Source of the DNA: a virus
Taxonomy: Duplodnaviria; Caudoviricetes
Length of the DNA stretch: 57,582 nt
Strand: one strand, 5' to 3'
IMG/VR virus record: IMGVR_UViG_3300037751_000355
Location: 1 to 57,582 of that record
Shown here: piece after piece, positions 1-57,582 of the stretch
How the letters are laid out: each line of letters opens with the position of its first letter
Position numbering within the stretch: position 1 is the first letter of the stretch
Translations under genes and position numbers: made by a program
Notes under the pieces: generated by a model
Databases searched by the model: none
The model's input: the letters and a program-made list of their open reading frames with translations, nothing else
What the model was told of the DNA's origin: nothing

Positions 1-112
1 GTCGATCCCACGAGCGCCACCGGACAGCACGACCGTGGGCAAGATGCCCGATTCCTCCACGGCCTTCACCACGAGTGTGTAGCTGTTGAGGTCGCGGGAA
101 CCGGCGATGATC
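1..112. repeat. Exact direct repeat of 55297-55408 (circularisation overlap or start of duplicated hypervariable locus)
   Basis: Base-by-base identity of 1-112 with 55297-55408; the copies diverge at 113/55409. Confidence 0.95.
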
Positions 113-120
113 GTTCTCAT
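1..120 (-). CDS. YspA/SLOG-family protein, N-terminal part only (cut by window edge); allele of 55030-55416
   Basis: Minus-strand ATG at 120 gives MRTIIAGSRDLNSY..., matching MRVIIAGSRDLNSY of the full copy. Confidence 0.8.
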   Translation of the reverse strand, partial: MRTIIAGSRDLNSYTLVVKAVEESGILPTVVLSGGARGID

Positions 121-353
121 GGCTCGCTCCTCTCGGGTGCGGCGCGGAGACGTTTGAGTAGGTCGCGGGCGTCTCGCAGCGCGACTCCGATCACGAGGTC
201 GGGGTCGTGGTTCGGGCGTGCCGGAATCGACATGACCCACTCGCGCGAGCCCTCCCTACCTCTCGGCTTGCACAGCGCGGACACCATATCCCACGCTCGG
301 TCAATGCGCGCTTCGACGGCGTCGAGGCTCATGTCTCGGTCATTGGTCGTCAC
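117..353 (-). CDS. Hypothetical protein (allele A; near-identical to 55610-55843)
   Basis: ORF overlapping both neighbours; the second copy differs by a few substitutions. Confidence 0.8.
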   Translation of the reverse strand: MTTNDRDMSLDAVEARIDRAWDMVSALCKPRGREGSREWVMSIPARPNHDPDLVIGVALRDARDLLKRLRAAPERSEP

Positions 354-1452
354 TGGTTGCTTCTCCCGTATCTGTTGTGGCGCCCCCGGAGCGGAGCCGG
401 GCGGCGAAGATGTCCGATAGCGAGCGGCTGTCGAACCGCTTATCGGCGTCCTGAGCGTAATGGAGCGCGTCCATCGCCTCGTCGAGCGTGTAGCGGGGCT
501 CGGCTGCGGAGTTCTGGCGGGATGCTTGGTAAATGCTGTACTCCCCTATCGGTAGTTCTCCACCGAGTAGGATGCGGAATCCAGCGTCATGCGCATGATC
601 TCCTGTCACCTTGAATACTGCTACCGTCTCGGCTGTCGAGAAGTAGTCTCCGACGAACCTGACTGTCTCCTCGAACGCCTCAGCGTCCGACCCCGCAATC
701 TCTGGCGTGAGCTGTCCACCGCCACCCGCTTCGATCATGCGATACCACTGCGCGCGTCGCGTCAGCCAATTGACGATCTGGTCACGCTTCGCTTCCAGTT
801 CCGCCACGTCCTTGGGGGAGTGGAGCGGGTGGGCCTCGGTAACGGGTTCGTTAGGCGACAGCCTCGGCGGCTCCGGTGCTGGCCATCCGTCGGGAACGGG
901 GTCCGGCACCTTCCACCCCGGCGTGTGCGGCGGAACCTTGACTGGTGCACGCTCCCCGGATGGCTCGGGGGAGCGGAGCGCGGCGAGGATGCGGTCGGCG
1001 TGTTTGCTGAGGTCGATGCCCTCAGGGAGCGCCCCGTAATCGTGGATATGCACGTTCGTACACACGTCGGAGAGCATATCCAGTAGCAGCTCCCGCGCTT
1101 CCCCCACGTCGGCCCCTCGCACGTCCTCGGGGGAGCGGCGACGGTCGGTGCGGGAGCGATTCCACACGCGTCCGCTTGCAGCAGCCTCGGCCGCGTGTCG
1201 GACGTCCGGGTCACGCTCCCCCCGGGGACGCTCTCTCCGTCGCTCGCGCGGCGTGTCTCCTCGGTCGGGGCGCTCGGCAACTTCTACGAGAAGCCCCTTT
1301 TTCCACTTCTCCCACAAGTTGATCGCGACCGGGATCTGGTTGCTCCAGTGGGATGCAGCGGTCGATACTTCGTCGTAATGAGTGCGTAACCCGGCGGCCT
1401 GTTCCTCGATCGGAACCGCGCAAGCCTGGTCGGGGCGCTCGGGGGTGCTCAT
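340..1452 (-). CDS. Mosaic multi-module hypothetical protein (allele A of hypervariable locus)
   Basis: Probable start MSTPERPD at 1452 overlapping the upstream stop; contains linkers TDRRRSPEDVRGADV, ALRSPEP, AAEPRYTL and RLRSGGATTDTGEATSD shared with 55833-57582. Confidence 0.7.
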   Translation of the reverse strand: MSTPERPDQACAVPIEEQAAGLRTHYDEVSTAASHWSNQIPVAINLWEKWKKGLLVEVAERPDRGDTPRERRRERPRGERDPDVRHAAEAAASGRVWNRSRTDRRRSPEDVRGADVGEARELLLDMLSDVCTNVHIHDYGALPEGIDLSKHADRILAALRSPEPSGERAPVKVPPHTPGWKVPDPVPDGWPAPEPPRLSPNEPVTEAHPLHSPKDVAELEAKRDQIVNWLTRRAQWYRMIEAGGGGQLTPEIAGSDAEAFEETVRFVGDYFSTAETVAVFKVTGDHAHDAGFRILLGGELPIGEYSIYQASRQNSAAEPRYTLDEAMDALHYAQDADKRFDSRSLSDIFAARLRSGGATTDTGEATSDDQ

Positions 1453-1682
1453 GGGAAGTCGCTCCGGTACGACGGACGCACGGTGATTCGCGCGCACCGC
1501 ACGACACCGCGACGACGCATCCGTCTCCACTCGCCGCCGTCGATCCAATCGGGCCGCGCGGCGAGTGAATCGCGCCGAGTCGGGCGAACCGTGCTTTCCC
1601 ACAGATGCCACCTACCCTCGGGGGCGAATCCCTGCCGGAACCAGACTGCCCATGCGAAATCGTGAATACCGTCTGTGCTCAC
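1449..1682 (-). CDS. Hypothetical protein
   Basis: GTG start overlapping the TGA of 1679-1888, with GGAGG upstream. Confidence 0.55.
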   Translation of the reverse strand: MSTDGIHDFAWAVWFRQGFAPEGRWHLWESTVRPTRRDSLAARPDWIDGGEWRRMRRRGVVRCARITVRPSYRSDFP

Positions 1683-1888
1683 TTCGAACCTCCCTCCTCT
1701 CGGGGTGCGCGGCGCTCGCCTTTCCGCTTGTCGGTCGTGACCGTGGGCTGTCCGCATTTGGGGCAGGGCGACGCAGCGTCGGCTAGCCATTCGTAGCGGC
1801 ACGAGTAGCACACGAGATGGACCGGCGGGTCGACGGGACTCGGGTGGCCTTCTACGTGGTGGAGGTCGAGCTTCGCTGCCCCTCTCAC
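1679..1888 (-). CDS. Small zinc-ribbon protein
   Basis: CYSC...CPKCG; translationally coupled on both sides. Confidence 0.65.
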   Translation of the reverse strand: MRGAAKLDLHHVEGHPSPVDPPVHLVCYSCRYEWLADAASPCPKCGQPTVTTDKRKGERRAPREEGGSK

Positions 1889-2868
1889 TTCGTGCCTCCT
1901 TCCGCTTCGGGGGTGGCGAGGCAGTAGATCGCGCGAAGCTCCTCCTCGGTCATCTCAGCGAGCGTCGGGATGACGGGTCCATCCGCTGCGAGGCAACGGT
2001 TTTCCACGCTCTCGATGATCTGCGCGATGGCAGCCAGCGCCTCCCTCTCGGGCTCCGCTGCCGTGGGGGCGGGGGAGCGGAGCGCGTAGAGCGCGTGCCT
2101 CAGTGCTACGATCTCCCTCATGGCGTCCGCTACGATCCGGTTGCCGTGGGCGTCGTATCCGCCTTCGGATCCGTCTAGCGCGTCGTCGAGGTCGATCGTG
2201 TTGAAGTCGTGCCATGGGGCGTCTCGCTGCGGATCCACCTCCCACCATGCCCTCCCCGTCTCGGCGGGCTCGGGAGCGGAGAGCAGGGCGAGGTCCTCAC
2301 GCCAAATGACATGCCGCTTGATCTGGCTGATGAGGGTTTGGGCGACCCCGAACCGCGCGGCCAAATCCCGCTGACTGTCGGAGGATGCGCGGATCTCCCG
2401 CACTTCATCCCATGAGAGCGCAGCATTGTTGCCCAACTCGCCAGACTGTTCGCCGTTTCGGCCCTTTCTCGCCCGATCCGCGTTATTCTGAGCCTTTGTG
2501 CCGAGCCATAAGTGTTCCGGATTAACGCACGACGGGTTGTCGCATTCGTGACAAACACACCTGTCTGGCGGGATCTGTCCGCAATGGATCAGCCAGGAGA
2601 CCCTATGCGCGTACCAAGATTGACCACCCCACTGGAAGCAGCCATATCCAGCGTCACTGGTGCCCGCCGTCCATGCCCAACATCCGGACTCGTCATCCAC
2701 CCGGTACTTCTCGTGAAAGCGTGCCCTTACCGCTGCGTCTACCACGGGCGCGCTGTACACGGCGAGGATGCGGTCGGCGCACTCGGTAGGCGACCAGTCC
2801 TTGATCGCCCTGCCCAACTCGTATTCGACCTCCGCCGCCACGCGCTCCCGCAGCTCCTCGCTCACCAT
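1885..2868 (-). CDS. Mosaic protein with embedded HNH endonuclease plus HTH module
   Basis: CWAW...GYG...AHRVSW...VCHECDNPSCVNPEHL...N is a typical HNH motif, followed by SQRDLAARFGVAQTLISQIK (HTH); carries APEPAET and ALRSPAPTAA linkers. Confidence 0.8.
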   Translation of the reverse strand: MVSEELRERVAAEVEYELGRAIKDWSPTECADRILAVYSAPVVDAAVRARFHEKYRVDDESGCWAWTAGTSDAGYGCFQWGGQSWYAHRVSWLIHCGQIPPDRCVCHECDNPSCVNPEHLWLGTKAQNNADRARKGRNGEQSGELGNNAALSWDEVREIRASSDSQRDLAARFGVAQTLISQIKRHVIWREDLALLSAPEPAETGRAWWEVDPQRDAPWHDFNTIDLDDALDGSEGGYDAHGNRIVADAMREIVALRHALYALRSPAPTAAEPEREALAAIAQIIESVENRCLAADGPVIPTLAEMTEEELRAIYCLATPEAEGGTK

Positions 2869-3122
2869 CCCAGCACCCCCGACCCGACCGCGACCACGAC
2901 CAGGACCGCGAGAAGGCCAAACATGAGCGCCGCGAGCGCCTGCAACGCGAGCTCGACGAAGCGACGCCACTCCGCCTCCATGTCGTCTCCGTTGGCGACG
3001 CGCGGGCCCTCATCCATGTCGTCGGGCAGGTAGGATGCGAGCCGGATCTGCGTGCGCTCTGCCGCTGCCAGCGTCTCGCGGTCCGGGTGGGTGACGCGGC
3101 CGTTCGTGTGGACGTCGGTCAT
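2862..3122 (-). CDS. Hypothetical membrane protein
   Basis: C-terminal hydrophobic stretch; AGGAGG upstream of the ATG. Confidence 0.6.
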   Translation of the reverse strand: MTDVHTNGRVTHPDRETLAAAERTQIRLASYLPDDMDEGPRVANGDDMEAEWRRFVELALQALAALMFGLLAVLVVVAVGSGVLGW

Positions 3123-3304
3123 GGGGTGCCTCCTGTGGGTGCGAGTCGTGTATTCCGTGTTTTCATCGTCCGCTTCGGCCACCGCGGCGGGATCTGCCCT
3201 CCGAGCACCATCCCCCGGCGGGCGTCGTCCTCGATCAGCTTCACGTAGCCGTCGTGCTCACTGTCCGGCATGTCGACGAGCACCACCCAACGCTCACGCG
3301 CCAT
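3119..3304 (-). CDS. Hypothetical protein
   Basis: Coupled small ORF in the minus-strand array. Confidence 0.5.
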   Translation of the reverse strand: MARERWVVLVDMPDSEHDGYVKLIEDDARRGMVLGGQIPPRWPKRTMKTRNTRLAPTGGTP

Positions 3305-3704
3305 CGGTCGACTCCTCGTCTGTGAGGGAGGCGCGGATCGTCGCGTCCATCACCAACCCAACCTCGCCTTCGTGGACGAAATCATGGACTGCACCCGGCG
3401 GGTCGTAGCCGTCGTCACCGTCTAGATCATCGTCGGCGCCCAGCCATTCCTCGAACGCCGCGACAAGCTTTTGTTGGTCGAGGAGTGGTAGGAACCATGT
3501 GCCGTGCTCGCCGAAGACGATTTCTGGCACGCGCTCCCACTCATCCCACACGTAATCCTCACCCTCGACCATCGTGTAGATCGCGAGCGTGGGGTCCGTG
3601 CCGCAGTCCCGGCAGCCCGTGTAGACCTCCAGGCCGTACCACGTGCCGTTGGGGCCCGACAGCCGCACGAGCCCGCTCGGCTCACCACATCCGCAGCTAC
3701 CCAT
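3294..3704 (-). CDS. Hypothetical Cys-containing acidic protein
   Basis: Starts MGSCGCG with GGAGG RBS; ends with ASLTDE junction shared with 3697-3963. Confidence 0.6.
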   Translation of the reverse strand: MGSCGCGEPSGLVRLSGPNGTWYGLEVYTGCRDCGTDPTLAIYTMVEGEDYVWDEWERVPEIVFGEHGTWFLPLLDQQKLVAAFEEWLGADDDLDGDDGYDPPGAVHDFVHEGEVGLVMDATIRASLTDEESTDGA

Positions 3705-3963
3705 TCGTCCCTCCGGGCTCGTCTGTGAGGGAGGCGAGAGCGGCTTCGGCGATCTCGCCCATATCGATGGCGACGGTGCACATGGCCCCGAGTGTCGGTC
3801 GATGTAGCGCATCTATGCCGACGATCTCCCGCAGGGCCTCCACGAGAGCGTCGAGGTGCGTCCCCACGACAGCATCCGCCCTCAGCTTGCGGACGACCTC
3901 GCACTCGGAGCCGTCGGACTCGTAGAGTCGCTCACCGTCAGTCCACCGGCGGATCGTGCTCAT
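3697..3963 (-). CDS. Hypothetical protein
   Basis: Starts MSTIRRW with GGAGG RBS; ends ALASLTDEPGG. Confidence 0.6.
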   Translation of the reverse strand: MSTIRRWTDGERLYESDGSECEVVRKLRADAVVGTHLDALVEALREIVGIDALHRPTLGAMCTVAIDMGEIAEAALASLTDEPGGTNG

Positions 3964-4154
3964 TCGGCCTCCGTGGGTGTCGTGGGGGTGGGCTCCTCGA
4001 CGGCTTCGTCCGTCCGCTCCGTATGCTCCGTAGCCGTCCCTCCCCTGCTGTTGATCCATTCGGCCCACTGCCGGTAGTCGTCGTAGCACATGATGCATGT
4101 GCTCGACTCGTGGTCGGCCGGAAGCGGCAAACCGCACATCGCGCACCCGCTCAC
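3960..4154 (-). CDS. Small Cys-motif protein
   Basis: CAMC...CIMC; GTGA/ATGA overlaps with neighbours. Confidence 0.55.
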   Translation of the reverse strand: MSGCAMCGLPLPADHESSTCIMCYDDYRQWAEWINSRGGTATEHTERTDEAVEEPTPTTPTEAE

Positions 4155-4390
4155 GGTTCACCTTCCGTGGGTGCGGGCCTGGCAGCGGACAGAGCAGCGC
4201 GGACCGCTTCGAGCGCAGCCTGCACACGCTCGTCGCGGGGTCGGTACAATGCCGCGATGGCCAGCGCGTCCTCTGCCCTGACGAGCGCGGCGTGCATGGT
4301 GGGAGCGGAGGAGATCAGGGCGGCGTCCGCAACCTTGCGGGCCAGCAGGCTGTCGACCTCGGCTTCCAGGTCTTCGATTGCGCCTACCAT
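4151..4390 (-). CDS. Hypothetical protein
   Basis: ADAALISSAPTM...AL motif common in phage accessory proteins. Confidence 0.55.
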   Translation of the reverse strand: MVGAIEDLEAEVDSLLARKVADAALISSAPTMHAALVRAEDALAIAALYRPRDERVQAALEAVRAALSAARPAPTEGEP

Positions 4391-4656
4391 GTCGACACCC
4401 CACACAGCGCGATCACCGTGAGCTCGTTCGGGTAGTCGAGCATTGCGAGCGTGGACGTCACCCGGCTCTTGGCCGAGTTGTAGGCCTCGATCTCCTCCAG
4501 CCTCGTGAGGAGTCTCGAAACCTCTCCCCACGCATCTTGTGTATGCCGAGAACACATCGCCTTCGTCTCGAAGTCCGTCACGACCTCCTCAAGCGCCTTC
4601 GCATTCGCATACCTCTCAATCGCATCTTCGAGGCGCGCTCGTTGCTCGTAGGTCAT
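4384..4656 (-). CDS. Hypothetical protein
   Basis: ATG with GGAGG RBS. Confidence 0.55.
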   Translation of the reverse strand: MTYEQRARLEDAIERYANAKALEEVVTDFETKAMCSRHTQDAWGEVSRLLTRLEEIEAYNSAKSRVTSTLAMLDYPNELTVIALCGVSTW

Positions 4657-4843
4657 CGCTCGTTCCTCCGCTTCAACCACTCGTACCAAGCGATTATCGG
4701 AAGCGCGCTCGTGATCGGAGCGTACCCCAAAATTCTCCCCTTCGCATCCCGCATCTCTCGCTTGAGCGTGAACGTCACCCTCTCGCCCGTGCGAAGGTCC
4801 GTCGTTGCGTGAATCATCTTTCCCTCCTCCGTTGAGCTTAAAT

Positions 4844-5122
4844 CTACTTCAATTTCTTCGCTTGCGCAAGTCTCTCCCTCAACGTGTCGCTTCCGTTATC
4901 CGCATACTCCTGCGCCCGTTCCTGCTCATGGTCCCACCTCGCCTCCATCTCCGCATCGACCTCCTCCTCCATATCGTCCTCATACCACCGCCAAAGGGCG
5001 GTAGCCAACGCGGAAAGATACGCGGACGAGTCGGACCCCTGTTGCCAAGCGTCGCTCGCAAGATCCTGAAACTCCTCGTACAACGCCTCGATCTTCCCTT
5101 CAGCGATCTCCTTTCGCGTCAT
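4844..5122 (-). CDS. Acidic hypothetical protein
   Basis: Starts MTRKEIAEG with GGAGG RBS; D/E-rich. Confidence 0.6.
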   Translation of the reverse strand: MTRKEIAEGKIEALYEEFQDLASDAWQQGSDSSAYLSALATALWRWYEDDMEEEVDAEMEARWDHEQERAQEYADNGSDTLRERLAQAKKLK

Positions 5123-5280
5123 TTCCGCCTCCCTTTGATCTCCGAAATGGAAAACCATACCGCCCCCACCATCACCCAAACAGGACCTACCGCCTCTCCC
5201 GCGAAAAGCACCGTCACCCCAATAAAAACACAAACACCCCCGATAAGCCACTCCCAAAGACCATTACCGCTTCGTTTCAT
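5119..5280 (-). CDS. Small two-TM membrane protein
   Basis: Two hydrophobic segments; AGGAGG RBS. Confidence 0.55.
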   Translation of the reverse strand: MKRSGNGLWEWLIGGVCVFIGVTVLFAGEAVGPVWVMVGAVWFSISEIKGRRK

Positions 5281-5572
5281 CGTTCTTCCTCCTAACGAAT
5301 TCCGCTTCAAGTGAAGGAAACATAAACAACTTCTTATTTCTCTGCAACATAGCGATGATGTTTTCCAGGTGCCCGTCCGTCAGCTCCGAGTAAGAAATTT
5401 TTCTGTTATCCAGCGTGATCCACACCCGACGTTCATCGTTATCCGCTATTACAGACTCCAAATAATCTGTCCACTCGTTTCCTCTATAATTACCCGCCCA
5501 AGCGGCTTGATTTTCCTCATAAGTAACCCCCTCACAAAGCCACACGCCCGGCCGCGCTTCGTACATTTTCAT
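5264..5572 (-). CDS. Hypothetical protein
   Basis: W.T.D.RKI...ELTD.HL.NII.ML motif of small phage proteins; AGGAG RBS. Confidence 0.6.
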   Translation of the reverse strand: MKMYEARPGVWLCEGVTYEENQAAWAGNYRGNEWTDYLESVIADNDERRVWITLDNRKISYSELTDGHLENIIAMLQRNKKLFMFPSLEAEFVRRKNDETKR

Positions 5573-6471
5573 TTGGCTTCCTTCCTCCTAAACTGAGTCA
5601 TCATCAACGCCCTTCTCACATTCTCCGATGGCGCCGTGCACAACGGAAGGAACTCACACCCTCCGTAGTTATTACACGCCTTCTCGTTCTTCGGCCAAAT
5701 CCCTGACTCCTCGTGCGCTCGTTCCTGCGCCTCCAGCCCCGTCACCCACCAATGAGCGTCGGCGATTTGCTCCTGCGTGAAGTCAACGAGTTTCAACGCG
5801 GAGGGGGCGCTCTTCCGCTTCTTCCACGCCTCCGGAGGATCCAACGCCTTCTCTCCCATATAGACAGCGTTGATTAGTCCCCCATCGACTCGAATCCCCT
5901 CAAGAGACTGCATTTGAGCGGCGTAAATCCGAAGCTGATGACTAATCCGAAATTGCATAAACCAATAGTCATTAATCCATTGCGTCGTGCACTTGAGGTC
6001 AGGAATATAATGCTTCCCTCCGTGCAAGAGCACAAAATCCGGAATACTCGTCACACTCACAACGCCCGAATCCCCTACCCATTCAAAAGTCTTCTTCACC
6101 CCCGACCACTCCTTCAACACCTCCCCTTCCTCAAGGATCGTAGGCGACTCCTCCCGCTCCTGCATGTAGAGTCTAAGCCGCTCCTCAAGAAAGGGGAGCG
6201 TCAACCACGGGTGCTTCGACCCGAGGGGCGTCCGGGTGTCTCCCCAGGACTCCGCGAGCGCCGTTGCCGCTTCCGAGAAGTCCCACGCTTTCGTGTAAAG
6301 TACGTTAAAGGCGGCGTCGATCGCACTCCCCGCGAGCATCGGAAGCTTCGTGTCGGGTGCCTCTAACTCCTCCCGATACTTATAGTCGAAAAGCTGCGCG
6401 CAATTCGCGAGAGTCGAAAGCGACGAATACGAATGAGGTCTGTCCATTATCGCGTCCTCCAAGTCCACCAC
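5569..6471 (-). CDS. PD-(D/E)xK exonuclease (Cas4/RecB-like, recombination)
   Basis: HSYSSLST..C, IPDF...DLK, QLRIY, and C-terminal Cys cluster CNNYGGCEFLPLC. Confidence 0.85.
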   Translation of the reverse strand: MVDLEDAIMDRPHSYSSLSTLANCAQLFDYKYREELEAPDTKLPMLAGSAIDAAFNVLYTKAWDFSEAATALAESWGDTRTPLGSKHPWLTLPFLEERLRLYMQEREESPTILEEGEVLKEWSGVKKTFEWVGDSGVVSVTSIPDFVLLHGGKHYIPDLKCTTQWINDYWFMQFRISHQLRIYAAQMQSLEGIRVDGGLINAVYMGEKALDPPEAWKKRKSAPSALKLVDFTQEQIADAHWWVTGLEAQERAHEESGIWPKNEKACNNYGGCEFLPLCTAPSENVRRALMMTQFRRKEAK

Positions 6472-6523
6472 ACTAGAATCAACACACCCGCGAGGTTCGC
6501 GAGCGCCTGTACCTCATTCCACG

Positions 6524-6763
6524 TCATCTCTCGCCCCCTTTCCAAACCCAAAGCATCTCCCGCGCCTCCTCTTCCGTCGGAAACTCCCCGTCGAAGTCCT
6601 CCTCCAATTCCCAAACCCGAACCCAACCCGTACCCATGCAAACCGGACATTCCTTCTCCGCGAAAATGGGCTCGGGAGGATTCACCCACGTCGCCTTCGT
6701 CCACCCCACCACGAGATCCCCCGTCCCTCTACAAGTCTCACACACTCGTTTAGTCTCATTCAT
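6524..6763 (-). CDS. Small DnaJ-type CxxCxGxG zinc-finger protein
   Basis: CETCRGTG and CPVCMGTG; AGGAGG RBS. Confidence 0.65.
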   Translation of the reverse strand: MNETKRVCETCRGTGDLVVGWTKATWVNPPEPIFAEKECPVCMGTGWVRVWELEEDFDGEFPTEEEAREMLWVWKGGER

Positions 6764-6925
6764 ACTCCCTCCTCCTCCTAATCGTGACTCCTCCTTCAAC
6801 CGCTTCAAGAGAGATCACCCAACGCGACCGCGACGCTCCGTGCCACCTCCCCCAAAGGTATCCGCACGCGAAGAGCACGGGCGCGACGAGAACGACCGTC
6901 CACACAAAGGCCCACTCGTCGGGTG

Positions 6926-7204
6926 TCATCGCTCGACCTTAACGCGTACCTCCCGCTCCCCTTGGATCAACACCCAAACTCCCTCGGGTGCGTCCCACCG
7001 CGCGACAAAGCCTTCAAGCGGATTCACGAGCGCCTCGTCTAGGATCTCGTTCCACGTCTTAGGCGCTTTGCGCGCGGCGTCTCTTAGACCTTCCTCGTAA
7101 CCGTCCTCGTGTCCTGCGTCGTACCCATAACTATACTCAGCCTCCCCGTCCTTCATACCATCGTCGTATCCGTTTTGATACGCTGCCTCGTAATCGTCAT
7201 TCAT
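6926..7204 (-). CDS. Hypothetical protein with GxxxG (GY..G) repeats
   Basis: YQNGYDDGMKDG...GYDAGHEDGYEEG. Confidence 0.55.
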   Translation of the reverse strand: MNDDYEAAYQNGYDDGMKDGEAEYSYGYDAGHEDGYEEGLRDAARKAPKTWNEILDEALVNPLEGFVARWDAPEGVWVLIQGEREVRVKVER

Positions 7205-7235
7205 CGTCCGTTCCTTCAAGTCTAAAGGATTACCT

Positions 7236-7439
7236 CTATGGGCGGAAAACTCTTTCAACCGCCTCTTGCGCAACGAGGACCTTAACGTGCGTCCGTTCGG
7301 TCGTGAGAGCCCGCGCGGTGGCGTAGTCCTCCCCCATCGCTTCGCGCCTCTGATACGTCGCTCGCGAGATCCCAAGGGCGCGCGCCATCTCTTCCTGTGT
7401 GTACCCTAGGAAAGCGCGCGCTCGCGTGAGGGGGTTCAT
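7236..7439 (-). CDS. XRE-family HTH transcriptional regulator
   Basis: ARAFLGYTQEEMARALGISRATYQRRE. Confidence 0.85.
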   Translation of the reverse strand: MNPLTRARAFLGYTQEEMARALGISRATYQRREAMGEDYATARALTTERTHVKVLVAQEAVERVFRP

Positions 7440-7618
7440 GAATTCACCCGGTTTAGGAAGCGCTCCCGATCGAAATTGGGATTGGTATTCCCTAGTTCCC
7501 GCGCGAACGCCTCAGCAACGTGCCTCACGTCCTCTTGCGTCAAACTAAGGCTCCTAATCGTATCGGCGATGAACTCAAAATGCACCCTAGTCATATTAGG
7601 CTTTCTTGTAGTTCTCAT
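7436..7618 (-). CDS. Conserved small phage protein
   Basis: MTR.HFEFIAD.I ... A..L...NPNFDRERF motif. Confidence 0.65.
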   Translation of the reverse strand: MRTTRKPNMTRVHFEFIADTIRSLSLTQEDVRHVAEAFARELGNTNPNFDRERFLNRVNS

Positions 7619-7959
7619 TCCTCGTTCCTCCTCCTGTCTAAGTCTAATTCAACCCGCACGACGACGCAAACAACGTCCACCATAAAACGACTCCCACCAC
7701 TATCGGAAACGCGGGGGGCGTCCACCGCTCTTTCATCTCCCTCGCCTCCGCGTAAGGTGCCACCAACCACACTCCTCCCCTAGATACGCATTCATGCGTT
7801 GCCCCCGCTCTTCGATCCTCCTCGCCGAAGTCTCGGCGCTCTCTTGCGTCGGGTGCGCGGCCTTCCCGCAAACGTCACACACAATTCTAGGTCGTCCTGT
7901 ATAAGCCGACACACTCAAGTGTGTCGTCGCAAGTTTTTGCATCGTTGACTCCCTTGGTA

Positions 7960-8181
7960 TTAGAGATAGTCTTTCGTGTCTTTGCCGAGAGCAATAAGCC
8001 CCTGTATCCATTCACAATCTCGGATATGTTTTATGTCTTCCGTCAGACTTCCACCACGATTCACAACGCGAACGGGGGCGCGACAATAGAAGCAACATTC
8101 CCCGTAGTCCGAATCGTTTTCGATGGGCTCGTTCTCGGTAAGCCGTTCCAACGCCTCTAGCATCGTTATGGCGTAATGCAT
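7960..8181 (-). CDS. Hypothetical Cys/His protein
   Basis: CCFYC...H..DC; GAGGAG RBS. Confidence 0.55.
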   Translation of the reverse strand: MHYAITMLEALERLTENEPIENDSDYGECCFYCRAPVRVVNRGGSLTEDIKHIRDCEWIQGLIALGKDTKDYL

Positions 8182-8210
8182 CTTTTTGACTCCTCATTCA
8201 AAGGGAAAAT

Positions 8211-8311
8211 ACCCGTCCAAGGTTCGACCCTTGGTTCCGTGCAAGCCTGGTGTTACCACCCTAACACAAGGTCAATCGCAGCCTGCCAAGCTCTGCCCTG
8301 GCGACACGGGT
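8211..8311 (-). ncRNA. Candidate structured RNA (four-stem junction)
   Basis: Closing stem ACCCGU/ACGGGU encloses three hairpins; G-U pairs work on the minus strand; intergenic. Confidence 0.45.
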
Positions 8312-8321
8312 TCCTCTTAGC

Positions 8322-9347
8322 CTAGATCGACCTCCTCCCCGAATAGAGCTGGAACGTCTTAGGCAACCTGTAGGCGTCGTCTCTGTCCTCAGAGTCAACG
8401 TCCTCCTCCTCCCGGCAACGCTCCCAACTATACGGAGCGTTCCAATGCGCCTTCAACCCCCTATCAACATCCCACCACGGATCTAGCTCCTCCTCCTCGT
8501 CCAAGTAATGCCACACAACCTCCTGCCAATCCTCCACCTCGTCCTCCTCCCATTCATCATCTATCACTTCACGATCACACAACAACAACGATTCATCGAA
8601 TCCGACAAGCCTATCCCTTAGGTCCTCTGCGAACACTAGATCCTGACTCTCGCGGCTCGAATGCTGATTCTCATATCCTACCGAGATGTTAGTGCACTCA
8701 GGAACGAGCCCAGCGTATGACTCGGAATCGGTATAAACTCCCGATGGGTCCGGCGCGGCTCCATAATCGTGAAGCTCTAGCGCGTCGATTAACGACCATG
8801 CGAATACATCCGAAGCGGTCCGGCGCCCGCATTGGTGCGTTACGACGGAATCCGTGCCCCGTCGGTCAAGAGAGATGGCGTACCTAATGCCGTCCAGTAG
8901 CTCGGGCGTTCGACGCGCTATGTGACTCGACCCGACGCAACCTAGCTCCTCCCCACGGTGGAAGATATAAAGCCCAGGCACGCCCGCGCGGATCATCTCT
9001 AGCATAAGCCAAACGCCCGTAGTGTCGTCGGCGCCTAGACACTCTAGGTGCCTAAAGCGCTTCCACGCCTCAAGCGTCGTCGCCCCCTCCTCCTCCTCCT
9101 CCACTTCGGGATGCGCCACAGACGCCACCATACCCACGACGTTAAGCTCTTGCCTACCACCCGTATTGTGGACGGTATCGGTATGCGATAGCCACGCCAC
9201 GCGCGATCCCTCCCCGACCCGTAGGACGTAATTCCCCGCGTTGTCTGGCGTCGCCCCCGTGGGCTTGATAAAGCGCCGAATGAATTGGCGCTCCGTTCGA
9301 CTCCCTGCGGGGCGTTTATACGTGAGCATATCGAGTAGGTTAGTCAT
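8322..9347 (-). CDS. M28/M20-like zinc metallopeptidase with acidic tail
   Basis: SHTDTVH, LGADDTTG, GEELG, SLDRRG, TNISVGY..QH. Confidence 0.85.
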   Translation of the reverse strand: MTNLLDMLTYKRPAGSRTERQFIRRFIKPTGATPDNAGNYVLRVGEGSRVAWLSHTDTVHNTGGRQELNVVGMVASVAHPEVEEEEEGATTLEAWKRFRHLECLGADDTTGVWLMLEMIRAGVPGLYIFHRGEELGCVGSSHIARRTPELLDGIRYAISLDRRGTDSVVTHQCGRRTASDVFAWSLIDALELHDYGAAPDPSGVYTDSESYAGLVPECTNISVGYENQHSSRESQDLVFAEDLRDRLVGFDESLLLCDREVIDDEWEEDEVEDWQEVVWHYLDEEEELDPWWDVDRGLKAHWNAPYSWERCREEEDVDSEDRDDAYRLPKTFQLYSGRRSI

Positions 9348-10918
9348 TATATCACAAGCCTCCTATACGTGACTTGGGAACCATCGGAGTTAGTGTAACA
9401 CCAAATTAGATCCTCCTCCTCCTGTCGAGTGTAGGTGGTCGCCGTATCCTCTACAGCACCATACGACGGCACGAAAGTGGTAGGAGGTTCCGAGTCGCTT
9501 TCCGCTTCCTCGTGCTCCTCCTCCTCCTCAACCTCCTGCGACTCTACACAGTCTGTGCAAAGCCCCTCGTCAGCGTCGCTCGACATAACCTCATCCGAAC
9601 ACTCCTCACAAACGGTCACCTCTTCGACGTGGCACGTCTCGCACCTATCGCGTCCGTCCGGCCCGTTGTGCAACGCGTCTATCTCGTGTTCCGACCCGCA
9701 CCTGTCGCAATCCGCGTAGGTGTTCGCGTGGCAATCGCTACAAAGCGGGTCGCTGCCGTCCTCAGGAGCGCGCATGTCCTCATTATCGTAATACTCATAA
9801 CACCCCCCACAATACGTATAACGATCATAAAAGCACGAGTCACAAAACGTGTCGCCGTTCTCGTTCGTCATACTATCGCACTCGTCTAGGTGATCGTTGC
9901 ACGCGTAGCAAAGCGGCCCAGCGCTACTCACAACGCCCGACGTGGAGTCCGCGTAGATATTGCCACTAGGCGTAATCAAGAGGTAATCCCCCTTGTCGGA
10001 AACGTGAGCGCATCCGTCCAGATAGGGAATGTGCAATCCGGCATCGGTTTCGATGCGCGTCAAACGAGCACCCGCTAGGTCACTCGCGACGTATCCGGCG
10101 ACGCGGAGCGACGAGGTCATCCGCTCGTAATCGCCGTAAACGCGTCCGTGCTTTTTCTCGGCGGGCCACACAACGGCGCGCCCCACAATGTCGCTATCGG
10201 GGTTGCGGATGTACGCTACTTGAAGGTCCGGCCCCGCGTAGGCTCGCACCGGGTGAATGCCGCCCTCGAAGCTACCCGCATCGTATCCCATGCAACTATT
10301 CGGACCCGTGGTATAAACGCGCTCGATATCGTCAGCTGTCGCAGCGAAATGAAGCCCAACAGGCGCGAACTTGTTAGCCCACTTCAAAGCCCAATACTGC
10401 ACGTCGTCGTCGGACAGATACGCGCCGAAATACTTCCTCAGGTACGCCCCGGGGCGCATAACTGTTTGTTTATCCTCCCGACCACGCGCTTCGCTTTCGG
10501 TGAAGGCGATCCTCGCCGGATTAGACTTCGCCGGGTAGGGGAAATGCAATTTCCAACACGAGGAGTCGAGCCACCATGGTTCCGCAATCCAAGGAATAGC
10601 CGCGCGATTCACGCTACGCTGCATCTCTCGAATACGCCACGAGCTACCCGCCTCGGGAATCTTTCTCCACCTCGGATAACTCGACCAGTGCTCCTTTCCT
10701 TGTTTGGTTATGATGACAGGAGTTTCATACCCACCCGTCCACGTCATCGGCTCCCCTTCCGGCGCGGCGTCCTCCCGAACGATGCGAACGCGCCTCCCGC
10801 TCCCTTCACGCTTCCACGCGTCGTTTAGCGCTTTCGCGCGCTCGCCCGCTTCCCTGCCGTCCTGATACGTTCCGAAGACTTCCCCCGCGTCTCCCGCATC
10901 CTTCACGACATACAACAT
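9347..10918 (-). CDS. Large early protein with C-terminal tandem CxxC repeats
   Basis: N-terminal globular domain (SCM...RAVVW...GRVYG), then eight CxxC motifs and an acidic tail. Confidence 0.75.
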   Translation of the reverse strand: MLYVVKDAGDAGEVFGTYQDGREAGERAKALNDAWKREGSGRRVRIVREDAAPEGEPMTWTGGYETPVIITKQGKEHWSSYPRWRKIPEAGSSWRIREMQRSVNRAAIPWIAEPWWLDSSCWKLHFPYPAKSNPARIAFTESEARGREDKQTVMRPGAYLRKYFGAYLSDDDVQYWALKWANKFAPVGLHFAATADDIERVYTTGPNSCMGYDAGSFEGGIHPVRAYAGPDLQVAYIRNPDSDIVGRAVVWPAEKKHGRVYGDYERMTSSLRVAGYVASDLAGARLTRIETDAGLHIPYLDGCAHVSDKGDYLLITPSGNIYADSTSGVVSSAGPLCYACNDHLDECDSMTNENGDTFCDSCFYDRYTYCGGCYEYYDNEDMRAPEDGSDPLCSDCHANTYADCDRCGSEHEIDALHNGPDGRDRCETCHVEEVTVCEECSDEVMSSDADEGLCTDCVESQEVEEEEEHEEAESDSEPPTTFVPSYGAVEDTATTYTRQEEEDLIWCYTNSDGSQVTYRRLVI

Positions 10919-10948
10919 TGGGTGTCCCTCCCCTTGAAGTAGACGTAA

Positions 10949-11329
10949 CTACAGGTAAAGCGCTCGCCCCGCTGCCCAATCCCAAATAGCAGCCTCGCCG
11001 CGTGCCTGCCCTACCGCCCACGCGACCCGCCGATCCGTTATGTGATCCGAAAAGTCATACACTCGGCGCCCCTCGTCATCCTTCCAAACACCCACGTAAA
11101 GTAGAGCATAGGAAGGATACGTACCGCCCACGGTGAAGCGATCCCGAGTCGCTAGCCATGCGTCTAGCTCTCCGGGCGTGGGGTCGACGATCGCCAGAAC
11201 CGTACCGCCTACCTGAAACCCGCTAGTGAAAGCGGCAGGTTCGCCCGTAAAGGCATCGTACGTAGCTCCGTCCACTTCCATAAGCGCCGCTCGCAATTGC
11301 TTCCGCGCCGTGATAGGTGCATTCAACAT
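10949..11329 (-). CDS. Hypothetical protein
   Basis: GVW.D....YD.S...A...G....AIWD motif; GAGGAG RBS. Confidence 0.65.
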   Translation of the reverse strand: MLNAPITARKQLRAALMEVDGATYDAFTGEPAAFTSGFQVGGTVLAIVDPTPGELDAWLATRDRFTVGGTYPSYALLYVGVWKDDEGRRVYDFSDHITDRRVAWAVGQARGEAAIWDWAAGRALYL

Positions 11330-11596
11330 CGGTAAACTCCTCTTAAAAGGGTCGAAGTAGAATCCTAACACCTCAAAACGAAGCCCACAAGTTGCCTAGG
11401 CGAGCGCGAGCGCCACGAGACACTCAACTAGCACAACGGCGTAAGCGACGCCCGGCGAGACGATGACACGAGGCATCTAACGATCCTCCACGCGAGTAGG
11501 GTACATAACATCTACTATCACATCTAGGAACCATGTAACGACGTTGACGCTAATTCCGAGGAGCACCAACGCGAGGACTAGAGCTAAGAGCATGGG

Positions 11597-12103
11597 TCAA
11601 GCTCCCGGAACAAGGTAGGCGTAACGGACGCGGGAGCGCTTAGACTTGGAAGCTTGCGTATCCGCCACAACGCGCCCGTCGCGTGCTAGAAGTGTGTGAC
11701 TCTCGACCCCGAGGACGATCGCACCGCGCGGGTGGAGCCGCAGGAATTGCGCGACTGTGTATTGCGCCGCGTTCTTGTAGGAAAGCCGGGGAGGACGTCG
11801 CGTGCGCCCGTTGTAGTAGGCGTCTTCCCGCTCCTCAAAGGCGTCTAGAGCCGCCGTCCAACGCTCCACGGCGTCGGGCCGCTCTACTGTGAGCTTGACC
11901 GCGTCCAGGTCGGTGACGAGCCAGCGCTGCCATTCGGAAGACTTGACGCATCCCCGCTTATCGCTAGTGACGCGCGGGGCCGCTAGCAGTAGCTCGGCGG
12001 CTTCCACGCGTGAGCAATCCATTAGGCTCGCGAGCGCCGTCGGAGCACAGTAGCGGGAGAAAACGTCGATGGCGTTGGGCGCGTCGCGCCAGTCTTTTCG
12101 CAC
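11597..12103 (-). CDS. Hypothetical protein (possible Cys/His papain-like fold)
   Basis: YCAPTALA...TVAQF...H.L...G...DT. Confidence 0.55.
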   Translation of the reverse strand: MRKDWRDAPNAIDVFSRYCAPTALASLMDCSRVEAAELLLAAPRVTSDKRGCVKSSEWQRWLVTDLDAVKLTVERPDAVERWTAALDAFEEREDAYYNGRTRRPPRLSYKNAAQYTVAQFLRLHPRGAIVLGVESHTLLARDGRVVADTQASKSKRSRVRYAYLVPGA

Positions 12104-12255
12104 GTCGGTTCCCCTTCCGTTCGGGTGATCGGTGGTGCAAGGCGCCCTCCCCGTCGCAGGGGAGGACTAGGCTTGGTTACCTATGTGCTTGGGTCAGTTG
12201 CGGATCGGGTTGTTCCACCAGTCGAGGGCGGCGGTCACTTCCTCGGGCGTGTAGA

Positions 12256-12507
12256 TCATCTGTCGTCCTCCGTGGCGAAGAGCGTCTTGGTCTTGGCGGT
12301 GAAGATGACCCACGACAGCGACGGGTCCTCGTAGTCAACCTCGGTCTCGACGTACCCTTTTTTCTTGAGGTCGGTCAGGTGTCCTAGGCTGGCCGGAGAC
12401 CCGCCAACGTTGCCACCGAACAACGGCATACCCGCCCAATTATGTCGGTCTTCCCAAAGAGCTTCTAGTAGGTCAAGGCTTCCGGGTGTTAGGTCGGTCG
12501 CGTTCAT
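12256..12507 (-). CDS. Small winged-helix-like early protein
   Basis: LTDLKKKGYV; GAGGAG RBS; first gene after the putative sigma54 promoter. Confidence 0.6.
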   Translation of the reverse strand: MNATDLTPGSLDLLEALWEDRHNWAGMPLFGGNVGGSPASLGHLTDLKKKGYVETEVDYEDPSLSWVIFTAKTKTLFATEDDR

Positions 12508-12564
12508 GGTCCTAGCTCCTCTTGAGTGTGTTCAAGTGCGCCGCGTGCGGACACCTCAGTATGA

Positions 12565-12580
12565 TGCACAACGCGTGCCA
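12565..12580 (-). promoter_or_regulatory. Sigma54-type promoter (-24/-12)
   Basis: TGGCACGCGTTGTGCA with exact GG-N10-GC spacing, ~60 nt upstream of the first early gene. Confidence 0.6.
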
Positions 12581-13086
12581 CCTCCATTCCCTGCCACTTC
12601 GACGCAATCGCCGCCAAGGTGACAGGACTCTATGCCACTATGGCATACCTAGGTGTAGTCCTCACGCCACACATGTTGCGGCGCTGCCACCACACCCAAA
12701 CCTCTTAGGTATTGCAAAACGCAAGGCCTAGGTGTTGCAATATACAAGACTCGTGGTCCTAACGCGCTGCGTTTGACTCTCATTCTCATCCATCGACCTC
12801 CAAAAAGGGCTTGCACCCCACGGCCGGGGGGTCGATTTAGGGTGGTTGTGACTCCCAACCTTTTGTACCCGAGGAGGCGGGAGGTGCTTTTAAAGCGGCC
12901 GAGATCCCCCCTAAGGTCTTCGCGCGCACGAGTTACGCGGATTTCGGGCGGAAATACCAAAAATCTACCAAAAAATCCTAAATTGGTAGTTTTCGCGCGC
13001 GCGGGATGACGTTTTTCGTCGTTTTACGTCCTCGAACTCTTGGTTGTCTTGGGTGGGGCAATCGGGAGGGGATTGCACGGAGGAGT

Positions 13087-13407
13087 CTAAGGCGTCTCGG
13101 AAGGCGTCGTGCGAGCGAGTTCGGCCTCTAAGGCGTCAAAGAAGGCGTTTAGGACGAAGCGCGCCTTGGCGGCCTTCTCCAAAGCGGCATCGAGGGACTT
13201 GGAGTCCGTGAAGTCCGAGATATCGAAGCGCCAGTAGACGTGGCGATAGCAATCTGCGAGTTCGAGCGTGGCGTCTAGGTAGTGGTTTTCTTCCTCTTCG
13301 GCGCTTGTGTAGGATCCTTTCGAGATCCAAGCGTGGGTGAAGGAGTTAACGTTCGTTTCGGGAGGTTGGAGGAAGGTTCGGAGGCGGAAGATGTCTTTTT
13401 GGGTCAT
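13087..13407 (-). CDS. Hypothetical protein
   Basis: R.FL...L.LADC.R.V...F motif of small phage proteins. Confidence 0.6.
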   Translation of the reverse strand: MTQKDIFRLRTFLQPPETNVNSFTHAWISKGSYTSAEEEENHYLDATLELADCYRHVYWRFDISDFTDSKSLDAALEKAAKARFVLNAFFDALEAELARTTPSETP

Positions 13408-13584
13408 TTCACTTCTCTTTGTAGGATCCTATCATTACCCAAATCATCACAAAAGACAGCGTGAAAGATATCGCTAGGGCACTGAATGCGCCTCCGTAAA
13501 CCATTAAATAGGCCAAAACACCAAAGAAAGCGATAATGATCCACAATAATATGGTGTTCAAAAAAGCCCAAAGAAAGCGTTCTA

Positions 13585-13824
13585 TCATGAGTTCCTCCAC
13601 GACGGATACCACCGAGCGAGATAAGCCTTCATCGCCGCTTCGAGGAACTCAGGGATCTCGCTCCGCTTCGACTTAGGAGTCCATCGGACGACTCCGGAGA
13701 CTCGTGAGGAGGAAGGTGCGTGGAGCATGAGGGAGATGAGAGCGGCGTGAGCCATGCGTTGGGCGTACGGGGCGTCCGAAGGTGGGTCGGGAATCTCCAG
13801 GAAGTACGTGGCGTCGTCGTTCAT
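13585..13824 (-). CDS. Hypothetical protein
   Basis: Coupled ORF (ATGA overlap). Confidence 0.5.
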   Translation of the reverse strand: MNDDATYFLEIPDPPSDAPYAQRMAHAALISLMLHAPSSSRVSGVVRWTPKSKRSEIPEFLEAAMKAYLARWYPSWRNS

Positions 13825-14129
13825 TCGTCGAAACCTCGCTTTTCGATCTCGCGTTGGAGGTACCAGAGGGCTTTGTGGAGGTCGCCTCGGGGGTCGCCTT
13901 TGTAGTCCGCGCGGGAGATGTACTTTACGACGTTTCCGAGGCGAAAGGAGAGGCGTTTAGCTTCGATAAAGTCGATCGTTTCGATGCCCCCGACGTCGTA
14001 GTAGTCATCGGGAAGGGGTTCAAGATCGCGCAAAGCGCCCCAAAGGCTTTCTGTTTTGTCTTTATGAGGCAAGTTACTCACCACACGAAAATAGGCTTCG
14101 CATAAATCATCGTAATCTGCGGGCGTCAT
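13821..14129 (-). CDS. DUF3310-like (T7 gp1.7-type nucleotide kinase-like) protein
   Basis: YY..GGIETIDFI...F.LGNVVKYISRA..K...DL.KALWYL.REI. Confidence 0.8.
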   Translation of the reverse strand: MTPADYDDLCEAYFRVVSNLPHKDKTESLWGALRDLEPLPDDYYDVGGIETIDFIEAKRLSFRLGNVVKYISRADYKGDPRGDLHKALWYLQREIEKRGFDE

Positions 14130-14461
14130 CCCCCGATCTCCTTTAGGTCGAGTTCTAGGTGGAGGTGGGTTCCTTCTAGGATGACGTCGAAGGCGGTCCC
14201 GAGAATACGCGAAAGCACCAACCGGGCCTGGAAGGCTTCTGTAGGTGTGAGGTCGAAGGTTCGGACGTCGAACGCACGCTCTCGGAAGTCCGTCGCGGTC
14301 CCGTAGTGATAGGAGTTCTCGGAATGGACTCCATCGCGTCCGGAGGTGATCGTGGGGGCCTTTCCGAAGGACTTACGCCAGTAGAGATTGACGACGTCGA
14401 GCGCGAGAAGGATTCCCGGGTGGGGAAAGATAAAGACTACATTGTCCTTCGTTCGAGTCAT
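14126..14461 (-). CDS. Peptidase M15-family protein (probable endolysin)
   Basis: TITSG.DG.H...S.HY...AFDVR...HLHLE zinc-ligand pattern. Confidence 0.8.
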   Translation of the reverse strand: MTRTKDNVVFIFPHPGILLALDVVNLYWRKSFGKAPTITSGRDGVHSENSYHYGTATDFRERAFDVRTFDLTPTEAFQARLVLSRILGTAFDVILEGTHLHLELDLKEIGG

Positions 14462-15006
14462 GAGGCGTCTCCGGGGTCTTCGTCGATGATATACGTCTCT
14501 AGCGCGACGTCGGGGTCGTTATTGATGTAGACTCCTTGAAGAGAAACGTTCGCAGCCTTTCCATCCTCGTATCCGGCGTCATAGAAGTTGGAATCCGAGA
14601 GCGCCTCGTGGTAGAGGTGTGCGATTCGATCCACCACCGTTTCCTCCGCGTCCTCTAGGCGTCCCCCCACGAACTCCCGAAGGTCTTCGGGGATGAACTC
14701 CGCGAGGATGTGACGGACCTCGCGTGAGAAGATGTCTACAACGACGTGCACGAGTTCGTGGATGAGGAAGAGTTCCTTCTCGGCGAAGGTAAGGTCGAAA
14801 AAGGAGGAATCGAGATAGAGATGTGCGATGTGATAGCGGCGCTTTACGAGAATCGCTGCCTCTCCCGGGTCGTCTCCGGCACCCTTCATATGGACGCAAA
14901 TCGTCCGGAGGTCCGAGGCGACTTCCAAGAAGGGGGTGAGGAGGCTTTCGACTTCCGGTCGGAGGGCGTGGGGGAAGGCGTCCATGAACTGGATATCAGG
15001 CGTCAT
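14458..15006 (-). CDS. Zincin-like metallopeptidase
   Basis: LIHELVH (HExxH) with downstream EE. Confidence 0.65.
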   Translation of the reverse strand: MTPDIQFMDAFPHALRPEVESLLTPFLEVASDLRTICVHMKGAGDDPGEAAILVKRRYHIAHLYLDSSFFDLTFAEKELFLIHELVHVVVDIFSREVRHILAEFIPEDLREFVGGRLEDAEETVVDRIAHLYHEALSDSNFYDAGYEDGKAANVSLQGVYINNDPDVALETYIIDEDPGDAS

Positions 15007-15184
15007 TCTCGGAGTCTCTCGGAAGGATGCGGAGGTCTTGGAAGACCTTTACGTCTCCTAAGATGTCGATTCGAGCGGGGAGCGTCAAGTCTAGGACTCT
15101 GACGCCCCCGGAATCGGTGAAATTAATCGTGACGGAATTCCGCTCCGGATTGTATCGGATGATGCGGAGGAAGGTATCGGACAT
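14996..15184 (-). CDS. Hypothetical protein
   Basis: GGGGAG RBS; overlaps the downstream gene. Confidence 0.5.
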   Translation of the reverse strand: MSDTFLRIIRYNPERNSVTINFTDSGGVRVLDLTLPARIDILGDVKVFQDLRILPRDSENDA

Positions 15185-15207
15185 TTTGTCTCCCCTAAGC
15201 AGCTTTA

Positions 15208-15368
15208 GTGTGTCCCGGATTAGATTTGTATCTGGGACACACCTCTAAAAACCCGGTGTCCGTAAGGGTTTTTTGGGGGTATAGTGTGTCCGCCCTACGG
15301 ACACGCCACCTTTTTGGCCCCTTTTGGAGGTGTGTCCCGATTCTCTAACATAGGGTGGGACACACCTC
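15208..15368. other. Candidate replication origin (GTGTCC/GGACAC iteron cluster)
   Basis: Six copies in both orientations, including the perfect inverted repeat GAGGTGTGTCCC (15327-15338) / GGGACACACCTC (15357-15368), with T tracts, next to the AAA helicase gene. Confidence 0.55.
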
Positions 15369-16281
15369 ATGAGGCGTTTCCGGAGGCTATGTAGAGGTGG
15401 TTTTGAGGTGTTCCTAGGTTGAGGATTGCACCTTTTTTCACAAGTCCATCTCTCGCTCGCCTCAACTCGTCGTCTCTCGCCACGACTCCGTCCTTGAGGT
15501 CACGGAAGGAGCACCTGGGGTGTGTGAGGACGAAGTCCAAGACGGTGGACTCGACTTCCTCCGAGGTGCGGAGGAGTTGAAACTCGTCTCCTTCGAGCTT
15601 TAGGCGCGTTTCGCGGATCGGAATACGCCCTGTTCCTTTGATGATTCGGGGATCTAGACCTTCGCCGTGCATTTCGAGGATTACGTCGACGTTCGCCCCG
15701 ATCGCCGTCGAATCCCGATATTTTCCATCGGACTTGCGGGAGTGGTGGAGGATAAGCGTGGCGGCGAATTCGCGTGCGACATCGCTAATCTCGGTCATAA
15801 CGGTAGTCCAGCGCTGGGAGTCCCCGGGTTCGATCTCCTTCCCCGACGTTCGATTCGCGTAGGCGCCAAGGGTGTCCCAGATGATGAGAGAGGGATGCTT
15901 CTCCTCTGCGGCTGCCCAAATCGTTTGGATAAGCGAGAGTCCCTCGCGGGAGCCTGAGACGATGAAGATGCGCTCGGGATCGGCGCCGAAGCGGACGAGA
16001 CGTGGCGCGAAGTCATTCGCGTGCTCTTCGAGGGAGATAATTAGGACGTTCGCCGCCTCACATAGACCTCCTAGGAAGGGAGTCCCCGACGAGACAGCGG
16101 CCGCCATAGCGGAAGCGAGGGTCGATTTCCCGCCCTTCTCGCGTGCAGCGAGAAGCGTTGTTCGCTCATGCCAAACGAAGCGGGGGACGATTGCGCGGGG
16201 TGGATCCATGATCGAGGGGTCTTCGAGGATGTCGGCGAGGCAGTCACAAAAAAGGGAGGAACTTGCTTCTGGTTGAGTCAT
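15367..16281 (-). CDS. AAA_25/RepA-like RecA-fold helicase with C-terminal winged helix
   Basis: Walker A AREKGGKST, Walker B LIIWDT, HHSRKS...RDSTAI. Confidence 0.8.
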   Translation of the reverse strand: MTQPEASSSLFCDCLADILEDPSIMDPPRAIVPRFVWHERTTLLAAREKGGKSTLASAMAAAVSSGTPFLGGLCEAANVLIISLEEHANDFAPRLVRFGADPERIFIVSGSREGLSLIQTIWAAAEEKHPSLIIWDTLGAYANRTSGKEIEPGDSQRWTTVMTEISDVAREFAATLILHHSRKSDGKYRDSTAIGANVDVILEMHGEGLDPRIIKGTGRIPIRETRLKLEGDEFQLLRTSEEVESTVLDFVLTHPRCSFRDLKDGVVARDDELRRARDGLVKKGAILNLGTPQNHLYIASGNAS

Positions 16282-16339
16282 TCGTTAAATTGTCCTCGAA
16301 GATACGTGACTAGTCGTTAATTCAAACCTAAAGGATTTC

Positions 16340-16615
16340 ATGAGTCGTCCTAAAATCGCCCTCCACGAAGTCTCGTACGAACGCCTGAGCGAGGCGGAAA
16401 AGCGTCGTGCCCACCCCCCGCGAGAGATGTCTTCTGGCTCCTCCAAGGGTCCTATTCATATGTGGCTTTGTGTGGAACCATGGTGCGGGAACACGGAATA
16501 TACCTACTCGGTCCACGAGGCGCCAGTTTGTGGTGGGGGGCTCCTCTTCTCGTTCCTCACGAACGATGACTTTTCGTCTCGCGTCCATCAGCCTTGGGCG
16601 AGGAAGGAGTTCTAG
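16340..16615 (+). CDS. Hypothetical protein
   Basis: First gene of the plus-strand packaging operon; AAGGA RBS. Confidence 0.5.
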   Translation: MSRPKIALHEVSYERLSEAEKRRAHPPREMSSGSSKGPIHMWLCVEPWCGNTEYTYSVHEAPVCGGGLLFSFLTNDDFSSRVHQPWARKEF

Positions 16616-17158
16616 ATGGGGGGTAAGGGTAAGAAGGAGATAGAAAGCAATAAAGCGGTGTGGCTCGCTAAGATCGAGGCGGGCGAGATTGTTTCGATTC
16701 CACCCGAGAAGAAGGAGAACGTTGAAGACCTTCCGAGATGGGTTAAGACCGCGCTCGTTTTGTGGAAGGTAGACGGTAACTCTTATAAAGAGGCTGCGGC
16801 GCGCTTTAACAAGGCAGGAGGTACTCTTTCGTCTTACGCGAGGTCCCCGGCCGGTAGGAAGTGGCTCTCCTCCCTTGAGTCCTTCATCGAAGACCCTGTG
16901 GCGATGGCGAAGGCTTACCTTAGTGCGAATGCCCTCTCCGTCACTCTAGAGCGCTTCATCTTCCTCCAAGCGGCGATTGACGCCGGAGACTACGCGACAG
17001 GAGATAAAATTGCGAAAGACCTCCAAGATCGGATGGGAATCGTTGCGAAGAAGGCGGATGCGGGGGCGGTTTCGGTCAAGATCAACTTTGGGGGTGCGAA
17101 CTTCGACGCCCCGGTTGTCGAGGCGGAATGGACGACGGAAGGAGACGATGAGGAATGA
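16616..17158 (+). CDS. terS: Terminase small subunit with sigma70 region-4-like HTH
   Basis: Immediately upstream of TerL (ATGA overlap); LPRWVKTALVLWKVDGNSYKEAAARFNKAGGTLSSYAR HTH; C-terminal beta-strand tail. Confidence 0.7.
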   Translation: MGGKGKKEIESNKAVWLAKIEAGEIVSIPPEKKENVEDLPRWVKTALVLWKVDGNSYKEAAARFNKAGGTLSSYARSPAGRKWLSSLESFIEDPVAMAKAYLSANALSVTLERFIFLQAAIDAGDYATGDKIAKDLQDRMGIVAKKADAGAVSVKINFGGANFDAPVVEAEWTTEGDDEE

Positions 17159-18888
17159 GTGAGCTTACGATTACTCCCGGAGGGGATGAGTGGAAGAACC
17201 TCCGGAAGTTGTGTACCGAGACGCTTCCCGGGAAGAGGTCGGCTCTATACTTCCTTAATGCGAAGGTGAGGGGCCTCGAAACTGTCGTTCCTATGACTTA
17301 TCGGGCGCATCTCGCGATGTGTCTTTTCTCGGAGGACGCCACCGGCATCCCCGAGATTGACTCCGCACGCATCAAACTCATCCTCGTTCCCCGAGGTGTG
17401 GGGAAGTCAAGCATGATAACCAAGGGGCTTCCGATCCTTCGAGTTCTTCGAGATCCTGAGTACGCCACCGGAATTGCTAACGAAACCGCCGAACTCGCTT
17501 CGACGTTCCTCCAAGACATTAAGGCGGAATTTGAGTCGAATCAACTCCTTCAAATCCTCTTCCCCGAAGTTATTCCCGACGATTTCCGAGCGACGGTGTG
17601 GAAAGCGGATCGGATTATCACGAAGCGGAAGAAGTCTAATCCTACGTCTCCTACGGTACTAGCGACGGGTGTGGGAGGAACCAAGACGGGCGTTCACCAA
17701 AACGAGTGGATTGGGGACGACCTTTTGAGCCAAAACGCCGCCGAGGCCGCTTATCGGGGGAACGCGGCCGAGATCGAAGCCACGAACCGCTGGATCACGC
17801 GTCTCCAACCGCTCCTTAAGTCCCCGAAGCGCGATCCTATCAAGTTTATTGGGACGAGATGGTGGGAAGGGGATTCGTACGAGTTTGTGGAGGACTTTTG
17901 GGGGCACGAAGAGGAGCGAAAGGAGTTCCTTTGGACTCTTAAGCTTCCAGCGCAGAAGTTGGAGTGGGAAGGGGGAATCGTGGATCGTCCCCCCGAGACT
18001 CAGACGATTAAACTCTATCGGAGAGGTGAGGTTGCGGTCTTTAAGTTCCCCGCAATCGACGCTAACGGGAGGGCAATCTTCCCCGAGAGATATAACCTCG
18101 AAGAACTCCAACAGATGCAGGAGGAGGACCCCGTCTTTTATGCGGGACAATACCTCTTGGAGCCCACGGCGGGCGCCGCTTCGATCCTAGATCCCGCGTG
18201 GTTGAACACGTACGAGATCGACGGGAATGCGATCCTCTTCGACAACGCCGCGACGGGACGTAAGGAGTATCTACCCTTAAAGGACTTAACGGTGCTCATA
18301 AGCGTAGATCCCGCGTTCTCGAAGAAGTCCTCGGCCGCGAGGACGGCGATTCCGGTCGTGGGAACCGACGGCGAGCGACTCTTCCTCCTCGAAGACTTCG
18401 CGGAGCGCCTTGATTCGGAGGACGATATTGCGGCGCATGTAGTCAACTTCTACCTTCGCTATCGCAATTACGGGTGTAAGATCCCGAAAATCTTCGTCGA
18501 AACCATCGTCGCTCAGGTGGCGGTGGCGAACGCGATCCGACGCCGCTTCCGCGAGGAAGGCCTTGGAGAGCCTCCGCTCGAAGAGATCAAGAGTCACGGC
18601 CAGAAGTCTAAGGTGATGCGGATTTATGGCCTCGAACATTACGGGAAGCGAGGTATCATCTACTACCACAAGACCCAAACGAAGTTCTTCATGGAGTGGG
18701 TGTCGTTTCCGCGCGCAATCCTCCGCGATCTCCTCGACGCCATCGCCTTCCAGGTGGATGAGTGGGAGCGGATCTTCAAGATGCAACATTTCGGAGGTGG
18801 AATATCTCGGGAGGGCATCGTGAAGCGCAACGAAAAGGCGAAAGAGCGGATTCGAAAGGCGTGGGGGAGGAAGCGGCGCCGTTCGTAA
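17155..18888 (+). CDS. terL: Terminase large subunit
   Basis: PRGVGKS Walker A, IGDDL Walker B, IGTRW, SVDPA nuclease motif, FPR...DLLDA. Confidence 0.92.
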   Translation: MSELTITPGGDEWKNLRKLCTETLPGKRSALYFLNAKVRGLETVVPMTYRAHLAMCLFSEDATGIPEIDSARIKLILVPRGVGKSSMITKGLPILRVLRDPEYATGIANETAELASTFLQDIKAEFESNQLLQILFPEVIPDDFRATVWKADRIITKRKKSNPTSPTVLATGVGGTKTGVHQNEWIGDDLLSQNAAEAAYRGNAAEIEATNRWITRLQPLLKSPKRDPIKFIGTRWWEGDSYEFVEDFWGHEEERKEFLWTLKLPAQKLEWEGGIVDRPPETQTIKLYRRGEVAVFKFPAIDANGRAIFPERYNLEELQQMQEEDPVFYAGQYLLEPTAGAASILDPAWLNTYEIDGNAILFDNAATGRKEYLPLKDLTVLISVDPAFSKKSSAARTAIPVVGTDGERLFLLEDFAERLDSEDDIAAHVVNFYLRYRNYGCKIPKIFVETIVAQVAVANAIRRRFREEGLGEPPLEEIKSHGQKSKVMRIYGLEHYGKRGIIYYHKTQTKFFMEWVSFPRAILRDLLDAIAFQVDEWERIFKMQHFGGGISREGIVKRNEKAKERIRKAWGRKRRRS

Positions 18889-18941
18889 CGCTTCTGGCGT
18901 CCTACACGAGTCTTACACACCAAATTCGTTACCCCAAGCAG

Positions 18942-18960
18942 TTGACTTCCCGTTTAACTT
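18942..18960 (+). promoter_or_regulatory. Candidate late promoter TTGACT-N7-TAACTT
   Basis: Same motif and spacing at 41601(+) and 41663(-), each upstream of a virion operon. Confidence 0.5.
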
Positions 18961-19005
18961 TAAGCAACGACGTTTTAAGCCTTAACGGAGTTCTTTCCCT
19001 CCTAG

Positions 19006-21930
19006 ATGCCTTTACTTTCCGAAGTTAAATTCGGTCCCGAGCGTAAGGAGGAGTTTCTCGCGTGGATTCGCCGCGAAATCCTCCAAACCGAAGGTGATCG
19101 TGCGGGGCTTGAGAGGACGTGGGAGAATCACCTTCTCGCTTGGAGGGCGAAGGTTACGGATGAGGAACTCGATTATCCGTATCCCGGAGCGCCCTACTCC
19201 CGCGACACCGAGATCCTTACGCGCACCGGCTGGAAAGCCATCGACGAAGTCGAGGTCGGTGAGTACGTCCTGACGCGACGAGATGAAGATTCCGCGCTTG
19301 AGTGGAATCCTGTGCTGGCTAAGCCCTCTGTATGGGCCAAGGAACTCTATCATCTCCAGAGCCAGACCGTTGACCTCATGGTCACGGCCGGACATACGAT
19401 GGTGGTGGAGAACCAGAAAGGTGAACTCAAGAGGATGCCGATGGAGGATATGTGGGGGAAAGAAGGCTATTTCATCCCCCTCATGGGCACATACGAAGGT
19501 GTTGACGCTGAAAAGCTTTTCGGGCTTGATGCTGAAGATGTCGCTGAGTTTGTCGGGTGGTATATCGCAGAAGGGTCCAAGACCAACTCCGGTAGTGTGC
19601 TGATTGCCCAGAAGAAGCCTCACGGGCGCCGCGCGTTGGAGGCTCTGTTTGAGCGTCTTGGGTTCTCCTACACGGCCTACCCCAATAGCTACACCGTCCA
19701 TGCGAAATCCATGCCAGATCAGCTTCTGTTCTGGCTTGATATGGGTGTATGTGACGAGAAAAGGATTCCGGGGTTCTTTTACGGTGCATCTCCTAGGATC
19801 ATCAAGCGCCTGTTTGCGGGGATGATCGCGGGCGATGGGCACGTAAAGTGGGCTCCTGGCGCTAACCATCCGCAGATTACCTACCATACTACGTCTTCTG
19901 GGCTGGCTGACGACTTCCAGGCTCTAGCTCAGCTCATTGGTAAGCGTTCTACCATCATCTATCGGGACCGCAGTGGTGAACCCGGCGGTACGATTGATGG
20001 AAGGACGATCGTGGCGACCCGCAAGCAGGCTTCAATTGGCTTGCTGCATCACACGAGGGCGAAGATCCGTAAGCAGCACTACAAAGAAGTCGTCGAGTAC
20101 AACGACTTCGCCTACTGTGTGACGGTCAAAAACCATGCAGTGTATGTGCGGAGGAATGGGAAGCCGTGTTGGAGCGGTAATTCAAACCTAGAACTCCCCC
20201 TTACGGCGATGCACGCCGACCCCGTCCTCGCCGATATGCTTCAGAGCTTTTCGGCGTCGGAAGACTACTGGCACGCGGTAGCGAAACGCCCCGATCGCGT
20301 AGACGTCGCGTCGGCCCTTAGGGAGGGCCTGACAGCGATCGAGAAGCGCTTCCTTAAGATGCGCCGGATCAACGAGAAGGCCTTCCTCGAAGATATCGTG
20401 CTCGGGACCGCCTTTTACAAGAACCACTGGAAGTCCGAGAGACGGCGCCGGAGGCGTTACGAGGCGGATGGGGAGTCTGTGAGTGAAATCCTCATGGTAT
20501 CCCAACCCTCGATCGAGTTTGTTCCGATCCAACGCATCCGGTTCCCGGCGTATGCGTGGAGTCTCGACTTCAACGCTCCCGGAGGCACTCCTTGGATTAC
20601 GCAGGAGTTCCGATGGAGTCGTGAGGAGTTCGAGCGCTACCGTAAGGGATCGGAGGAACTCGTTGGCTTCGATACGGACGCCGCCGAAGACGTATCGACG
20701 TGGTTTTCGGACGAAGAAGAGCCCATTCGCTCCCTCATGGAGGAGGAAGACGAGTTCGAGGCGTTCGAGGACCTGAAGCACAAGGTCTTCGAGGTGTGGG
20801 CGCGTTTCGACACCCGAGGGGATGGGACGTACGAGGACATCGTGGCTTGGATTCACCTGGGAGTCCCTGCGGTCCTTCGTGCGATCTACTTCCCCAACGC
20901 TCACGGAACACACCCCTTCCATAAGATCAACTACCTTCCGGGATACGGAATCTACGGGATCGGGCTCGCGGAGATCGACGAGTGGGCTCAGGATGGAGCG
21001 ACACAACTCCTCAACGCCCAAATCGACAACGCCCGCCTCGCGAACACGAGGATGTTTTCGGCTCCCGAGGGTTCGATGCACGCGCAGGACGAACTCGTTT
21101 ACCCCGGGAAGGTGTGGTATCTTGGGCCTGACGAAGCGATCGGGGAGGTTCGACTCTCGGATCTTTATCCTTCGGGATTCGGACTCCTTCAGCAACTCGT
21201 TTCGTTCTCGGAACTCCGTTCGGGCGTGAATGAACTCCGTCAAGGAAGTCTCTCGGGCCTCCCCTCTCGAACTCCCGCCACGTCGCTCCTCTCGATCATG
21301 CGCGAGGGCAACAAGCGTTTCGACATGATCCACACGGGGATTCGAGACGTTCACTCCGAGATGGGCCTTCGGATGACTCAGAACGTCGCGCAGCGCGTGA
21401 AAGACGATCCCCTCCGGTGGCAGACGTTCTTTGCAAACGTCCTCGGACCCGAGGACGCCGGTCGCGTCCTCTCGGTCCTAACGTCTCCGGACGTCGAAGC
21501 GATCGAAGAGGCGTTTGGTATTAGCGTTACCGCGACGAGCGCGAGCGTGAACAAGGAAGTAGAGAAGCAGTCCTTCGTTGGGATGCTACAACTCACCCAA
21601 CAAATCCACGCCGCTCTCACCCAAACGATGCTCCTTCACGCTCAAGTCCCCGACCCGATGGTGCAAGCGGTCGCTAAGGCGTCCTTCGTGTCGGGAGTCG
21701 ACATTCTCCGACAACTCCTTGAGCGCTTCGAGGTCCAAAACGTCGACGAGCACATGGGGAACCTCGAAGTTATCGCGAACTCCTTCCGCGCCGAAGGACA
21801 ACCCGGAGGCAACGCCGCTACGGGTCAGTTCTTCGACCAATCCAACCTCGGGATTCTCGGCAGCGCCGGAGGAGTCCCTCCACAAGGCCTTGATATGAAC
21901 TCCATCGCCGCTCTTCTAGGAATCGGATGA
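19006..21930 (+). CDS. Portal protein (P22-like) containing an intein
   Basis: Follows TerL; extein junction reconstitutes the portal motif PYPGA|SNL; YGIGLAE, N..IDN, RTPAT motifs. Confidence 0.88.
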   Translation: MPLLSEVKFGPERKEEFLAWIRREILQTEGDRAGLERTWENHLLAWRAKVTDEELDYPYPGAPYSRDTEILTRTGWKAIDEVEVGEYVLTRRDEDSALEWNPVLAKPSVWAKELYHLQSQTVDLMVTAGHTMVVENQKGELKRMPMEDMWGKEGYFIPLMGTYEGVDAEKLFGLDAEDVAEFVGWYIAEGSKTNSGSVLIAQKKPHGRRALEALFERLGFSYTAYPNSYTVHAKSMPDQLLFWLDMGVCDEKRIPGFFYGASPRIIKRLFAGMIAGDGHVKWAPGANHPQITYHTTSSGLADDFQALAQLIGKRSTIIYRDRSGEPGGTIDGRTIVATRKQASIGLLHHTRAKIRKQHYKEVVEYNDFAYCVTVKNHAVYVRRNGKPCWSGNSNLELPLTAMHADPVLADMLQSFSASEDYWHAVAKRPDRVDVASALREGLTAIEKRFLKMRRINEKAFLEDIVLGTAFYKNHWKSERRRRRRYEADGESVSEILMVSQPSIEFVPIQRIRFPAYAWSLDFNAPGGTPWITQEFRWSREEFERYRKGSEELVGFDTDAAEDVSTWFSDEEEPIRSLMEEEDEFEAFEDLKHKVFEVWARFDTRGDGTYEDIVAWIHLGVPAVLRAIYFPNAHGTHPFHKINYLPGYGIYGIGLAEIDEWAQDGATQLLNAQIDNARLANTRMFSAPEGSMHAQDELVYPGKVWYLGPDEAIGEVRLSDLYPSGFGLLQQLVSFSELRSGVNELRQGSLSGLPSRTPATSLLSIMREGNKRFDMIHTGIRDVHSEMGLRMTQNVAQRVKDDPLRWQTFFANVLGPEDAGRVLSVLTSPDVEAIEEAFGISVTATSASVNKEVEKQSFVGMLQLTQQIHAALTQTMLLHAQVPDPMVQAVAKASFVSGVDILRQLLERFEVQNVDEHMGNLEVIANSFRAEGQPGGNAATGQFFDQSNLGILGSAGGVPPQGLDMNSIAALLGIG
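19192..20181 (+). mobile_element. 330-aa intein with LAGLIDADG homing endonuclease; begins with Pro
   Basis: Block A PYSRDTEILT, block B VTAGH, LAGLIDADG motifs GWYIAEGS and AGMIAGDG, block F AYCVTV, block G WSGN|S. Confidence 0.92.
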
Positions 21931-22148
21931 CCTCTCGCGTCCATTGCATCTCGTGTGGGGGGACTTTCGAGTCGTGCCAGCGTCACGAGCGCCTCGCGTG
22001 CGCGGGAGTCTTCCTGAGTGATCCTAAACCCACCAGAGAGCCTCCGGCGTCGGAGGACCTCGTAGAACTCGTCATGAGCCGTCTCGGAAAAGAACTCGAA
22101 GTAGTTATCCGAAAGGCGTTGCGTGATCTTCTTCTAGGAAGACGATGA
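21927..22148 (+). CDS. Hypothetical protein
   Basis: ATGA overlaps on both sides. Confidence 0.55.
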   Translation: MTSRVHCISCGGTFESCQRHERLACAGVFLSDPKPTREPPASEDLVELVMSRLGKELEVVIRKALRDLLLGRR

Positions 22149-22543
22149 GCCTCCTCGCACCCCTCCGGAAGCTCTTCGCGCCCCCTAAGGCGTCCTCTAG
22201 GACCCCCGAAGGCTTCCCAATCCCCTACGGCCTCACTCCCGAGGAATACGCACTCCTCCGCTCCCACATAAAGGAGCGAGAGTGGGAAATCTATGTAAAG
22301 GCTCTTGACTCCGCGCTTAGATTTCATGCAGAGAAATTGATTCAAACTTCGTCTAATGAAGCTTTGCACTTTTCTCGTGGTTTCATCTCTGGCCTTCGAC
22401 GTGCGGCCGGGGTTGTTAGCGAAATCGAAGCCGCAGAACGAAGCTTTAACGAAAACCTAAAACGCCAAGAGAATGTCCGAAAGCGATCCGACACAAGTCT
22501 CTACGGAACTCCCGCCTTCCGACGCACCTCCCGAGACGACTGA
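22145..22543 (+). CDS. Hypothetical head-region protein
   Basis: Usual position between portal and scaffold; ..RGFISGLR motif. Confidence 0.6.
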   Translation: MSLLAPLRKLFAPPKASSRTPEGFPIPYGLTPEEYALLRSHIKEREWEIYVKALDSALRFHAEKLIQTSSNEALHFSRGFISGLRRAAGVVSEIEAAERSFNENLKRQENVRKRSDTSLYGTPAFRRTSRDD

Positions 22544-23300
22544 AGCTCCGGCTCCACGTCTTCGGGGAAGCGATCTTCGCTACTCCGACGAGGATGACGT
22601 CCCTACGTGGGCGCGGGGGAAGACCTCAGACGAGATTCTAGCGACCGCCTCGGACCTCTACGCCGCACTCCAACGACCTCAGACCACGCCACTTGAAAAT
22701 CCCCCTTCGGTTTCTTCTCCTCCCGTGACTACTTCTTCCGACCTCCCTACGGTAGACTCTAATCTAATCTACTCAGACCCTAACGAATATCACCGTCAGA
22801 TGGAGCGTCGGACGGAAGCCCTCGTGGAGAAGCGACTCGCGAACGCCGAACGCTTGGTTATGACTCCGATGGCCTCGATGGCGCGGACTCAGGCCCAGGC
22901 GAATCCGAAGCGTAAGGATGTGTGGGAGCGTTACGCCCCGGAGATCGAGGCGATCGTTGCACGCCTTCCCGACGCTGCGAAGGCGCGCCCCGACATTTGG
23001 GACGAGGCCGCTCGTATGGTCGCGGGGGAGCACCTCGACGACATCGCTCAGGCGAGAGCGGAGGCGATTATCGCGAGGGGACGCGATTCCGGAAGCCTCG
23101 GGACGCAGGGTGGAAGCCCGAATGAGCCCATCTCGACTCCTTCGCCTCTCCGGAAACTCTTCGAAGATCGCCACATCGCGGTTAAGGGTTTCATCTCAGA
23201 CGACATCCCTCTCTCGAAGGTCCGCGAGCACTACACGAAGATGGGTTACAAGACTGACGAAGAGATCGCGAACCTCCTGACCGCACGAGTTAGCGCATGA
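22473..23300 (+). CDS. Probable capsid scaffolding protein
   Basis: Pro/Glu-rich disordered N-terminus, helical core, upstream of capsid genes. Confidence 0.65.
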   Translation: MSESDPTQVSTELPPSDAPPETTEAPAPRLRGSDLRYSDEDDVPTWARGKTSDEILATASDLYAALQRPQTTPLENPPSVSSPPVTTSSDLPTVDSNLIYSDPNEYHRQMERRTEALVEKRLANAERLVMTPMASMARTQAQANPKRKDVWERYAPEIEAIVARLPDAAKARPDIWDEAARMVAGEHLDDIAQARAEAIIARGRDSGSLGTQGGSPNEPISTPSPLRKLFEDRHIAVKGFISDDIPLSKVREHYTKMGYKTDEEIANLLTARVSA

Positions 23301-23911
23301 GCACCCCAACGAAAGCCGAAGCCACGCCTCGCAAGCCCCTCCTCTTCGCAGACGAGCGGAGCGAGGCCGAGAAGTTCGATCCGATGCTCCATAGGGGTCA
23401 CCTAGACCCCTCGCGCATCCCGGGGTACTCCGAGATCGTCATGGCAAACGACATCTCTCGCGCTGACGACCTCGTCTTTCGCAGCGCCAACGGCGTCACG
23501 AAGGAAGATATGTATCGGAAGATTGGAGCTACCCCACGCGTCTTAGACGTTGAGTTCGCGTGGTTGCCCATTTCCGGAGCCGGGGGAGCACCCTCCGAAC
23601 TCCAGACGCGGGCGCTCGACGGCTATCTCCACCAAGAAGGTTATCGTCTCGCTAGTAAGGAAGACCTTACGTCGCGAGGTTTTGGGATGCCGCCCCTAGG
23701 GCGTGAGTCCGAGGACGGCACTATTCGGCGCGGCGCTGACGTTGCGCTTTTTGTTAGATCGGGAGAAGTATCCCGTAAGTGGAATGCCTACAAGATCGCT
23801 GAGCAAGCGGAACTTGAAGGCCGACAGGTTGCTCTCTTCACCTCGGGACGCTACGAAGCCGAAGCGTTCTCGGGAGTCGAGGACGAAATGTCAGTAACAA
23901 TTCGCAACTAA
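23297..23911 (+). CDS. Hypothetical head-region protein
   Basis: Coupled ORF in the head operon. Confidence 0.6.
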   Translation: MSTPTKAEATPRKPLLFADERSEAEKFDPMLHRGHLDPSRIPGYSEIVMANDISRADDLVFRSANGVTKEDMYRKIGATPRVLDVEFAWLPISGAGGAPSELQTRALDGYLHQEGYRLASKEDLTSRGFGMPPLGRESEDGTIRRGADVALFVRSGEVSRKWNAYKIAEQAELEGRQVALFTSGRYEAEAFSGVEDEMSVTIRN

Positions 23912-23931
23912 ATACCTAGAGGAATCTAAAA

Positions 23932-24375
23932 ATGCCTAATGGCTTTTGGTACGCCTCGGGACCTTACCGGAAGGACGAGAGGGTCGCAGGTAGCGCCTTT
24001 TCGAAGGGCGACATGCTCGCTCTTGATGCGTCTTCGAATCTTTCGCGTTTGAATCCCTTCGCCGTCGCGGCGGGGACGATTTACGCTATCGCAGATTCGG
24101 ATTCGACGAACTCCATTCGTGATAAGTGCGTCGTGACGGTCATTCAACCCACGACTCGTTTCTGGTCCCGCACCACTTCAGGCGTAACACTCCTAACGGG
24201 TGAGGAGTCCGGCGTCTCGTTTGTCGCCGCTGCACCCGGACGTTATTGGGTCAACGAGTCCGCGAACACGGCTGTTGTCGTGGTCACTGAAGGTACGGAC
24301 AAGATCGACCAGAGCGTGCAGTCGAAGGTTGTCGTTCAATTCAAGTTCGCTGACAGCGAACTCGACCTCAGCTAA
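23932..24375 (+). CDS. Probable capsid decoration/cement protein
   Basis: Small beta-rich protein directly before the MCP; GAGG RBS. Confidence 0.6.
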   Translation: MPNGFWYASGPYRKDERVAGSAFSKGDMLALDASSNLSRLNPFAVAAGTIYAIADSDSTNSIRDKCVVTVIQPTTRFWSRTTSGVTLLTGEESGVSFVAAAPGRYWVNESANTAVVVVTEGTDKIDQSVQSKVVVQFKFADSELDLS

Positions 24376-24387
24376 AGGAGACTACTC

Positions 24388-25287
24388 ATGGCTATGACAG
24401 TTCAGGAGTTCCGTCGCCTGGCTGATCCGGATCTTGATAAGATCTGGCACGAAGACGACGAGCTTTATGGAGATCAGTACTCGCGTTATCTCAACGTGAA
24501 GTCTCTCGATGAGCTTTACACCATCGAAGCCGAGATGGCTGGCTTCGGACCGCCCAAGGAGATTTCCGAGGGTGACGATGTGGAGTTTGACGAGGCGATT
24601 TCGCCGCGCGAGAAGCGGTATGACATCCAGAAGTTTGGCCTCGGTTACAAGGTGACCGACAAGCTCTGGAAGAATGATCGGTACGGGGAGGTCATTAAGT
24701 TTGAGGCCGACCTGCGCCGGGCGGATGCAGACCACACGGACACGTATTTCATGGCTGTTCTCGCTAACGCGGACAACACCACGATTTCGACTGGTTTCGA
24801 TGGTCTAGCGCTCGCATCCACCGCACACGTTCGGATGGATGGGGGTGCAGTCCAGGCCAACCGTCCTACCGCGTTCACCGCCCTTAGCCTCACGGCTTAT
24901 GAGGACGCGGTGATTGCGTTTACCAAGTTCAAGGACGAGAGGGGTCGGCCGTATGTGTCGAGTCCGTCGAAGCTTGTAACGGGTCTTGACCTCGTCCTCG
25001 TGGCGAACGAGATCCTCGCGAGCCCGATGAACCCCACGACCGCGAACAACGCCACGAATGCGGTGCGTAATGTCTTTACCGTCGAGGCGAGTTCTACGCC
25101 TAAGATCACCTCTTCGTCCTATTGGGCGCTCTTGGGTGATCGCCACGACGTTAACGCTATCTGGAGGGAGCGTCCTGTTGCTTCCTCGGACACTCATTGG
25201 GAGTCCGATACCATGAAGCGTAAGGTGACGAAGTGGACGTCGCGCGGACACGGGCGGTGGATGGGCTTTTACCTCGGGTCTACCTAA
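24388..25287 (+). CDS. Major capsid protein
   Basis: EGDDVEFD, KFGLGYKVT, GFDGLALASTAH, KDERG, P.KL motifs; strong AAGGAG RBS; followed by a hairpin. Confidence 0.88.
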   Translation: MAMTVQEFRRLADPDLDKIWHEDDELYGDQYSRYLNVKSLDELYTIEAEMAGFGPPKEISEGDDVEFDEAISPREKRYDIQKFGLGYKVTDKLWKNDRYGEVIKFEADLRRADADHTDTYFMAVLANADNTTISTGFDGLALASTAHVRMDGGAVQANRPTAFTALSLTAYEDAVIAFTKFKDERGRPYVSSPSKLVTGLDLVLVANEILASPMNPTTANNATNAVRNVFTVEASSTPKITSSSYWALLGDRHDVNAIWRERPVASSDTHWESDTMKRKVTKWTSRGHGRWMGFYLGST

Positions 25288-25297
25288 ACCACGGAGT

Positions 25298-25328
25298 GGA
25301 GGGGTCCTCCGGGACCCCTCCCCCTTTC
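25298..25328 (+). terminator. GC-rich hairpin after MCP (probable terminator or stabiliser)
   Basis: GGAGGGGTCC-TCCG-GGACCCCTCC 10-bp stem; only a short T tract. Confidence 0.6.
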
Positions 25329-25341
25329 ACAGTAGAAGAAT

Positions 25342-25590
25342 ATGGCTAACTCAGAAAGAACAACCAGACTCACGAGAGTCCTGTTTGGGCCGGAAGGACA
25401 CGCTGGTGGTGGTGGAGACGAGGCCGCTCCGATTGGTTTTAGCAACATCACGACCGCCTCCCCCCTCTCGACGTTTATTCCCGACGGATACCTCTCGATT
25501 TGCTCCCACTCCGGGAACTCCCTCGTGATTGCAGTTCGTTCGGGAGCAACGACGTATCGCTTCACGAACGCCACGGGTAGTGTGCTTTAA
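25342..25590 (+). CDS. Small virion protein
   Basis: Ser/Thr-rich, after MCP. Confidence 0.55.
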   Translation: MANSERTTRLTRVLFGPEGHAGGGGDEAAPIGFSNITTASPLSTFIPDGYLSICSHSGNSLVIAVRSGATTYRFTNATGSVL

Positions 25591-25916
25591 TGAGCACTTT
25601 TCGTTCGGACCTTTTCGGAGGTGTTTCGGGCAACACGAGCACTATCTATCTCGTAGCCGATGCGGCCGAGATGACGCTCTTTTATGACGTGGACTCAGCG
25701 ACGTCGCTTGAGATCCACGGCTCGAACGCCTCAGGCTTTCGTCACGCGATCCTTGAAGACGAATGGTCGGTGCTTACGACGATTGTTGGTGCGTCCGATA
25801 ATGGGCTTGTGAATATCGAGCCTGGGTTTCGCTGGGCGCGCGTCGTTCGAGAGAGTGATACATCGCTTCCGAGCGCGGTCTTACATGGGCGGAACGTCGT
25901 CCGAGGACACGGTTGA
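25590..25916 (+). CDS. Small virion protein
   Basis: TAATG overlap; beta-rich, FRWARV motif. Confidence 0.6.
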   Translation: MSTFRSDLFGGVSGNTSTIYLVADAAEMTLFYDVDSATSLEIHGSNASGFRHAILEDEWSVLTTIVGASDNGLVNIEPGFRWARVVRESDTSLPSAVLHGRNVVRGHG

Positions 25917-26047
25917 ACATGAGACGAATTGTGATTCGCCTTAGGAATTGGTTGCACGAGAAGCTTTATAGGGAAGCGCTTCCTAACGAGAATGGAGTAG
26001 TTCGGATCAGCGCCGAACTCATAGACGACTTACAAGGGAAATTTTAA

Positions 26048-26431
26048 ATGGCTTCTTCAAACTCTTGGGCGGATTATGTCTTTGGGTACGCCTTCGCCGC
26101 TGCGTCTTGGGCGACGCAGGCGACCTTTGTTTCGCTTCATGACGGCGACCCCGGGGCGACCGGGGCGAACGAGCTTTCGAACGCCACGTACGCGCGCGAA
26201 GCGACGGGGGCGTTTGCGAACATCTCGACTGCCACTAGCGTCACCACGAATGACTCGGTGATTACATTCAACACCGACGGCGACGGCGAAACCGTCACCC
26301 ACGCGGGCATTTGGTACGGCGTGTCGGGCGGGACGTTCCTTTTCGGGGGTGCTCTCGGTTCGAACTTCGCCTATAACAACGGTGTTACGCCTGTTTTCGA
26401 TGCGGGTGCGCTTAAGCTAATCGCGTCGTGA
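26048..26431 (+). CDS. Minor virion/tail-associated protein
   Basis: VSLHDGDPG..G.NE...YAR...N...ITF...VTHAGIW...GGTFL motif. Confidence 0.7.
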   Translation: MASSNSWADYVFGYAFAAASWATQATFVSLHDGDPGATGANELSNATYAREATGAFANISTATSVTTNDSVITFNTDGDGETVTHAGIWYGVSGGTFLFGGALGSNFAYNNGVTPVFDAGALKLIAS

Positions 26432-26432
26432 C

Positions 26433-26780
26433 GTGGGCGTTGCGTGTCGCTACGTAGACCCTACGGACGTCTTCAACGATTACGTTTGGCCTCCGAGGTC
26501 TATGAATTTGTGTATCTCCAAAGCGGAGATCGACACCCGTCCTATGAGTGGCGATGACTGGACGGATCTTCTAGCGACGGCCGACGTCGATCCGTGGCCA
26601 GACGCTGCGATGAGCGACCAGGACTCGACGACGAACCTGTACGCAATGTCGGGCGCGCTCGTTTATCTGAGGACGGGTACGACTAGTTATCGTGAAACGC
26701 GCATACGCACTCAACTCAACGGCGGCACGAAGGGCTACGCGTTCACTCACTACACCCACTCGGGAAGGTCGGTGTCTTGA
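26433..26780 (+). pseudogene. Probable internally deleted lyase-like virion gene remnant
   Basis: ISKAEI...P.SG..W...SDQDS..N....ALVY.RTG..YR joined directly to a C-terminal-like G...FT..TH motif. Confidence 0.35.
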
Positions 26781-28615
26781 TGTATACGTTGCGCTTCGTT
26801 GATTCTGATATGGAGCTTCAACCTCCGGAAAATGACCCCCTCGACGCGGGCACGATCACCGCGACCCCGGGAGACGGCACGGTAGCCATCGCCCAGGGCA
26901 CGGCCCCGTCAGGTGGGAGCGAATCCTACACGCGCGACCTGTACCGTTCCACGGACGGATCGAAGGGCTCGGTGCTCGCTGCGGACGTGACGCTGCCATA
27001 CGACGACGACACGGCGGAGAACGACACCGAGTATACCTACACGCTCGAAGTTGACGACGGGATCACGACTGACGACACGCCTTCGGTGAATGCTACGCCG
27101 GGGGAAGTGACCAACTTCGACGCCGACTGGCAGCTAGGAGCGGGCCACTATTTCGACGCGGAAGCCGCCGACGAGGAACTCGCTCTGTACGTCGTCTATC
27201 CCCGACCGGACGCGGAGACAAACAGCTACGCCCGCCACCTCTGGGCCTATCCGGGCATTCTGTACGAGGTCCCGATGGGCGTGCAGTTCGGTGCGTGGCC
27301 GTATCGCTACCAGAAGATCAGCGGCCCGTCGTGGCTCGACATCGTGTACGAGACGCTGATGCCGGTCGGGGACGTGAAGGAGGTGCTAGAAGGCTATGGG
27401 GTGCTGGCAGGGATCGCTCCCGCGACGCCGCAGGCCGCTGCGAATGTGGTCGTACGCGTCACGGACCAGGCGGGCGCGACCGTGGACATCACGTTCTCTG
27501 TAGAGGTCAGCGCCACCCCGTTCGTGTTCCTTGATCCGGTGAACGGGGACGACGGCACCGCGGACGGCACGATCGACCTTCCCTACAAGGAGGTTTCCGC
27601 GCTTCAGGACGCCGCCCTCGGCGAGACGATTTGCTACATCCGTGCGGCGGCAGACTATCAGCCGAACCCGCCCCGTCAGTTCCGTGTTGGCACCGCAGAC
27701 GAGCCTCGCGCCTACGTCGGCTATCCAGGCGAGGAAGTCGTCATCAACTGCACCAACGATACCGGATTCAGTGCCGGCTCGAACGACGACACCTTTTTCG
27801 ACAACCTGACGATCGTGAACGTCAACCGGACGAGCGAGGACGCGAGCAACGTGCGGGTGATTGCGCGTTTCTCACAGGTGGAGCGAGAGACCCTATGGCG
27901 ACTGACTTGCGTAAACATGTTCGCTGGCACGGCGTCAACGGACAACTCCGGGTTCGCGATATACCTGGCTCTTGGCGGGTCGACTGACGACCCGACGCCC
28001 GGCCACTGGCATCTCTACATGGCCGATTGCGTCGGGGACGAGCTGAACCCCGAGGGCGCTGGCTCCAATGGGGCTGCTATGTGGCAAGCGTACATGGCCC
28101 GTCGGTCTTTGATCGAGCGCAATACGGTCATCGACAGTCAGGTCATCAACAATGGCCTGTTCCTCACCAAGGAGTCCGAAAAGTACGTCGAGACTCGTTG
28201 GAACAACGCAGTCGATGGCAACGTTGGCAACTACCAGGTGCGCACATTCGCGTCGTCGAACAGGGGCTTTCCTAAGTTCCACCTCCTCCGACACAACTTC
28301 AGCGGTTCGGCGTACGGGGGCAGGATCGGAACTGCAGCGGCGATGGACAATCGCGATAGCGTGAATCACGGTCCGATCATATTTGCCCGTAACAACTTCG
28401 GCACAAACGGCTTGTCCAGCCTGCCCACCGCCCCAACGCCCTATGACGGTGACTATCGGGCACATGACAATGTCGCTGGCTCGCTCAACGGGAATTACCC
28501 CACAGCCTCGGGTAACGTGATTGATAGTGTGGGCAACCTGTTCGACGCTGACATGAAGCTCACAGGAGCCGCCCGGACGACGAATCTAGGACTTGCTGGC
28601 GCGGAGATCGCATAA
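26777..28615 (+). CDS. Receptor-binding/tail spike-like protein (FN3/Ig domains plus beta-helix)
   Basis: FN3-like LYRST...Y.D...NDTEYTY; FLDPVNGDD..ADGT...PYK; Asn-rich beta-helix repeats. Confidence 0.65.
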   Translation: MMYTLRFVDSDMELQPPENDPLDAGTITATPGDGTVAIAQGTAPSGGSESYTRDLYRSTDGSKGSVLAADVTLPYDDDTAENDTEYTYTLEVDDGITTDDTPSVNATPGEVTNFDADWQLGAGHYFDAEAADEELALYVVYPRPDAETNSYARHLWAYPGILYEVPMGVQFGAWPYRYQKISGPSWLDIVYETLMPVGDVKEVLEGYGVLAGIAPATPQAAANVVVRVTDQAGATVDITFSVEVSATPFVFLDPVNGDDGTADGTIDLPYKEVSALQDAALGETICYIRAAADYQPNPPRQFRVGTADEPRAYVGYPGEEVVINCTNDTGFSAGSNDDTFFDNLTIVNVNRTSEDASNVRVIARFSQVERETLWRLTCVNMFAGTASTDNSGFAIYLALGGSTDDPTPGHWHLYMADCVGDELNPEGAGSNGAAMWQAYMARRSLIERNTVIDSQVINNGLFLTKESEKYVETRWNNAVDGNVGNYQVRTFASSNRGFPKFHLLRHNFSGSAYGGRIGTAAAMDNRDSVNHGPIIFARNNFGTNGLSSLPTAPTPYDGDYRAHDNVAGSLNGNYPTASGNVIDSVGNLFDADMKLTGAARTTNLGLAGAEIA

Positions 28616-29598
28616 TGGCTGATCTACTCTACGTCCACGACGGCTCGGTCCACGACGCCGCCACCGTCACACTACTTGAAACTGAGCATACGGTCACTCA
28701 GCACGACGTGGATGGTGGCGCCGACCCGATCCCCGGCGATGCGGGTGATTACGACTGCATCGTGCTCGGGTTCGACTTCGGCGACAGCGAGGTCGGCACG
28801 AGCTACCGCGACCTCGCGGTACCCGTGATCGCATTGGGTTCGGGTAACTGGCAGACGGCCCTTGAGCTGACCTCGACACTCTCGACGAACGGTAGCTCCA
28901 CAACGATCGTAGTGACGGACGACGCGCATGAGATAGCGGTCGCGGCCGGACTCGCGGCCGGCACTCAGACGATCGCGGAATCCAACCACTCCATCTTTCG
29001 TGCGGACGGGCTCGGACCGGAAGCTGACTCGATTGCCTGGCACTTCCAGGACACGCGCCACACGTTTTTCGTCTATGAAAGCGGTGCGGAGATGGCGAAC
29101 AGCGTGCTCGCCCCCGCGATTCGCGTTGCTCTCGGGTTCATACGCGGTGCGGACACGCTGACCGCGCTCGGCGAGGCGTGTTTGCTGGAGAGCGTCACGT
29201 ACGCGATTGGAGCGGCGGGCGGCGGCGGCGGTGAGGCCATTATCGCAACTCTCTCCTCCTCTTTCTCGTCGAGCGTTTCGGACTTTACCGTTTACGTTTC
29301 GAAGTTCATCGCCCTCGTGACGAGCTTCGCGGCGAGCGCTTCGGCGGGGTCGCTCCCCGCCGTGATATCGGCTACGCTAGCGTGGTCCGTGGATCTAACC
29401 GCATCCGCCTCTTCGGTCCTCCAAAGAATCGCGACGGCGTCTCTCCGCACCACTTTCTCGCTCTTTGGAAGCGCCTCAGGCGTCCCCTCCGCGATCGTTT
29501 CGGGAGCGACCGACATAGTTGTGTCTAGCGTTAACTTTATACGAACCGGAGCCACCTTCATAACGGGTTCCATGAGAAACATCTTCCGCAAGGACTAA
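28615..29598 (+). CDS. Chimeric virion/tail-associated protein
   Basis: Globular N-terminus, poly-Gly linker, then Ser/Ala-rich C-terminus with different codon usage. Confidence 0.55.
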   Translation: MADLLYVHDGSVHDAATVTLLETEHTVTQHDVDGGADPIPGDAGDYDCIVLGFDFGDSEVGTSYRDLAVPVIALGSGNWQTALELTSTLSTNGSSTTIVVTDDAHEIAVAAGLAAGTQTIAESNHSIFRADGLGPEADSIAWHFQDTRHTFFVYESGAEMANSVLAPAIRVALGFIRGADTLTALGEACLLESVTYAIGAAGGGGGEAIIATLSSSFSSSVSDFTVYVSKFIALVTSFAASASAGSLPAVISATLAWSVDLTASASSVLQRIATASLRTTFSLFGSASGVPSAIVSGATDIVVSSVNFIRTGATFITGSMRNIFRKD

Positions 29599-29601
29599 AG
29601 C

Positions 29602-30294
29602 GTGGCTAGCAATTCAGGATGGACAACGGGACTACCGAGTGGGCAGTCGAAGGTTTCGGACACCGACGATGAGTTCCGCTCACTCAAGTCCTTCCAAGAA
29701 GCGTGGTGGGAGCAAGAGCATTACGCAACTGGAGGTTCCGCGTCGTCCGCAGGCATCCATCGCCTCGGCAGTGGGCGTGCTTACGTAGGGACTGCCTCTC
29801 AGTTGTCTAATCCGACTGCCGACAACCATGGGCGCCTCTTCTTCGTAACCGACGACAATGTCCTTCGTGTGGGGAACGTTTCGACCTCCTCGTGGAGTGT
29901 TCTTGCGGATAACGTGACGCTCGCGAGTGATAACTCCTGGACGGGCGCGAATGAGTTCACTTCGGGAATTTCCTCCTCTCAAGCAACGATTACGGGGGGC
30001 CTCGCTAAGATAGGAGTCTTCTCGAATATCTTGGCTGGTTCTCTTTCGACGGATATCGGATCTGTTAACGGAGACACATTTTCCTCCCTCGCAACTTTTA
30101 TGGTTTCAGGCGCGGAAGTCGGAGATGTGGTGCTTATAGGACTAGAAGCAGTCGACTCTAATCACATGATAACAGGTCTTGGTGGTTATGTGGTAAGCGC
30201 GGACGTTGTTGGGTTTACATTTTACAACGCAGGAGTGAGCGCCATCAATCCTTCCGATCAAACTTACACCGCTTTGGTGTTTAAGCGAGCATGA
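29602..30294 (+). CDS. Tail fibre/tail-associated protein
   Basis: DDE.R.LK...EH anchor-like N-terminus; VSGA.VGDVV C-terminal domain. Confidence 0.65.
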   Translation: MASNSGWTTGLPSGQSKVSDTDDEFRSLKSFQEAWWEQEHYATGGSASSAGIHRLGSGRAYVGTASQLSNPTADNHGRLFFVTDDNVLRVGNVSTSSWSVLADNVTLASDNSWTGANEFTSGISSSQATITGGLAKIGVFSNILAGSLSTDIGSVNGDTFSSLATFMVSGAEVGDVVLIGLEAVDSNHMITGLGGYVVSADVVGFTFYNAGVSAINPSDQTYTALVFKRA

Positions 30295-31967
30295 GCCCGC
30301 TCCAGCGGTTCCGTCACGCTCCTCACCTTCCGGCTCCGCGCAAGCGAGAGCGCACTTTTAGTGTTCCCGTCGCCTCCGGACTTCACTCGGGCGTCGCTCC
30401 GCAGGAGCTTCCGCTTGGGTTCACTCCGAATGCGCAAAACTTCGACGATCACAACGAAGGTGGTATCACTCCTCGTTCTGGTCTATCGCAATTTAGCACG
30501 TATGACTTCGGAGGTCCCGTCCTCGGTGCGTCGGAAGTCTTCGACACCGAGGGACGGTCTTGTGCGTTCGCTCCCTCCGCGACGACGCTATCCTTCCTCC
30601 ATCCCGAAAACCTAGGGTGGAGTGAAATCTCTTACGTTGACGGCGCGGGCGTGGTTTGGGCTCCGGACGGCCCCGTCTCGGGCACCTCAAAGGACTACTT
30701 CCGCTCCGTTTCCGTCTACGACCAGAACATCGACGAATACATTGGAGTCTTCTCTAACGGGACGGATTCGGTTAAGTTCTTCTCTGTCGTCGCGAACGCC
30801 TCCCCGAACACGTACTCGGACTTCACCTTCATCGACTCGATCGACTCGACCGTAAAAGCGAGAGACGTAGCCGCCGTTAACGATCGACTAATCCTTGTGA
30901 ATTTGGAGGACGCCTCAGGCACTCGTTTCCCGACGCGCGTCCTTTGGAGTGCGCGCGGAAACCCACGCTCCTTTCTCATCGACGACGGAGCGGGCGCTGA
31001 GGATCTCATGGAGATGCGGGGGGAGATCCAAGCGGCGATCCGCTTCAGGGACTTCATGCTCCTCTTCACGGAGTACGAGATTTGGCGCGCTACGCCTACG
31101 CTCGACTCCTACGCCTTCCGTTTCGATCGCGTTGCCGACAACGTGGGGTGTCCGTTCCCGAAAACTATCGCCGTCACTCCCCACGGGGTGGTCTTCATGG
31201 AGCATCATCACGAGGTCTTCATCACTGACGGCTCGACGGTCGCTCCTCTTGGTCCCGCAGAAGCGGGAGGCCCATCGCGCATCCACAACTACCTCCACTC
31301 GGAGGTCGTGGACTTCGATCGTATGTGGTCCCTTTACAACCACGCTCACGACCGATACGAACTTTATTATGCGACCGCCGCCTCGACCACGGGTTACCCG
31401 ATTAAGTCCCTCTGGTACACCCTCTCGTCTCGGGCGTGGTGGCCTCAGATGTTCTCTCACGAACTCTCCTCCGGAGTCGACATCTACGACCCCGTGGACT
31501 TCATTTCGTACGACGAAGTCGACGACGCTTACGACGACATAGACCTCACCTACGACGACTACGACGTTCGACGCGCGCGCCGGAGGATCAACGTCTTCAC
31601 CTCCGGAGGCGTGAACCTCCGCTTCGATCCCGACGCGACGGACGACGATGGAGAGGTCATTGATGCGCGGTGGCGCTCCCCGGGGCTCCACGGAGGCGCT
31701 CCGCATCGTCAAGCGCACCTCACGGAGATATGGACCGACTTCGTCGCCCCAAGCTCCTCCTCCGCGTCGCTTTTCGTGGGGGCGGCGCGCAACTCTTCCG
31801 CGTTCGACGACGGAACTCCTGTCGCACTCTCCGTGGCGGGCGATGCCATCTTCACCCCTACGTGGAAAACGGGGACGGCTCCGAATTTCGAGATCCGTAT
31901 CGCTGACGGCGGCACTCCTAAGATCGTCTCTTTCCAAGCTACCATCAAAGACGCCTCACGCTTCTAA
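30291..31967 (+). CDS. Tail nozzle/stabilisation protein (P22 gp10/T7 gp12-like beta-propeller)
   Basis: VLWS...P, NVGC...TI....G propeller motifs; size and position typical of a podovirus nozzle. Confidence 0.75.
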   Translation: MSPLQRFRHAPHLPAPRKRERTFSVPVASGLHSGVAPQELPLGFTPNAQNFDDHNEGGITPRSGLSQFSTYDFGGPVLGASEVFDTEGRSCAFAPSATTLSFLHPENLGWSEISYVDGAGVVWAPDGPVSGTSKDYFRSVSVYDQNIDEYIGVFSNGTDSVKFFSVVANASPNTYSDFTFIDSIDSTVKARDVAAVNDRLILVNLEDASGTRFPTRVLWSARGNPRSFLIDDGAGAEDLMEMRGEIQAAIRFRDFMLLFTEYEIWRATPTLDSYAFRFDRVADNVGCPFPKTIAVTPHGVVFMEHHHEVFITDGSTVAPLGPAEAGGPSRIHNYLHSEVVDFDRMWSLYNHAHDRYELYYATAASTTGYPIKSLWYTLSSRAWWPQMFSHELSSGVDIYDPVDFISYDEVDDAYDDIDLTYDDYDVRRARRRINVFTSGGVNLRFDPDATDDDGEVIDARWRSPGLHGGAPHRQAHLTEIWTDFVAPSSSSASLFVGAARNSSAFDDGTPVALSVAGDAIFTPTWKTGTAPNFEIRIADGGTPKIVSFQATIKDASRF

Positions 31968-32224
31968 TGGCTATTCGTCCCCGACGTATTCCACTCCCGC
32001 CCTCCTCAGGCGACCCAGGCGTCGACTACTGGATGCGAGAGGTCACGAGTGCGCTCAACGATCTCCCTCTCTCGATCTTCTCGACCGCTAATGGGCCTAA
32101 TGTGTCGAACGTAACGGCACCCGAGGGCTTCATAGGTATCGAGACGGGCTCCGGAGCCACGCGACTCTGGATCAAGCGTGTGGGGTCTGACTCGACGGGA
32201 TGGAGTGCGCTCTCATGGATCTAG
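31967..32224 (+). CDS. Small tail protein
   Basis: P...VTAP.G.......GA.RLWIK..G...TGW motif. Confidence 0.6.
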   Translation: MAIRPRRIPLPPSSGDPGVDYWMREVTSALNDLPLSIFSTANGPNVSNVTAPEGFIGIETGSGATRLWIKRVGSDSTGWSALSWI

Positions 32225-32847
32225 TCGTTCCCGCCGCCCGCACGTACGAATTGATTCCGTTTGATCCCTCTCCCGCACGCGCGGAGGTCCTCTCGCGTCT
32301 CCTCCGTGAAATCGCCTCGAAGGAGACGCTCTTCTCGGACTTCGGCGCGCCGTGCGAAGAGGCTTGTGTCACGACGAGAAATGTCGTGGAGATGTGTGAG
32401 ACGTGTAAGACGCGGATGCGGACGGTCGCCGCTGCACTCTCCGCTCCCAACACAAGGGCGTTCGAGGTGTGGGACGAAGAGCCCGAACTCATAGGCGTTA
32501 TCTACTTCTCGGACCTCGTCCCCTCACTCGACGCCAAAGGTCATTACGTGTTTTGGGATTCTGAAGGCCTCCGAGGAAAGACAGAAGTCCTCAAGGAGGC
32601 GCTCGCGATCGTCGTCCGCGAGGAGAAGCTCGTGCGCCTCACGATCGAAGTCCCCTCCGTCTTCGTAGCGCTTGCTCGCCACGCCTCACGCCACTTAGGT
32701 TTCGGAGGCTCGTTCGAGGCGCGCGTCGGGGGGAAGACGCTTCAGGTGGAGGGAGTTAAGGAGGGAAGCGTTAGGTGGCGGGGACGTCTTGCGGATCTTT
32801 TGATTCTAGGCCGAAGATTCGACGAGGAAGACGCCGAATCTCGTTGA
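32215..32847 (+). CDS. GNAT-fold acetyltransferase-like protein
   Basis: L.RLT..VP......A..LGF...EG......W.G...DL.I.G; usual position after the nozzle. Confidence 0.65.
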   Translation: MDLVVPAARTYELIPFDPSPARAEVLSRLLREIASKETLFSDFGAPCEEACVTTRNVVEMCETCKTRMRTVAAALSAPNTRAFEVWDEEPELIGVIYFSDLVPSLDAKGHYVFWDSEGLRGKTEVLKEALAIVVREEKLVRLTIEVPSVFVALARHASRHLGFGGSFEARVGGKTLQVEGVKEGSVRWRGRLADLLILGRRFDEEDAESR

Positions 32848-33676
32848 TGTTTCCTAGAGGCTCGTCGGTGGGGAGTCTTAAGTCGAAGCCTCCCCGAAAG
32901 CCCATGTCGACGAGGTCCACGAAGCCTATTGCTACGTCCGCGTCGTATCGGAGGCTCACGGGAACGTTTGGGTTTAGTCCGAAGATCGCGGTCCTCGAAT
33001 CCACCAACGCCATCCCTTTAGCGTAGCCTGAGGGAATCGGAATACCCCGCGCAGGGGTTCCCGTGAGGGCGTCGATTTGGGCGATCCTGTCGCTCTCGCT
33101 CGCGATATACGTGAGGAGGGAGCCGTCGAAGCGGAGGTTGTGGCACGCGGAGAAGGGGAGGCGTAGGCGCACCTCCGAGAGGTAGCCGTTGTCGAAGCCG
33201 AGGTTGCGGTGGTGGCGTAAGCGCACGACCTCTGAGCGACGAAAGCGCTTGTTGTGACAGAGCACCCATACGTAGGGGCCGTCTACCCATATCGAATTTG
33301 GATGTTCGTAGTCGTGTTCGAAGGGTCCTCCGATGGTGTAGACGTGCTCCACACCTCTCTCTAAGTCCTTGAAGACAACCCCATTGTAGTAGGTATTGCA
33401 AACGTAGAGTCCTCCGTTCGCGTAGGTTATCTGGTGGACGTCTTTAAGGGGGGCTTCGAAGACGATACGCCGTCCGGAGAAGAGTCCCTCGATCGTCGAG
33501 ATGTCTTCGTGCTCTCGGGTGTTCTTTACAACCCACACCTCCTTCCCGTCGAACGCAACTCCGTAAAACCTAGCACCTCCCGAGAGGTGTGCAACCGTTC
33601 CGGACGTTCGGTCTTCGTTGAGGTCGAGGAGGACGAGATTGGAATGCGTTGCAAGAAGGAAGACGTCGGAGGTCAT
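32771..33676 (-). CDS. Beta-propeller protein (DUF4915/TIGR03032-like)
   Basis: FYGVAF, DVHQI, HPNSI, HNL, GYAKGMA blade repeats. Confidence 0.6.
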   Translation of the reverse strand: MTSDVFLLATHSNLVLLDLNEDRTSGTVAHLSGGARFYGVAFDGKEVWVVKNTREHEDISTIEGLFSGRRIVFEAPLKDVHQITYANGGLYVCNTYYNGVVFKDLERGVEHVYTIGGPFEHDYEHPNSIWVDGPYVWVLCHNKRFRRSEVVRLRHHRNLGFDNGYLSEVRLRLPFSACHNLRFDGSLLTYIASESDRIAQIDALTGTPARGIPIPSGYAKGMALVDSRTAIFGLNPNVPVSLRYDADVAIGFVDLVDMGFRGGFDLRLPTDEPLGNINEIRRLPRRIFGLESKDPQDVPAT

Positions 33677-34521
33677 TCGTAAATCCCCATCGCCGCCCGG
33701 ACGTGCGCCTCGCGCTCCCGCATCTTATCACTCAACATCTTAGGTGTGATGTTACGCTTCCCGATGTGCCCCGTTACGAGATCGGTGTCGACATAGATGT
33801 TACCCCCTACCGCCTTCACGGAGTCACAGAAGCCCGAGTCTTCGCCTACGGGGGACTCAACGCCTCCCCCTTGGCGCTTCGCTTCCGCTAGGAGTGAGTC
33901 CCAAGCGTCCCCCGCTAGCACGTTCGCTCCGTCGTTGCGGATGCGAGAGAAGTTGTCGATCTCTCGGAGGGCGTCGATGGGACGTACGCTTCGGCGAGTG
34001 CGAAACCAAGGAGGCCCGAAACGCCTAAGGATCGGAGTCTTCACAAGAAGAAAGTGCGCTCCTGTGCGGATGACGGGAAGGACTCCCTCCCCAGGGAAGC
34101 GAGGCTCCCACGTCCCGCTCCCCGTGTCGATCGTGGGGAGGAACGGCTCGGACTTGAGTTGGGAGTAGGCCCCCACGACGTCCGCGTCCGGCACCTTCAC
34201 ATAAGCGGTGTGGAGGATTCGTTCGAGGGCGTCAGGGGGGAAGGTGGCGTCCGCGTCGATTTGGAGCAACCAGTCGTAAGAAGGTTGCGCCGCTTGGGGG
34301 TTGGGTGAAAGGGCGTGAGCACAAATCTCGTCCCTCGCGTGTTCTACGAGGACTCCGTTGAAGGTGCGCCACTCGATATTCACGAATCCCGAGGTGACGG
34401 CGCGAACCCTCATCTCCTCACGACACGTAGCGTATTCCTCTAGGACGCTCCCGGTTAGGCAAGTCGTCGCAACGACGCCCTTTAGGGAGCGGAGGTAGTC
34501 TTGGGTTTCGTCGAGGGTCAT
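33673..34521 (-). CDS. Glycosyltransferase, GT-A fold
   Basis: WLLQIDAD (DxD), DVVGA, G..FLLVK, GED..FC, VDTDL..GH. Confidence 0.85.
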   Translation of the reverse strand: MTLDETQDYLRSLKGVVATTCLTGSVLEEYATCREEMRVRAVTSGFVNIEWRTFNGVLVEHARDEICAHALSPNPQAAQPSYDWLLQIDADATFPPDALERILHTAYVKVPDADVVGAYSQLKSEPFLPTIDTGSGTWEPRFPGEGVLPVIRTGAHFLLVKTPILRRFGPPWFRTRRSVRPIDALREIDNFSRIRNDGANVLAGDAWDSLLAEAKRQGGGVESPVGEDSGFCDSVKAVGGNIYVDTDLVTGHIGKRNITPKMLSDKMREREAHVRAAMGIYE

Positions 34522-34721
34522 CTCTTAGGCCAAATCAACCACATAGAAGGATAAAGAGGAGGCGGGGGCTCTTGACAATAAGGACAAATCGCCTCGTAAA
34601 AGTCAAGCTTGGGGCCGAGAAGGAAGTGCTCCTCGCCCGCCTTCACGATACTTTCCACATTCGGATAGAGTACGGTGATGCCGGAGCCGTCGCAGTTGAA
34701 ACACGAGATCGCGGAGGTCAC
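34518..34721 (-). CDS. Small zinc-finger protein
   Basis: CFNCDGSG...CPYC. Confidence 0.55.
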   Translation of the reverse strand: MTSAISCFNCDGSGITVLYPNVESIVKAGEEHFLLGPKLDFYEAICPYCQEPPPPLYPSMWLIWPKR

Positions 34722-35770
34722 GAAGGATAACGCTTCACGTCATGAAGCCTCAAAAGGAGGCTCTTCGCCGTCGCGCGATACGTGGGAATCGACCACCACG
34801 AGGGAAACGCAACCTTCACAACCCTCACGTCTCCTCTCCGCATCTCTGCGAACGCCATCTCGATCTCTGGAAGCACTCGAAGCGTCCCTAGGCGTCCTCG
34901 CACCTCCTCCCGCCGCGTTAGAAGTTCCTTCTCCTCGATCGCTTCGATTGACGCTGAGATCCAATCCCCGACGCTCGGCGTTTCCGGTCGCGTCGGAAGA
35001 CTCTCCCGCCACCGAGGGACGTTTGAGAGGTCCGAGGGGCGATAGATGTGGAAGATATCAGGCCACGCATCCGCGTAGAGGAGGACGTGGTTGCGAGAGG
35101 CGTGCACACAAAAGTGCCGATCCTCTCCTTGCCACATCCCACCCCGGGGAAGCCCTTCGACGAGAGGAAACCATCTCACCTTCTCGAAGACTTCTCGCTT
35201 GATGAGGGTGCACGCCCCGAGGCCTCCTACAGGCCTAAGGGCTCGTTCCTCCTCAAGATCCCTAAGGAAGCGTCCAGCGTCAATCCCACGTCCATCGAAC
35301 TCATATGGGTGACGCATCCAGACTTGGGGGAGTGGAGGCGCTCCGGGTTGCCACGACGTCCAAAACACCGCCGACACCACGTCCTTCCCCGTCCCTACGA
35401 GAGACGAGAGAGTTTCGGGTCCGAGGACGAGATCTGAGTCCACGAAGAAGATAGCGTCGTAGCGCTCTTCCTTCGCGTAGTCCAAGAGGCGTTGCTTCTC
35501 GCGTGCTAGGAAGGCGAAGGTGGGTTCGGACCACTCGTGGGTTGCTTCCGACACGCGGTGAATCGCTCCATCAGGCCTCGGGAGGACATCGGCGATCGTC
35601 GCTCCCGCTTCGTCTAGGAGGACGAGGGCTTCGGGCGAAAGTCCATCTGAGGCGTACGCTAGGTCGAGCGTTGCCTTTGGAGGAAGCTCAAGCCCTCGGA
35701 CACTCGTGAGGTGCTCTCGGAGGATCTCGGAGGGGGCGTTGGTGACGCTCGCAAGTAGAATACGCATCAA
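34718..35770 (-). CDS. GT2 glycosyltransferase fused to a trigger-factor-like FKBP domain
   Basis: FFVDSD, GGLGACTLI, GEDRHFC; C-terminal VGD...LG....LPEIE....M..GD.....V.FP..W...L.L.DVK. Confidence 0.8.
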   Translation of the reverse strand: MMRILLASVTNAPSEILREHLTSVRGLELPPKATLDLAYASDGLSPEALVLLDEAGATIADVLPRPDGAIHRVSEATHEWSEPTFAFLAREKQRLLDYAKEERYDAIFFVDSDLVLGPETLSSLVGTGKDVVSAVFWTSWQPGAPPLPQVWMRHPYEFDGRGIDAGRFLRDLEEERALRPVGGLGACTLIKREVFEKVRWFPLVEGLPRGGMWQGEDRHFCVHASRNHVLLYADAWPDIFHIYRPSDLSNVPRWRESLPTRPETPSVGDWISASIEAIEEKELLTRREEVRGRLGTLRVLPEIEMAFAEMRRGDVRVVKVAFPSWWSIPTYRATAKSLLLRLHDVKRYPS

Positions 35771-36486
35771 ACGAGGGAGAGTTCGGGGCGAAACGGAAGG
35801 TCTTCTAGGGCGGGGGAGGCGTCGCGGATCGAGATCGCGTGCCGCTTCTCGAACTCGGTCAACTCAGCGGCCACCGAGGCGTATTGGACATACTTCTCGT
35901 CCCGCAACTCCTCTGAGGTGTAAGCGAAGTGGAGGAGCGCGAAGTCCTGGGGGGCGTACGCGAACGTTGCGAACTCCAAATTCGAGGGGAGATGACCCGA
36001 GTGGATTCCGCGCGACGTCCATCTCCACCCCGTAGGCATCGCTCGCTTCTTCACCATCCAAATCCGGGGGAAGAGGTGTCCCCGCCAAAAGGCGTCGGAG
36101 CGATACCGAAGGGGCTCCGTCTCCCAAAGGTCGTAGAGCGTGAAGAAGACCGCTTCCGCGCCCGTCTCGGTTAGGATGCGTGGGTCGCGCGCGGGGGTCA
36201 TATCTGCGTCTAGCCAGAGGATGTAGTCTCCGACTCGGGCGAAGTTCCACGCTTCTTCGAAGAGTCTTGCGCGGGCGGGTGCTTCGGCGCCCCACGCAGG
36301 AGCGCTGCCCACCGCGTCATCAACGAGATAAGCTCCAGCGTCCTTGCACGCTTCGCGGCTTCCGTCGTCTGAGTTGTCATCTAGGACTACGATCCCTCCA
36401 TCGGCAAAGGTATTCCAAGTCGAGAGCGCCTTTGGAAGAAAGCGCTCCATTTCGTTGCGAACGAGCGACGCTACGACGAGGCTCAC
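35767..36486 (-). CDS. GT2 glycosyltransferase
   Basis: VRNE...L, VVLDDNSDDGS, ILWLDAD, LLHFAY. Confidence 0.85.
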   Translation of the reverse strand: MSLVVASLVRNEMERFLPKALSTWNTFADGGIVVLDDNSDDGSREACKDAGAYLVDDAVGSAPAWGAEAPARARLFEEAWNFARVGDYILWLDADMTPARDPRILTETGAEAVFFTLYDLWETEPLRYRSDAFWRGHLFPRIWMVKKRAMPTGWRWTSRGIHSGHLPSNLEFATFAYAPQDFALLHFAYTSEELRDEKYVQYASVAAELTEFEKRHAISIRDASPALEDLPFRPELSLV

Positions 36487-36848
36487 GACCCCTCAGTGGC
36501 AGGGGCGGGCCTTATGTAAGAAAACTGTGGCATGGCTCCCACAACGAGTTCCCACGGAGCAAACTCCCACGCCGCTTCTCCCACCCACAAGATGCGTGAA
36601 CGTTCCCACGTCAACTCACGATACCCTATGAGCATGGTTCCGTTGGTTACGTCGTTGGTGCGGACGCGGAGGCGGCATGTGCGATACGACTCACAAATCC
36701 CTAGGCGTCGTGGCCCCGCGTAAACCGTTACCTGCTGCCACGCGCGGTTCGTCACGAGAAGGGGAGGGAACGTTTCGCGAGGCGTGAGGGTCGTGGCGCA
36801 CGCGAGGACGATCGCGGCGAAGAGGAGGAGTAGGGGTAGGCGTCTCAT
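36483..36848 (-). CDS. Lipoprotein
   Basis: Signal peptide with lipobox VLAC; V.N.....V.VY...RLG beta domain. Confidence 0.7.
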   Translation of the reverse strand: MRRLPLLLLFAAIVLACATTLTPRETFPPLLVTNRAWQQVTVYAGPRRLGICESYRTCRLRVRTNDVTNGTMLIGYRELTWERSRILWVGEAAWEFAPWELVVGAMPQFSYIRPAPATEGS

Positions 36849-36851
36849 GGT

Positions 36852-37412
36852 TTAGTATCTCGAAATGTTTTTGACGAGCCCGAGGTCGAGGGCCTTCTCG
36901 GTGATCGCTTGAGTGATCCTCACGTCGGCTTCACACCGATCACATACCTCGTCGAGTGCCTTTTTGTTTCCTCCCTTCGCTTTCATCCACACCTCGGGCG
37001 CTACGTCAGGCTTCTTTTCTAGTCCGAAGAATTCCGCGACGTGCTTCATCTTGGAACTCATGGGTTTGAGGCCGCGCCACCCCCGGAAATACCAAATGCA
37101 ATCCATGTGGAGCATCTCCTTGAGGGGGCGCTCCCCGTTCAAGACGAGGCGGGTGCGGAAGTGGGCTATGTCGAAGCCTTTCGAGAACCACCCGGCGGTC
37201 ATGTGGAATGTCTCAAGGTAATCCCGAACGTCGATACAAAGAGCGCGATCGTCGGTGAGGTCGGCGGCCTTCCCCTTCTTCACGTAATCGTCGATGCGAA
37301 ACGTCTTCATCTTGTTCGTGCCGGAATCGAGCACGCTGATGCAGATTACGGGACCGAATTGCGGAGATAGATCCCACGTCTCCTCATCCCAATAAGCTAT
37401 ACGCATTTGCAA
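36852..37412 (-). CDS. Stand-alone DEDD/RNase H-like 3'-5' exonuclease (RNase_H_2 type)
   Basis: WDEET, GW...GFDI, H.D, C.ADV motifs. Confidence 0.8.
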   Translation of the reverse strand: MQMRIAYWDEETWDLSPQFGPVICISVLDSGTNKMKTFRIDDYVKKGKAADLTDDRALCIDVRDYLETFHMTAGWFSKGFDIAHFRTRLVLNGERPLKEMLHMDCIWYFRGWRGLKPMSSKMKHVAEFFGLEKKPDVAPEVWMKAKGGNKKALDEVCDRCEADVRITQAITEKALDLGLVKNISRY

Positions 37413-37436
37413 AAGTCCTCAAAGGGGAAGCGATCA

Positions 37437-37509
37437 CTGGGGCGGGAGGGTTCGAACCTCCAACCTCCTGGGTAACAGCCAGGCGCTCTGCCGGTTGAGC
37501 TACACCCCA
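37437..37509 (-). tRNA. tRNA-Asn(GTT), CCA not encoded
   Basis: Cloverleaf: TGGGGTG/CGCCCCA acceptor, GCTC/GAGC D-stem, CCTGG-CTGTTAC-CCAGG anticodon arm, GGAGG-TTCGAAC-CCTCC T-arm. Confidence 0.95.
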
Positions 37510-37543
37510 CTGCAAGGGGGAGGCGGAGTTTTCTCATGCGGGA

Positions 37544-37573
37544 AAGATAACACTCGAACGGGTGAGGTGTCAA
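37544..37573 (-). promoter_or_regulatory. Sigma70-type promoter for the tRNA/exonuclease/glycosyltransferase operon
   Basis: TTGACA-18 nt-TATCTT with extended -10 TG. Confidence 0.6.
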
Positions 37574-37595
37574 CCTTTCACGTCTAAAGGAAGTC

Positions 37596-37854
37596 TTATT
37601 GGACGCTCGCGGTCCAGGCGAAGTCGACGTCCTGGCCGGGGTCTTGGTCTACGTTGATCGTGAACTGCGTAGAGGTCGGCGTGTGCGCCGCGAACTGTGT
37701 GGCCGCGCCCCATAGCTCCATCGGCGTTACGCTGATGTCCTGGATGTTGGGCGGAGCCCTCCGCGATCTGGCGGGCGACGTCCGCGAGCGTGTGCGTCCC
37801 GCCCGCGAGGTCCAGGGCCTTCTGTAGGCCCTCTAGAATCTCCGGGGTCATCAC
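37596..37854 (-). pseudogene. Recombination scar: truncated gene start joined out of frame to an orphan tail-spike C-terminus
   Basis: 37854-37745 reads ALDLAGGTHTLADV..I..G.AQ; 37754-37596 in another frame reads ISVTP...TSTQFTINVDQDPGQDVDFAWTA*. Confidence 0.55.
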
Positions 37855-37856
37855 CG

Positions 37857-39890
37857 CTACTTCATTATCCGTGCGGCTTGTAGGTCCGCGATGAGTGTGC
37901 CCACAACATCCGCCAACTCAGCCACGAGCACAGTGTCCGCGTCGAAGGCCCGGTCCGTCGTGACATTGGTGGGGGTGTACGTCTGGGCGTCGTCCTCCAA
38001 CACCGCGTCCGCGTTGTTTACGACGGTCCCCACAACCCAGTGGTTGCGGAACAGGTGAACCTCGTCCACCGTAGCGTCGAACGAATAGTCGTTGGTCTGG
38101 TTGGCTCCGGCGACCAGTGCGGTGTTGTCGTTCACGATCAGTAGCCCCACCCCTCCGGCCACTACCGCCGCTTCCAAGGAGGAGCTGCCTTGATTCGTGG
38201 CACTGTTCCCCGGTAGGTCATTGCCCTCCAGGCGCACTAAGGCGAACGGGTTGTCGCCGTCGCCTTGAACATGAATCCCCGCGTTACCACAGCCGTTGAC
38301 GTCGTTGCGCCGGGCCTTCACGCTTTGTGCCGCGTCACTGGTACCAATGTTTCGGAGCAAGATGCCTTGCGCCGTACCGTCCGACACGTCGTTATCATCG
38401 GCCAGCGTCAGCCCTGCGTGGCGAAGATCCAACCCGCCCCCGACCACAGTATTCCGTGAGCACAAGATTTTTCGTAGTGGCTCCCCGGCCAACCCGGTAA
38501 TGAAGACACCAACGTTAACCTCATTGGCGAGACGCACAGCGTTCCCGACCACGCTTACTTCAGTCGAAGAGCCAACGGCAAACCCGGTCCCGTAATCCAG
38601 ATAGATCCCAGAACGGGCGGTGCCCGTGTACTCAATCGTATTGTCATGGATACGCAAATGCCCGCCACGGGTGGTGTGATCGCCCGTCGCGCCGCTCTGA
38701 AAGGTTACTCCGTTCGCGCGTGTGGAGTTCGGGTTCGGGAAATAGCTCTGTATGAAGTTGTCGCTGACATCGAAGTGCGAACCCAGTAGCTCGCGTATCC
38801 CGACCCCCTGCCCCTTACCTGTTACCGTGTTGTTCGTGAAGGCAATGTAATCGCCCGCGAGCAACGCGCCTCCGCATACATTCCCGTCGAACCGTACATA
38901 CTCCGCGTTACCATGACAGTCTAGCGCCGCCCTACCCTGCGCCTCACTCGTCAAGGTGTAGTTGCCCCCTTGCACGAGGATACGACGGTTCGGGATGATA
39001 GCCCCACCCATCGCAATCGCATGTCGAGTAGCTTGAGCGCCGCCACCAAGGATGCTCAACTCTTGCACACCCGTGAGAGACAAGCCGTATTGCTCTGTGT
39101 CTGCAGCGGCGGTCATCGCGGTGTAAGAATCGCGCACATTGCCGCGGAAACAATACTCTCCAAGCTGTACTGTCGCGCGTTCTGCACCGGCCAAGCTACA
39201 ACCCGCCAAATGGTAATTGTGAACTCTGCGGAGTCGCAGTCCGATATTCACATCCTCTGGAAACTCGAACTGGATCCCCTCTGCTGAAAACTCTATCGGG
39301 TCGTATTCAAACGCCTTAAACGTACCAGACGCGGTGTATTCACCCATTACACGGTTCCGCACGTCCACCGTCGTTGTTGCCTGCGAAGCGATCTCAACAA
39401 TCTCTCCGGCCACGTACTCGTCTCGTGCGGAATTGAAACTACCCACCGCCGAGTCCCTAAGCACTAGCAAACCAGAAAGGGAACCCGGGTCCGATGCGAA
39501 CGTAATGGCGGTCGCCCCCTCGGCGACTGTTTCCGGGGCTTCCGCGACTTCCACCAAATCCGGGCCGTACACGTCTAGCGAAACGGACGGGGCTTCCGGG
39601 GGCGGGTCAAGAAAGCGAATCGTAGTTAGGCCAGACCCCGCCCCTATCCAGTGCTGGCTGGTGGTGATCTCAACCCGGGTCGCATTGACGACGAAATCAC
39701 CCGGGGGGAAATACAACTGTTTTCCACCTGCCGCTGCCCTCGCCGCCAGGATTGCGGCGGTGTCGTCCACCCCGTCGCCCTTCGCCCCGAACGCCTTCAC
39801 GTTAAACACATCTCCCGCCGCTTGGTTCAACCACTCGTTCATATTCGCCGGAGTGGCTAAGTCCCCATCACTCACATAATTCACACTCAT
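37857..39890 (-). CDS. Tail spike / pectate-lyase-like beta-helix depolymerase
   Basis: FNVKAFGAKGDGVDDTAAI...LYFPPG motif; long beta-helix repeats. Confidence 0.85.
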   Translation of the reverse strand: MSVNYVSDGDLATPANMNEWLNQAAGDVFNVKAFGAKGDGVDDTAAILAARAAAGGKQLYFPPGDFVVNATRVEITTSQHWIGAGSGLTTIRFLDPPPEAPSVSLDVYGPDLVEVAEAPETVAEGATAITFASDPGSLSGLLVLRDSAVGSFNSARDEYVAGEIVEIASQATTTVDVRNRVMGEYTASGTFKAFEYDPIEFSAEGIQFEFPEDVNIGLRLRRVHNYHLAGCSLAGAERATVQLGEYCFRGNVRDSYTAMTAAADTEQYGLSLTGVQELSILGGGAQATRHAIAMGGAIIPNRRILVQGGNYTLTSEAQGRAALDCHGNAEYVRFDGNVCGGALLAGDYIAFTNNTVTGKGQGVGIRELLGSHFDVSDNFIQSYFPNPNSTRANGVTFQSGATGDHTTRGGHLRIHDNTIEYTGTARSGIYLDYGTGFAVGSSTEVSVVGNAVRLANEVNVGVFITGLAGEPLRKILCSRNTVVGGGLDLRHAGLTLADDNDVSDGTAQGILLRNIGTSDAAQSVKARRNDVNGCGNAGIHVQGDGDNPFALVRLEGNDLPGNSATNQGSSSLEAAVVAGGVGLLIVNDNTALVAGANQTNDYSFDATVDEVHLFRNHWVVGTVVNNADAVLEDDAQTYTPTNVTTDRAFDADTVLVAELADVVGTLIADLQAARIMK

Positions 39891-40084
39891 ACAGGATTCT
39901 CGCGATTAGAGGAGGAAAACGAAATAGCACCTAGAGTCGTCACACTCCAAGCGTTTTCGTTTGTGAAGGCGTCTGCGAAGTCCACACCCCGCTGACCCGC
40001 GTCGATCACATCTTTGGCGGTCACGAGGCGGGAGAAGTTCCCTAGACTCCTCTCACTCGTCTTCGTAGCGTCGGTCCACGTCAC
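39887..40084 (-). CDS. Small virion-associated protein
   Basis: Coupled ORF between the adaptor block and the tail spike. Confidence 0.5.
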   Translation of the reverse strand: MTWTDATKTSERSLGNFSRLVTAKDVIDAGQRGVDFADAFTNENAWSVTTLGAISFSSSNRENPV

Positions 40085-40353
40085 GACTCCCTCCGCTCCT
40101 CCAAGAGGAATCTAGGTTCGTCCTCACTAGTCCTCCGCTCCGACATGTTCTCGACGTTCTTAAGGCGTGCGTCGTGCTCCCCATCAGTCTTCGTGAGGAC
40201 GTCGAGCTTGACGTGAATCCCACGAAAGCTCTCTCGTACCTCCTCCTTAAAACCATTAAGGGAGTTCTTACCTCCCTTATTGCCTCCCACAATCGCTCCG
40301 ATAGTAGCGGTGACTGCGCCCGCGAGGGCCGTAATGACTTCGGGCGTCATCAT
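40081..40353 (-). CDS. Membrane-anchored coiled-coil protein (holin-like)
   Basis: N-terminal TM followed by a heptad region. Confidence 0.5.
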   Translation of the reverse strand: MMTPEVITALAGAVTATIGAIVGGNKGGKNSLNGFKEEVRESFRGIHVKLDVLTKTDGEHDARLKNVENMSERRTSEDEPRFLLEERRES

Positions 40354-41033
40354 CGGCGGCGCCTCCCACCCTTAGACACATACGGTTGGAAGCCTTGGCG
40401 AAACTCTCCCGATTGCCTAAGCGCTTGAGACGTCTTGAGGGTTGCGACGAACGCGGCGTATTGGCGCGCCGCCTTAGCGGATCGCTCCTCGTCCCCCACG
40501 AAGTCCGCGAGATACTCCCTCGTCTTCAACTCAACCGCCTTCCTCCACGGCGTCGAAAGACTCGGAACGCTCGAAGTCGAAACGAGATCCTCGGGGTGAG
40601 CGCGGTAGCGGAGTTGGAAGGAGTACCCCGAGTTCGGACTCGGATAGAGTTCGAGCCACGAGTTGTAAAACGCGATCTCCCTCGGCGCTCCCCCCGGGGC
40701 GGGATTCCTCCCATCCATCATCTCCATCCCCACGATCTTAAGCGTAGCGTACGAGGAGTTAACGCTCGAAACCGTGGACCACGACGGTCGATGTATAATC
40801 GCGGCCGAGACGGGAGCGTAAAAATCCGTGGGAAGCTCAATCTTATTCTCCCCACTCGTCGTGGAAGAGATCGCAATCTTCTCCCCCTCCTCAGGCGCTA
40901 TCGCGTACCAGACTTCGAAATAAGCGTCGTTCGCGAGACGTGAGGCGTCGGAAACGGAGATGTCAGCGCGTCGTCCAATCGCGGCGGTTGCGCTTGAGAG
41001 AATCTCCCCGAGGTTATAGGTAGGCATTGTCAC
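40350..41033 (-). CDS. Head-tail adaptor (podovirus gatekeeper-type)
   Basis: N.AY..., LPTDF, G.P........LELYPSP..Y...LRY...P..L motifs. Confidence 0.75.
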   Translation of the reverse strand: MTMPTYNLGEILSSATAAIGRRADISVSDASRLANDAYFEVWYAIAPEEGEKIAISSTTSGENKIELPTDFYAPVSAAIIHRPSWSTVSSVNSSYATLKIVGMEMMDGRNPAPGGAPREIAFYNSWLELYPSPNSGYSFQLRYRAHPEDLVSTSSVPSLSTPWRKAVELKTREYLADFVGDEERSAKAARQYAAFVATLKTSQALRQSGEFRQGFQPYVSKGGRRRR

Positions 41034-41061
41034 CGACCCCTTGACATGTTATTATTCGGGC

Positions 41062-41604
41062 ATGAAAACATGTTTTCGGTGCGGCGAGGGTAAACCCTTT
41101 GAGCATCATTCATATTGTTACACATGTTTGAAGCTTATTAATAAGTTGAATAAAGTTGTGCGGGAGGGTCCCACAGAACTCAATATCGTTTATCCATACA
41201 CCCCTATGGATAAGTTTCTGTACGCCTACGTTACCAGAGACTACGGATGTCGCTTCTTTACGGGTTGCCCTAAACCCACGGGACCTAACTCTATTCCACT
41301 GAAAATTACTCATGGTCCCCCTATCGGCAGCCCGGGAGATTTTCCGGAGTCTGTTTTCGGGGAAAAATACACCGTGTATTTTATTCTCGACACCGAGCGT
41401 TGGTTGGTGAAAATAGGAAGAACTCAAAGTTTACACCGAAGACTTAAGCATTACACAAACGCAATAGAGGTGTTAGGAGTATTAAAAAGACAAGGCAAGG
41501 CCGCAGAGAAAGGGTTACACATAAGATTCGAGGAAGACTTCGTGGAGGACTCTTGGTTTAGTCCTAGCGAAGCGTTGATGCGTTTTATTTCGCAAGAATG
41601 TTGA
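41062..41604 (+). CDS. GIY-YIG superfamily (T5orf172/MUG113-like) endonuclease with N-terminal CxxC
   Basis: VYFI.....VKIG.T.....RL...EK.LH..F....WF; AT-rich. Confidence 0.75.
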   Translation: MKTCFRCGEGKPFEHHSYCYTCLKLINKLNKVVREGPTELNIVYPYTPMDKFLYAYVTRDYGCRFFTGCPKPTGPNSIPLKITHGPPIGSPGDFPESVFGEKYTVYFILDTERWLVKIGRTQSLHRRLKHYTNAIEVLGVLKRQGKAAEKGLHIRFEEDFVEDSWFSPSEALMRFISQEC

Positions 41605-41619
41605 CATCCTTAGTATCTT
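41601..41619 (+). promoter_or_regulatory. Candidate late promoter TTGACA-N7-TATCTT
   Basis: Matches the 18942 motif; upstream of the ejection-protein operon. Confidence 0.5.
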
Positions 41620-41644
41620 AAAGGTGGGCCATTATGCCCTATAA

Positions 41645-41663
41645 ATGATAACGCTTTAGTCAA
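41645..41663 (-). promoter_or_regulatory. Candidate late promoter TTGACT-N7-TATCAT
   Basis: Minus strand, pointing to the adaptor/tail spike operon; shares ACCCC-N5-GTTGAC with the 18942 copy. Confidence 0.5.
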
Positions 41664-41682
41664 CCTTCAGGGGTCTAACGCT

Positions 41683-42375
41683 TTGGGTTTTCTAACTAAA
41701 CCAAGCATAACTCAAGTCAACCCGAATTCCCCCGATGTCCAAGGACTTCAAGGCGGAATCTCGGAATTTCTCGGAGGTCTTTTCGGCGGGGGAGAGTCTC
41801 CGTTTGCGGGAGTCACCTCCGACCTCCAGCGAGGCGCCACGGGCGGGCTCATGCAGATGCTCTCGGCGAATCCGGAGCAGCAGACTCTCGATATGCTTCA
41901 GCCGGGCCTTATGGATCTCTTCTCCCAAGGCTCTTCTCAAGGCATCACGCAAGCGGCGCTTCCGATCTTCGCCCAGGGACTCCAGAGGCAACTTGGAGGA
42001 GCTTCTTCAGGCGCGCCCGGACGCTTCTCGACTGCGTTCGCCTCCCAAGGCATCGACCTAGCGTCTCGCGCAGCGCAAGACTTCAACCTCTTTCAGCAGC
42101 AAGCGCGTCAGGCAGACGTCGCTAACCAACTCGGAGCGGGAAGTCTCCTCGGGAGTCTCGCGGGTCAGGCAGGATCGGGGATGTTTGGACGCAACCTCGC
42201 CGCCGGACAACTCGGGGGCGCGCAGACGCAGCAAATGATCGACCCACAACTCCAACTCCTCCTCGGAGGCCTTGGCTTCGCGCGTCCGGCTCCGATGGAC
42301 ACCGTTGCGGGTCCGAGCCCTCTCGACATCTTCGGACAACTTGGGGCGCTCTTTCAGGCGGGTAGGGGGGCGTAA
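41683..42375 (+). CDS. DNA ejection/internal virion protein 1
   Basis: Gly/Gln/Ala-rich, first of three coupled genes (P22 gp7-like position). Confidence 0.6.
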   Translation: MGFLTKPSITQVNPNSPDVQGLQGGISEFLGGLFGGGESPFAGVTSDLQRGATGGLMQMLSANPEQQTLDMLQPGLMDLFSQGSSQGITQAALPIFAQGLQRQLGGASSGAPGRFSTAFASQGIDLASRAAQDFNLFQQQARQADVANQLGAGSLLGSLAGQAGSGMFGRNLAAGQLGGAQTQQMIDPQLQLLLGGLGFARPAPMDTVAGPSPLDIFGQLGALFQAGRGA

Positions 42376-43680
42376 ATGGCCATCATCCAAACCCAAGGAG
42401 GCGGCCTCGAACCACTCATCCAAGTCCTTCTCACCGAGAAGCGACTGGCAGCGGAGAAGGAAGACCTCAAGATCCGCCAAGGAGACTTCAAGCTCCGTTC
42501 CGAACAGGCAGCGCGCGAGCAAGAACTCCAAAACGCCGCCATCCAAGGCGCCCAAGCCGCCGCTGCGGTTCTTATGCGGAGCCGACCTGAGATTGCAAGC
42601 GCGGCCGAAGGCCTAGAAGGCGCCGCGCTCCCGTCCTTCCTCGAATCCCTCCAAGGCTTCGAGCAGGCGGGAGCCACCGTCGATGCGACGGAGGCTGGTA
42701 CGAGAGCGACGACCGCACAAGCGCGTGGGGCGGAAAGTTCCGCCCGCGTCTCTGAGGCGACCGAGGAGCCTCAAATCGAAGTCGCGCGCATGCAGCCTGC
42801 ACTCACGCGCGCCGACCTCTCCGAAACAGAAGCGCGCACGGTCGGACTCCTAGCCAACGTCGACCAAATCAAGTCCGTCACACGAGGGCAAGAACTCTCG
42901 AACACCTACGCCGCGATGCAGAACCAGTTAGGTGCGGAGTTCACCCCGCGCATCGCGCAGGCCCGCGCTCTCTTCGAGACAGGCCAAGTCACATGGCAGC
43001 AAGCGCGAGAGACGCTCGGACTTCCCGAAGGCGGTATTCCGGACGATACCGTTTTTGTTCCCGCAGGTGGAGCCCAAGCGAACGCCGAAGCGATGAAGAA
43101 CCAGAGTTTTGCACAAATGATGCAAACCTCTAACGGAATCATCAACCAACTCGAAGGTTCCGGAGTACGCCTAAGTCTTCTCTCGTCTCTTCAGCGTCAA
43201 ACCCAATTCGCTTCCTTCGACGCCCTCCTCAACGCTGTCGCAGGCACCGACCAAGAGCGCCTCGTCAACGCCCAACGTATGTTCGGAGACGCCTATCGCT
43301 TCTCCCTCTCGGGTCAGCAGTCGTCGGATCGAGAAGCGTTGAGGATGCTCAATTCCGTGTCTTCTCAGTTCGCGGACTCCGAGGAAACCATCTCGCAAAA
43401 GCGAGTGCTTAGGGAGGTTATGACAAACGTAACGCGCATGAAAGCCGGAGGCGGTATCACCTCCGTCCAAGGCGCTCAGATGGGACTTCGCGCCGCGCGC
43501 AACACCGGAGACGCAGAAACCATCGAACTTTTCCAAGAGATCCTCGATCAAGCTATTGCCCAGGAAGGAGACTCCGGAATCTCCAACGCCCCCACCGACG
43601 CCTCCAACTTCGGCCCCCGCCTCGAACGGGCCGATAGTCTAATCGACCTTGGTCTAATCGGTCGCTTTCCAGGACGATAA
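42376..43680 (+). CDS. DNA ejection/internal virion protein 2
   Basis: Ala/Gln-rich helical protein. Confidence 0.6.
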   Translation: MAIIQTQGGGLEPLIQVLLTEKRLAAEKEDLKIRQGDFKLRSEQAAREQELQNAAIQGAQAAAAVLMRSRPEIASAAEGLEGAALPSFLESLQGFEQAGATVDATEAGTRATTAQARGAESSARVSEATEEPQIEVARMQPALTRADLSETEARTVGLLANVDQIKSVTRGQELSNTYAAMQNQLGAEFTPRIAQARALFETGQVTWQQARETLGLPEGGIPDDTVFVPAGGAQANAEAMKNQSFAQMMQTSNGIINQLEGSGVRLSLLSSLQRQTQFASFDALLNAVAGTDQERLVNAQRMFGDAYRFSLSGQQSSDREALRMLNSVSSQFADSEETISQKRVLREVMTNVTRMKAGGGITSVQGAQMGLRAARNTGDAETIELFQEILDQAIAQEGDSGISNAPTDASNFGPRLERADSLIDLGLIGRFPGR

Positions 43681-45944
43681 TGGGACTCCCTGAATTCTCC
43701 TCAGCGCAAACCACGACCCCCACGACGCCTCAGGCGCCTCCTCAAGCGACGCCCCCCGCGACGGCGCGCGCCCCTAGGATTTCTCCCGCCGAACGCGACT
43801 ACCTCCGGCGTCAAGCGAACTCCATTTTCCTCCACGGGGGCTCCGAAGAGGACGTCGTTAACTTCGTCCAAACCCACGCGGGAATGCCTCTCGGGGCACG
43901 CGTGAAGTCGGTGACGGGAGCGATTACCGAAAGCGGAGGGGAAGGCGCTACGCAAGACAACCTCGTTTCCGGACTCTCCCTTAACGCTCTTCAAGGCGTC
44001 ACCTTCGGCTTCGGAGACGAGGCGGTTGGAAGTCTTATGGGAGTCCTCACGGGCGAGGGCGCTGCCGGGGGGCGCGATGCGTATCGGCAGCGCCTCCAGC
44101 GGTGGAACTCCGAGAACCCCAAAAAGGCGTTCGGGGCAGAACTCATGGGGGGATTCCTGACAGGAGCCCATGCGGCGCGTGCGGTCGGTGCGGGAGCCAA
44201 GGCGGCGGGCGCCGCGTCACGCATCGGTAGGACGGGAATCGAAGCCGCCGGAGTCGGCGCTATCGCAGGTGCGGGCCACGCCGAAGGAGGAGTCTCCGAC
44301 CGAACCGTTGGGGCGCTCTTTGGGGCCGCTTTCGGCGGCACCCTAGGTGTAGGTGTGGGCGTTGCAGCGAGAGGTGCGGGAGCGATCGTCAAGCCCGCTA
44401 CGCGCGTCGTCCTCGATCGCTTCAAGGGAGTCCAAGCTCGCATCCCCGGAGTTGGCTCTTCCGAGACGCACGCCAAAGCGCTCATGCTCGACGTCCTAGA
44501 CGCCGAAGGCCTCGACGTCTCGGATCTCCGAGGCGCCGCCGCCGCACTCCGCGCCAACGGAACCTCCCCGACTCTCGCCGACGTTGGCGGGGAAGGAACT
44601 CTTCAACTCCTCTCCGAAACCCTCGGGAGCCGCACGCCCGCGAAACAAAAGCTCGCCGAAGGCCTCCTCTCGCGTCAATCGGAACAAGGCGCTCAAATCT
44701 CCGGCAACCTCTTCCGCTCCATCTTCCGCCTTTCGAAGTTCGGGCTCCAAAACGCCTACGACGCCGTAGACGATCTCGCAACTCAACGAGCGAGCGCCGC
44801 TACGCCTAAGTACGCGGAGGCGTATCAGGACCTCGTCCCCACCTCCGACCGTCTAAAGCAAATCCTCTCGAACCCGAAGTTCCGAGGCGCTTGGGAAGAA
44901 GGTCGTCGTATCGCACAAACCGAGGAACTCGCAGGAGTCGGGAAAGGACTAGAAATCCCCGACCTTCCCGCCACCTCCCTCCGCGACGCTGCCGAACAAG
45001 AACTCGTGGACCTTGGCGTCACGGGGGATCGTCTTGGCGAAATGCTCTCGCAACTCCCCAACGACTTCCCCGACGCTCTCCCCGTTCGAGGCCTCGACTA
45101 CATGAAGCGTGGGCTCGACAACATCATCAAGCGAGGACTCAAGTCCGGAAAGGTCACGGACGCTCAGGAGATGCGAGCCCTTCGCGCCCTTCGCGAAGAG
45201 GTCCTCGAACTCGCCGACGAAGCCTCCCCCTCCTTCGGCCAAGCGCGCTCGATTTGGAGCGACGCCACTCAGTCGATGGAGGCCGTGGAGTTAGGGCAGG
45301 CGTTCGCACGAAAGCCTCCTCCCGTTGTCGCTCGCGAGCTAGAGGCTCTTATCTCGAAGTCGCCGGGGCTCGCGGACTTTTATCGCCTCGGTGCGGCCCA
45401 ATCCCTCTACGAGATGGCGACGGGCACTGCCGCGAAGTCCGAGGGTGCCGACGTAGCACGCCTCTTCGGGGGGAGACTTTTCGGAACGCAAAACCAAGAC
45501 GCCATGAGGATTCGCGCGCTTTTCCCTGACGCGCCCGACGTAGCCGAAGACTTCATGCGCCAAGTCGACGCTCAGGCGCGCATCTCTCACACATCCCGCG
45601 CCGTAGGGTCCTCGCGAACCGGAAGAGCCCTCCAAACTTTTGAAGAGCAAGTCGAAGGGTCGCCTCCACGAGGAGCCCTCACCCCCGCGCTCTTCGCCTA
45701 CAGCATCATGCGCGACGGAATCACGCGACTCCAGCGCTCTTTCAAGCGTGACGTGTCGGACGACCTCGCCTCGCTTTTTTCTCGGGGCATCGACGACCCA
45801 GCGGAGCTTGATCTTCTCTTTGATGCGTTGGATTATGAGCAAACCAAGCGCCTCGTTAGGCGTAGGTTTGGGGCGCAGATGGAATCCGGCCTCGCCGCCT
45901 CGCTGGGACTGATCGGGGGGAAGGTCGCGGGAAGCGCACGTTGA
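43680..45944 (+). CDS. DNA ejection/internal virion protein 3
   Basis: QGVTFGFGDE motif, Gly/Ala hydrophobic segment, LDYMKRGLD..I. Confidence 0.7.
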   Translation: MGLPEFSSAQTTTPTTPQAPPQATPPATARAPRISPAERDYLRRQANSIFLHGGSEEDVVNFVQTHAGMPLGARVKSVTGAITESGGEGATQDNLVSGLSLNALQGVTFGFGDEAVGSLMGVLTGEGAAGGRDAYRQRLQRWNSENPKKAFGAELMGGFLTGAHAARAVGAGAKAAGAASRIGRTGIEAAGVGAIAGAGHAEGGVSDRTVGALFGAAFGGTLGVGVGVAARGAGAIVKPATRVVLDRFKGVQARIPGVGSSETHAKALMLDVLDAEGLDVSDLRGAAAALRANGTSPTLADVGGEGTLQLLSETLGSRTPAKQKLAEGLLSRQSEQGAQISGNLFRSIFRLSKFGLQNAYDAVDDLATQRASAATPKYAEAYQDLVPTSDRLKQILSNPKFRGAWEEGRRIAQTEELAGVGKGLEIPDLPATSLRDAAEQELVDLGVTGDRLGEMLSQLPNDFPDALPVRGLDYMKRGLDNIIKRGLKSGKVTDAQEMRALRALREEVLELADEASPSFGQARSIWSDATQSMEAVELGQAFARKPPPVVARELEALISKSPGLADFYRLGAAQSLYEMATGTAAKSEGADVARLFGGRLFGTQNQDAMRIRALFPDAPDVAEDFMRQVDAQARISHTSRAVGSSRTGRALQTFEEQVEGSPPRGALTPALFAYSIMRDGITRLQRSFKRDVSDDLASLFSRGIDDPAELDLLFDALDYEQTKRLVRRRFGAQMESGLAASLGLIGGKVAGSAR

Positions 45945-45948
45945 CGGT

Positions 45949-46977
45949 TCACGCGTAAACCTCACGCATCTCCGACCACGAAGTCGTAGTCGCCTGCACC
46001 TCCGCAGGAATCACCAACGTCCTCCCCCCAACCTCGAAGGGAACCTCCATCTCTTCACGTACGAGTCGAGCGACTCGTGAAAGATCGCGCGGGGCACAGT
46101 CGAGGAGGATTTCGTCGTGGACGTTTTGGAGTAAACGCAAGGGCGAGGGGTCGTACTTCTCGTAAAGACGCCTAAGGGCTCCGTTAAGGGCCATCGCGTT
46201 TGCGCTTTGGGGTCCGTCCGCAATCGCCTCCCGAACGATCGCTTGGCGCGCCCCGTCCGTGTCGTCCCTCCCGAAGTACATCCGCTTCCGACCGAAAGGG
46301 TTTATCGTAAACTTATACGTGAGCGCTTGCTCGGCGATCTCACCCCACCACGCAACCGTCCGAGGAAAGCGCTCGCTCCAAATCGCTTCCATCTTTTTCG
46401 CCTTCGCCGCCGAGATCGAAACCCCATGCAAGTCGAAGTCGTCGTTCACACTCTTCTGAAGCGTCCTCCACCCAACTCGATACTGTCCGCTTAGGACTCC
46501 CACTTTCCCAAAGGAGTTCCTCCACGTCTTAGGAACCTCCTCCCACCTCGTCTCGTCGTCCCACTCCACGAGAGCCGCGAAGACGTTGTACTCGTCTACA
46601 CCCGAGGTTTGGAGTCGGATGCGGTCTTCATCTCCGGCGATATAGGCGCACCACCGAGCCTCCGCGCGAGAGTAGTCGGCGGCCACGAGTACACGGCCTG
46701 GGTGCGGAATGATCGCATCTCGCACTTTATACAACGAGTCTCCGAGGGCGGTTTTCTTGGGAAGGGTAGCAAGGTTATAGGATCCGGGATCAAAGAGCCA
46801 AGTAGACCCATGAGAAAATCGAGTCGTTTCCGTTCCGGCTGGATTTTGAAAGGAGTGAACCGCGCCATCACTCGCCGGAGCAATGCCCTCATAAATAGAC
46901 CTCATCTTCACGAGTTTTGTGAGTGTAAGGCTCGCTCCGATTAGAGAACGTGCGAGGGGAGCGTCTTCGCGCTTCAC
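45949..46977 (-). CDS. Family A DNA polymerase, polymerase domain (C-terminal half of a split gene)
   Basis: T.R.S, motif A ADYSRAEAR, motif B R....K.......Y, FGRKR, motif C VHDEI. Confidence 0.9.
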   Translation of the reverse strand: MKREDAPLARSLIGASLTLTKLVKMRSIYEGIAPASDGAVHSFQNPAGTETTRFSHGSTWLFDPGSYNLATLPKKTALGDSLYKVRDAIIPHPGRVLVAADYSRAEARWCAYIAGDEDRIRLQTSGVDEYNVFAALVEWDDETRWEEVPKTWRNSFGKVGVLSGQYRVGWRTLQKSVNDDFDLHGVSISAAKAKKMEAIWSERFPRTVAWWGEIAEQALTYKFTINPFGRKRMYFGRDDTDGARQAIVREAIADGPQSANAMALNGALRRLYEKYDPSPLRLLQNVHDEILLDCAPRDLSRVARLVREEMEVPFEVGGRTLVIPAEVQATTTSWSEMREVYA

Positions 46978-48593
46978 GTAGGAATCCCTCCCAAAAGCGC
47001 CTTAAGCGCCGCTTCGTCCGCCGTAGGTCGTCCGTCCTTCATCTTCTTAGGAAGCCTAAGCACATCGTAAAGGAGTGTCTTCATTTGTTCCGTGGAGTTC
47101 GCATTAAACGTCCATCGCGTCTCGCGAGGCGCCCCACAACACACATGACACACCGGAAGCAACTCTCGCGCAAGGTCTTCCTTGCTTCGTTTCGTCTTCT
47201 TGTCAAACTCTAGCTTGTCAAGCATCTCGGCTTTCGTCGGCGCCTTCTCGAACCCCGCGCACGCCCAACACGCGAATTGCTTATTCTTCCCGTGCCCACA
47301 ACAAGTGCACGTCGGATCAGTCTCTTCAAAGAGATGCCTCACTTCGAGGCGCTCCAACTCATCCGCCACGCGATCAAGCAAGGGCCTCACGACCTCAAAC
47401 GCTTCTCGCGACACCTCTTCCGCCCTCGCGGAAAGCGCCTCGACCCTTTCCCTCCGCAACCCATCGTCAACGTTAAGCCCTCGCGCGAGCATATCCACAC
47501 AAGGCCACATAAGACTCCGCTCGTGCTCATACACGTCTTCCGCCCCGACGTCCTCGACCGCCTTCATCACGTAATCCCACACATCGAGCGTAATCGCGCA
47601 GTCCTTCCCATTATAGACAAAGAACTCCTCCTCCGTCTCATAGTCTCCTTTCCACCACTTATCCATCGTCGTCAACGACGCTAAGAACGAGAGACTCTTC
47701 CTCGTGAAGCGGTGCTTCTTCCGATCCTCTTTCGCCCCCGCAAGCTCGGGGTAAGCACTGTGCCAAGCGATTTGGGCGTCGTCAACACGCGCCTGAAACT
47801 TCACCCCACACCGATGCTTCAGAACAAAGAGATCATAGATCCCATTCGCCCACACCGTCGTCACGCCTCGGCTTCCAAGAAGCTCCGAAGCTCGATCAAG
47901 ATATTGCGCAGGGAAGACGTACGCCTTTCCGCTTTCGCCAGCAAAGCCAATACATGCGAGTGAGGTGTCTGGCCTCGTCTCAATGTCTGAGCTAAGGACT
48001 CGAAAGCGTCTAAGATCGCTAAGAGCGCGTCGAGCGTCACGATCGCTTCCGATGATCTCGACGTTACGGGTCGGTCGTACACACCCATCTCGGGATATCC
48101 TTTGAGCTTTGAGAAGGTCTTGGGTTAGGAGGGCGCGCCAGGGACTCCACGCTCTCGCAATGCTTGCGGGGTGCGTCGCCGCCGCGACGGGCGCCCCTAC
48201 GAGAGAGTCGAATACATACCCTCGTCGGTTTTCGATATCGGTCGCCCTTCGGATGTCTCCCCGATGACCGAGCGCTCCCCCGACGCGGCCATCAGGCCAT
48301 TCCTCGACGAGAGCGTGGCACGCCTCGGCGCCTAACGCCACGATCACACGAGGTTTAAGGCGTCGAAGGCGTTCGTGGAGGGCGTCGACTCCTTCGGCGA
48401 TCCCGAAGCGTGAGGCGGCAGCGAAGAGCCCTCTCGGGGGAGTCTCTTGGAGGATCGTGAGGATCTCGACTCTATCTCGCGTGAGCCCCGCCTCCCGGAG
48501 CGAGTCGTTAAGAATCCGCTCCCACTCGTACGCGGATACCGAAGACTTCCCGACACGATGGAGTCCAGGGAAGTCCGCTACGAGAGCTAGCAC
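46974..48593 (-). CDS. Family A DNA polymerase N-terminal half: UDG-like domain, 3'-5' exonuclease and Cys-rich thumb insertion
   Basis: VIVALG.EA...THPA (UDG-like); DIET, ANGIYD, YNGKD (Exo I-III); CTCC/CWAC/CHVC; FNANS..Q...LLY. Confidence 0.85.
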   Translation of the reverse strand: MLALVADFPGLHRVGKSSVSAYEWERILNDSLREAGLTRDRVEILTILQETPPRGLFAAASRFGIAEGVDALHERLRRLKPRVIVALGAEACHALVEEWPDGRVGGALGHRGDIRRATDIENRRGYVFDSLVGAPVAAATHPASIARAWSPWRALLTQDLLKAQRISRDGCVRPTRNVEIIGSDRDARRALSDLRRFRVLSSDIETRPDTSLACIGFAGESGKAYVFPAQYLDRASELLGSRGVTTVWANGIYDLFVLKHRCGVKFQARVDDAQIAWHSAYPELAGAKEDRKKHRFTRKSLSFLASLTTMDKWWKGDYETEEEFFVYNGKDCAITLDVWDYVMKAVEDVGAEDVYEHERSLMWPCVDMLARGLNVDDGLRRERVEALSARAEEVSREAFEVVRPLLDRVADELERLEVRHLFEETDPTCTCCGHGKNKQFACWACAGFEKAPTKAEMLDKLEFDKKTKRSKEDLARELLPVCHVCCGAPRETRWTFNANSTEQMKTLLYDVLRLPKKMKDGRPTADEAALKALLGGIPT

Positions 48594-48961
48594 TCAGCGT
48601 CACACGCGTCACACATCGTAACCATCCAATGCCTGATTGTTCTAGGAACGCCGGGCTCTCCGCACGACTCACAAATCGTGAAAGACTTCTCCTCGATCTT
48701 CCCTATCTCCTCGTGCTCCACGACATCTGAGTAGTAGAAGCGGAGTCCTCCGAACTTCTCTTTCACTTGCCACACCGTGGCGCCATCTAGTAGGTGTCCG
48801 TACGCCTCAGCCACGAGATCCTTCCACCCGACTCCCACACACCGTTGGGCTTTCTTGAGTGTGTAAGGGCGCCCGTAGGGGTCCACGATGCGAGAGGGGA
48901 AGCCGAAGCGCTTAAGGATACGCTTACCCCAAATGTGTAAATACCACACGCCGGGGCTCAC
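48587..48961 (-). CDS. Conserved phage protein (QVKEKFGGLRFY family)
   Basis: GW..L, QVKEKFGGLRFY, CE.CG.PG...W..T.C..C. Confidence 0.75.
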   Translation of the reverse strand: MSPGVWYLHIWGKRILKRFGFPSRIVDPYGRPYTLKKAQRCVGVGWKDLVAEAYGHLLDGATVWQVKEKFGGLRFYYSDVVEHEEIGKIEEKSFTICESCGEPGVPRTIRHWMVTMCDACDAEC

Positions 48962-49149
48962 ACCATCCTCACTTGGTTTACATTCTCAACGAAAACATAC
49001 ACCGCGTCCCACGAGCCCTGGCAAACTTCGTCTTCGCACATCATCCACTGCCTCAGCCCAGGCTTTCCTTCAACCATAATATCTTCTGCCGTGTCGGGCG
49101 TGTCGATATCATTGCCCCCACAAAACGGACAGATTTCTGGATGATTCAT
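48958..49149 (-). CDS. Lar-like zinc-ribbon protein
   Basis: CPFCGG...C...C. Confidence 0.55.
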   Translation of the reverse strand: MNHPEICPFCGGNDIDTPDTAEDIMVEGKPGLRQWMMCEDEVCQGSWDAVYVFVENVNQVRMV

Positions 49150-49151
49150 TT

Positions 49152-50060
49152 TTACTCCTCCGAAAACTGTGCGGACGCAAGCCGCTCTTTATACCACTCA
49201 GGAAGTCCCAACGTCGTCCCCTTCAAGATTTGCTTCCTATAATACCCGTAAAGCATTTGAGCGATCTCATCCGCGCACTCCTCGTGCACATCCACTTGGA
49301 TCGCAGCGATCAGGGGTCCGATGTCTTGAGGAGCGTCTTGCAACTCCCCCACGTCCCGAAGTCTCTCGATCGCCTTCTCCCACCGACGCTCATGACAATA
49401 ACGCTCTTGGATTTGCGCAAGAATATCGTTCTTCGTCGTCGCCTTCCAGCCGGGATTCTTCGAGTGTTGCTCCTTGAACTCCTCCGTGACGTACTTCCCC
49501 ATCAACATCTTCCCATCACGCTCCCCAAAGCGCTCGTAGTTCTTGATAACGATCCCCTCCATCCGACCCCCGAGGAAGCTCAGATTCTTCGTGAGAGCCT
49601 TGAGGGAGTCGAGATCGGAGACTATTCCCCGGTAGAACTCCGGGGTCGCTTCACACCCAATTTCCTCGGCGGCTATCGCGAGGGCGTGCGGGGCGTCGAT
49701 CCGATCCTCGACTCCTCGGTCGATGTCGAAGAGCACCAGATTCCCTAAGGGGGCGCGTTCATACACGAGGGTATTATGGAGAGGGCCGCGCATCGCTTCC
49801 CCCCGATACACCCACCCGTCCACGAGAACCCCTCGCTCAAACGCTGCACGCGCCGTCGCGATGGTCCCCAGGAAGAGCGCATCGGGCGCGTCGGGGTCTA
49901 TCTGACGCCCACGACTCCTCGCGAAGAACTCCCCGTCGCGCACCCCAAAGCCGAATTGACTCCCATCGACCTTTTCTTGCACGACCACAGGACCATCGAA
50001 CAAGTCGCGTATCACGCGATGTCCGAGATTGTAAACCTTCGGGTAGCTAGGAAGCGTCAT
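49152..50060 (-). CDS. RNA ligase (Rnl2-like nucleotidyltransferase)
   Basis: YPKV, motif I EKVDGS, GE, FDI, motif IV EGIVIK, K...FKE. Confidence 0.85.
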   Translation of the reverse strand: MTLPSYPKVYNLGHRVIRDLFDGPVVVQEKVDGSQFGFGVRDGEFFARSRGRQIDPDAPDALFLGTIATARAAFERGVLVDGWVYRGEAMRGPLHNTLVYERAPLGNLVLFDIDRGVEDRIDAPHALAIAAEEIGCEATPEFYRGIVSDLDSLKALTKNLSFLGGRMEGIVIKNYERFGERDGKMLMGKYVTEEFKEQHSKNPGWKATTKNDILAQIQERYCHERRWEKAIERLRDVGELQDAPQDIGPLIAAIQVDVHEECADEIAQMLYGYYRKQILKGTTLGLPEWYKERLASAQFSEE

Positions 50061-50416
50061 CCTTCGTCCTCCGGCGGCAGCAGGGCCTCGATGCGGTCGG
50101 CCAGGGATGTGATCCAGGGGTTGTATTGATCCGGCGGTCCGTAGTCACCATGCCCGTGCGTCACCGTACTGCGAGCCATGGCACGGAGATGGTCCACGTC
50201 CTCCCTGGTGAACCCAAACGATTGCTCGTGGAGGCAGAGTGCAGCTAGTGCGTGGCGGTGACCACCCACGAGGCAGAACCCCGCGTCGTCTCCGAGTTCT
50301 ATCGTCGTGGCCCCGCCGTCGTCCATCATCACAATGCCGTAGCCCATGTCATACCGAGCGTACCCAGCCTCTCCCACCCACTCCTCCGCCGTCAACGCCC
50401 TTCTGATCTCACTCAT
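50057..50416 (-). CDS. Hypothetical protein
   Basis: GAGGAGG RBS; ends LADRIEALLPP, resembling the ADRIL linker. Confidence 0.6.
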   Translation of the reverse strand: MSEIRRALTAEEWVGEAGYARYDMGYGIVMMDDGGATTIELGDDAGFCLVGGHRHALAALCLHEQSFGFTREDVDHLRAMARSTVTHGHGDYGPPDQYNPWITSLADRIEALLPPEDEG

Positions 50417-50600
50417 CGTCGTCCTCCTCGAAAACGCTAGTCTCTTCACAATCCTCAATCTCCCCCGCCCGCTTCAAGTAGGAGCGACCTCCGTCAACCG
50501 CAATCGCTCCACACCCACACCAACGAAAATCGTGCCGATGAGTCGATTCGATCTCCTCCTCACACCTCCGACACCGGGCGGAATTGCGGATGATTTTCAT
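50409..50600 (-). CDS. Conserved small zinc-binding phage protein
   Basis: N.A.C..C...IES.HRHDF.WC.CG..AVDGG..Y. Confidence 0.7.
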   Translation of the reverse strand: MKIIRNSARCRRCEEEIESTHRHDFRWCGCGAIAVDGGRSYLKRAGEIEDCEETSVFEEDDDE

Positions 50601-50785
50601 CTCGTCCCTCCGCACCTTCTGCAAAATTCTGAGCCGTTGGTAGCGAGATCCCATCGGTGGTCGCACTCGGGATTGATGGGATGCCGGGAGATGACCTTAT
50701 CCGGCGCCGGACACGTCGAGCACTTCGCCATCCAGGGCGCGTAGACCGACCCACACGCAGGACAACGCCAGCCTTGTTGGGTCAT
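50597..50785 (-). CDS. Small zinc-finger protein
   Basis: GWRCPACG.V.AP...C..C. Confidence 0.6.
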   Translation of the reverse strand: MTQQGWRCPACGSVYAPWMAKCSTCPAPDKVISRHPINPECDHRWDLATNGSEFCRRCGGTR

Positions 50786-50810
50786 GTTCGTCTCCTGAGA
50801 AATGCGAGAG

Positions 50811-50888
50811 TGGAGGAGGCGGGATTTGCACCCGCGTCCCATCAGTTCGCCTTAGCGGTATCCTGATGGTCGACTCTATGTCTCCCCC
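50811..50888 (-). ncRNA. Minimal tmRNA (tRNA-like domain only)
   Basis: GGGGGAG/CTCCTCC-A acceptor with G3.U70; unpaired D-loop ending TCGA; helix CCATCAG/CTGATGG; GAC; T-arm GCGGG-TGCAAAT-CCCGC. Confidence 0.8.
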
Positions 50889-51005
50889 TTCCTGTTTCTC
50901 TAGCTTTGTTATGGCGTGTAACGTGGCAACCTCGACATAACGCTACTAGATTTTCGGGCTCGTTAGCACTTCGTTTTCACATTCTGCGCAGACTATGATT
51001 TCCAT
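50842..51005 (-). pseudogene. Degraded HNH endonuclease remnant
   Basis: MEIIVCAECENE start, then out-of-frame NEPENLVALCRGCHVTRH. Confidence 0.55.
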
Positions 51006-51115
51006 ATGTGGATTGCTCTCTAAGTCGACGTCGCCCCCGAGGGGGTGCGACCTCCTATCCGAACCTTCGGAGGGCGCAAGAGGAGGGGAGGGGTGTTCGG
51101 TCCTCATTCGGAGCT

Positions 51116-51679
51116 TTAGACGGCCTGGAAAATCTCCCGGACTCCAACCTCGACGCCCGACTTCTCCCCCGGGGCGTCGGTCTTCCGCACGTAACGGCGG
51201 TGCCACGTCACGACACCGAACGAGCGTCCGTCGTACTCACCGTTCCGGAGCGCCTCCAGGAAGCCATCCGTGATCGTCACGTACGTCTTGCCCTCGTACT
51301 CCACGTCCTCAGTCGCTCCCGCAGCCGTAGCGAGAAGAGCAAGAAGCGTAGCGCTCCGCTGCATCTGCCACGAGGCCTCCGGAATCGACTCCGCGATCGT
51401 CGTCGCTCCATCCCGAACCACGAGGTCCACGAAGAGCTTCTGATTCGTCGTCTCTCCCGTCTCGGGGTTGCGACCGCTCCCAAACTGAAGCGAGAGGATC
51501 TCCCCGTCCTCCGAAGCGTAACCCGTGTTCTTCCCCGCTGCGACGTTGGCCGCAACGAAATCCGGGAAGGGTCGCTCCCTCACGAGGTCGAGGTCGACGT
51601 ACCACGTCCCCTCGGGAAACTCCGAGGAGCGAGGCTTCGAAAAGTCCTCGACCGACGACTTGGGTACCATGATGGTCAT
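51116..51679 (-). CDS. Probable ssDNA-binding protein (DUF669-like)
   Basis: FPEG.W motif, beta-rich; AAGGAG RBS; near the Sak4-like ATPase. Confidence 0.5.
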   Translation of the reverse strand: MTIMVPKSSVEDFSKPRSSEFPEGTWYVDLDLVRERPFPDFVAANVAAGKNTGYASEDGEILSLQFGSGRNPETGETTNQKLFVDLVVRDGATTIAESIPEASWQMQRSATLLALLATAAGATEDVEYEGKTYVTITDGFLEALRNGEYDGRSFGVVTWHRRYVRKTDAPGEKSGVEVGVREIFQAV

Positions 51680-51713
51680 TTCTGATGCTACTCCTTTTGT
51701 TGGGAAAATGAAT

Positions 51714-52076
51714 CTAAACTAATCCAAGTTTAGAAGCAAGGGGTTGCCGCTTCGCTCCCGCGAGGGCGAACGCAATGCCTCCGGCGGGGAGTCGTAGGTA
51801 AGGGCGCTCGATTCTAGGAGCACCTCGCTCCTCGAAGGCCTTCCTCTCTTTTCGCGCCCGATAGATTGCGAGACGTTCCGAGAGGGGAATCGCGGGGGGC
51901 GTCGACATCGTCTTCTTCGTATACGTTCGCGCCTCCGAACGACACTCCTTACACCTATCGAGGTCGTCTGAGTCCACGAACGCCTTCCTTCCACCCCTAG
52001 ACGTCTTAGGGGTCGGGAACCACTCGGAAGGACGACGCTCTTGACACGCGGCGCAGCGACGTAAACGGCGGCTCAT
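51714..52076 (-). CDS. Hypothetical basic zinc-finger protein
   Basis: CAAC...F...CKEC. Confidence 0.55.
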   Translation of the reverse strand: MSRRLRRCAACQERRPSEWFPTPKTSRGGRKAFVDSDDLDRCKECRSEARTYTKKTMSTPPAIPLSERLAIYRARKERKAFEERGAPRIERPYLRLPAGGIAFALAGAKRQPLASKLGLV

Positions 52077-52384
52077 GGAAGCAACCCCCGCAACACCGCC
52101 GCCTCGGGCGCAATCATCGTGGGGATATGGTATAGAGTCACGATAAACGAAATCATCAAAGCTATGCCAACCGATGACACCACAAGAACCACAAGCTCAT
52201 CATCGAATCGTGGTCGCGCCCAACGCAATAAAACGAAAAACACAATCGTTAAAATAAGAGTTACGCTTGCAGCCGTCATAGCCACCGCCAACTCGTAACG
52301 CACCAACGCCTCCCACAAATGTGCCCCCGTAGCGCCAAAACGCGCCGCAAGCTCATCTAGGACATTCGCGATTTCTTGGCTCAT
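52073..52384 (-). CDS. Hypothetical membrane protein
   Basis: LA..FG.T..HLW..LV, two TM segments, PE motif. Confidence 0.65.
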   Translation of the reverse strand: MSQEIANVLDELAARFGATGAHLWEALVRYELAVAMTAASVTLILTIVFFVLLRWARPRFDDELVVLVVSSVGIALMISFIVTLYHIPTMIAPEAAVLRGLLP

Positions 52385-52761
52385 GCGGATATCTCCTTAC
52401 TCAGTATATTTCCCCGCTCGATAGAACGAACGACAACAGCACCACGCGTGGCCGCTTCCAACGAATCTCGCACCCACTTATCGTGCGCCTCCAAGATCGT
52501 GATACGACTAGCGCGCACCTGCGGCCCCTTGGCGGGCACGAAGGAGGCGTATGGGTGATTGGTTACCCACAACTTGTACGGCCCTAGGTATACGTGGTGT
52601 GGGTCTTCCTCGTTCGATAGGAAATAATAAACTGGCCTAAAAGAGTGTTCAATCAACGCCCCCTTCAAGAGAGTATCCCACCGCGCATCGAAAGGATAGT
52701 TAAGCATCCAGCAACTAGGCGTCATGAAAACCCGCCACGCGCCTTTGAGTTTCTTAAGCAT
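52381..52761 (-). CDS. Hypothetical protein
   Basis: WD..L...LWVTNHPYA motif. Confidence 0.6.
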   Translation of the reverse strand: MLKKLKGAWRVFMTPSCWMLNYPFDARWDTLLKGALIEHSFRPVYYFLSNEEDPHHVYLGPYKLWVTNHPYASFVPAKGPQVRASRITILEAHDKWVRDSLEAATRGAVVVRSIERGNILSKEISA

Positions 52762-53599
52762 TCGAAGCCTCCTCTATCACCCGAAAAAGATCCACAAGCG
52801 AATTCGGAATCTCAGCCTTCGCAAGTCTCGGAACGATCGCCGCCTTCGCGTGGCGTTCCGAATCCGCATTGAGTTGCACCACGTAGCGGGAGGTGCGTTC
52901 CATCTTCGACCCTACCTTCTCCAGAGCATGCACCACACTCGTAAACCCCACAACATCAAACTCCCCCGCGATCTCCCTCCGATACCCCCCTTCGATCATC
53001 GGAAGCGCCTCGCCCATAAACTCCACCCCTTGGGCGCGATGGTCTTGGGACTCCTTCGTCCCCCCACCCTGGTTCTTTGGAAGCTGCGAATCCTCCTTCA
53101 CGGGTTGCGCGTGAACGGTCACAAAAACGTGTTTCGGGCGAGCGAGGTCGGGAGACGCAAGCCCCGTGAGGGCCTGGGTGAAACCCTTTAGCTTGTACTT
53201 CAGGGCTCCATAAAACCCAATGGAGTCTCGGAGGTCGCGTGGAGTTTCGCACCTCTCCGGTGCGAGGAGTTCGTGCGCCGCGAGCATCACCGCATCGGTA
53301 AGAGGATCTAGAAGGACGGCGTCGTACGTTTCGTCCTCGTAGAGCGAGAGGACCTTCTCGAAGAGCTTCGTGAAGGCACCCGCCTCGTACCTAGCGATTG
53401 CGGGCGCCCATCCGTGGTCCCTATAGACCTCCGAAGGGACGTTGTGCTCACGATACTTGTAGGAGTTAACCTCCCTCGGCTTGGGGGCGAGGAGGATGGG
53501 TGTGAGGCCCGCCTCTGTCGCCGTCCCGAGGAGCCACGACTTCCCCGTCCCCGGAGGGCCGATGAAAAGTCCCGTTAAACCTCCGCGAAGGGCGCTCAT
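52754..53599 (-). CDS. AAA_24 (Sak4-like) recombination ATPase
   Basis: GPPGTGKS, VLLDPLT, H, FDVVG, AK motifs. Confidence 0.75.
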   Translation of the reverse strand: MSALRGGLTGLFIGPPGTGKSWLLGTATEAGLTPILLAPKPREVNSYKYREHNVPSEVYRDHGWAPAIARYEAGAFTKLFEKVLSLYEDETYDAVLLDPLTDAVMLAAHELLAPERCETPRDLRDSIGFYGALKYKLKGFTQALTGLASPDLARPKHVFVTVHAQPVKEDSQLPKNQGGGTKESQDHRAQGVEFMGEALPMIEGGYRREIAGEFDVVGFTSVVHALEKVGSKMERTSRYVVQLNADSERHAKAAIVPRLAKAEIPNSLVDLFRVIEEASNA

Positions 53600-53829
53600 T
53601 CCGGCCCCACTTGCACAAGGCCATAGTCATCCGTGTCGTACGGATCTCCTACCTCGTAAAACGCAAACACCTCAAGCCTCCCGGCAGATGTCTCACGAAT
53701 CCCCACGAGCGTCAAACCATGAGTGATGTCTTCAAGGACCATATATCCGTCCTCCTCCCTAAGCTGATACTCCACGACGTCAGTCTCTTTCTCGGCGAAA
53801 ACCTTAAGCTTCATCTCTCTTCCCTCCAT
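53596..53829 (-). CDS. Hypothetical protein
   Basis: Coupled ORF. Confidence 0.5.
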   Translation of the reverse strand: MEGREMKLKVFAEKETDVVEYQLREEDGYMVLEDITHGLTLVGIRETSAGRLEVFAFYEVGDPYDTDDYGLVQVGPE

Positions 53830-53838
53830 TCTGTGTCG

Positions 53839-54447
53839 TCATACAGCCTCCACTACTTCATCCGCTCCCACGATCGCGAGCGCCTGATCCGCATTGAGGA
53901 GCACCCTCCGCTCCCCCTCGACCTCAAGATCCGTCCCCGCATACAAGGAGTAAAGAATCCTCGCCCCTACGTAAAGGTCCTCGTCCTCCACATCTCTCCC
54001 AACGTCCACGATAACTCCCGTGACAGGCCTCTTCTCGCTCGTCTCGGGACGAATCACAACCCCTTTCTGCGTCGGAGCGTCCGGCCGCACCAAAAGCCTC
54101 GTTCCAAGTGTCTTCATAGTCTCCTCACGATTCCAAGGAATAACCCGCGCCACGAGTGCGGCGTGTAGAAGGTAACGCTCCCGCACCCGAGGGGCAACCT
54201 CCCCGTCAAATCTCTCCTCCTCTCCGATCTCGTAATCTAGGAAGATGCCTGAGTTCGGAGGAGTCACGAGGATGTCGCCTTCGTGAAGCGTCATTTTGAG
54301 GTGTTCTTCCGCCTCTTTCGACGAAACCGCAACCTCCCAAAGCGCCCTCGAATTATCTTGACGCCACGCGGGGGCAATCCAAATCCCCCTCGCCTTCTCA
54401 GGCTTCTCGTACTTGTGAGCAACGATCAATTCGTGTCTAAGGCGCAC
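53839..54447 (-). CDS. Tandem GroES (Cpn10)-like co-chaperonin
   Basis: Second domain MKTLGTRLLVRP...GVVIRP...GVIVDVG...VGARILY..YAGT is GroES-like; first domain is a degenerate GroES in the same frame. Confidence 0.75.
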   Translation of the reverse strand: MRLRHELIVAHKYEKPEKARGIWIAPAWRQDNSRALWEVAVSSKEAEEHLKMTLHEGDILVTPPNSGIFLDYEIGEEERFDGEVAPRVRERYLLHAALVARVIPWNREETMKTLGTRLLVRPDAPTQKGVVIRPETSEKRPVTGVIVDVGRDVEDEDLYVGARILYSLYAGTDLEVEGERRVLLNADQALAIVGADEVVEAV

Positions 54448-54599
54448 CGCGCATCTCCCGGAAGAGTTCTCTGAGGACAAAGTTTCCACCGCCGCTCCGT
54501 GCAAGGAGCCGATCCCCGTTCGGGAGGAACGCGATTTGCGCACGTTCGGCGTCAAAGCCTTCAAGGTCACCGAACGATTCCACATAAAGGCGTGCGGCG

Positions 54600-54833
54600 T
54601 TACCCGTGAAGAGTTTGAGTTTCGTTACCCACGAACCCAAAAAGACGTTGCGAAGACTCTCGAACCACAGCTTCGGCCACGTATGCCGACACTCCGGTTC
54701 TCCTAAGAACCTCCACACACTCCGCGAAGCGTTCGTCTTCGCGTGGGATTTGGATTAGAGGAACGCGAGCGATCCACCCGCCGTCGACCGAGACGTCTCC
54801 GAACCGCGTGGGAGAGACTTCTAGGAGTCTCAT
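54600..54833 (-). CDS. Hypothetical protein
   Basis: GAGGAGG RBS. Confidence 0.5.
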   Translation of the reverse strand: MRLLEVSPTRFGDVSVDGGWIARVPLIQIPREDERFAECVEVLRRTGVSAYVAEAVVRESSQRLFGFVGNETQTLHG

Positions 54834-55033
54834 ATCTCCTCCTCTTCCACGAGGCGAGCACCGATCATACCTTCAATAAACCTAGTCGCTTCCGAGGCCG
54901 ACGCCTCGTCCTTGAACGAGGCCAGTGGATATATACCCATCGGTGTCCACATGTAGAGAGACGGCCTCTTGCGACCCGGCAGCTTGCCTACGCACAGCTT
55001 CGGCTTCCCGTCCTGTCCAATGCAGATACTCAC
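54830..55033 (-). CDS. Hypothetical protein
   Basis: GTG start overlapping the SLOG gene stop; GRKRPSL...LASF motif. Confidence 0.55.
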   Translation of the reverse strand: MSICIGQDGKPKLCVGKLPGRKRPSLYMWTPMGIYPLASFKDEASASEATRFIEGMIGARLVEEEEI

Positions 55034-55416
55034 GGCTCGTTCCCTCCTGTCCCCTCGGGTGCGGCGCGGGCGGCGGCAACGTCGTGGACGTAGACCGTCA
55101 GTCCCTTGGAGAGCGCAGTTTCGATCATGTGCTTGGTTCCGCGGCTCGATCCGTCCCACACCGCTATCAGGGCGTCGGCGTTCGCTGCCATCTCCACATT
55201 GCGCCGGAATCCTGCTGAGTTTCCCCACAGCCTCCACATAGCCGGGTAGTATTCAACAGGGATGCCACGCTGTGACGCCCACTTCTCGCCCTGCCTGTCG
55301 ATCCCACGAGCGCCACCGGACAGCACGACCGTGGGCAAGATGCCCGATTCCTCCACGGCCTTCACCACGAGTGTGTAGCTGTTGAGGTCGCGGGAACCGG
55401 CGATGATCACCCTCAT
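55030..55416 (-). CDS. YspA/SLOG (DUF2493-like) protein
   Basis: IIAGSR, VLSGGARGID..GE.WA, AG..RN..MA..ADALIAVWDG.SRGT..MI. Confidence 0.85.
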   Translation of the reverse strand: MRVIIAGSRDLNSYTLVVKAVEESGILPTVVLSGGARGIDRQGEKWASQRGIPVEYYPAMWRLWGNSAGFRRNVEMAANADALIAVWDGSSRGTKHMIETALSKGLTVYVHDVAAARAAPEGTGGNEP

Positions 55417-55613
55417 GGCTCATTACCTCCCCTCCCCTCGGGTGCGACTCGATCCACGTACACAGACCACCTCGTGCCATCGGGTAGGTCGAACGTCATC
55501 CGCCCCGTGGCCGCTCCGTCCTTGGGTACGTCGTGCTTGCCGGTCATGGATCCGTCTACGGCTTCTCTCGTCACGAGATCCCAAAGCTTTTCAATCGGAT
55601 GCTTCTCGGTCAT
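55413..55613 (-). CDS. Hypothetical protein present only in allele B
   Basis: Starts MTEKHP at an ATGA overlap; ends in the GCACCCGAG junction; absent between the same neighbours at 117-120. Confidence 0.65.
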   Translation of the reverse strand: MTEKHPIEKLWDLVTREAVDGSMTGKHDVPKDGAATGRMTFDLPDGTRWSVYVDRVAPEGRGGNEP

Positions 55614-55843
55614 GATTTCTCCTCGGGTGCGGCGCGGAGACGTTTGAGTAGGTCGCGGGCGTCTCGCAGCGCGACTCCGATCACGAGGTCGGGGTCGTGG
55701 TTCGGGCGTGCCGGAATCGACATGACCCACTCGCGCGAGCCCTCCCTGCCTCTCGGCTTGCACAGCGCGGACACCATATCCCACGCTCGGTCGATGCGCG
55801 CCTCGATGGCGTCGAGGCTCATATCTCGGTCACTAGGCGTCAC
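55610..55843 (-). CDS. Hypothetical protein (allele B of 117-353)
   Basis: Near-identical translation. Confidence 0.8.
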   Translation of the reverse strand: MTPSDRDMSLDAIEARIDRAWDMVSALCKPRGREGSREWVMSIPARPNHDPDLVIGVALRDARDLLKRLRAAPEEKS

Positions 55844-56081
55844 TGGTTGCTTCTCCCGTATCTGTCGTGGCGCCCCCGGAGCGGAGCCGAAAGGAAAAGA
55901 GTTCTGCTAGCGTACGCGCGTGCCAGGGCCGGGACCAATCACTCCACGCGCCAGTGAACGCGTCCATCACTTCCGTGAGCGTGTAGCGGGGCTCGGAGGA
56001 TCTCTCCGTGAACGCCCACGAGGGTCGGCGAGTCACAACCCCTATCTGGCCACAACACGGGCACCTCTCGGCCACGCTCAT
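55833..56081 (-). CDS. Mosaic hypothetical protein (allele B)
   Basis: Shares EPRYTL and RLRSGGATTDTGEATSD with the end of 340-1452. Confidence 0.6.
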   Translation of the reverse strand: MSVAERCPCCGQIGVVTRRPSWAFTERSSEPRYTLTEVMDAFTGAWSDWSRPWHARTLAELFSFRLRSGGATTDTGEATSDA

Positions 56082-57582
56082 TGTCCGTCCCCCATGTCGC
56101 GGGGCTCGGCTGCGGGCTCGGGGGAGCGGAGCGCGGCGAATGCGGCCTCGGCCTTCGCTTCGACATCACGTGCGACAGACTCGTCGACCGCTATGTACAG
56201 GCACCGGAGTGCCTTCCTGGCTTCGGCAAGCGCATCCCCCACGTCGGCCCCTCGCACGTCCTCGGAGGCGTGTCGTTCGCACGGTGTTGGTAAGATGCAC
56301 ATCGCTTCTTGGCCCCAACCGTCCGTAAAGAACGCCCCGCAGAGGTCCATCTTTCGGATCCGCGTTTGTACATCCTTCTTCACGGACTCGTCCGAATCGA
56401 CGTCCTCGGGCACCACGTCCATGTCGTTGACCATCGCTAGGAAAGCGTCGTCGTAGTCGGGGAAGTCGGCGGGCTCGGGATCTGGCTCATGACGTGTCGG
56501 CGCGGCGATCTCACCGACCGCGGCCATCGGCTCGGGCCGTACGTCCTCGGGGGAGCGGCGACGGTCGGTGCCGGTGCGATTCCACACGCGTCCGCTTGCA
56601 GCAGCCTCGGCCGCGTGTCGGACGTCCGGGTCACGCTCCCCCCGGGGACGCTCCCTCCGTCGCTCGCGCGGCGCGTCTCCAGAGAGCGACTGGCCGCATT
56701 CCTTACACGGCAGAAGGCCGCGACACGTGCCCACGATGAGCGCGCCTACGGGGTCCTTCTTGGCCCACGCCTCAGACGCGATCTGCATGACCCGCCCGTA
56801 GCCGAACCGCCCGCACAACGCAACGACCTGCTGCTCCTCGTGGTCGCGCTGCTCGACGCTCGGGTCGGGGCGCCCGGGGGAGCGGCGACGGTCGGTGCCG
56901 CGGGGGTTTGTACCGACGAGCCTCTCCCACGCCAACCGTTGGTGGTCTGGTAAATCGACACTACGCCTCTCGCCCCCAACCCGGCGCACGTCCTCGGGGG
57001 AGCGGAGCGCGGCGACCAACAGACCGATGAGTCGGTGGGCCTTGGTTATGTGATCGTTGAGTGTACCGCTCGGAATACCGTCTCTGAGGTAGCCATGATC
57101 GAACTCGCTGGCCTCTCTAATCAGAGCACTCACGTCGGCCCCTCGCACGTCCTCGGGCACCACGTCCATGTCGTTGACCATGGCGACGTGATCGGGGTCC
57201 GCTGCCGTGGGGGCGGGTCCCCCGGACGGAACCCACGCTGCGCCCGTCCAGAACCGAACCGGCACAACATCAATGCCCAGAAGCCTCGCGGCTGCGATGC
57301 GGTGATGGCCGTCGATGACGGTCCATGTGTCATACCGGACAGTCACCGGCTCACAGATGGGGGCACCCGCCAACAGGCTCTCGTAGACCGCATCAAAACG
57401 CTTGTGTCCGGGGGCGAGTTGCGGTGTTGGCGGCCACTCGGTGCGAAGAAGTTGAATCGGTACCATCACGCATCTATCCCCCTCCTCCGTCTCGGCGGGC
57501 TCGGGAGCGACTGGCGCGGGCACTCGCCACCAGTTCGCGATGGAAGTAAACCAGCGATCGGTGAGGTCGACACACGCCGTGT
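56078..57582 (-). CDS. Mosaic multi-module protein with ParB/Srx-like module (5' truncated by window end)
   Basis: Frame open to the window end; P.TV......VIDGHHR..AA..LG...VPV; repeated linkers. Confidence 0.75.
   Translation of the reverse strand, partial: TACVDLTDRWFTSIANWWRVPAPVAPEPAETEEGDRCVMVPIQLLRTEWPPTPQLAPGHKRFDAVYESLLAGAPICEPVTVRYDTWTVIDGHHRIAAARLLGIDVVPVRFWTGAAWVPSGGPAPTAADPDHVAMVNDMDVVPEDVRGADVSALIREASEFDHGYLRDGIPSGTLNDHITKAHRLIGLLVAALRSPEDVRRVGGERRSVDLPDHQRLAWERLVGTNPRGTDRRRSPGRPDPSVEQRDHEEQQVVALCGRFGYGRVMQIASEAWAKKDPVGALIVGTCRGLLPCKECGQSLSGDAPRERRRERPRGERDPDVRHAAEAAASGRVWNRTGTDRRRSPEDVRPEPMAAVGEIAAPTRHEPDPEPADFPDYDDAFLAMVNDMDVVPEDVDSDESVKKDVQTRIRKMDLCGAFFTDGWGQEAMCILPTPCERHASEDVRGADVGDALAEARKALRCLYIAVDESVARDVEAKAEAAFAALRSPEPAAEPRDMGDGQ

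Follow-up and report, generated by a model that had tools for sequence, protein, structure and literature searches.

A short-spacer TTGAC/TAnnTT element at virion gene junctions of an SU10-like phage lineage: a candidate promoter class with its -35-type box one helical turn closer

Promoter spacing is among the most rigid rules of bacterial transcription, and the DNA upstream of the portal gene of this phage raises the question of what could read two promoter-like boxes that lie only 7 bp apart. The window, that is, the whole stretch of DNA analyzed, is a single virus contig of 57,582 bases that makes up the entire record. An earlier note had described a motif of this kind at three places and proposed a late promoter class with shortened spacing; all three occurrences, at 18941 (+), 41600 (+) and 41664 (-), were found to be exact. 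If such boxes work at 7 bp, then some protein must change the distance that the polymerase measures.

GC3-based gene calling yielded 88 proteins, and by these calls of our own 53,817 bases are coding and 3,765 non-coding (6.5% of the genome). The predicted genes, together with Pfam and PHROGs matches, show a podophage of the SU10/GP4 structural type, predicted to be a lytic SU10-like phage. They include TerL (17155-18888; phrog_38, E 5.9e-64), the portal (19006-21930, plus strand; SU10_portal, E 3.9e-19), the capsid (24388-25287), a Gp80-like fiber protein (26048-26431), a tail spike of the pectate-lyase/beta-helix kind (37857-39890), the adaptor (40350-41033; SU10_adaptor, E 1.4e-12) and a split family-A DNA polymerase on the minus strand (45949-48593), as well as an RNA ligase, a Sak4-like protein and a DnaB-like helicase. 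The virion genes fall into two rightward blocks, 16340 to about 32850 and 41683 to 45944, and one leftward block from 41033 to 37857; those in 41683-45944 are putative ejection genes, so labeled from position and composition only.

Several of these genes have unusual architectures. The portal ORF is 974 aa long and carries a LAGLIDADG_3 domain at residues 269-328, the complete portals of relatives having 524-654 aa; the insertion looks like an intein or a homing endonuclease, and intein or LAGLIDADG Pfam domains are also found in several TerL relatives of 909-919 aa. The two polymerase ORFs are adjacent, one with a UDG-like N-terminal part (46974-48593) and the other with the DNA_pol_A palm and fingers (45949-46977). 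At 7921-8181 the caller picked a plus-strand ORF (7921-8160), where the minus-strand ORF 7961-8181, a Cys-rich frame of 73 aa with a GAGGAG ribosome site, matches the strand of the neighboring genes; the plus-strand ORF 53611-54168 is likewise doubtful. The ends of the record are diverged direct copies (1-1611 versus 55297-57523), with 1-125 matching 55297-55421 at 98%, 132-422 matching 55622-55912 at 94% and 1118-1260 matching 56538-56680 at 97%. Large paralogous proteins are encoded there, one of them bearing a DGHHR (ParB-like) motif, and the copies could be imperfect terminal repeats, paralogues or the assembly of two variants.

Other signals were recorded in the same genome. Three dyads on GGACACAC/GTGTGTCC at 15208-15242, 15284-15306 and 15330-15365 occupy 15208-15365, in a 182-nt gap before the gene 14996-15184, and positions 7907-7926 contain a related one, CGACACAC-tcaa-GTGTGTCG. 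Operators, an origin or early control signals are possible roles for these dyads; the dyad 8-mer, with one mismatch allowed, showed no genome-wide enrichment (41 versus 41 expected). Directly 3' of the major capsid gene, at 25298-25321 (+), a perfect 10-bp stem, GGAGGGGTCC-tccg-GGACCCCTCC, is followed by CCCTTTC. It is likely to be a terminator or an mRNA-stabilizing hairpin, and it escaped the T-run rule of the terminator scan.

Site A (GTTGACT-TCCCGTT-TAACTT, 18941-18960, plus strand) lies 46 nt upstream of the portal start at 19006, with a predicted transcription start at about 18966-18968. Site B (GTTGACA-TCCTTAG-TATCTT, 41600-41619, plus strand) overlaps the stop codon of a T5orf172-like gene and lies 64 nt ahead of the first putative ejection or internal-protein gene (TTG start at 41683), with transcription predicted to start at about 41626. 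Site C (GTTGACT-AAAGCGT-TATCAT, 41645-41664, minus strand) points to the adaptor and tail spike genes, and its predicted start is at about 41638. We scanned the window with a PWM whose training set was 18 distinct sites from relatives, the window and two loci (L001 and L005) being left out of it. The top five sites scored 16.1 to 18.7, in the order B (18.7), C (18.4), E (17.2), A and F (16.1 each), and the next one 12.7; block-shuffled windows held 0 to 2 sites scoring at least 14. All five sites share the strand of the virion genes downstream of them.

Two of these five sites, F and E, were absent from the first description. Site F (GTTGAGT-N7-TAAATT, 16272-16291, plus strand), tied for fourth place, is located 49 nt ahead of 16340, where the packaging operon's first gene begins, in a divergent gap of 58 nt, and overlaps the start codon of a minus-strand helicase-like gene. 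The candidate site E (CTTGACT-N7-TAGATT, 22304-22323, plus strand) lies within a small ORF (22145-22543), with a scaffold-like gene 150 nt downstream (22473) and the capsid gene farther on; it is less certain as a promoter because it is intragenic. A further candidate, an N6 variant (TTGACC-N6-TAGGGT, 8258-8275, minus strand) before the 73-aa gene 7961-8181, precedes small non-virion genes with no virion gene adjacent. The link to virion genes is therefore not strict, one site being inside an ORF and another before non-virion genes. We set aside GTTGACT-N7-TATTAG at 7944-7963 (+) as a probable chance match: it runs antisense to the gene 7961-8181 at its end and scores 9.5 with the PWM.

Sites B and C do not lie back-to-back; they are face to face, with 25 bp between their -10-like hexamers. 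Each predicted transcript would thus cross the other site, and at that distance two polymerases could not occupy both together. So close a facing pair is unusual for strong late promoters, and the arrangement predicts mutual exclusion of two polymerases and a short antisense overlap of the 5' ends. The orientation of site C toward the adaptor and tail spike, as earlier proposed, is correct, but the adaptor start is about 610 nt away because a T5orf172/GIY-YIG-like gene (41062-41604, plus strand; weak PHROG endonuclease matches) intervenes. This gene stands between the facing pair and the adaptor in the window and in one close relative (L016, at about 650-1190) and is absent from eight other close relatives. 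Having a canonical, predicted leaderless promoter of its own, it is likely to be mobile. The segment between the facing hexamers (41620-41644) contains a short dyad, GGGC-cattat-GCCC, whose folding is no better than that of shuffles (z -0.3 and -0.9), and a 5' stem-loop between B and C in the window was rejected on that ground.

Within the window, the exact pattern of the three sites gave 3 matches against 0.00 in 100 shuffles, a pattern that was written after the sites had been seen. A genome-wide scan with TTGAC-N8-TANNNT found 4 matches against 0.58 +/- 0.77 expected, and one of the 100 shuffles reached 4. When the spacing in TTGACW-Nx-TANNNT was varied from 0 to 25, there were 4 matches at x = 7 and at most 2 at every other spacing; a stricter -10 word over the same spacings gave 3 at N7, 1 at N18 and none elsewhere. 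The motif is not equally common inside genes, as four of the five perfect TTGAC short-spacer matches (N6-8) are non-coding and one is coding.

TerL and adaptor protein searches returned more than 130 relatives each, and DNA was retrieved for 99 loci. We analyzed 95 of them (322,937 bases), having dropped L001, which is identical to the window, and L096-L098, which duplicate metagenome loci. With TTGACN-Nx-TAnnTT on both strands, 21 matches were found at x = 7, 11 at x = 6 and 24 at x = 17, compared with 0 to 3 at each of the other 23 spacings. The reversed-sequence control for the two peaks gave 1 and 3, and 50 block shuffles of the loci averaged 1.9 and 1.4 with a maximum of 5. Collapsing contexts that were at least 80% identical left 16 (N7), 8 (N6) and 22 (N17) sites. 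An unbiased tally of the 5-mers at the N7 distance upstream of TAN[AC]TT had TTGAC at the top (15), with its offset and the variants TTGCG and TTGAT next; the same tally at the N17 distance was also led by TTGAC (19). The two spacing peaks and the tallies indicate that this lineage uses the same two boxes at spacings one helical turn apart.

We then looked at orthologous positions. The 160 nt before the adaptor start were checked in 76 loci, leaving out five with no upstream sequence (L024, L039, L057, L091 and L094) and L095-L098. With near-duplicate loci counted (L015/L023, L021/L025 and L035-L037), the full 9-of-9 match was present in 9 of 10 loci with at least 55% adaptor identity, in 10 of 17 with 39-45% identity and in none of 49 more distant loci. 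The tenth close locus, L016, carries the T5orf172 insertion as the window does, and its facing pair lies beyond that gene; among the other loci at 39-45% identity, two have TTGAT and one has TTGCGG. Between TerL and the portal, the motif occurs in seven of nine loci, in strict form in L002, L007, L008 and L011, with TTGCGC in L003 and L004 and with N8 in L006, and was not found in L009 and L010.

The spacers at orthologous sites are unrelated (AAAGCGT, ACAGTAG, TTCACGC, CCATCGT, GGTGTGC), while TTGAC, TA and the final T are fixed. The short spacing is thus kept in relatives, as the first proposal required, at 7 bp (range 6 to 8) at orthologous junctions with the spacer sequence free; the N6 form is the rule in L019-L022 and L025. 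An ACCCC-N5 box upstream, which had also been pointed out, is present at two sites of the window but is not kept in relatives, where the consensus is just ..ccTTGAC. All 21 strict matches in the loci point to the query gene or are the facing partner of a site that does. The motif is oriented to virion genes and kept at the same junctions in relatives (TerL-portal, adaptor and ejection genes). At the level of DNA, these comparisons show a selected element with a defined motif, spacing, orientation and gene context.

The facing arrangement of B and C is kept in L015-L023, L025 and L026, and a counterpart of site B occupies the same place in L015, L017-L023, L025 and L026. In L016-L018, L021, L022 and L026 a dyad lies between the facing hexamers, with a sequence that differs in each relative; the strongest, in L026, folds at -24 kcal/mol compared with -8 for shuffles. 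This dyad may be a 5' stem-loop common to both transcripts, or an operator. Four distant relatives, G001-G004 (165 kb, two of them complete), contained no match, indicating that the class is confined to one sub-lineage. A scan of IMG/VR for the facing double motif gave 89 stretches, none of which encodes an adaptor relative; with one weak TerL-like match among them (24% identity over 118 aa), these were treated as unrelated or chance.

The same phages also have canonical promoters. In the window, tRNA-Asn (37437-37509, minus strand) is served by TTGACA-N18-TATCTT at 37544-37573 (-), in agreement with the normal spacing earlier noted for the tRNA promoter. Before the T5orf172-like gene, a TG-extended TTGTCA-N17-TATTAT lies at 41027-41055 (+), and the ATG of that gene (41062) follows 6 nt later, predicting a leaderless message; this promoter also accounts for a TTGACA (41041) that stands 3 bp ahead of TATTAT, a pairing that was discarded. 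As canonical N17 and N18 promoters serve the tRNA and the mobile gene, the host sigma apparently reads the same hexamers at normal spacing. A standard promoter scan found no canonical promoter-like site in the structural block (15000-26500), with 3.6 expected. There is no canonical promoter within 40-60 nt upstream of sites A, B, C and F, and no -10-like hexamer 16-18 bp after the TTGAC boxes of the short-spacer sites. The single exception to this separation is L005, where the short-spacer box has a canonical promoter, TTGACT-N17-TATCTT, 15 nt ahead of it.

In relatives, canonical N17 promoters precede the packaging genes and many other genes. The designation of the class as "late" is questionable, given that use of N17 before packaging genes and the N6 variant at 8258-8275 before non-virion genes. 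In a clade that does not have the N7 class (L053-L056, L059-L061 and L066), a conserved gene beginning MKIVGA has its ATG 5-6 nt after a canonical TTGACA-N17-TAGATT promoter, and these loci form a clear series of genes predicted to be leaderless.

The second hexamer behaves like a -10 element, since start codons follow it 4-8 nt later: ORFs of at least 60 aa start at that distance at 6 of 21 distinct N7 sites and at 11 of 23 N17 sites. The conserved adaptor start MP(R/S)W/Y.. is an ATG 5-6 nt after the hexamer in L029, L030, L031, L033, L035-L037 and L041. This is as expected for a -10 element that would give a leaderless mRNA, an arrangement also described for Thermus phages in the available text of bioRxiv 10.64898/2026.04.20.719267. 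The second hexamers fit TAnnnT (TAACTT, TATCTT and TATCAT in the window; TAaaTT in relatives), and the upstream boxes are near TTGACA, being TTGACT, TTGACA and TTGACT at A, B and C, with ccTTGACt as the consensus of relatives. The bases that precede the -10-like hexamers of the window sites are GTT, TAG, CGT, CGT and GCT; an extended -10 (TGn before the hexamer) is absent from all five, and a G two bases upstream of the hexamer is found at 12 of 22 sites. In L028-L037 the 7-nt spacer is purine-rich (GAGG) and overlaps a ribosome-binding site, which could act on read-through transcripts and give the spacer a translational role.

The reading we favor, and consider moderately probable, is that these sites form a promoter class whose -35-type box lies one helical turn closer than usual and which would be read by a polymerase altered by a phage factor. 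The comparative evidence supports this reading well. TAnnTT (TAWCWT in this genome) would be the -10 element, with transcription starting 5-7 nt after it, and TTGAC(W) would be a -35-type box moved from the usual -35 to -30 region to about -25 to -20. One turn closer, the TTGAC box would still lie on the same DNA face, and its tolerance of +/-1 equals that of the normal spacer (7+/-1 versus 17+/-1). The beta flap of an ordinary holoenzyme keeps sigma region 4 some 17 bp away from region 2; with region 4 fixed on the flap, the short-spacer class would need another reader. Either a phage factor could free and re-seat region 4 of the host sigma, or a compact phage sigma-like or activator protein could read TTGAC beside the host's -10 reader. 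From the sites we infer both that RNA starts there and what kind of reader is involved.

We tentatively suggest, as a possible mechanism, that a phage factor moves region 4 of the primary sigma off the beta flap and one turn downstream during initiation, so that the same TTGAC reader, normally at -33, would act at -23. A near-equivalent bold reading would be a compact, cryptic sigma of the phage with two DNA-reading domains side by side. This lineage offers a within-genome comparison of the same boxes at N17 and N7, which would make the factor findable, and recognition of the class would improve the annotation of operons and promoters in uncultured phages.

The search for a reader covered Pfam (E at most 1e-3 for 88 proteins, at most 1 for 36) and PHROGs (44 and 55 proteins); neither returned a sigma factor, an RNA polymerase, AsiA, MotA or a clear Q. 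The sole sigma-family match was Sigma70_r4_2 at E=0.21, in the presumed small terminase. A 94-aa zinc-finger protein (6524-6808) weakly matched phrog_6060, "antitermination protein Q-like" (E=3.3e-4 over 21 residues), and no phage protein searched matched the Pfam Q family. A phage-encoded RNA polymerase gene was not found, there being no match to an RNA_pol family in Pfam or PHROGs; the DxDGD polymerase motif was absent from the large proteins, with a lone D.DGD in a 172-aa acidic protein. We found no sigma-54 or enhancer-binding ATPase in the phage. The 754-aa protein and the adaptor had no sequence match in the PDB, and a 523-aa early protein matched only viral hypothetical clusters in the Atlas. 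Of the proposal that a remodeled holoenzyme or an activator reads the element, the selected bipartite element has held up, whereas no candidate gene for the reading factor was found. Sigma mimics can escape sequence profiles, as the available part of a report on mycobacteriophage D29 gp53 describes (bioRxiv 10.64898/2026.10.05.756390). Because such mimics can be invisible to profiles, failure to find a sigma is weak evidence of its absence.

It is unlikely, in our estimation, that the host reads these sites unaided, by an alternative sigma with close elements or by its primary sigma acting on the -10 alone with TTGAC as an auxiliary. The idea draws on the failure to recognize a phage sigma or RNAP-binding protein and on the placing of the -10-like hexamer by itself, 4-8 nt before start codons in many relatives; -10-only promoters are, moreover, frequent in bacteria that make much leaderless mRNA. 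A TerL profile search of the contigs of 185,579 species gave no relative from which to identify the host, which may belong to a leaderless-rich, high-GC phylum, and there is accordingly room for such a sigma. Nevertheless, TTGAC and the 7+/-1 spacing are conserved no less strictly than the -10 hexamer, although the spacers drift. The canonical promoters of these phages also have this very box as their -35 box, suggesting the same kind of reader, and we know of no sigma-70-family factor that reads elements 7 bp apart.

We regard it as improbable that the element has no part in initiation and is instead the operator of a phage repressor or activator, or a sigma-dependent pause or antiterminator loading site of the lambda Q kind. 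The pause element of lambda PR' follows the same logic, with region 4 on a -35-like site beside region 2 (PMC9388147, in its available text). The canonical promoter upstream of the L005 box, the weak Q-like match of the zinc-finger protein and the dyads between facing copies in several relatives would also fit. However, in the 40-60 nt upstream of sites A, B, C and F, where such a pause would need a canonical promoter, there is none, and the adaptor ATG that follows the hexamer by 5-6 nt in nine loci fits a start point. Asymmetric half-sites identical to the -35/-10 consensus are atypical of dimeric regulators, and the dyads differ between relatives, that of the window folding no better than shuffles.

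Chance, by which AT-richer intergenic DNA would yield promoter-like hexamers, is refuted: the window holds only three to five sites, first matched with a post hoc pattern, and one shuffle in 100 reached 4 matches to the general pattern, but in relatives N7 and N17 stand about tenfold above every other spacing and above all 50 shuffles, and the sites hold their position at orthologous junctions.

We compared the promoter class that we favor with systems already described. Canonical sigma-70/sigma-A promoters (TTGACA-N17-TATAAT) have the same two hexamers and also tolerate +/-1 bp, but their spacer is 16-18 bp, where that of the short-spacer class is 7 (6-8) bp. An unmodified holoenzyme is not expected to span a 7-bp spacer. 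The 17-bp spacing follows from the placement of sigma region 4 on the beta flap-tip helix, according to the available text of PMC9388147 and PMC12276001. Sigma-54 promoters resemble the short-spacer class in having two boxes about one turn apart, near -24 and -12. Their consensus is GG at -24 and GC at -12, whereas the boxes here are TTGAC and TAnnTT, and GG and GC are absent from the sites.

Middle promoters of T4 are similar in that the host -10 is kept and the reading of the -35 is replaced by that of a closer box. This is the MotA box at -30, about 12 bp from the -10, used in the appropriation of sigma by AsiA/MotA; T4 AsiA/MotA and Thermus P23-45 gp39 are remodelers of sigma-4 and the flap other than lambda Q. 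The short-spacer class differs from T4 middle promoters in the sequence and distance of its box, TTGAC at 7 bp, and no MotA/AsiA family match was found in the phage. The phiEco32-type phages are the nearest studied structural kin, phiEco32 and 7-11 sharing with this phage the SU10-type portal and adaptor and a switch to a phage-specific promoter class. Their gp36 promoters have a single AATGTA box centered at -11.5, as given in the available part of PMC12276001; unlike them, the short-spacer sites have no AATGTA, and no gp36-like sigma was found here.

The late promoters of the Thermus phage Lalka27a, as presented in the available text of the preprint (bioRxiv 10.64898/2026.04.20.719267), have a TAGGGT -10 and a conserved C at -25 and are mostly leaderless. 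To judge from that text, they share with the short-spacer class a TANNNT-type -10, a conserved position near -25, starts 6 nt downstream and an inferred phage factor, but they have a single conserved base instead of a full TTGAC box, another -10 word and an unrelated phage and host lineage.

The earlier note knew of no described equivalent. We likewise found no initiation promoter with TTGAC and TAnnnT spaced 6-8 bp in the openly available full-text literature, but a structural precedent does exist in lambda Q. In the Q loading complex, as the available text of PMC9388147 describes it, region 4 is off the flap and on a -35-like site beside region 2, with the same DNA contacts. At that site (PR', TTGACT; sequence in PMC4604602), as far as these texts go, a -35-like box is likewise near a -10-like box and a phage protein helps, but there the polymerase is elongating and has paused a short way past a normal promoter, and almost nothing separates the two boxes. 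The short-spacer class differs in its 7-bp spacing, in having no upstream promoter in view and in the start codons that follow it in some relatives; a placement at most about 25 nt downstream of a normal promoter, typical of Q sites, does not apply at A, B, C and F and occurs in L005 as the single exception. If region 4 is indeed re-seated at these promoters, this would be the initiation-stage counterpart of the action of lambda Q and a new mode of sigma appropriation, by which a phage would make a private promoter class out of the consensus boxes of its host.

Follow-up and report, generated by a model that had tools for sequence, protein, structure and literature searches.

The minus strand of the window, by which we mean the whole 57,582-bp stretch of viral DNA analysed here, very probably carries at 50811–50888 a genuine phage gene that encodes a tmRNA cut down to nothing but the tRNA-like domain (TLD). 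The original prediction had proposed this identity, and it is borne out by the G3:U70 pair, discriminator A73, stemless D-loop, linker and T arm, by an end-to-end match to the Rfam tmRNA model, by the predicted fold and by covariation among viral relatives.

Sequence and fold of the mini-tmRNA

The RNA as first read is an exact match to the reverse complement of 50811–50888; the layout then assigned to it stands, and the strand, which had been left unstated, is the minus strand. The 7-bp acceptor stem, G3:U70 and discriminator A73, the elements of alanine identity, are all present. The D-loop end, UCGAC, and the GGAC linker before the T arm are aligned to RF00023 at high posterior probability. 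The T stem is tmRNA-like, as had been proposed, whereas its loop, UGCAAAU, departs from the usual UUCGAUU. CCA is not encoded, and CUC follows the discriminator A. The RNA is without a D stem and its 7-bp arm bears a 17-nt loop, unlike the cloverleaf of a tRNA. Within that loop a 3-bp hairpin, CGC-UAAG-GCG, stands where a tmRNA has its pseudoknots and tag frame. The minimum-free-energy fold consists of the three helices plus this hairpin, at −36 kcal/mol, and none of 200 shuffled sequences was as stable.

Table 1. Parts of the mini-tmRNA and two genes that follow it on the same strand of the window
Feature	Position	Strand	Remarks
Mini-tmRNA gene (tRNA-like domain only)	50811..50888	-	78 nt to discriminator A; RF00023 41.9 bits, R1 68.7 bits (own sequence in training set); fold z = -4.04
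Acceptor stem 5' strand GGGGGAG (RNA nt 1-7)	50882..50888	-	Pairs with 50812-50818; G3 with U70
Stemless D-loop ACAUAGAGUCGA (12 nt, nt 8-19)	50870..50881	-	'AG' (alphaproteobacterial-type) class
P2-like helix CCAUCAG/CUGAUGG (nt 20-26 and 44-50)	50839..50869	-	Closes 17-nt loop, nt 27-43
GAC linker (nt 51-53) and T arm GCGGG-UGCAAAU-CCCGC (nt 54-70)	50819..50838	-	5-bp T stem, 7-nt T-loop
Acceptor stem 3' strand CUCCUCC (nt 71-77) and discriminator A (nt 78, at 50811)	50811..50818	-	
Zinc-ribbon-like ORF, 62 aa (CxxC...CxxC...CxxC)	50597..50785	-	Starts 26 nt past the RNA; context
RNA ligase gene	49152..50060	-	PF09414 E = 7.6e-11, phrog_548 E = 5.1e-20; context

DNA contigs from other sediment or soil runs (X2, X9 and, in part, X1) show no differences within 50811–50888. 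With 23 variable places in 1101 nt, about 1.6 would be expected in 78 nt, and the difference is not significant. One joint of 50851 to 50963, in contigs of X1 and X2, has a 25-letter side and is too weak to trust. Some contigs of X2 and X9 match just the T arm and the 3' part of the acceptor stem and diverge at window 50839–50840. Such contigs could carry tmRNA or tRNA genes from other sampled organisms, the host possibly among them.

Match to tmRNA models

The Rfam tmRNA model RF00023 aligns to 50808–50888 (−) over model positions 1–374, 13 nt standing in for 306 core positions. This is the Infernal check that had been suggested, and the replacement agrees with the predicted loss of pseudoknots and tag frame. 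The score of 41.9 bits lies under the gathering score of 47, with E-values of 2e-15 for the 501 nt searched and 5.5e-17 for the whole record. Other mini-tmRNAs score above it (67.4 bits in L027, 65.7 in L033 and 53.0 in L004), and the accepted TLD-only tmRNA of Mycobacterium phage DS6A, at 43.2 bits, is also under it. That this accepted member behaves in the same way supports the TLD-only identity of the window's RNA. Among the models of the tRNA clan, tmRNA is the best match to 50811–50888. The mitochondrial tmRNA model RF02544 is not among the matches listed at E ≤ 10; two lower-scoring matches from the same clan were not displayed.

Other identities were rejected. The RNA shares its TLD with canonical tmRNA (RF00023) and with the two-piece alphaproteobacterial form (RF01849, RF04321). 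It differs from both in having no pseudoknots, resume codon or tag frame, and from the permuted alphaproteobacterial genes in being one piece in standard order. A canonical tagging tmRNA is rejected for want of these parts, together with the silence of ARAGORN. A two-piece (permuted) gene is rejected as well: RF04321 gives only 15.7 bits, over model positions 32–106, and no second copy of the 5' half was found with up to 3 mismatches. A tRNA, such as tRNA-Ala, would have a cloverleaf, and ARAGORN calls none at this position, where tmRNA is the better match within the clan. The loop can also be read as a tag mini-ORF, GCU-AAG-GCG-AAC-UGA, and frames of this GCN...stop kind occur at chance level across the family (19 of 83 loops, against 19.3 ± 3.5 in shuffles).

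As the original prediction anticipated, standard annotators would miss the gene. ARAGORN calls neither a tmRNA nor a tRNA at the mini-tmRNA and touches 5 of 137 viral relatives (two as tRNA-Glu, three as tmRNA), and Rfam leaves the window's copy below the gathering score.

A family of closed tRNA-like domains in viruses

Relatives were looked for among 51 viral loci with homologues of the neighbouring RNA ligase. There, nhmmer with the single mini-tmRNA sequence gave no match, and a structural scan found closed tRNA-like domains in L027 and L033. A motif fixed on the window's own T arm retrieved no viral stretches. A loosened family motif was drawn from the window, L027 and L033, namely GGGG-N11-TCGAC-N15-45-GGAC-NNNGG-TNCNANT-CC-NNN-C, which places no constraint on U70, A73, the outer pairs of the stems or any of the central helix. 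The window contains this motif once, against 0.00 occurrences in 100 shuffles of the window, and at least 120 stretches of IMG/VR match it. By extrapolation, the total for the strict motif would be about 210; 22 of the 39 stretches of one subclass (AG/UGC, described below) are already among the matches listed, and the figure assumes that these are unbiased. The 137 viral matches that we examined comprise family-motif matches and 17 loci from a sub-motif scan, and all 137 have a fully paired 7-bp acceptor stem.

Homologue covariation, another of the checks that had been proposed, is strong. From 123 motif matches we obtained 83 unique sequences of 64–88 nt (alignment A1). Over the three helices, 92.2% of cells are paired compared with 69.0% in shuffles, changes on both sides occur in 355 cells compared with 115, and the covariation score is 0.53, against 0.07–0.135 with slid partners. 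The P2-like helix shows changes on both sides at six of its seven pairs. The T stem is 100% paired in the 83 sequences, and three of its five pairs covary. U70 and the discriminator A, neither of them imposed by the motif, are present in 83 of 83, as is the G3:U70 pair, and CCA is encoded in 52. This conservation indicates that the alanine identity of the family is under selection. A covariance model, R1, was built from the 83 sequences, of which the window's is one, with DS6A excluded; it finds the DS6A RNA at 56.4 bits.

Individual members show further features. L107 has a Pistol ribozyme match (6093–6154, −; 51.9 bits against a gathering score of 34.5) on the same strand as its mini-tmRNA (5905–5987; RF00023 81.1 bits), about 100 nt away. 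In L004, the ligase-linked mini-tmRNA (2224–2304, +) has the same GGGGGAG/CUCCUCC acceptor stem as the window, and its T stem, read from the sequence, apparently has six pairs and not five.

Closed forms in cellular genomes

In 185,579 prokaryotic species, one genome each, the family motif matched 29 stretches, where our own estimate of chance matches of such a kind is about 10–20. In twelve of the 29, the stretch is the 3' end of an ordinary full-length tmRNA gene in which the 5' motif occurs by chance (R1 41–53 bits), and seven are without an acceptor end, which leaves ten convincing closed mini-tmRNAs (R1 56.9–81.8 bits). The closed form is thus overwhelmingly viral, frequent among uncultured phages and seldom present in cellular genomes. 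One of the ten is on an Actinomadura sp. contig (L191, −), which holds two different mini-tmRNAs, at 4640–4718 and 4935–5013, within a 20-tRNA island that is probably a prophage. The second of the two has CUCAAC for UCGAC and GAUC for GGAC and retains G3:U70.

An alphaproteobacterial-type subclass

The window's RNA belongs to a subclass with D-loop A-G at 4 and 3 nt before UCGAC and a T-loop that starts U-G-C. Among the 83 unique sequences, a G at the second T-loop position goes with the D-loop A in 11 of 11 sequences of standard register (12 of 12 if one shorter loop is included); where that position is U, the D-loop has G in 62 sequences and C in 2. The resulting 2 × 2 table (62/0/0/11) gives a Fisher P of 2.8e-13, uncorrected for ancestry. 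Across IMG/VR, AG with UGC occurs in 39 stretches, and GG with UGC or AG with UUC in none. In tRNA, G18–ψ55 is the tertiary pair that joins D-loop and T-loop, and the co-variation fits a counterpart of this pair.

The AG/UGC combination also marks a lineage. The D-loop is shared by the Rfam alpha_tmRNA consensus (AAAuAGGAUCGAC; AUAG..UCGAC), which likewise has a G at the second position of the T-loop. A UGC-type T arm is found in 269 of 301 sampled genomes from the class of Microvirga, the Alphaproteobacteria (267 of 299 without G242 and G042, two genomes flagged as unpublished), and in 1 of 81 from the class of Actinomadura. By these features the TLD of the window is of alphaproteobacterial type, yet it is in closed, unpermuted order, and its type suggests an alphaproteobacterial host.

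Alphaproteobacterial tmRNA genes are described as permuted and two-piece (PMC9004378, PMC11915505). A phage contig with a member of the same subclass, L155 (and likewise L130), holds at 3356–3662 a true permuted tmRNA gene (RF04321, 108.9 bits), for which ARAGORN gives the tag ANDNYAPRLALAA. Its acceptor piece is flanked on both sides by a 35-nt direct repeat (94%) of the leader and the 5' acceptor/D-loop segment. The first copy together with the acceptor piece makes a closed 88-nt TLD, and the acceptor piece together with the second copy makes the two-piece gene. The arrangement looks like a duplication intermediate between the permuted and closed forms.

Comparison with known TLD-only and tag-less tmRNAs

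TLD-only phage tmRNA is already known, with DS6A as the one phage example in the literature that was searched, and the idea that it acts as an SmpB decoy is already in print for DS6A. The original prediction mentioned a reduced form in a mycobacteriophage, which proves to be DS6A, listed as 'TLD only' by Hudson, Lau and Williams (PMC4131195). A DS6A-like molecule, chargeable or not, is said there to 'strongly inhibit' tmRNA, perhaps by titrating SmpB (PMC4131195, citing Mao 2009; PMC11915505). The DS6A RNA itself (JN698994.1, 28478–28557; tmRNA Website ID 11587) lies unannotated between gp33 and the Pol III gene. It resembles the window's RNA in the 7-bp acceptor stem, G3:U70, A73, the stemless D-loop ending in UCGAC and the T arm, as well as in a short P2 helix, an A-rich loop with a small hairpin and a size of about 80 nt, and both are phage-encoded and were unannotated. 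In sequence, the likeness is only distant: DS6A is of GG/UUC type with a CAC linker, whereas the window has AG/UGC and GAC. The phages are unrelated, DS6A being a mycobacterial siphovirus and the window encoding an SU10-like portal and adaptor. Of the two RNAs, that of DS6A is the one whose effect has been tested, in E. coli.

Its mention of jakobid mitochondria in the original prediction also finds support, since PMC11915505 describes mitochondrial, as well as plastid, tmRNA forms that are without a tag. The jakobid and oomycete mitochondrial tmRNA (RF02544; Jacob et al. 2004, in PMC11915505) is without a tag frame, as in the window, and is kept together with SmpB. It is of alphaproteobacterial descent, as the TLD type suggests for the window's RNA. 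That of Jakoba libera is described as 're-permuted', with a closed gene order like that of the window (PMC11915505). Mitochondrial tmRNA differs from the window's RNA in being organellar and usually permuted, where the latter is viral and closed.

Engineered TLDs provide a third comparison. A 63-nt Thermus thermophilus construct (PDB 2CZJ) binds SmpB, and the fragment of Shimizu and Ueda (2006), when charged, makes polyalanine on mRNA-free ribosomes (both in PMC3929946). As in the natural mini-tmRNAs, both tmRNA ends are joined via a short loop in these constructs; the natural family differs in the greater length of its P2 helix and in an A-rich loop that is conserved and contains a hairpin.

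The 2025 tmRNA database gives 9 'standard, no CDS' entries among 97,179 sequences, and 79 sequences from phages (PMC11915505). Our full-text literature searches found no paper that describes TLD-only tmRNA as widespread in phages, and database tables could list more. The gain from the window itself is modest, one more member, of alphaproteobacterial type, which gives a hint of the host and of descent from a permuted gene. What is added is the alphaproteobacterial type in closed order, the database-wide co-variation of D-loop and T-loop and the apparent duplication intermediate in L155.

Proposed function

Trans-translation is the main ribosome-rescue route of bacteria, and a TLD-only RNA would be the simplest natural tool for blocking or redirecting it. 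We lean towards the view that the mini-tmRNA is alanylated, binds SmpB and competes with host tmRNA at stalled ribosomes. It would be excised from its transcript by the tRNA-processing enzymes of the host, receive CCA from the host CCA-adding enzyme and acquire alanine from host AlaRS, which would recognise G3:U70 and A73. Host SmpB and EF-Tu would then bind the alanyl mini-tmRNA, and the complex would enter ribosomes that have stalled on broken mRNAs, at their empty A site, in rivalry with the full tmRNA of the host. Afterwards the ribosome might be released, by drop-off, Pth or ArfB-like factors, or might add further alanines. Lacking both a resume codon and a tag frame, the RNA would add no SsrA degradation tag, and the net effect would be a dominant interference with host tagging, with rescue or blockage in the absence of the degron. 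Since SmpB gave no match in the window record, the phage would have to use the factors of its host.

The biochemistry reported for the TLD is consistent with this proposal. SmpB binds the domain and substitutes for its missing anticodon arm, alanyl-TLD with SmpB and EF-Tu enters an empty A site at the end of an mRNA and accepts the nascent chain, and, in vitro, polyalanine is synthesised without a template in the presence of a bare TLD fragment and SmpB (PMC3929946). Several points speak against it. Ribosome entry is not needed for the one effect that was measured, the inhibition by the DS6A-like molecule. The T-loop departs from the tRNA consensus in its second-position G, though this is the alphaproteobacterial norm. 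The RF00023 score is under the gathering score.

The most serious rival, which we regard as fairly unlikely, is that the RNA is purely a sponge that ties up the SmpB of the host, possibly also AlaRS or RNase R, with no need for charging or ribosome entry. The intact tmRNA signature positions UCGAC and GGAC would serve such an RNA equally, and the published experiment showed inhibition with or without charging (PMC4131195). A sponge has no need of alanine identity, yet U70 and the discriminator A are universal in the family and CCA is frequently encoded. The invariance of G3:U70 and A73 suggests that charging matters, and favours a charged competitor over a passive sponge.

Somewhat less likely again is that the mini-tmRNA acts with host SmpB as an active, charged rescue RNA. 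It would repeatedly enter ribosomes stalled at mRNAs cut during infection and transfer alanine without a template, and the nascent chains would be freed or alanine-tailed in place of being SsrA-tagged. Together with the zinc-ribbon gene and the RNA ligase it would form a counter-defence module against RNA damage, and its closed form would have come from a two-piece gene through duplication of the 5' half, as in L155.

Given the abundance of these RNAs, the selection on their alanine identity and the fact that annotators miss them, interference of phages with ribosome rescue becomes a general and directly testable theme.

Gene neighbourhood and further alternatives

The order on the minus strand is a DUF669-like gene, two hairpins, the mini-tmRNA, the zinc-ribbon-like ORF, a 133-aa ORF and the RNA ligase. 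ORF187 is the one that resembles a DUF669-type phage protein. The zinc-ribbon-like ORF has AGGAG 8 nt ahead of its ATG and a weak Pfam DZR match (E = 0.0058), and an alternative, longer frame of 81 aa would start inside the mini-tmRNA. The 133-aa ORF (ORF133, 50057–50458), between the RNA and the ligase, had a best Atlas score of 0.80 and gave no usable lead. No convincing sigma-70 promoter was found near the mini-tmRNA, and its co-transcription with the downstream genes is plausible.

The neighbours of other mini-tmRNAs are of many kinds. The largest cluster is DnaB helicase (21 of 124 loci), and others are capsid and protease genes, HTH proteins and tRNA clusters; nine loci out of 120 have another tRNA no more than 500 nt away. 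None of the top 15 neighbour clusters includes the window. Because the neighbours are so diverse, a dedicated protein partner is not indicated.

The RNA ligase, on the same strand 750 nt downstream, could suggest that the mini-tmRNA is a defence decoy, perhaps working with the ligase. Resembling tRNA or tmRNA, it would soak up anticodon or tmRNA nucleases, or engage SmpB-like defence proteins such as those of CoCoNuT. CoCoNuT systems have SmpB-like domains, and tmRNA is reported to be the commonest substrate of RtcB (PMC11090510). Among the 51 loci with ligase homologues, three clear mini-tmRNAs lie within 6 kb of the homologue (L033, L027 and L004) and two more are doubtful (L030 and L040). 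Taken from the other side, a ligase homologue is present in just 1 of 149 motif loci, so that ligase linkage was rejected as a general rule, and the RNA has no anticodon loop to offer to anticodon nucleases. The tie originally drawn to tRNA- or mRNA-cleaving defences has the nearby ligase as its sole basis and shares this lack of generality. We consider a decoy improbable.

The short distance to the zinc-ribbon-like ORF, which has a Shine-Dalgarno sequence of its own and lies in the same orientation, would also be expected of a cis element, that is, tRNA-like punctuation at which RNase P and RNase Z/E set the 5' end of the zinc-ribbon/ligase mRNA and which has no function in trans. Such an element needs no invariant alanine identity, tmRNA-specific D-loop, GGAC linker or D-loop/T-loop co-variation, and the family occupies many unrelated contexts; we hold this reading to be very improbable.

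Slightly less probable even than this is a non-functional remnant, be it of a recently deleted full phage tmRNA, of an attP/ssrA integration or of the acceptor part of a two-piece gene: islands often integrate in ssrA, and the same-subclass relative L155/L130 overlaps a true permuted gene, but both halves of the acceptor stem are present here, the permuted model and the search for a second 5' half gave the poor results described above, the element is unchanged in contigs of three other runs (where, again, about 1.6 differences were expected), and an attP relic was rejected when no tyrosine or serine integrase or resolvase was matched in the record. Full tmRNAs do exist in phages (PMC9004378), and a unique recent deletion of one was the case that the original prediction had named against itself; what was found instead is a closed form with compensatory changes in the stems of at least 120 viral contigs. 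The charged competitor is the reading that we retain as preferred, still provisionally.

The phage genome

The window is a complete-looking IMG/VR virus record (CheckV 100%, about 58% G+C) from an uncultured phage of sediment or soil. Its recognisable genes include an SU10-type portal, an adaptor and a capsid protein, a split family-A DNA polymerase and the RNA ligase, and its single tRNA is tRNA-Asn. Megablast with window 49500–52500 gave no match among cultured phages. Among cultured phages, identity to the terminase does not exceed 28.8%, so that relatives give no lead to the host.

Several other genes have unusual arrangements. The portal ORF (974 aa, 19006–21930, +) has its SU10 portal domain at residues 543–775 and a LAGLIDADG domain at residues 269–328, which suggests an intein or an inserted homing endonuclease. 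The family-A DNA polymerase (45949–48593, −) is split into two abutting ORFs, and the upstream one has a uracil-DNA-glycosylase-like N-terminal domain. In a 248-aa protein (53839–54585, −), a Cpn10 (GroES-like) domain is limited to the C-terminal part, residues 157–239. Positions 1–4000 have 66% G+C compared with about 56–61% elsewhere and contain an HNH endonuclease ORF at 1885–2970.

Follow-up and report, generated by a model that had tools for sequence, protein, structure and literature searches.

Short in-frame junctions and differing inserts in a probable segmentally hypervariable early-gene locus of tailed phages

The two ends of a viral contig assigned to the Caudoviricetes (IMG/VR record IMGVR_UViG_3300037751_000355), hereafter called the window, i.e. 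the whole stretch of 57,582 nt that was analysed, carry short repeats in the same order with unrelated DNA between them. The locus raises the question of whether one phage genome holds two versions of it, and of how short coding stretches can stay constant while the segments that they separate differ. The comparisons described here suggest, with a probability of about 0.7, a segmentally hypervariable locus in the early region, comprising two neighbouring scaffold genes whose segments are shuffled by homologous recombination where short tracts are identical by descent. A sequence-only reading had proposed a junction scaffold with a population-wide pattern of exchange, two alleles in one genome and the phage's own single-strand binding protein (SSB) among the enzymes; the scaffold and the population pattern were confirmed, the two alleles of one genome and the SSB were not.

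Two versions of the locus at the ends of the window

Positions 1-2286 (version A) and 55297-57582 (version B) share 22 collinear exact matches of at least 14 nt, compared with a mean of 0.03 and a maximum of 1 expected by chance (200 first-order Markov resamples). When end A was compared with 23 further slices of the window, each of 2286 nt, 17 slices had no such match, four had one and two had two. Comparison of 1-4000 with 53001-57582 by blastn gave 21 same-strand, mostly collinear hits (main hits in Table 1). Each of the shared repeats reported earlier was recovered in its place, including both copies of AMVNDMDVVPEDV in version B (56400-56452 and 57147-57199, 85 % identity over 53 nt). The pair formed by RLRSGGATTDTGEATSD is present, but it is not a short linker, since it closes a conserved stretch of 268 nt which also contains the entire 77-aa gene. 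All junctions of the window are on the minus strand and are read in the longest open frame.

Table 1 Features of the locus and its surroundings in the window, and matches between versions A and B
Feature	Position	Strand	Remarks
SLOG (YAcAr) gene fragment	1..120	-	first 40 codons
77/78-aa gene conserved between A and B	117..353	-	inside the 268-nt match of 96.6 %
Main scaffold gene, version A	340..1611	-	open, 423 aa
Junctions of main scaffold gene A	PRERR 1237-1251; RRSPED 1123-1140; DVRGADV 1105-1125; LRSPEP 961-978; EPRYTL 484-501; LRSGGATT 373-396	-	
Small CxxC...CxxC gene, zinc-ribbon-like	1679..1888	-	69 aa; between both scaffold genes of version A; ORF list
Upstream scaffold gene, version A	1885..2970	-	361 aa; ORF list
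Junctions of upstream scaffold gene A	APEPAET 2257-2277; ALRSPAPTAA 2056-2082; TPEAEGG-TK(stop) 1894-1911	-	
PD-(D/E)XK nuclease gene	5569..6471	-	candidate; upstream in same strand block; Pfam PDDEXK_1 2.7e-11
Sak4-like annealing-protein gene	52754..53599	-	candidate for the recombination; downstream in same operon; phrog_124 8.3e-11
Complete SLOG-family gene	55030..55416	-	128 aa; Pfam YAcAr 4.5e-13
Switch point	55259..55259	.	comparison with L014
66-aa gene	55413..55613	-	in version B, absent from A
77-aa gene	55610..55843	-	counterpart of 117-353
Last scaffold part as separate ORF, version B	55833..56081	-	82 aa; EPRYTL 55977-55994, LRSGGATT 55863-55886
Long ORF, version B	56078..57580	-	500 aa; open to contig end
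Junctions of long ORF B	APEPAET 57488-57508; APTAA 57200-57214; MVNDMDVVPED 57149-57181 and 56402-56434	-	
Junctions of long ORF B	DVRGADV 57131-57151 and 56240-56260; LRSPE 56990-57007 and 56114-56131	-	
Junctions of long ORF B	RRRSP 56873-56890 and 56543-56560; PRERR 56657-56671	-	
143-nt block	56538..56680	-	shared with 1118-1260 (96.5 %); spans PRERR to RRRSPEDV junctions
26-nt direct repeat (TDRRRSP; D10)	56548..56573 and 56875-56900	-	
16 nt missing from L014	56794..56809	-	
ParB-N-like insert	57215..57487	-	between APEPAET and APTAA
A/B match	1-125 = 55297-55421		97.6 % (blastn)
A/B match	132-399 = 55622-55889		96.6 %, 268 nt (blastn)
A/B match	463-503 = 55956-55996		blastn
A/B match	962-994 = 56115-56145		blastn
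A/B match	964-986 = 56993-57015		100 % (blastn)
A/B match	1095-1130 = 56230-56265		blastn
A/B match	1105-1131 = 57131-57157		100 % (blastn)
A/B match	1118-1260 = 56538-56680		96.5 %, 143 nt (blastn)
A/B match	2048-2073 = 57192-57217		blastn
A/B match	2250-2278 = 57480-57509		blastn

The main scaffold gene of version A, which likely starts with MSTPERP at position 1452, is in a frame that fits the GC content by codon position, and the same applies to the long ORF of version B except for the 143-nt block. The long ORF of version B corresponds to both scaffold genes fused, and its last scaffold part, which in version A is fused to the main ORF, forms a separate ORF. An HNH endonuclease domain is present in frame inside the upstream scaffold gene of version A (residues 80-225; Pfam HNH_3 1.2e-10; PHROG endonuclease 6.5e-34), and the 69-aa gene gave only weak Pfam zinc-ribbon matches, all under the curated cut-offs. 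The slot from APEPAET to APTAA, with the ParB-N-like insert in version B, holds an unrelated acidic insert of 58 aa in version A. The SLOG gene of version B terminates in a standard gene junction, APEGTGGNEP(stop) (55029-55068; repeat family D16), and the 66-aa gene is flanked by two 40-nt copies of this junction (55029-55068 and 55412-55451). The window opens with 125 nt from the 5' part of a SLOG-family gene, with 1-112 an exact copy of 55297-55408. The genome may be a circle of 55,296 nt; the gene fragment stops after a complete codon and would in that case continue in frame at 55296.

The view of the ends as two alleles of one genome was not supported: end B is 100 % identical, down to 55259, to the locus of contig L014, apart from one 16-nt indel; L014 and the metagenome contig L067 represent a phage with a terminase and a portal different from those of the window. 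Below 55259 there are 40 substitutions relative to L014 in 172 nt (approximately 77 % identity) and further down no similarity. Since this drop occurs where the Logan unitigs of runs X1-X3 break (55259-55288), end B may be an assembly graph walk into another phage. In the favoured reading the contig exceeds one genome unit, version A is this phage's own locus, and in the last 2.3 kb (version B) the locus is traversed a second time on a path that matches the other phage exactly.

End B could also be a true second haplotype, in a recent recombinant in which a crossover within the SLOG gene had brought in the L014-type locus, although the odds are somewhat against this. The contig connects version B to the backbone of the window phage, the runs X1-X3 hold both the window-type 3' half of the SLOG gene (55041-55288) and a B-type unitig (55259-55650), adjacent in the graph, and the remaining data show this locus exchanged between backbones. 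On the other hand, the identity switch at 55258/55259 is only 38 nt from the start of the contig self-repeat (55297), and none of the Logan contigs among those listed spans the switch with at least 31 nt on either side. Four Logan contigs (X1, X2, X3, X4) run 945-6069 nt beyond 57582, like L014, the upstream DNA of which has no match to the window, and version A closes the SLOG gene in frame.

Junctions and inserts across related phages

The tracts identical by descent measure approximately 12-33 nt, with a few longer blocks in addition. Junctions of 15-33 nt were found again in six viral contigs besides the window, in a further contig from a metagenome, in 25 database proteins and in Logan contigs of four runs, and the pattern is thus population-wide, as had been proposed. 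The family is small, approximately 7 contigs and 30 proteins; L067 is a true relative, and the stretch is present in 23 studies. The EDVRGADV junction (24 nt) was found in six other IMG/VR contigs, ALRSPE (21 nt) in five and TDRRRSP (22 nt) in two. Junction order is uniform in the 25 proteins and the ORFs of the locus: MSTPERP...PRERR - RRRSPEDV - AMVNDMDVVPEDV - RGADV - ALRSPE(PAAEP) - SAEPATGRD..GGEPRYTL - RLRSGGATTETGE(stop) in the main scaffold and ...LLSAPEPAETG - ALRSPAPTAAEP - LATPEAEGGxK(stop) in the upstream scaffold. All 42 junction DNA copies in six non-redundant loci are in the longest open frame, none of them on the opposite strand, in agreement with the proposed collinear scaffold of short in-frame junctions with differing inserts.

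The G junction is identical over 21 nt in 11 of 11 copies and the core of the S junction in 13 copies. Minor codons occur in the identical junction DNA (CGA 0.16, GCA 0.08, ACA 0.06), and the chance of the same codons arising by independent encoding is approximately 1e-3 per junction. Identity was 97.5 % in aligned junction columns versus 89.2 % in other aligned columns. Judged by their shared codons and their identity, the junction DNA tracts are identical by descent. A 12-nt core, CGCTCCCCCGAG, is common to several junction types, which differ outside it, and no junction-associated inverted repeats were found. The GC content of the locus is 62-68 % in all contigs and that of the remaining fetched DNA 52-60 % in four of six (the window, L010, L011 and L014); the loci of L009 and L013 are not GC islands. 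The strong conservation of the peptide (RSPE core, always in frame) would also be compatible with junctions that have a role of their own, such as cleavage sites or internal starts.

The same junctions enclose different inserts: the slot between EDVRGADV and ALRSPE (G-S) contained 12 insert types in 22 instances, the Y-C slot 8 in 17, S-T 7 in 12 and N-R 6 in 9, counted in the 31 of 33 proteins that had junctions and could be parsed, with near-identical sequences (winB, P0001, P0002, L012) included in the instances and with approximate type counts, since the single-linkage clustering lumped some unrelated N-terminal pieces (label m03). The refuting case named in the sequence-only reading, linkers with one and the same insert throughout, therefore does not hold. 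Neighbouring inserts are uncoupled, G-S type m04 being followed by four different downstream inserts and m11 by three; the ParB-N-like module is kept in four different flanking contexts, and the PRERR-RRRSPEDV pair encloses different inserts in other contigs. The inserts, 0-200 aa in size, comprise small helical modules, zinc ribbons, NUDIX (one G-S insert, 2.5e-11), ParB-N-like and HNH domains and a small domain which many other phages have as a separate protein. Two to six modules per ORF occur in varied architectures of 170-514 aa, with family support for NUDIX, HNH and, weakly, ParB-like only. For module m05 there are 1218 representatives at E<=1e-3, and stand-alone proteins of 53-135 aa are frequent among them.

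The ParB/Srx label given earlier to the insert of version B is a weak one. The long ORF had eight PHROG hits, covering residues 58-112, of which six were to ParB-like families (8.8e-5 to 8.9e-3), and the nearest ESM Atlas cluster of the insert was ParB_N (score 0.95, 176 shared features), but no Pfam match was obtained at E<=1. The AF2 model of the insert (pLDDT 41) was too poor for a fold search.

Rearrangement end points and the origin of the mosaic

The segment missing from protein P0002 is exactly the one enclosed by the two 26-nt TDRRRSP repeats, L012 is B-like up to the 143-nt block and there becomes A-like, and the joints of Logan contigs in four runs extend from junction to junction (13 of 13 among those listed). 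As seen in these comparisons, the end points of deletions, duplications and chimeras fall inside junctions. The junction grammar, the identity by descent and the reassortment of neighbouring inserts are likewise shown by the data. Recombination was deduced from the comparison of assemblies, and some of the reassortment may be artefact, as junctions at least as long as the k-mer (the 143-nt block, the T-Y block of approximately 90 nt and the 33-nt M junction) make in-frame assembler chimeras possible.

Crossovers inside the junction tracts would occur by homologous recombination between co-infecting or co-resident phages and, within one genome, by unequal recombination, and every crossover would yield an open frame, because each tract is always in the same frame. 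Different junction types would recombine at the core CGCTCCCCCGAG(GACGTG), which would give rise to the gene fusions, duplications and deletions of version B, and the locus would move as a high-GC island between phages with unrelated backbones. It is situated in a minus-strand early block between the PD-(D/E)XK nuclease gene and the SLOG and Sak4 genes. The enzymes would be the Sak4-like protein and the PD-(D/E)XK nuclease of the phage, or host RecA. Genes for a Sak4-like protein and a nuclease had been expected and are present in the window; no SSB gene was found there with PF00436. A Sak4-family match was obtained in one of five related contigs (22-61 % complete), with a model that is unspecific and also matched 13 of 14 control cellular genomes. 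The window has no Phage_integrase, Resolvase or RVT_1 matches, in line with the claim that the phage has no dedicated enzyme for the exchange (neither a tyrosine or serine recombinase nor a reverse transcriptase). The shuffling is probably favoured by an arms race in which early accessory or anti-defence functions are at stake.

Two known sources of variation were considered and rejected. A diversity-generating retroelement does not agree with the lack of RVT_1 in the window and with variation by replacement of whole segments, nor does an integron, shufflon or invertase agree with the lack of Phage_integrase or Resolvase matches, junction copies all on one strand and no matching inverted repeats.

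It is rather unlikely that the junctions are conserved mainly as product signals, i.e. polyprotein cleavage sites or translation signals, with recombination as a by-product. The DNA of EDVRGADV, with GAGGGG, 5 nt and GTG, resembles a true stop/start junction, CCCGAGGGGACAGGAGGGAACGAGCCGTGA, and real gene ends use a very similar 40-nt junction with SD-like GGAGG and overlapping stop and start (55029-55068, 55412-55451, L009, L012, L013 and L014), yet none of the family's ORFs uses the GTG in EDVRGADV as its start. The cores of the peptides (RSPE, PEDV, AEP) are kept in distant members despite differing DNA, and the junctions are always in frame, but selection on the peptide leaves the identical minor codons unexplained. 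The AF2 model, of low confidence (mean pLDDT 51.8), has junction stretches without secondary structure (pLDDT <50) between modules that are helical hairpins. An M28-like peptidase gene is located approximately 5 kb upstream, and peptidase separation of domains is argued for polyvalent proteins in passages of PMC5512222, but the ORFs themselves are without a peptidase domain, none having been found in any scanned family protein (Pfam, PHROG). Covalent continuity is not required, since version B splits the scaffold by a stop and restart inside an insert (56078-56081), and the 16-nt deletion of L014 shifts the frame, so that its long ORF is split into two overlapping ORFs.

Movement of the cassettes by a dedicated site-specific system, be it a junction-specific nuclease (such as the HNH protein of version A), a recombinase that escaped recognition or some templated process, is very improbable. 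It would fit the extreme uniformity of the junction DNA, the core CGCTCCCCCGAG in several junction types and the in-frame HNH endonuclease of version A. HNH is, however, present in only one of six non-redundant loci, the window is without integrase, resolvase or reverse transcriptase, the junction types are unlike each other outside the core, and the junctions have neither inverted repeats nor RNA structure; the RNA fold of the 143-nt block was no better than that of shuffled sequence (z = -0.27).

There is also hardly any likelihood that the entire mosaic is a metagenome assembly artefact, with contigs made chimeric at short repeats. The locus is indeed fragmented into contigs of approximately 100-530 nt in four Logan runs, 8-23 of the 16-56 Logan contigs compared per run fit only in part, and chimeras at in-frame junctions would remain open. 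Most junctions, however, have 15-31 nt of exact identity, below the k-mers that decide contigs, and Logan contigs cross them with different inserts; every insert needs physical linkage to both its junctions. Independent sources (JGI, ENA and Logan; 23 studies) gave the same architectures, and L067 and L014, from other assemblies, match version B at 100 %. Ordinary divergence of one multi-domain protein, with the motifs as functional sites and no shuffling, would account for the conserved motif order but has next to no chance of being correct, as inserts of the same slot differ in length (0-200 aa) and family (NUDIX versus 40-aa helical modules in G-S, ParB-like versus the acidic 58-aa piece in P-A), one insert occurs with different neighbours, and junction DNA is identical where the flanks are unalignable.

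Relation to known modular systems

The nearest known kinds are the motifs of T-even gp38 and the PeSL cassettes of T4-type phages. In the tail-fibre adhesin gp38, glycine-rich motifs (GRMs) separate hypervariable segments, and recombination takes place between the conserved motifs, according to passages of Trojet et al. (2011, PMC3157838, citing Tetart et al. 1996, 1998). The locus shares with gp38 the alternation of short, strictly conserved motifs in fixed order with hypervariable segments in one reading frame. As portrayed in those passages, gp38 is a virion adhesin in which the GRMs probably build the structural core of a single domain and the variable segments its loops, whereas the locus described here is in the early region, and no tail-fibre family was among the PHROG matches of ten family proteins. 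The junctions are rich in P, E, R, S and A rather than glycine and are predicted to be unstructured (weak AF2 model, pLDDT <50), complete, self-contained modules or domains of up to 200 aa make up the inserts, the scaffold can split into separate ORFs, and the locus is common to phages with unrelated backbones.

PeSL (promoter-early stem-loop) cassettes of T4-type hyperplastic regions, as outlined by Arbiol et al. (2010, PMC2839356; see also Comeau et al. 2014, PMC4122927), similarly have short standard repeats flanking non-essential ORFan genes in a plastic region, where repeat recombination leads to insertion, deletion and replacement; at the present locus such events were seen by sequence comparison only. 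A PeSL is described there as an intergenic sigma-70 promoter with a terminator hairpin, whereas the junctions here are inside ORFs, translated and hairpin-free. The closest parallel is the 40-nt stop/start junction APEGTGGNEP(stop), which has the SD-like GGAGG instead of a promoter.

Polyvalent proteins of phages and conjugative elements, in the relevant passages of Iyer et al. (2017, PMC5512222), are large multi-enzyme proteins (2-15 distinct domains), often with a zincin-like peptidase and with delivery alongside the DNA. A likeness may be seen in single polypeptides that string together conflict-type domains in varying combinations, in the recurrence of ParB/Srx-type domains and in a proposed role in early infection. 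No standard nucleotide junctions are described in those passages, and the main text does not contain the word 'linker'; the proteins described here are, in contrast, of 170-514 aa and mostly composed of tiny modules, with no peptidase domain found. Mosaicism of temperate phages by relaxed homologous recombination through phage annealing proteins, as treated in parts of De Paepe et al. (2014, PMC3945230), Hutinet et al. (2018, PMC5928155) and Neamah et al. (2017, PMC5499656), resembles the present case in the exchange between diverged phages at short identity and in the Sak4-like gene of the window. The crossovers treated in those parts are opportunistic, wherever there is identity and usually near gene borders, with no fixed, ordered, in-frame intragenic junctions described.

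The junction scheme itself looks like natural cut-and-paste swapping of modules by ordinary recombination. Segmentally variable genes such as those of the Neisseria pilin system (pilE/pilS) consist, as here, of conserved framework stretches in alternation with variable minicassettes, which are exchanged through recombination within the framework. Pilin variation, however, is cellular antigenic variation from silent donors in one genome, whereas the donors here would be other phages and the cassettes whole modules.

More tentatively, the junctions might, rather than being passive remnants of shared descent, be a selected, community-wide standard, i.e. fixed in-frame nucleotide connectors, self-homogenised and with the common core CGCTCCCCCGAG(GACGTG), by which accessory domains would be traded, stacked, duplicated and deleted, as one string or as a junction-cleaved polyprotein, between unrelated phages of one habitat. 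If true, such a connector standard would be the viral counterpart of modular cloning or exon shuffling.

The phage genome and the sequence shared by its two ends

The window is a complete IMG/VR virus record (57,582 nt, linear class, CheckV completeness 100) and encodes a tailed phage, the recognisable genes of which are listed below.

Coordinates of recognisable genes in the phage genome
Feature	Coordinates	Strand	Group	Match or remark
PD-(D/E)XK nuclease	5569-6471	minus	early/replication genes	
Peptidase	8322-9347		early block	phrog_4191, 3.9e-71; Pfam Peptidase_M28, 5.6e-4 (below cut-off)
Large terminase	17155-18888	plus	structural genes	
Portal	19006-21930	plus	structural genes	
Head and tail proteins		plus	structural genes	
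tRNA-Asn (GTT)	37437-37509	minus		single tRNA
DNA polymerase, two ORFs	45949-46977 and 46974-48593	minus		4-nt overlap; match consecutive parts of phrog_17, positions 555-913 and 930-1236
RNA-ligase-like	49152-50060	minus	early/replication block	
Sak4-like annealing protein	52754-53599	minus		phrog_124, 8.3e-11
GroES-domain protein, 248 aa	53839-54585	minus	early	GroES-like domain C-terminal; phrog_3188, 1.1e-7

Comparison of the first 4 kb with the last 4.6 kb of the window by blastn gave 21 matches on the same strand, mostly collinear, and each of the repeat pairs listed in the sequence-only reading was found at both ends. Three of the matches were long (1-125 with 55297-55421, 132-399 with 55622-55889 and 1118-1260 with 56538-56680; 96.5-97.6 % identity) and the remaining ones measured 17-45 nt (84-100 % identity). 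Exact matches of at least 14 nt numbered 22, compared with a mean of 0.03 and a maximum of 1 in 200 Markov resamples; of 23 further slices of equal size taken from the window, 17 had none, four had one and two had two. The matched sequence reads on the minus strand throughout at both ends, and GC by codon position agrees with the long minus-strand frames 340-1611 (version A, at the window start) and 56078-57580 (version B, at the window end), but is ambiguous in the 143-nt block common to both versions. A structured RNA in this block was considered and rejected, its fold being no better than those of shuffles (z = -0.27). Rfam gave a tRNA alone in the window, outside the block.

Ordered in-frame junctions and their alternative inserts

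The short matches belong to a fixed, ordered set of in-frame tracts, identical by descent, hereafter called junctions. Protein searches found 25 distinct proteins of 171-514 aa which carry the scheme, and pattern parsing gave the canonical order PRERR, RRRSPED, AMVNDMDVVPED, VRGADV, ALRSPE, (AEP), SAEPATGRD, GGEPRYTL, RLRSGGATTE. A second scaffold lies upstream, with the order APEPAET, APTAA and TPEAEGGxK followed by a stop; in version B both scaffolds are fused and an additional M-G-S set is present. In six non-redundant loci the longest open frame contained all 42 copies of junction DNA, and no copy was on the opposite strand. Searching IMG/VR for exact copies of three junction k-mers gave 6, 5 and 2 contigs, which all fall within one set of six related viral contigs (L009-L014). 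A metagenome scan with the 18-nt ALRSPE core gave 105 stretches, among which the only relatives by blastn were L067, a true relative new to the set, and L037, which is contig L013 again; the others aligned over at most 111 nt and were attributed to chance similarity in GC-rich DNA. The ORF specific to version A had no relatives in IMG/VR.

Between the junctions many alternative inserts occur, and these reassort. Of 33 proteins taken, two without junctions were dropped, and the other 31 were cut at the junctions and the pieces clustered by blastp with single linkage. Slots are named by their bounding junctions, among them G (EDVRGADV), S (ALRSPE), P (APEPAET) and A (APTAA). Slot G-S held 12 insert types in 22 instances, Y-C 8 in 17, S-T 7 in 12 and N-R 6 in 9, counts which include the near-identical version B, P0001, P0002 and L012, with the type label m03 lumping unrelated pieces. 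Slot T-Y held one type in 13 instances and is thus one conserved block. Types m04 and m11 of slot G-S had four and three different downstream neighbours, respectively; adjacent slots are uncoupled.

In P0008 the G-S insert is a NUDIX domain (Pfam 2.5e-11). The contrast drawn earlier between the two versions in slot P-A survived for the acidic piece of version A (58 aa, unrelated to the module of version B), and a ParB-N-like module in version B is suggested by PHROG (8.8e-5) and an ESM Atlas ParB_N cluster (0.95), with no match in Pfam. The AF2 model of this insert had a pLDDT of 41, and that of the scaffold protein P0021 a mean pLDDT of 51.8, a weak hint at most. The insert LELAWGIIANAYGGDW...RWRDEHWHP had 1218 representatives at E ≤ 1e-3 in a 50 % library, many of which stand alone as proteins of 53-135 aa that carry no junctions, and the payloads are therefore autonomous small phage modules. 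This very widespread small domain, with the pattern LELAWG(L/I)IANAYGGDW..EW(R/K)xAAxRWRDEHWHP (P0028-P0167), is mostly found in proteins of 53-150 aa, and scans of proteins that include it gave no match to it in Pfam or PHROG. In version A, an HNH endonuclease is also read in frame, and its site is marked by an ADRILA-encoding 23-nt repeat (2756-2778 and 977-999). Since ADRILA directly precedes the ALRSPE or LLPAPEP junction in relatives (frame 340-1611 of version A, L013 and the database protein P0018), the HNH seems to have been inserted in frame into a helical module.

Rearrangement end points and the origin of version B

Rearrangements end inside the junctions. The related protein P0002 corresponds to version B without the exact segment between the 26-nt TDRRRSP repeats at 56548-56573 and 56875-56900, and contig L012 follows version B from 56680 to 55080 and version A upstream of the 143-nt block. 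The region was fragmented into pieces of approximately 100-530 nt in the Logan contigs of four runs, which came from four studies, and all 13 joints listed went from junction to junction (for example 56139->56230, 56264->56542, 56262->56875, 56566->56655 and 57217->57481). Because their short sides measure 20-35 nt, the most plausible reading of the joints is that they represent additional contigs in which the same junctions enclose different inserts. Missing from L014 is the 16-nt stretch 56794-56809, with CGGGC on both flanks, which looks like a slippage deletion; the frame is shifted there, and the long fused ORF is thus not intact in all of the phages.

True gene borders are standardised in the region as well. 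A 40-nt gene-end junction, CCCGAGGGGACAGGAGGGAACGAGCCGTGA plus its flank, encodes the tail APEG(T/R)GG(N/S)(E/K)P and a stop, with an SD-like GGAGG and an overlapping GTGA or ATGA start, and closes several unrelated small genes across phages. In the window it lies at 55029-55068, closing the SLOG gene, and at 55412-55451, closing a 66-aa gene which sits between the two copies in version B and is missing from version A. Elsewhere it is found (oriented coordinates) in L009 at 1220, L012 at 1669 and 2237, L013 at 7030 and L014 at 7950 and 8518.

The GC content of the locus is 62-68 % in every contig, while that of the other DNA fetched is 52 % in L010, 55 % in L014, 58 % in the window, 60 % in L011, 66 % in L009 and 67 % in L013; within the window the locus (1-3300 and 55259-57582) has 65.8 %, compared with 58.2 % for 3301-55029. 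The ORFs of L014 outside the locus (terminase, portal and upstream genes) had no tblastn match in the window, with the exception of two overlapping small ORFs on opposite strands which match 6754-6929. The locus is a compositional island moving between backbones.

A minus-strand early operon runs through 3300 and the version A locus into the 5' part of the SLOG gene (120 to 1). This SLOG fragment ends at a codon boundary and continues in frame at 55296, so that the simplest reading is a circular or permuted unit of 55,296 nt, which would carry version A. The claim that the two ends are alleles of one genome is not supported: from 57582 to 55259, end B is 100 % identical to L014 save one 16-nt indel, and over 1006 nt it matches L067 at 100 % identity. 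The 40 substitutions relative to L014 all lie within 55258-55087, and farther on similarity is gone. Logan unitigs of three runs (X1-X3) stop at 55259-55288, none of the Logan contigs listed bridges 55258/55259 or has the A-type skip 55421->55622, uncovered stretches not being counted, and four extend 945-6069 nt past 57582. Given this identity, the switch at 55258/55259 and the Logan breaks and extensions, version B is either a very recent recombinant of the window phage or the result of the assembly walking into a co-occurring phage of the L014 type via the common SLOG segment, the walk being somewhat more likely. Under either reading, A and B are two versions of one locus within one community.

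Proposed recombination at short identities and its precedents

The junctions are conserved as DNA, beyond the peptide. Across 21 nt all 11 copies of the G junction were identical, as were 13 copies of the S core CTCCGCTCCCCCGAG; the junctions contain minor codons of the phage (CGA 0.16, CGT 0.16, GCA 0.08, ACA 0.06, GCT 0.17), the product of codon frequencies being approximately 1e-3 per junction. When six loci were aligned pairwise, identity was 97.5 % in junction columns and 89.2 % in other aligned columns, and inserts common to loci were 79-89 % identical. The core CGCTCCCCCGAG, with or without GACGTG, is common to several junction types (repeat families D2, D5 and D10).

The earlier interpretation as a domain-shuffling system stands in part, the observation itself being confirmed and extended. 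Exchange would occur by general homologous or annealing-type recombination at identities of 12-33 nt, during co-infection or with prophages, and may use the Sak4-like protein of the phage with a nuclease, or host functions. Phage annealing proteins are described as recombining short and diverged sequences (PMC5499656, PMC3945230, PMC5928155). The SSB also invoked was not recovered, as PF00436 had no match in the window, though a divergent SSB may be present. The Sak4 family had one match across five related contigs, all of them fragments, with an unspecific model to which 13 of 14 control cellular genomes gave a match as well. The runs holding the locus carry sediment and soil metagenome labels, and the sole match in the phage database, Salinibacter phage M8CRM-1 (76 % over 113 nt of the SLOG gene), is too weak to indicate host or habitat. 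Two junction k-mers (21 and 29 nt) had no match in cellular genomes, one per species, and gave no clue to a host or prophage.

That the junctions serve mainly as sites of cleavage or as translation signals is unlikely; the EDVRGADV junction resembles the 40-nt gene-end unit minus its stop, a likeness in sequence that may carry a meaning. The peptidase gene of the early block bears solely on the polyprotein form of this explanation. Family searches of the window found no tyrosine recombinase, serine recombinase or reverse transcriptase, in agreement with the claim that a dedicated recombinase is absent, and no attC-like or inverted repeats were found at the junctions; that a dedicated nuclease or recombinase drives the exchange is highly improbable. 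An assembly artefact has a slightly smaller chance still of explaining the scheme. Plain divergence is hardly credible, the loci of L009-L014 and L067 matching the window in strings of 20-45 nt (93-100 % identity) with unalignable DNA between them.

The closest precedents are the gp38/gp37 motifs of T-even phages, where recombination between conserved motifs is described as exchanging hypervariable segments (PMC3157838), and the PeSL cassettes reported from hyperplastic regions of T4-type phages (PMC2839356). The locus works like both and belongs to neither: it is not a tail-fibre gene; its junctions, unlike those motifs, are not glycine-rich core elements, and unlike PeSLs, which are intergenic promoter-terminator units, they are translated. 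With polyvalent proteins, as far as the description drawn on extends (PMC5512222), it has variable domain strings in common, but it lacks their size and peptidase. A full-text literature search found no paper on a comparable in-frame junction scheme in phages, and among the titles and abstracts listed for hypervariability in Salinibacter phages none mentioned a locus of this kind.

Descriptions of mosaicism in phages usually take the gene as the unit and place crossovers at its borders or close to them. In this locus it is sub-genic modules that are exchanged, and the crossovers fall in a small, fixed repertoire of in-frame tracts, identical by descent and common to phages with unrelated terminase, portal and flanking genes. 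As a practical warning, diverged terminal repeats on a viral contig can mean that the assembly has walked from one phage into another which shares such a locus. If confirmed by long reads, the locus would be a tractable natural system for measuring the shortest identity tract that supports exchange between phages, its junction k-mers would serve as bait for cataloguing which payloads, accessory or anti-defence, a phage community carries, and it may offer a design rule for in-frame domain swapping.
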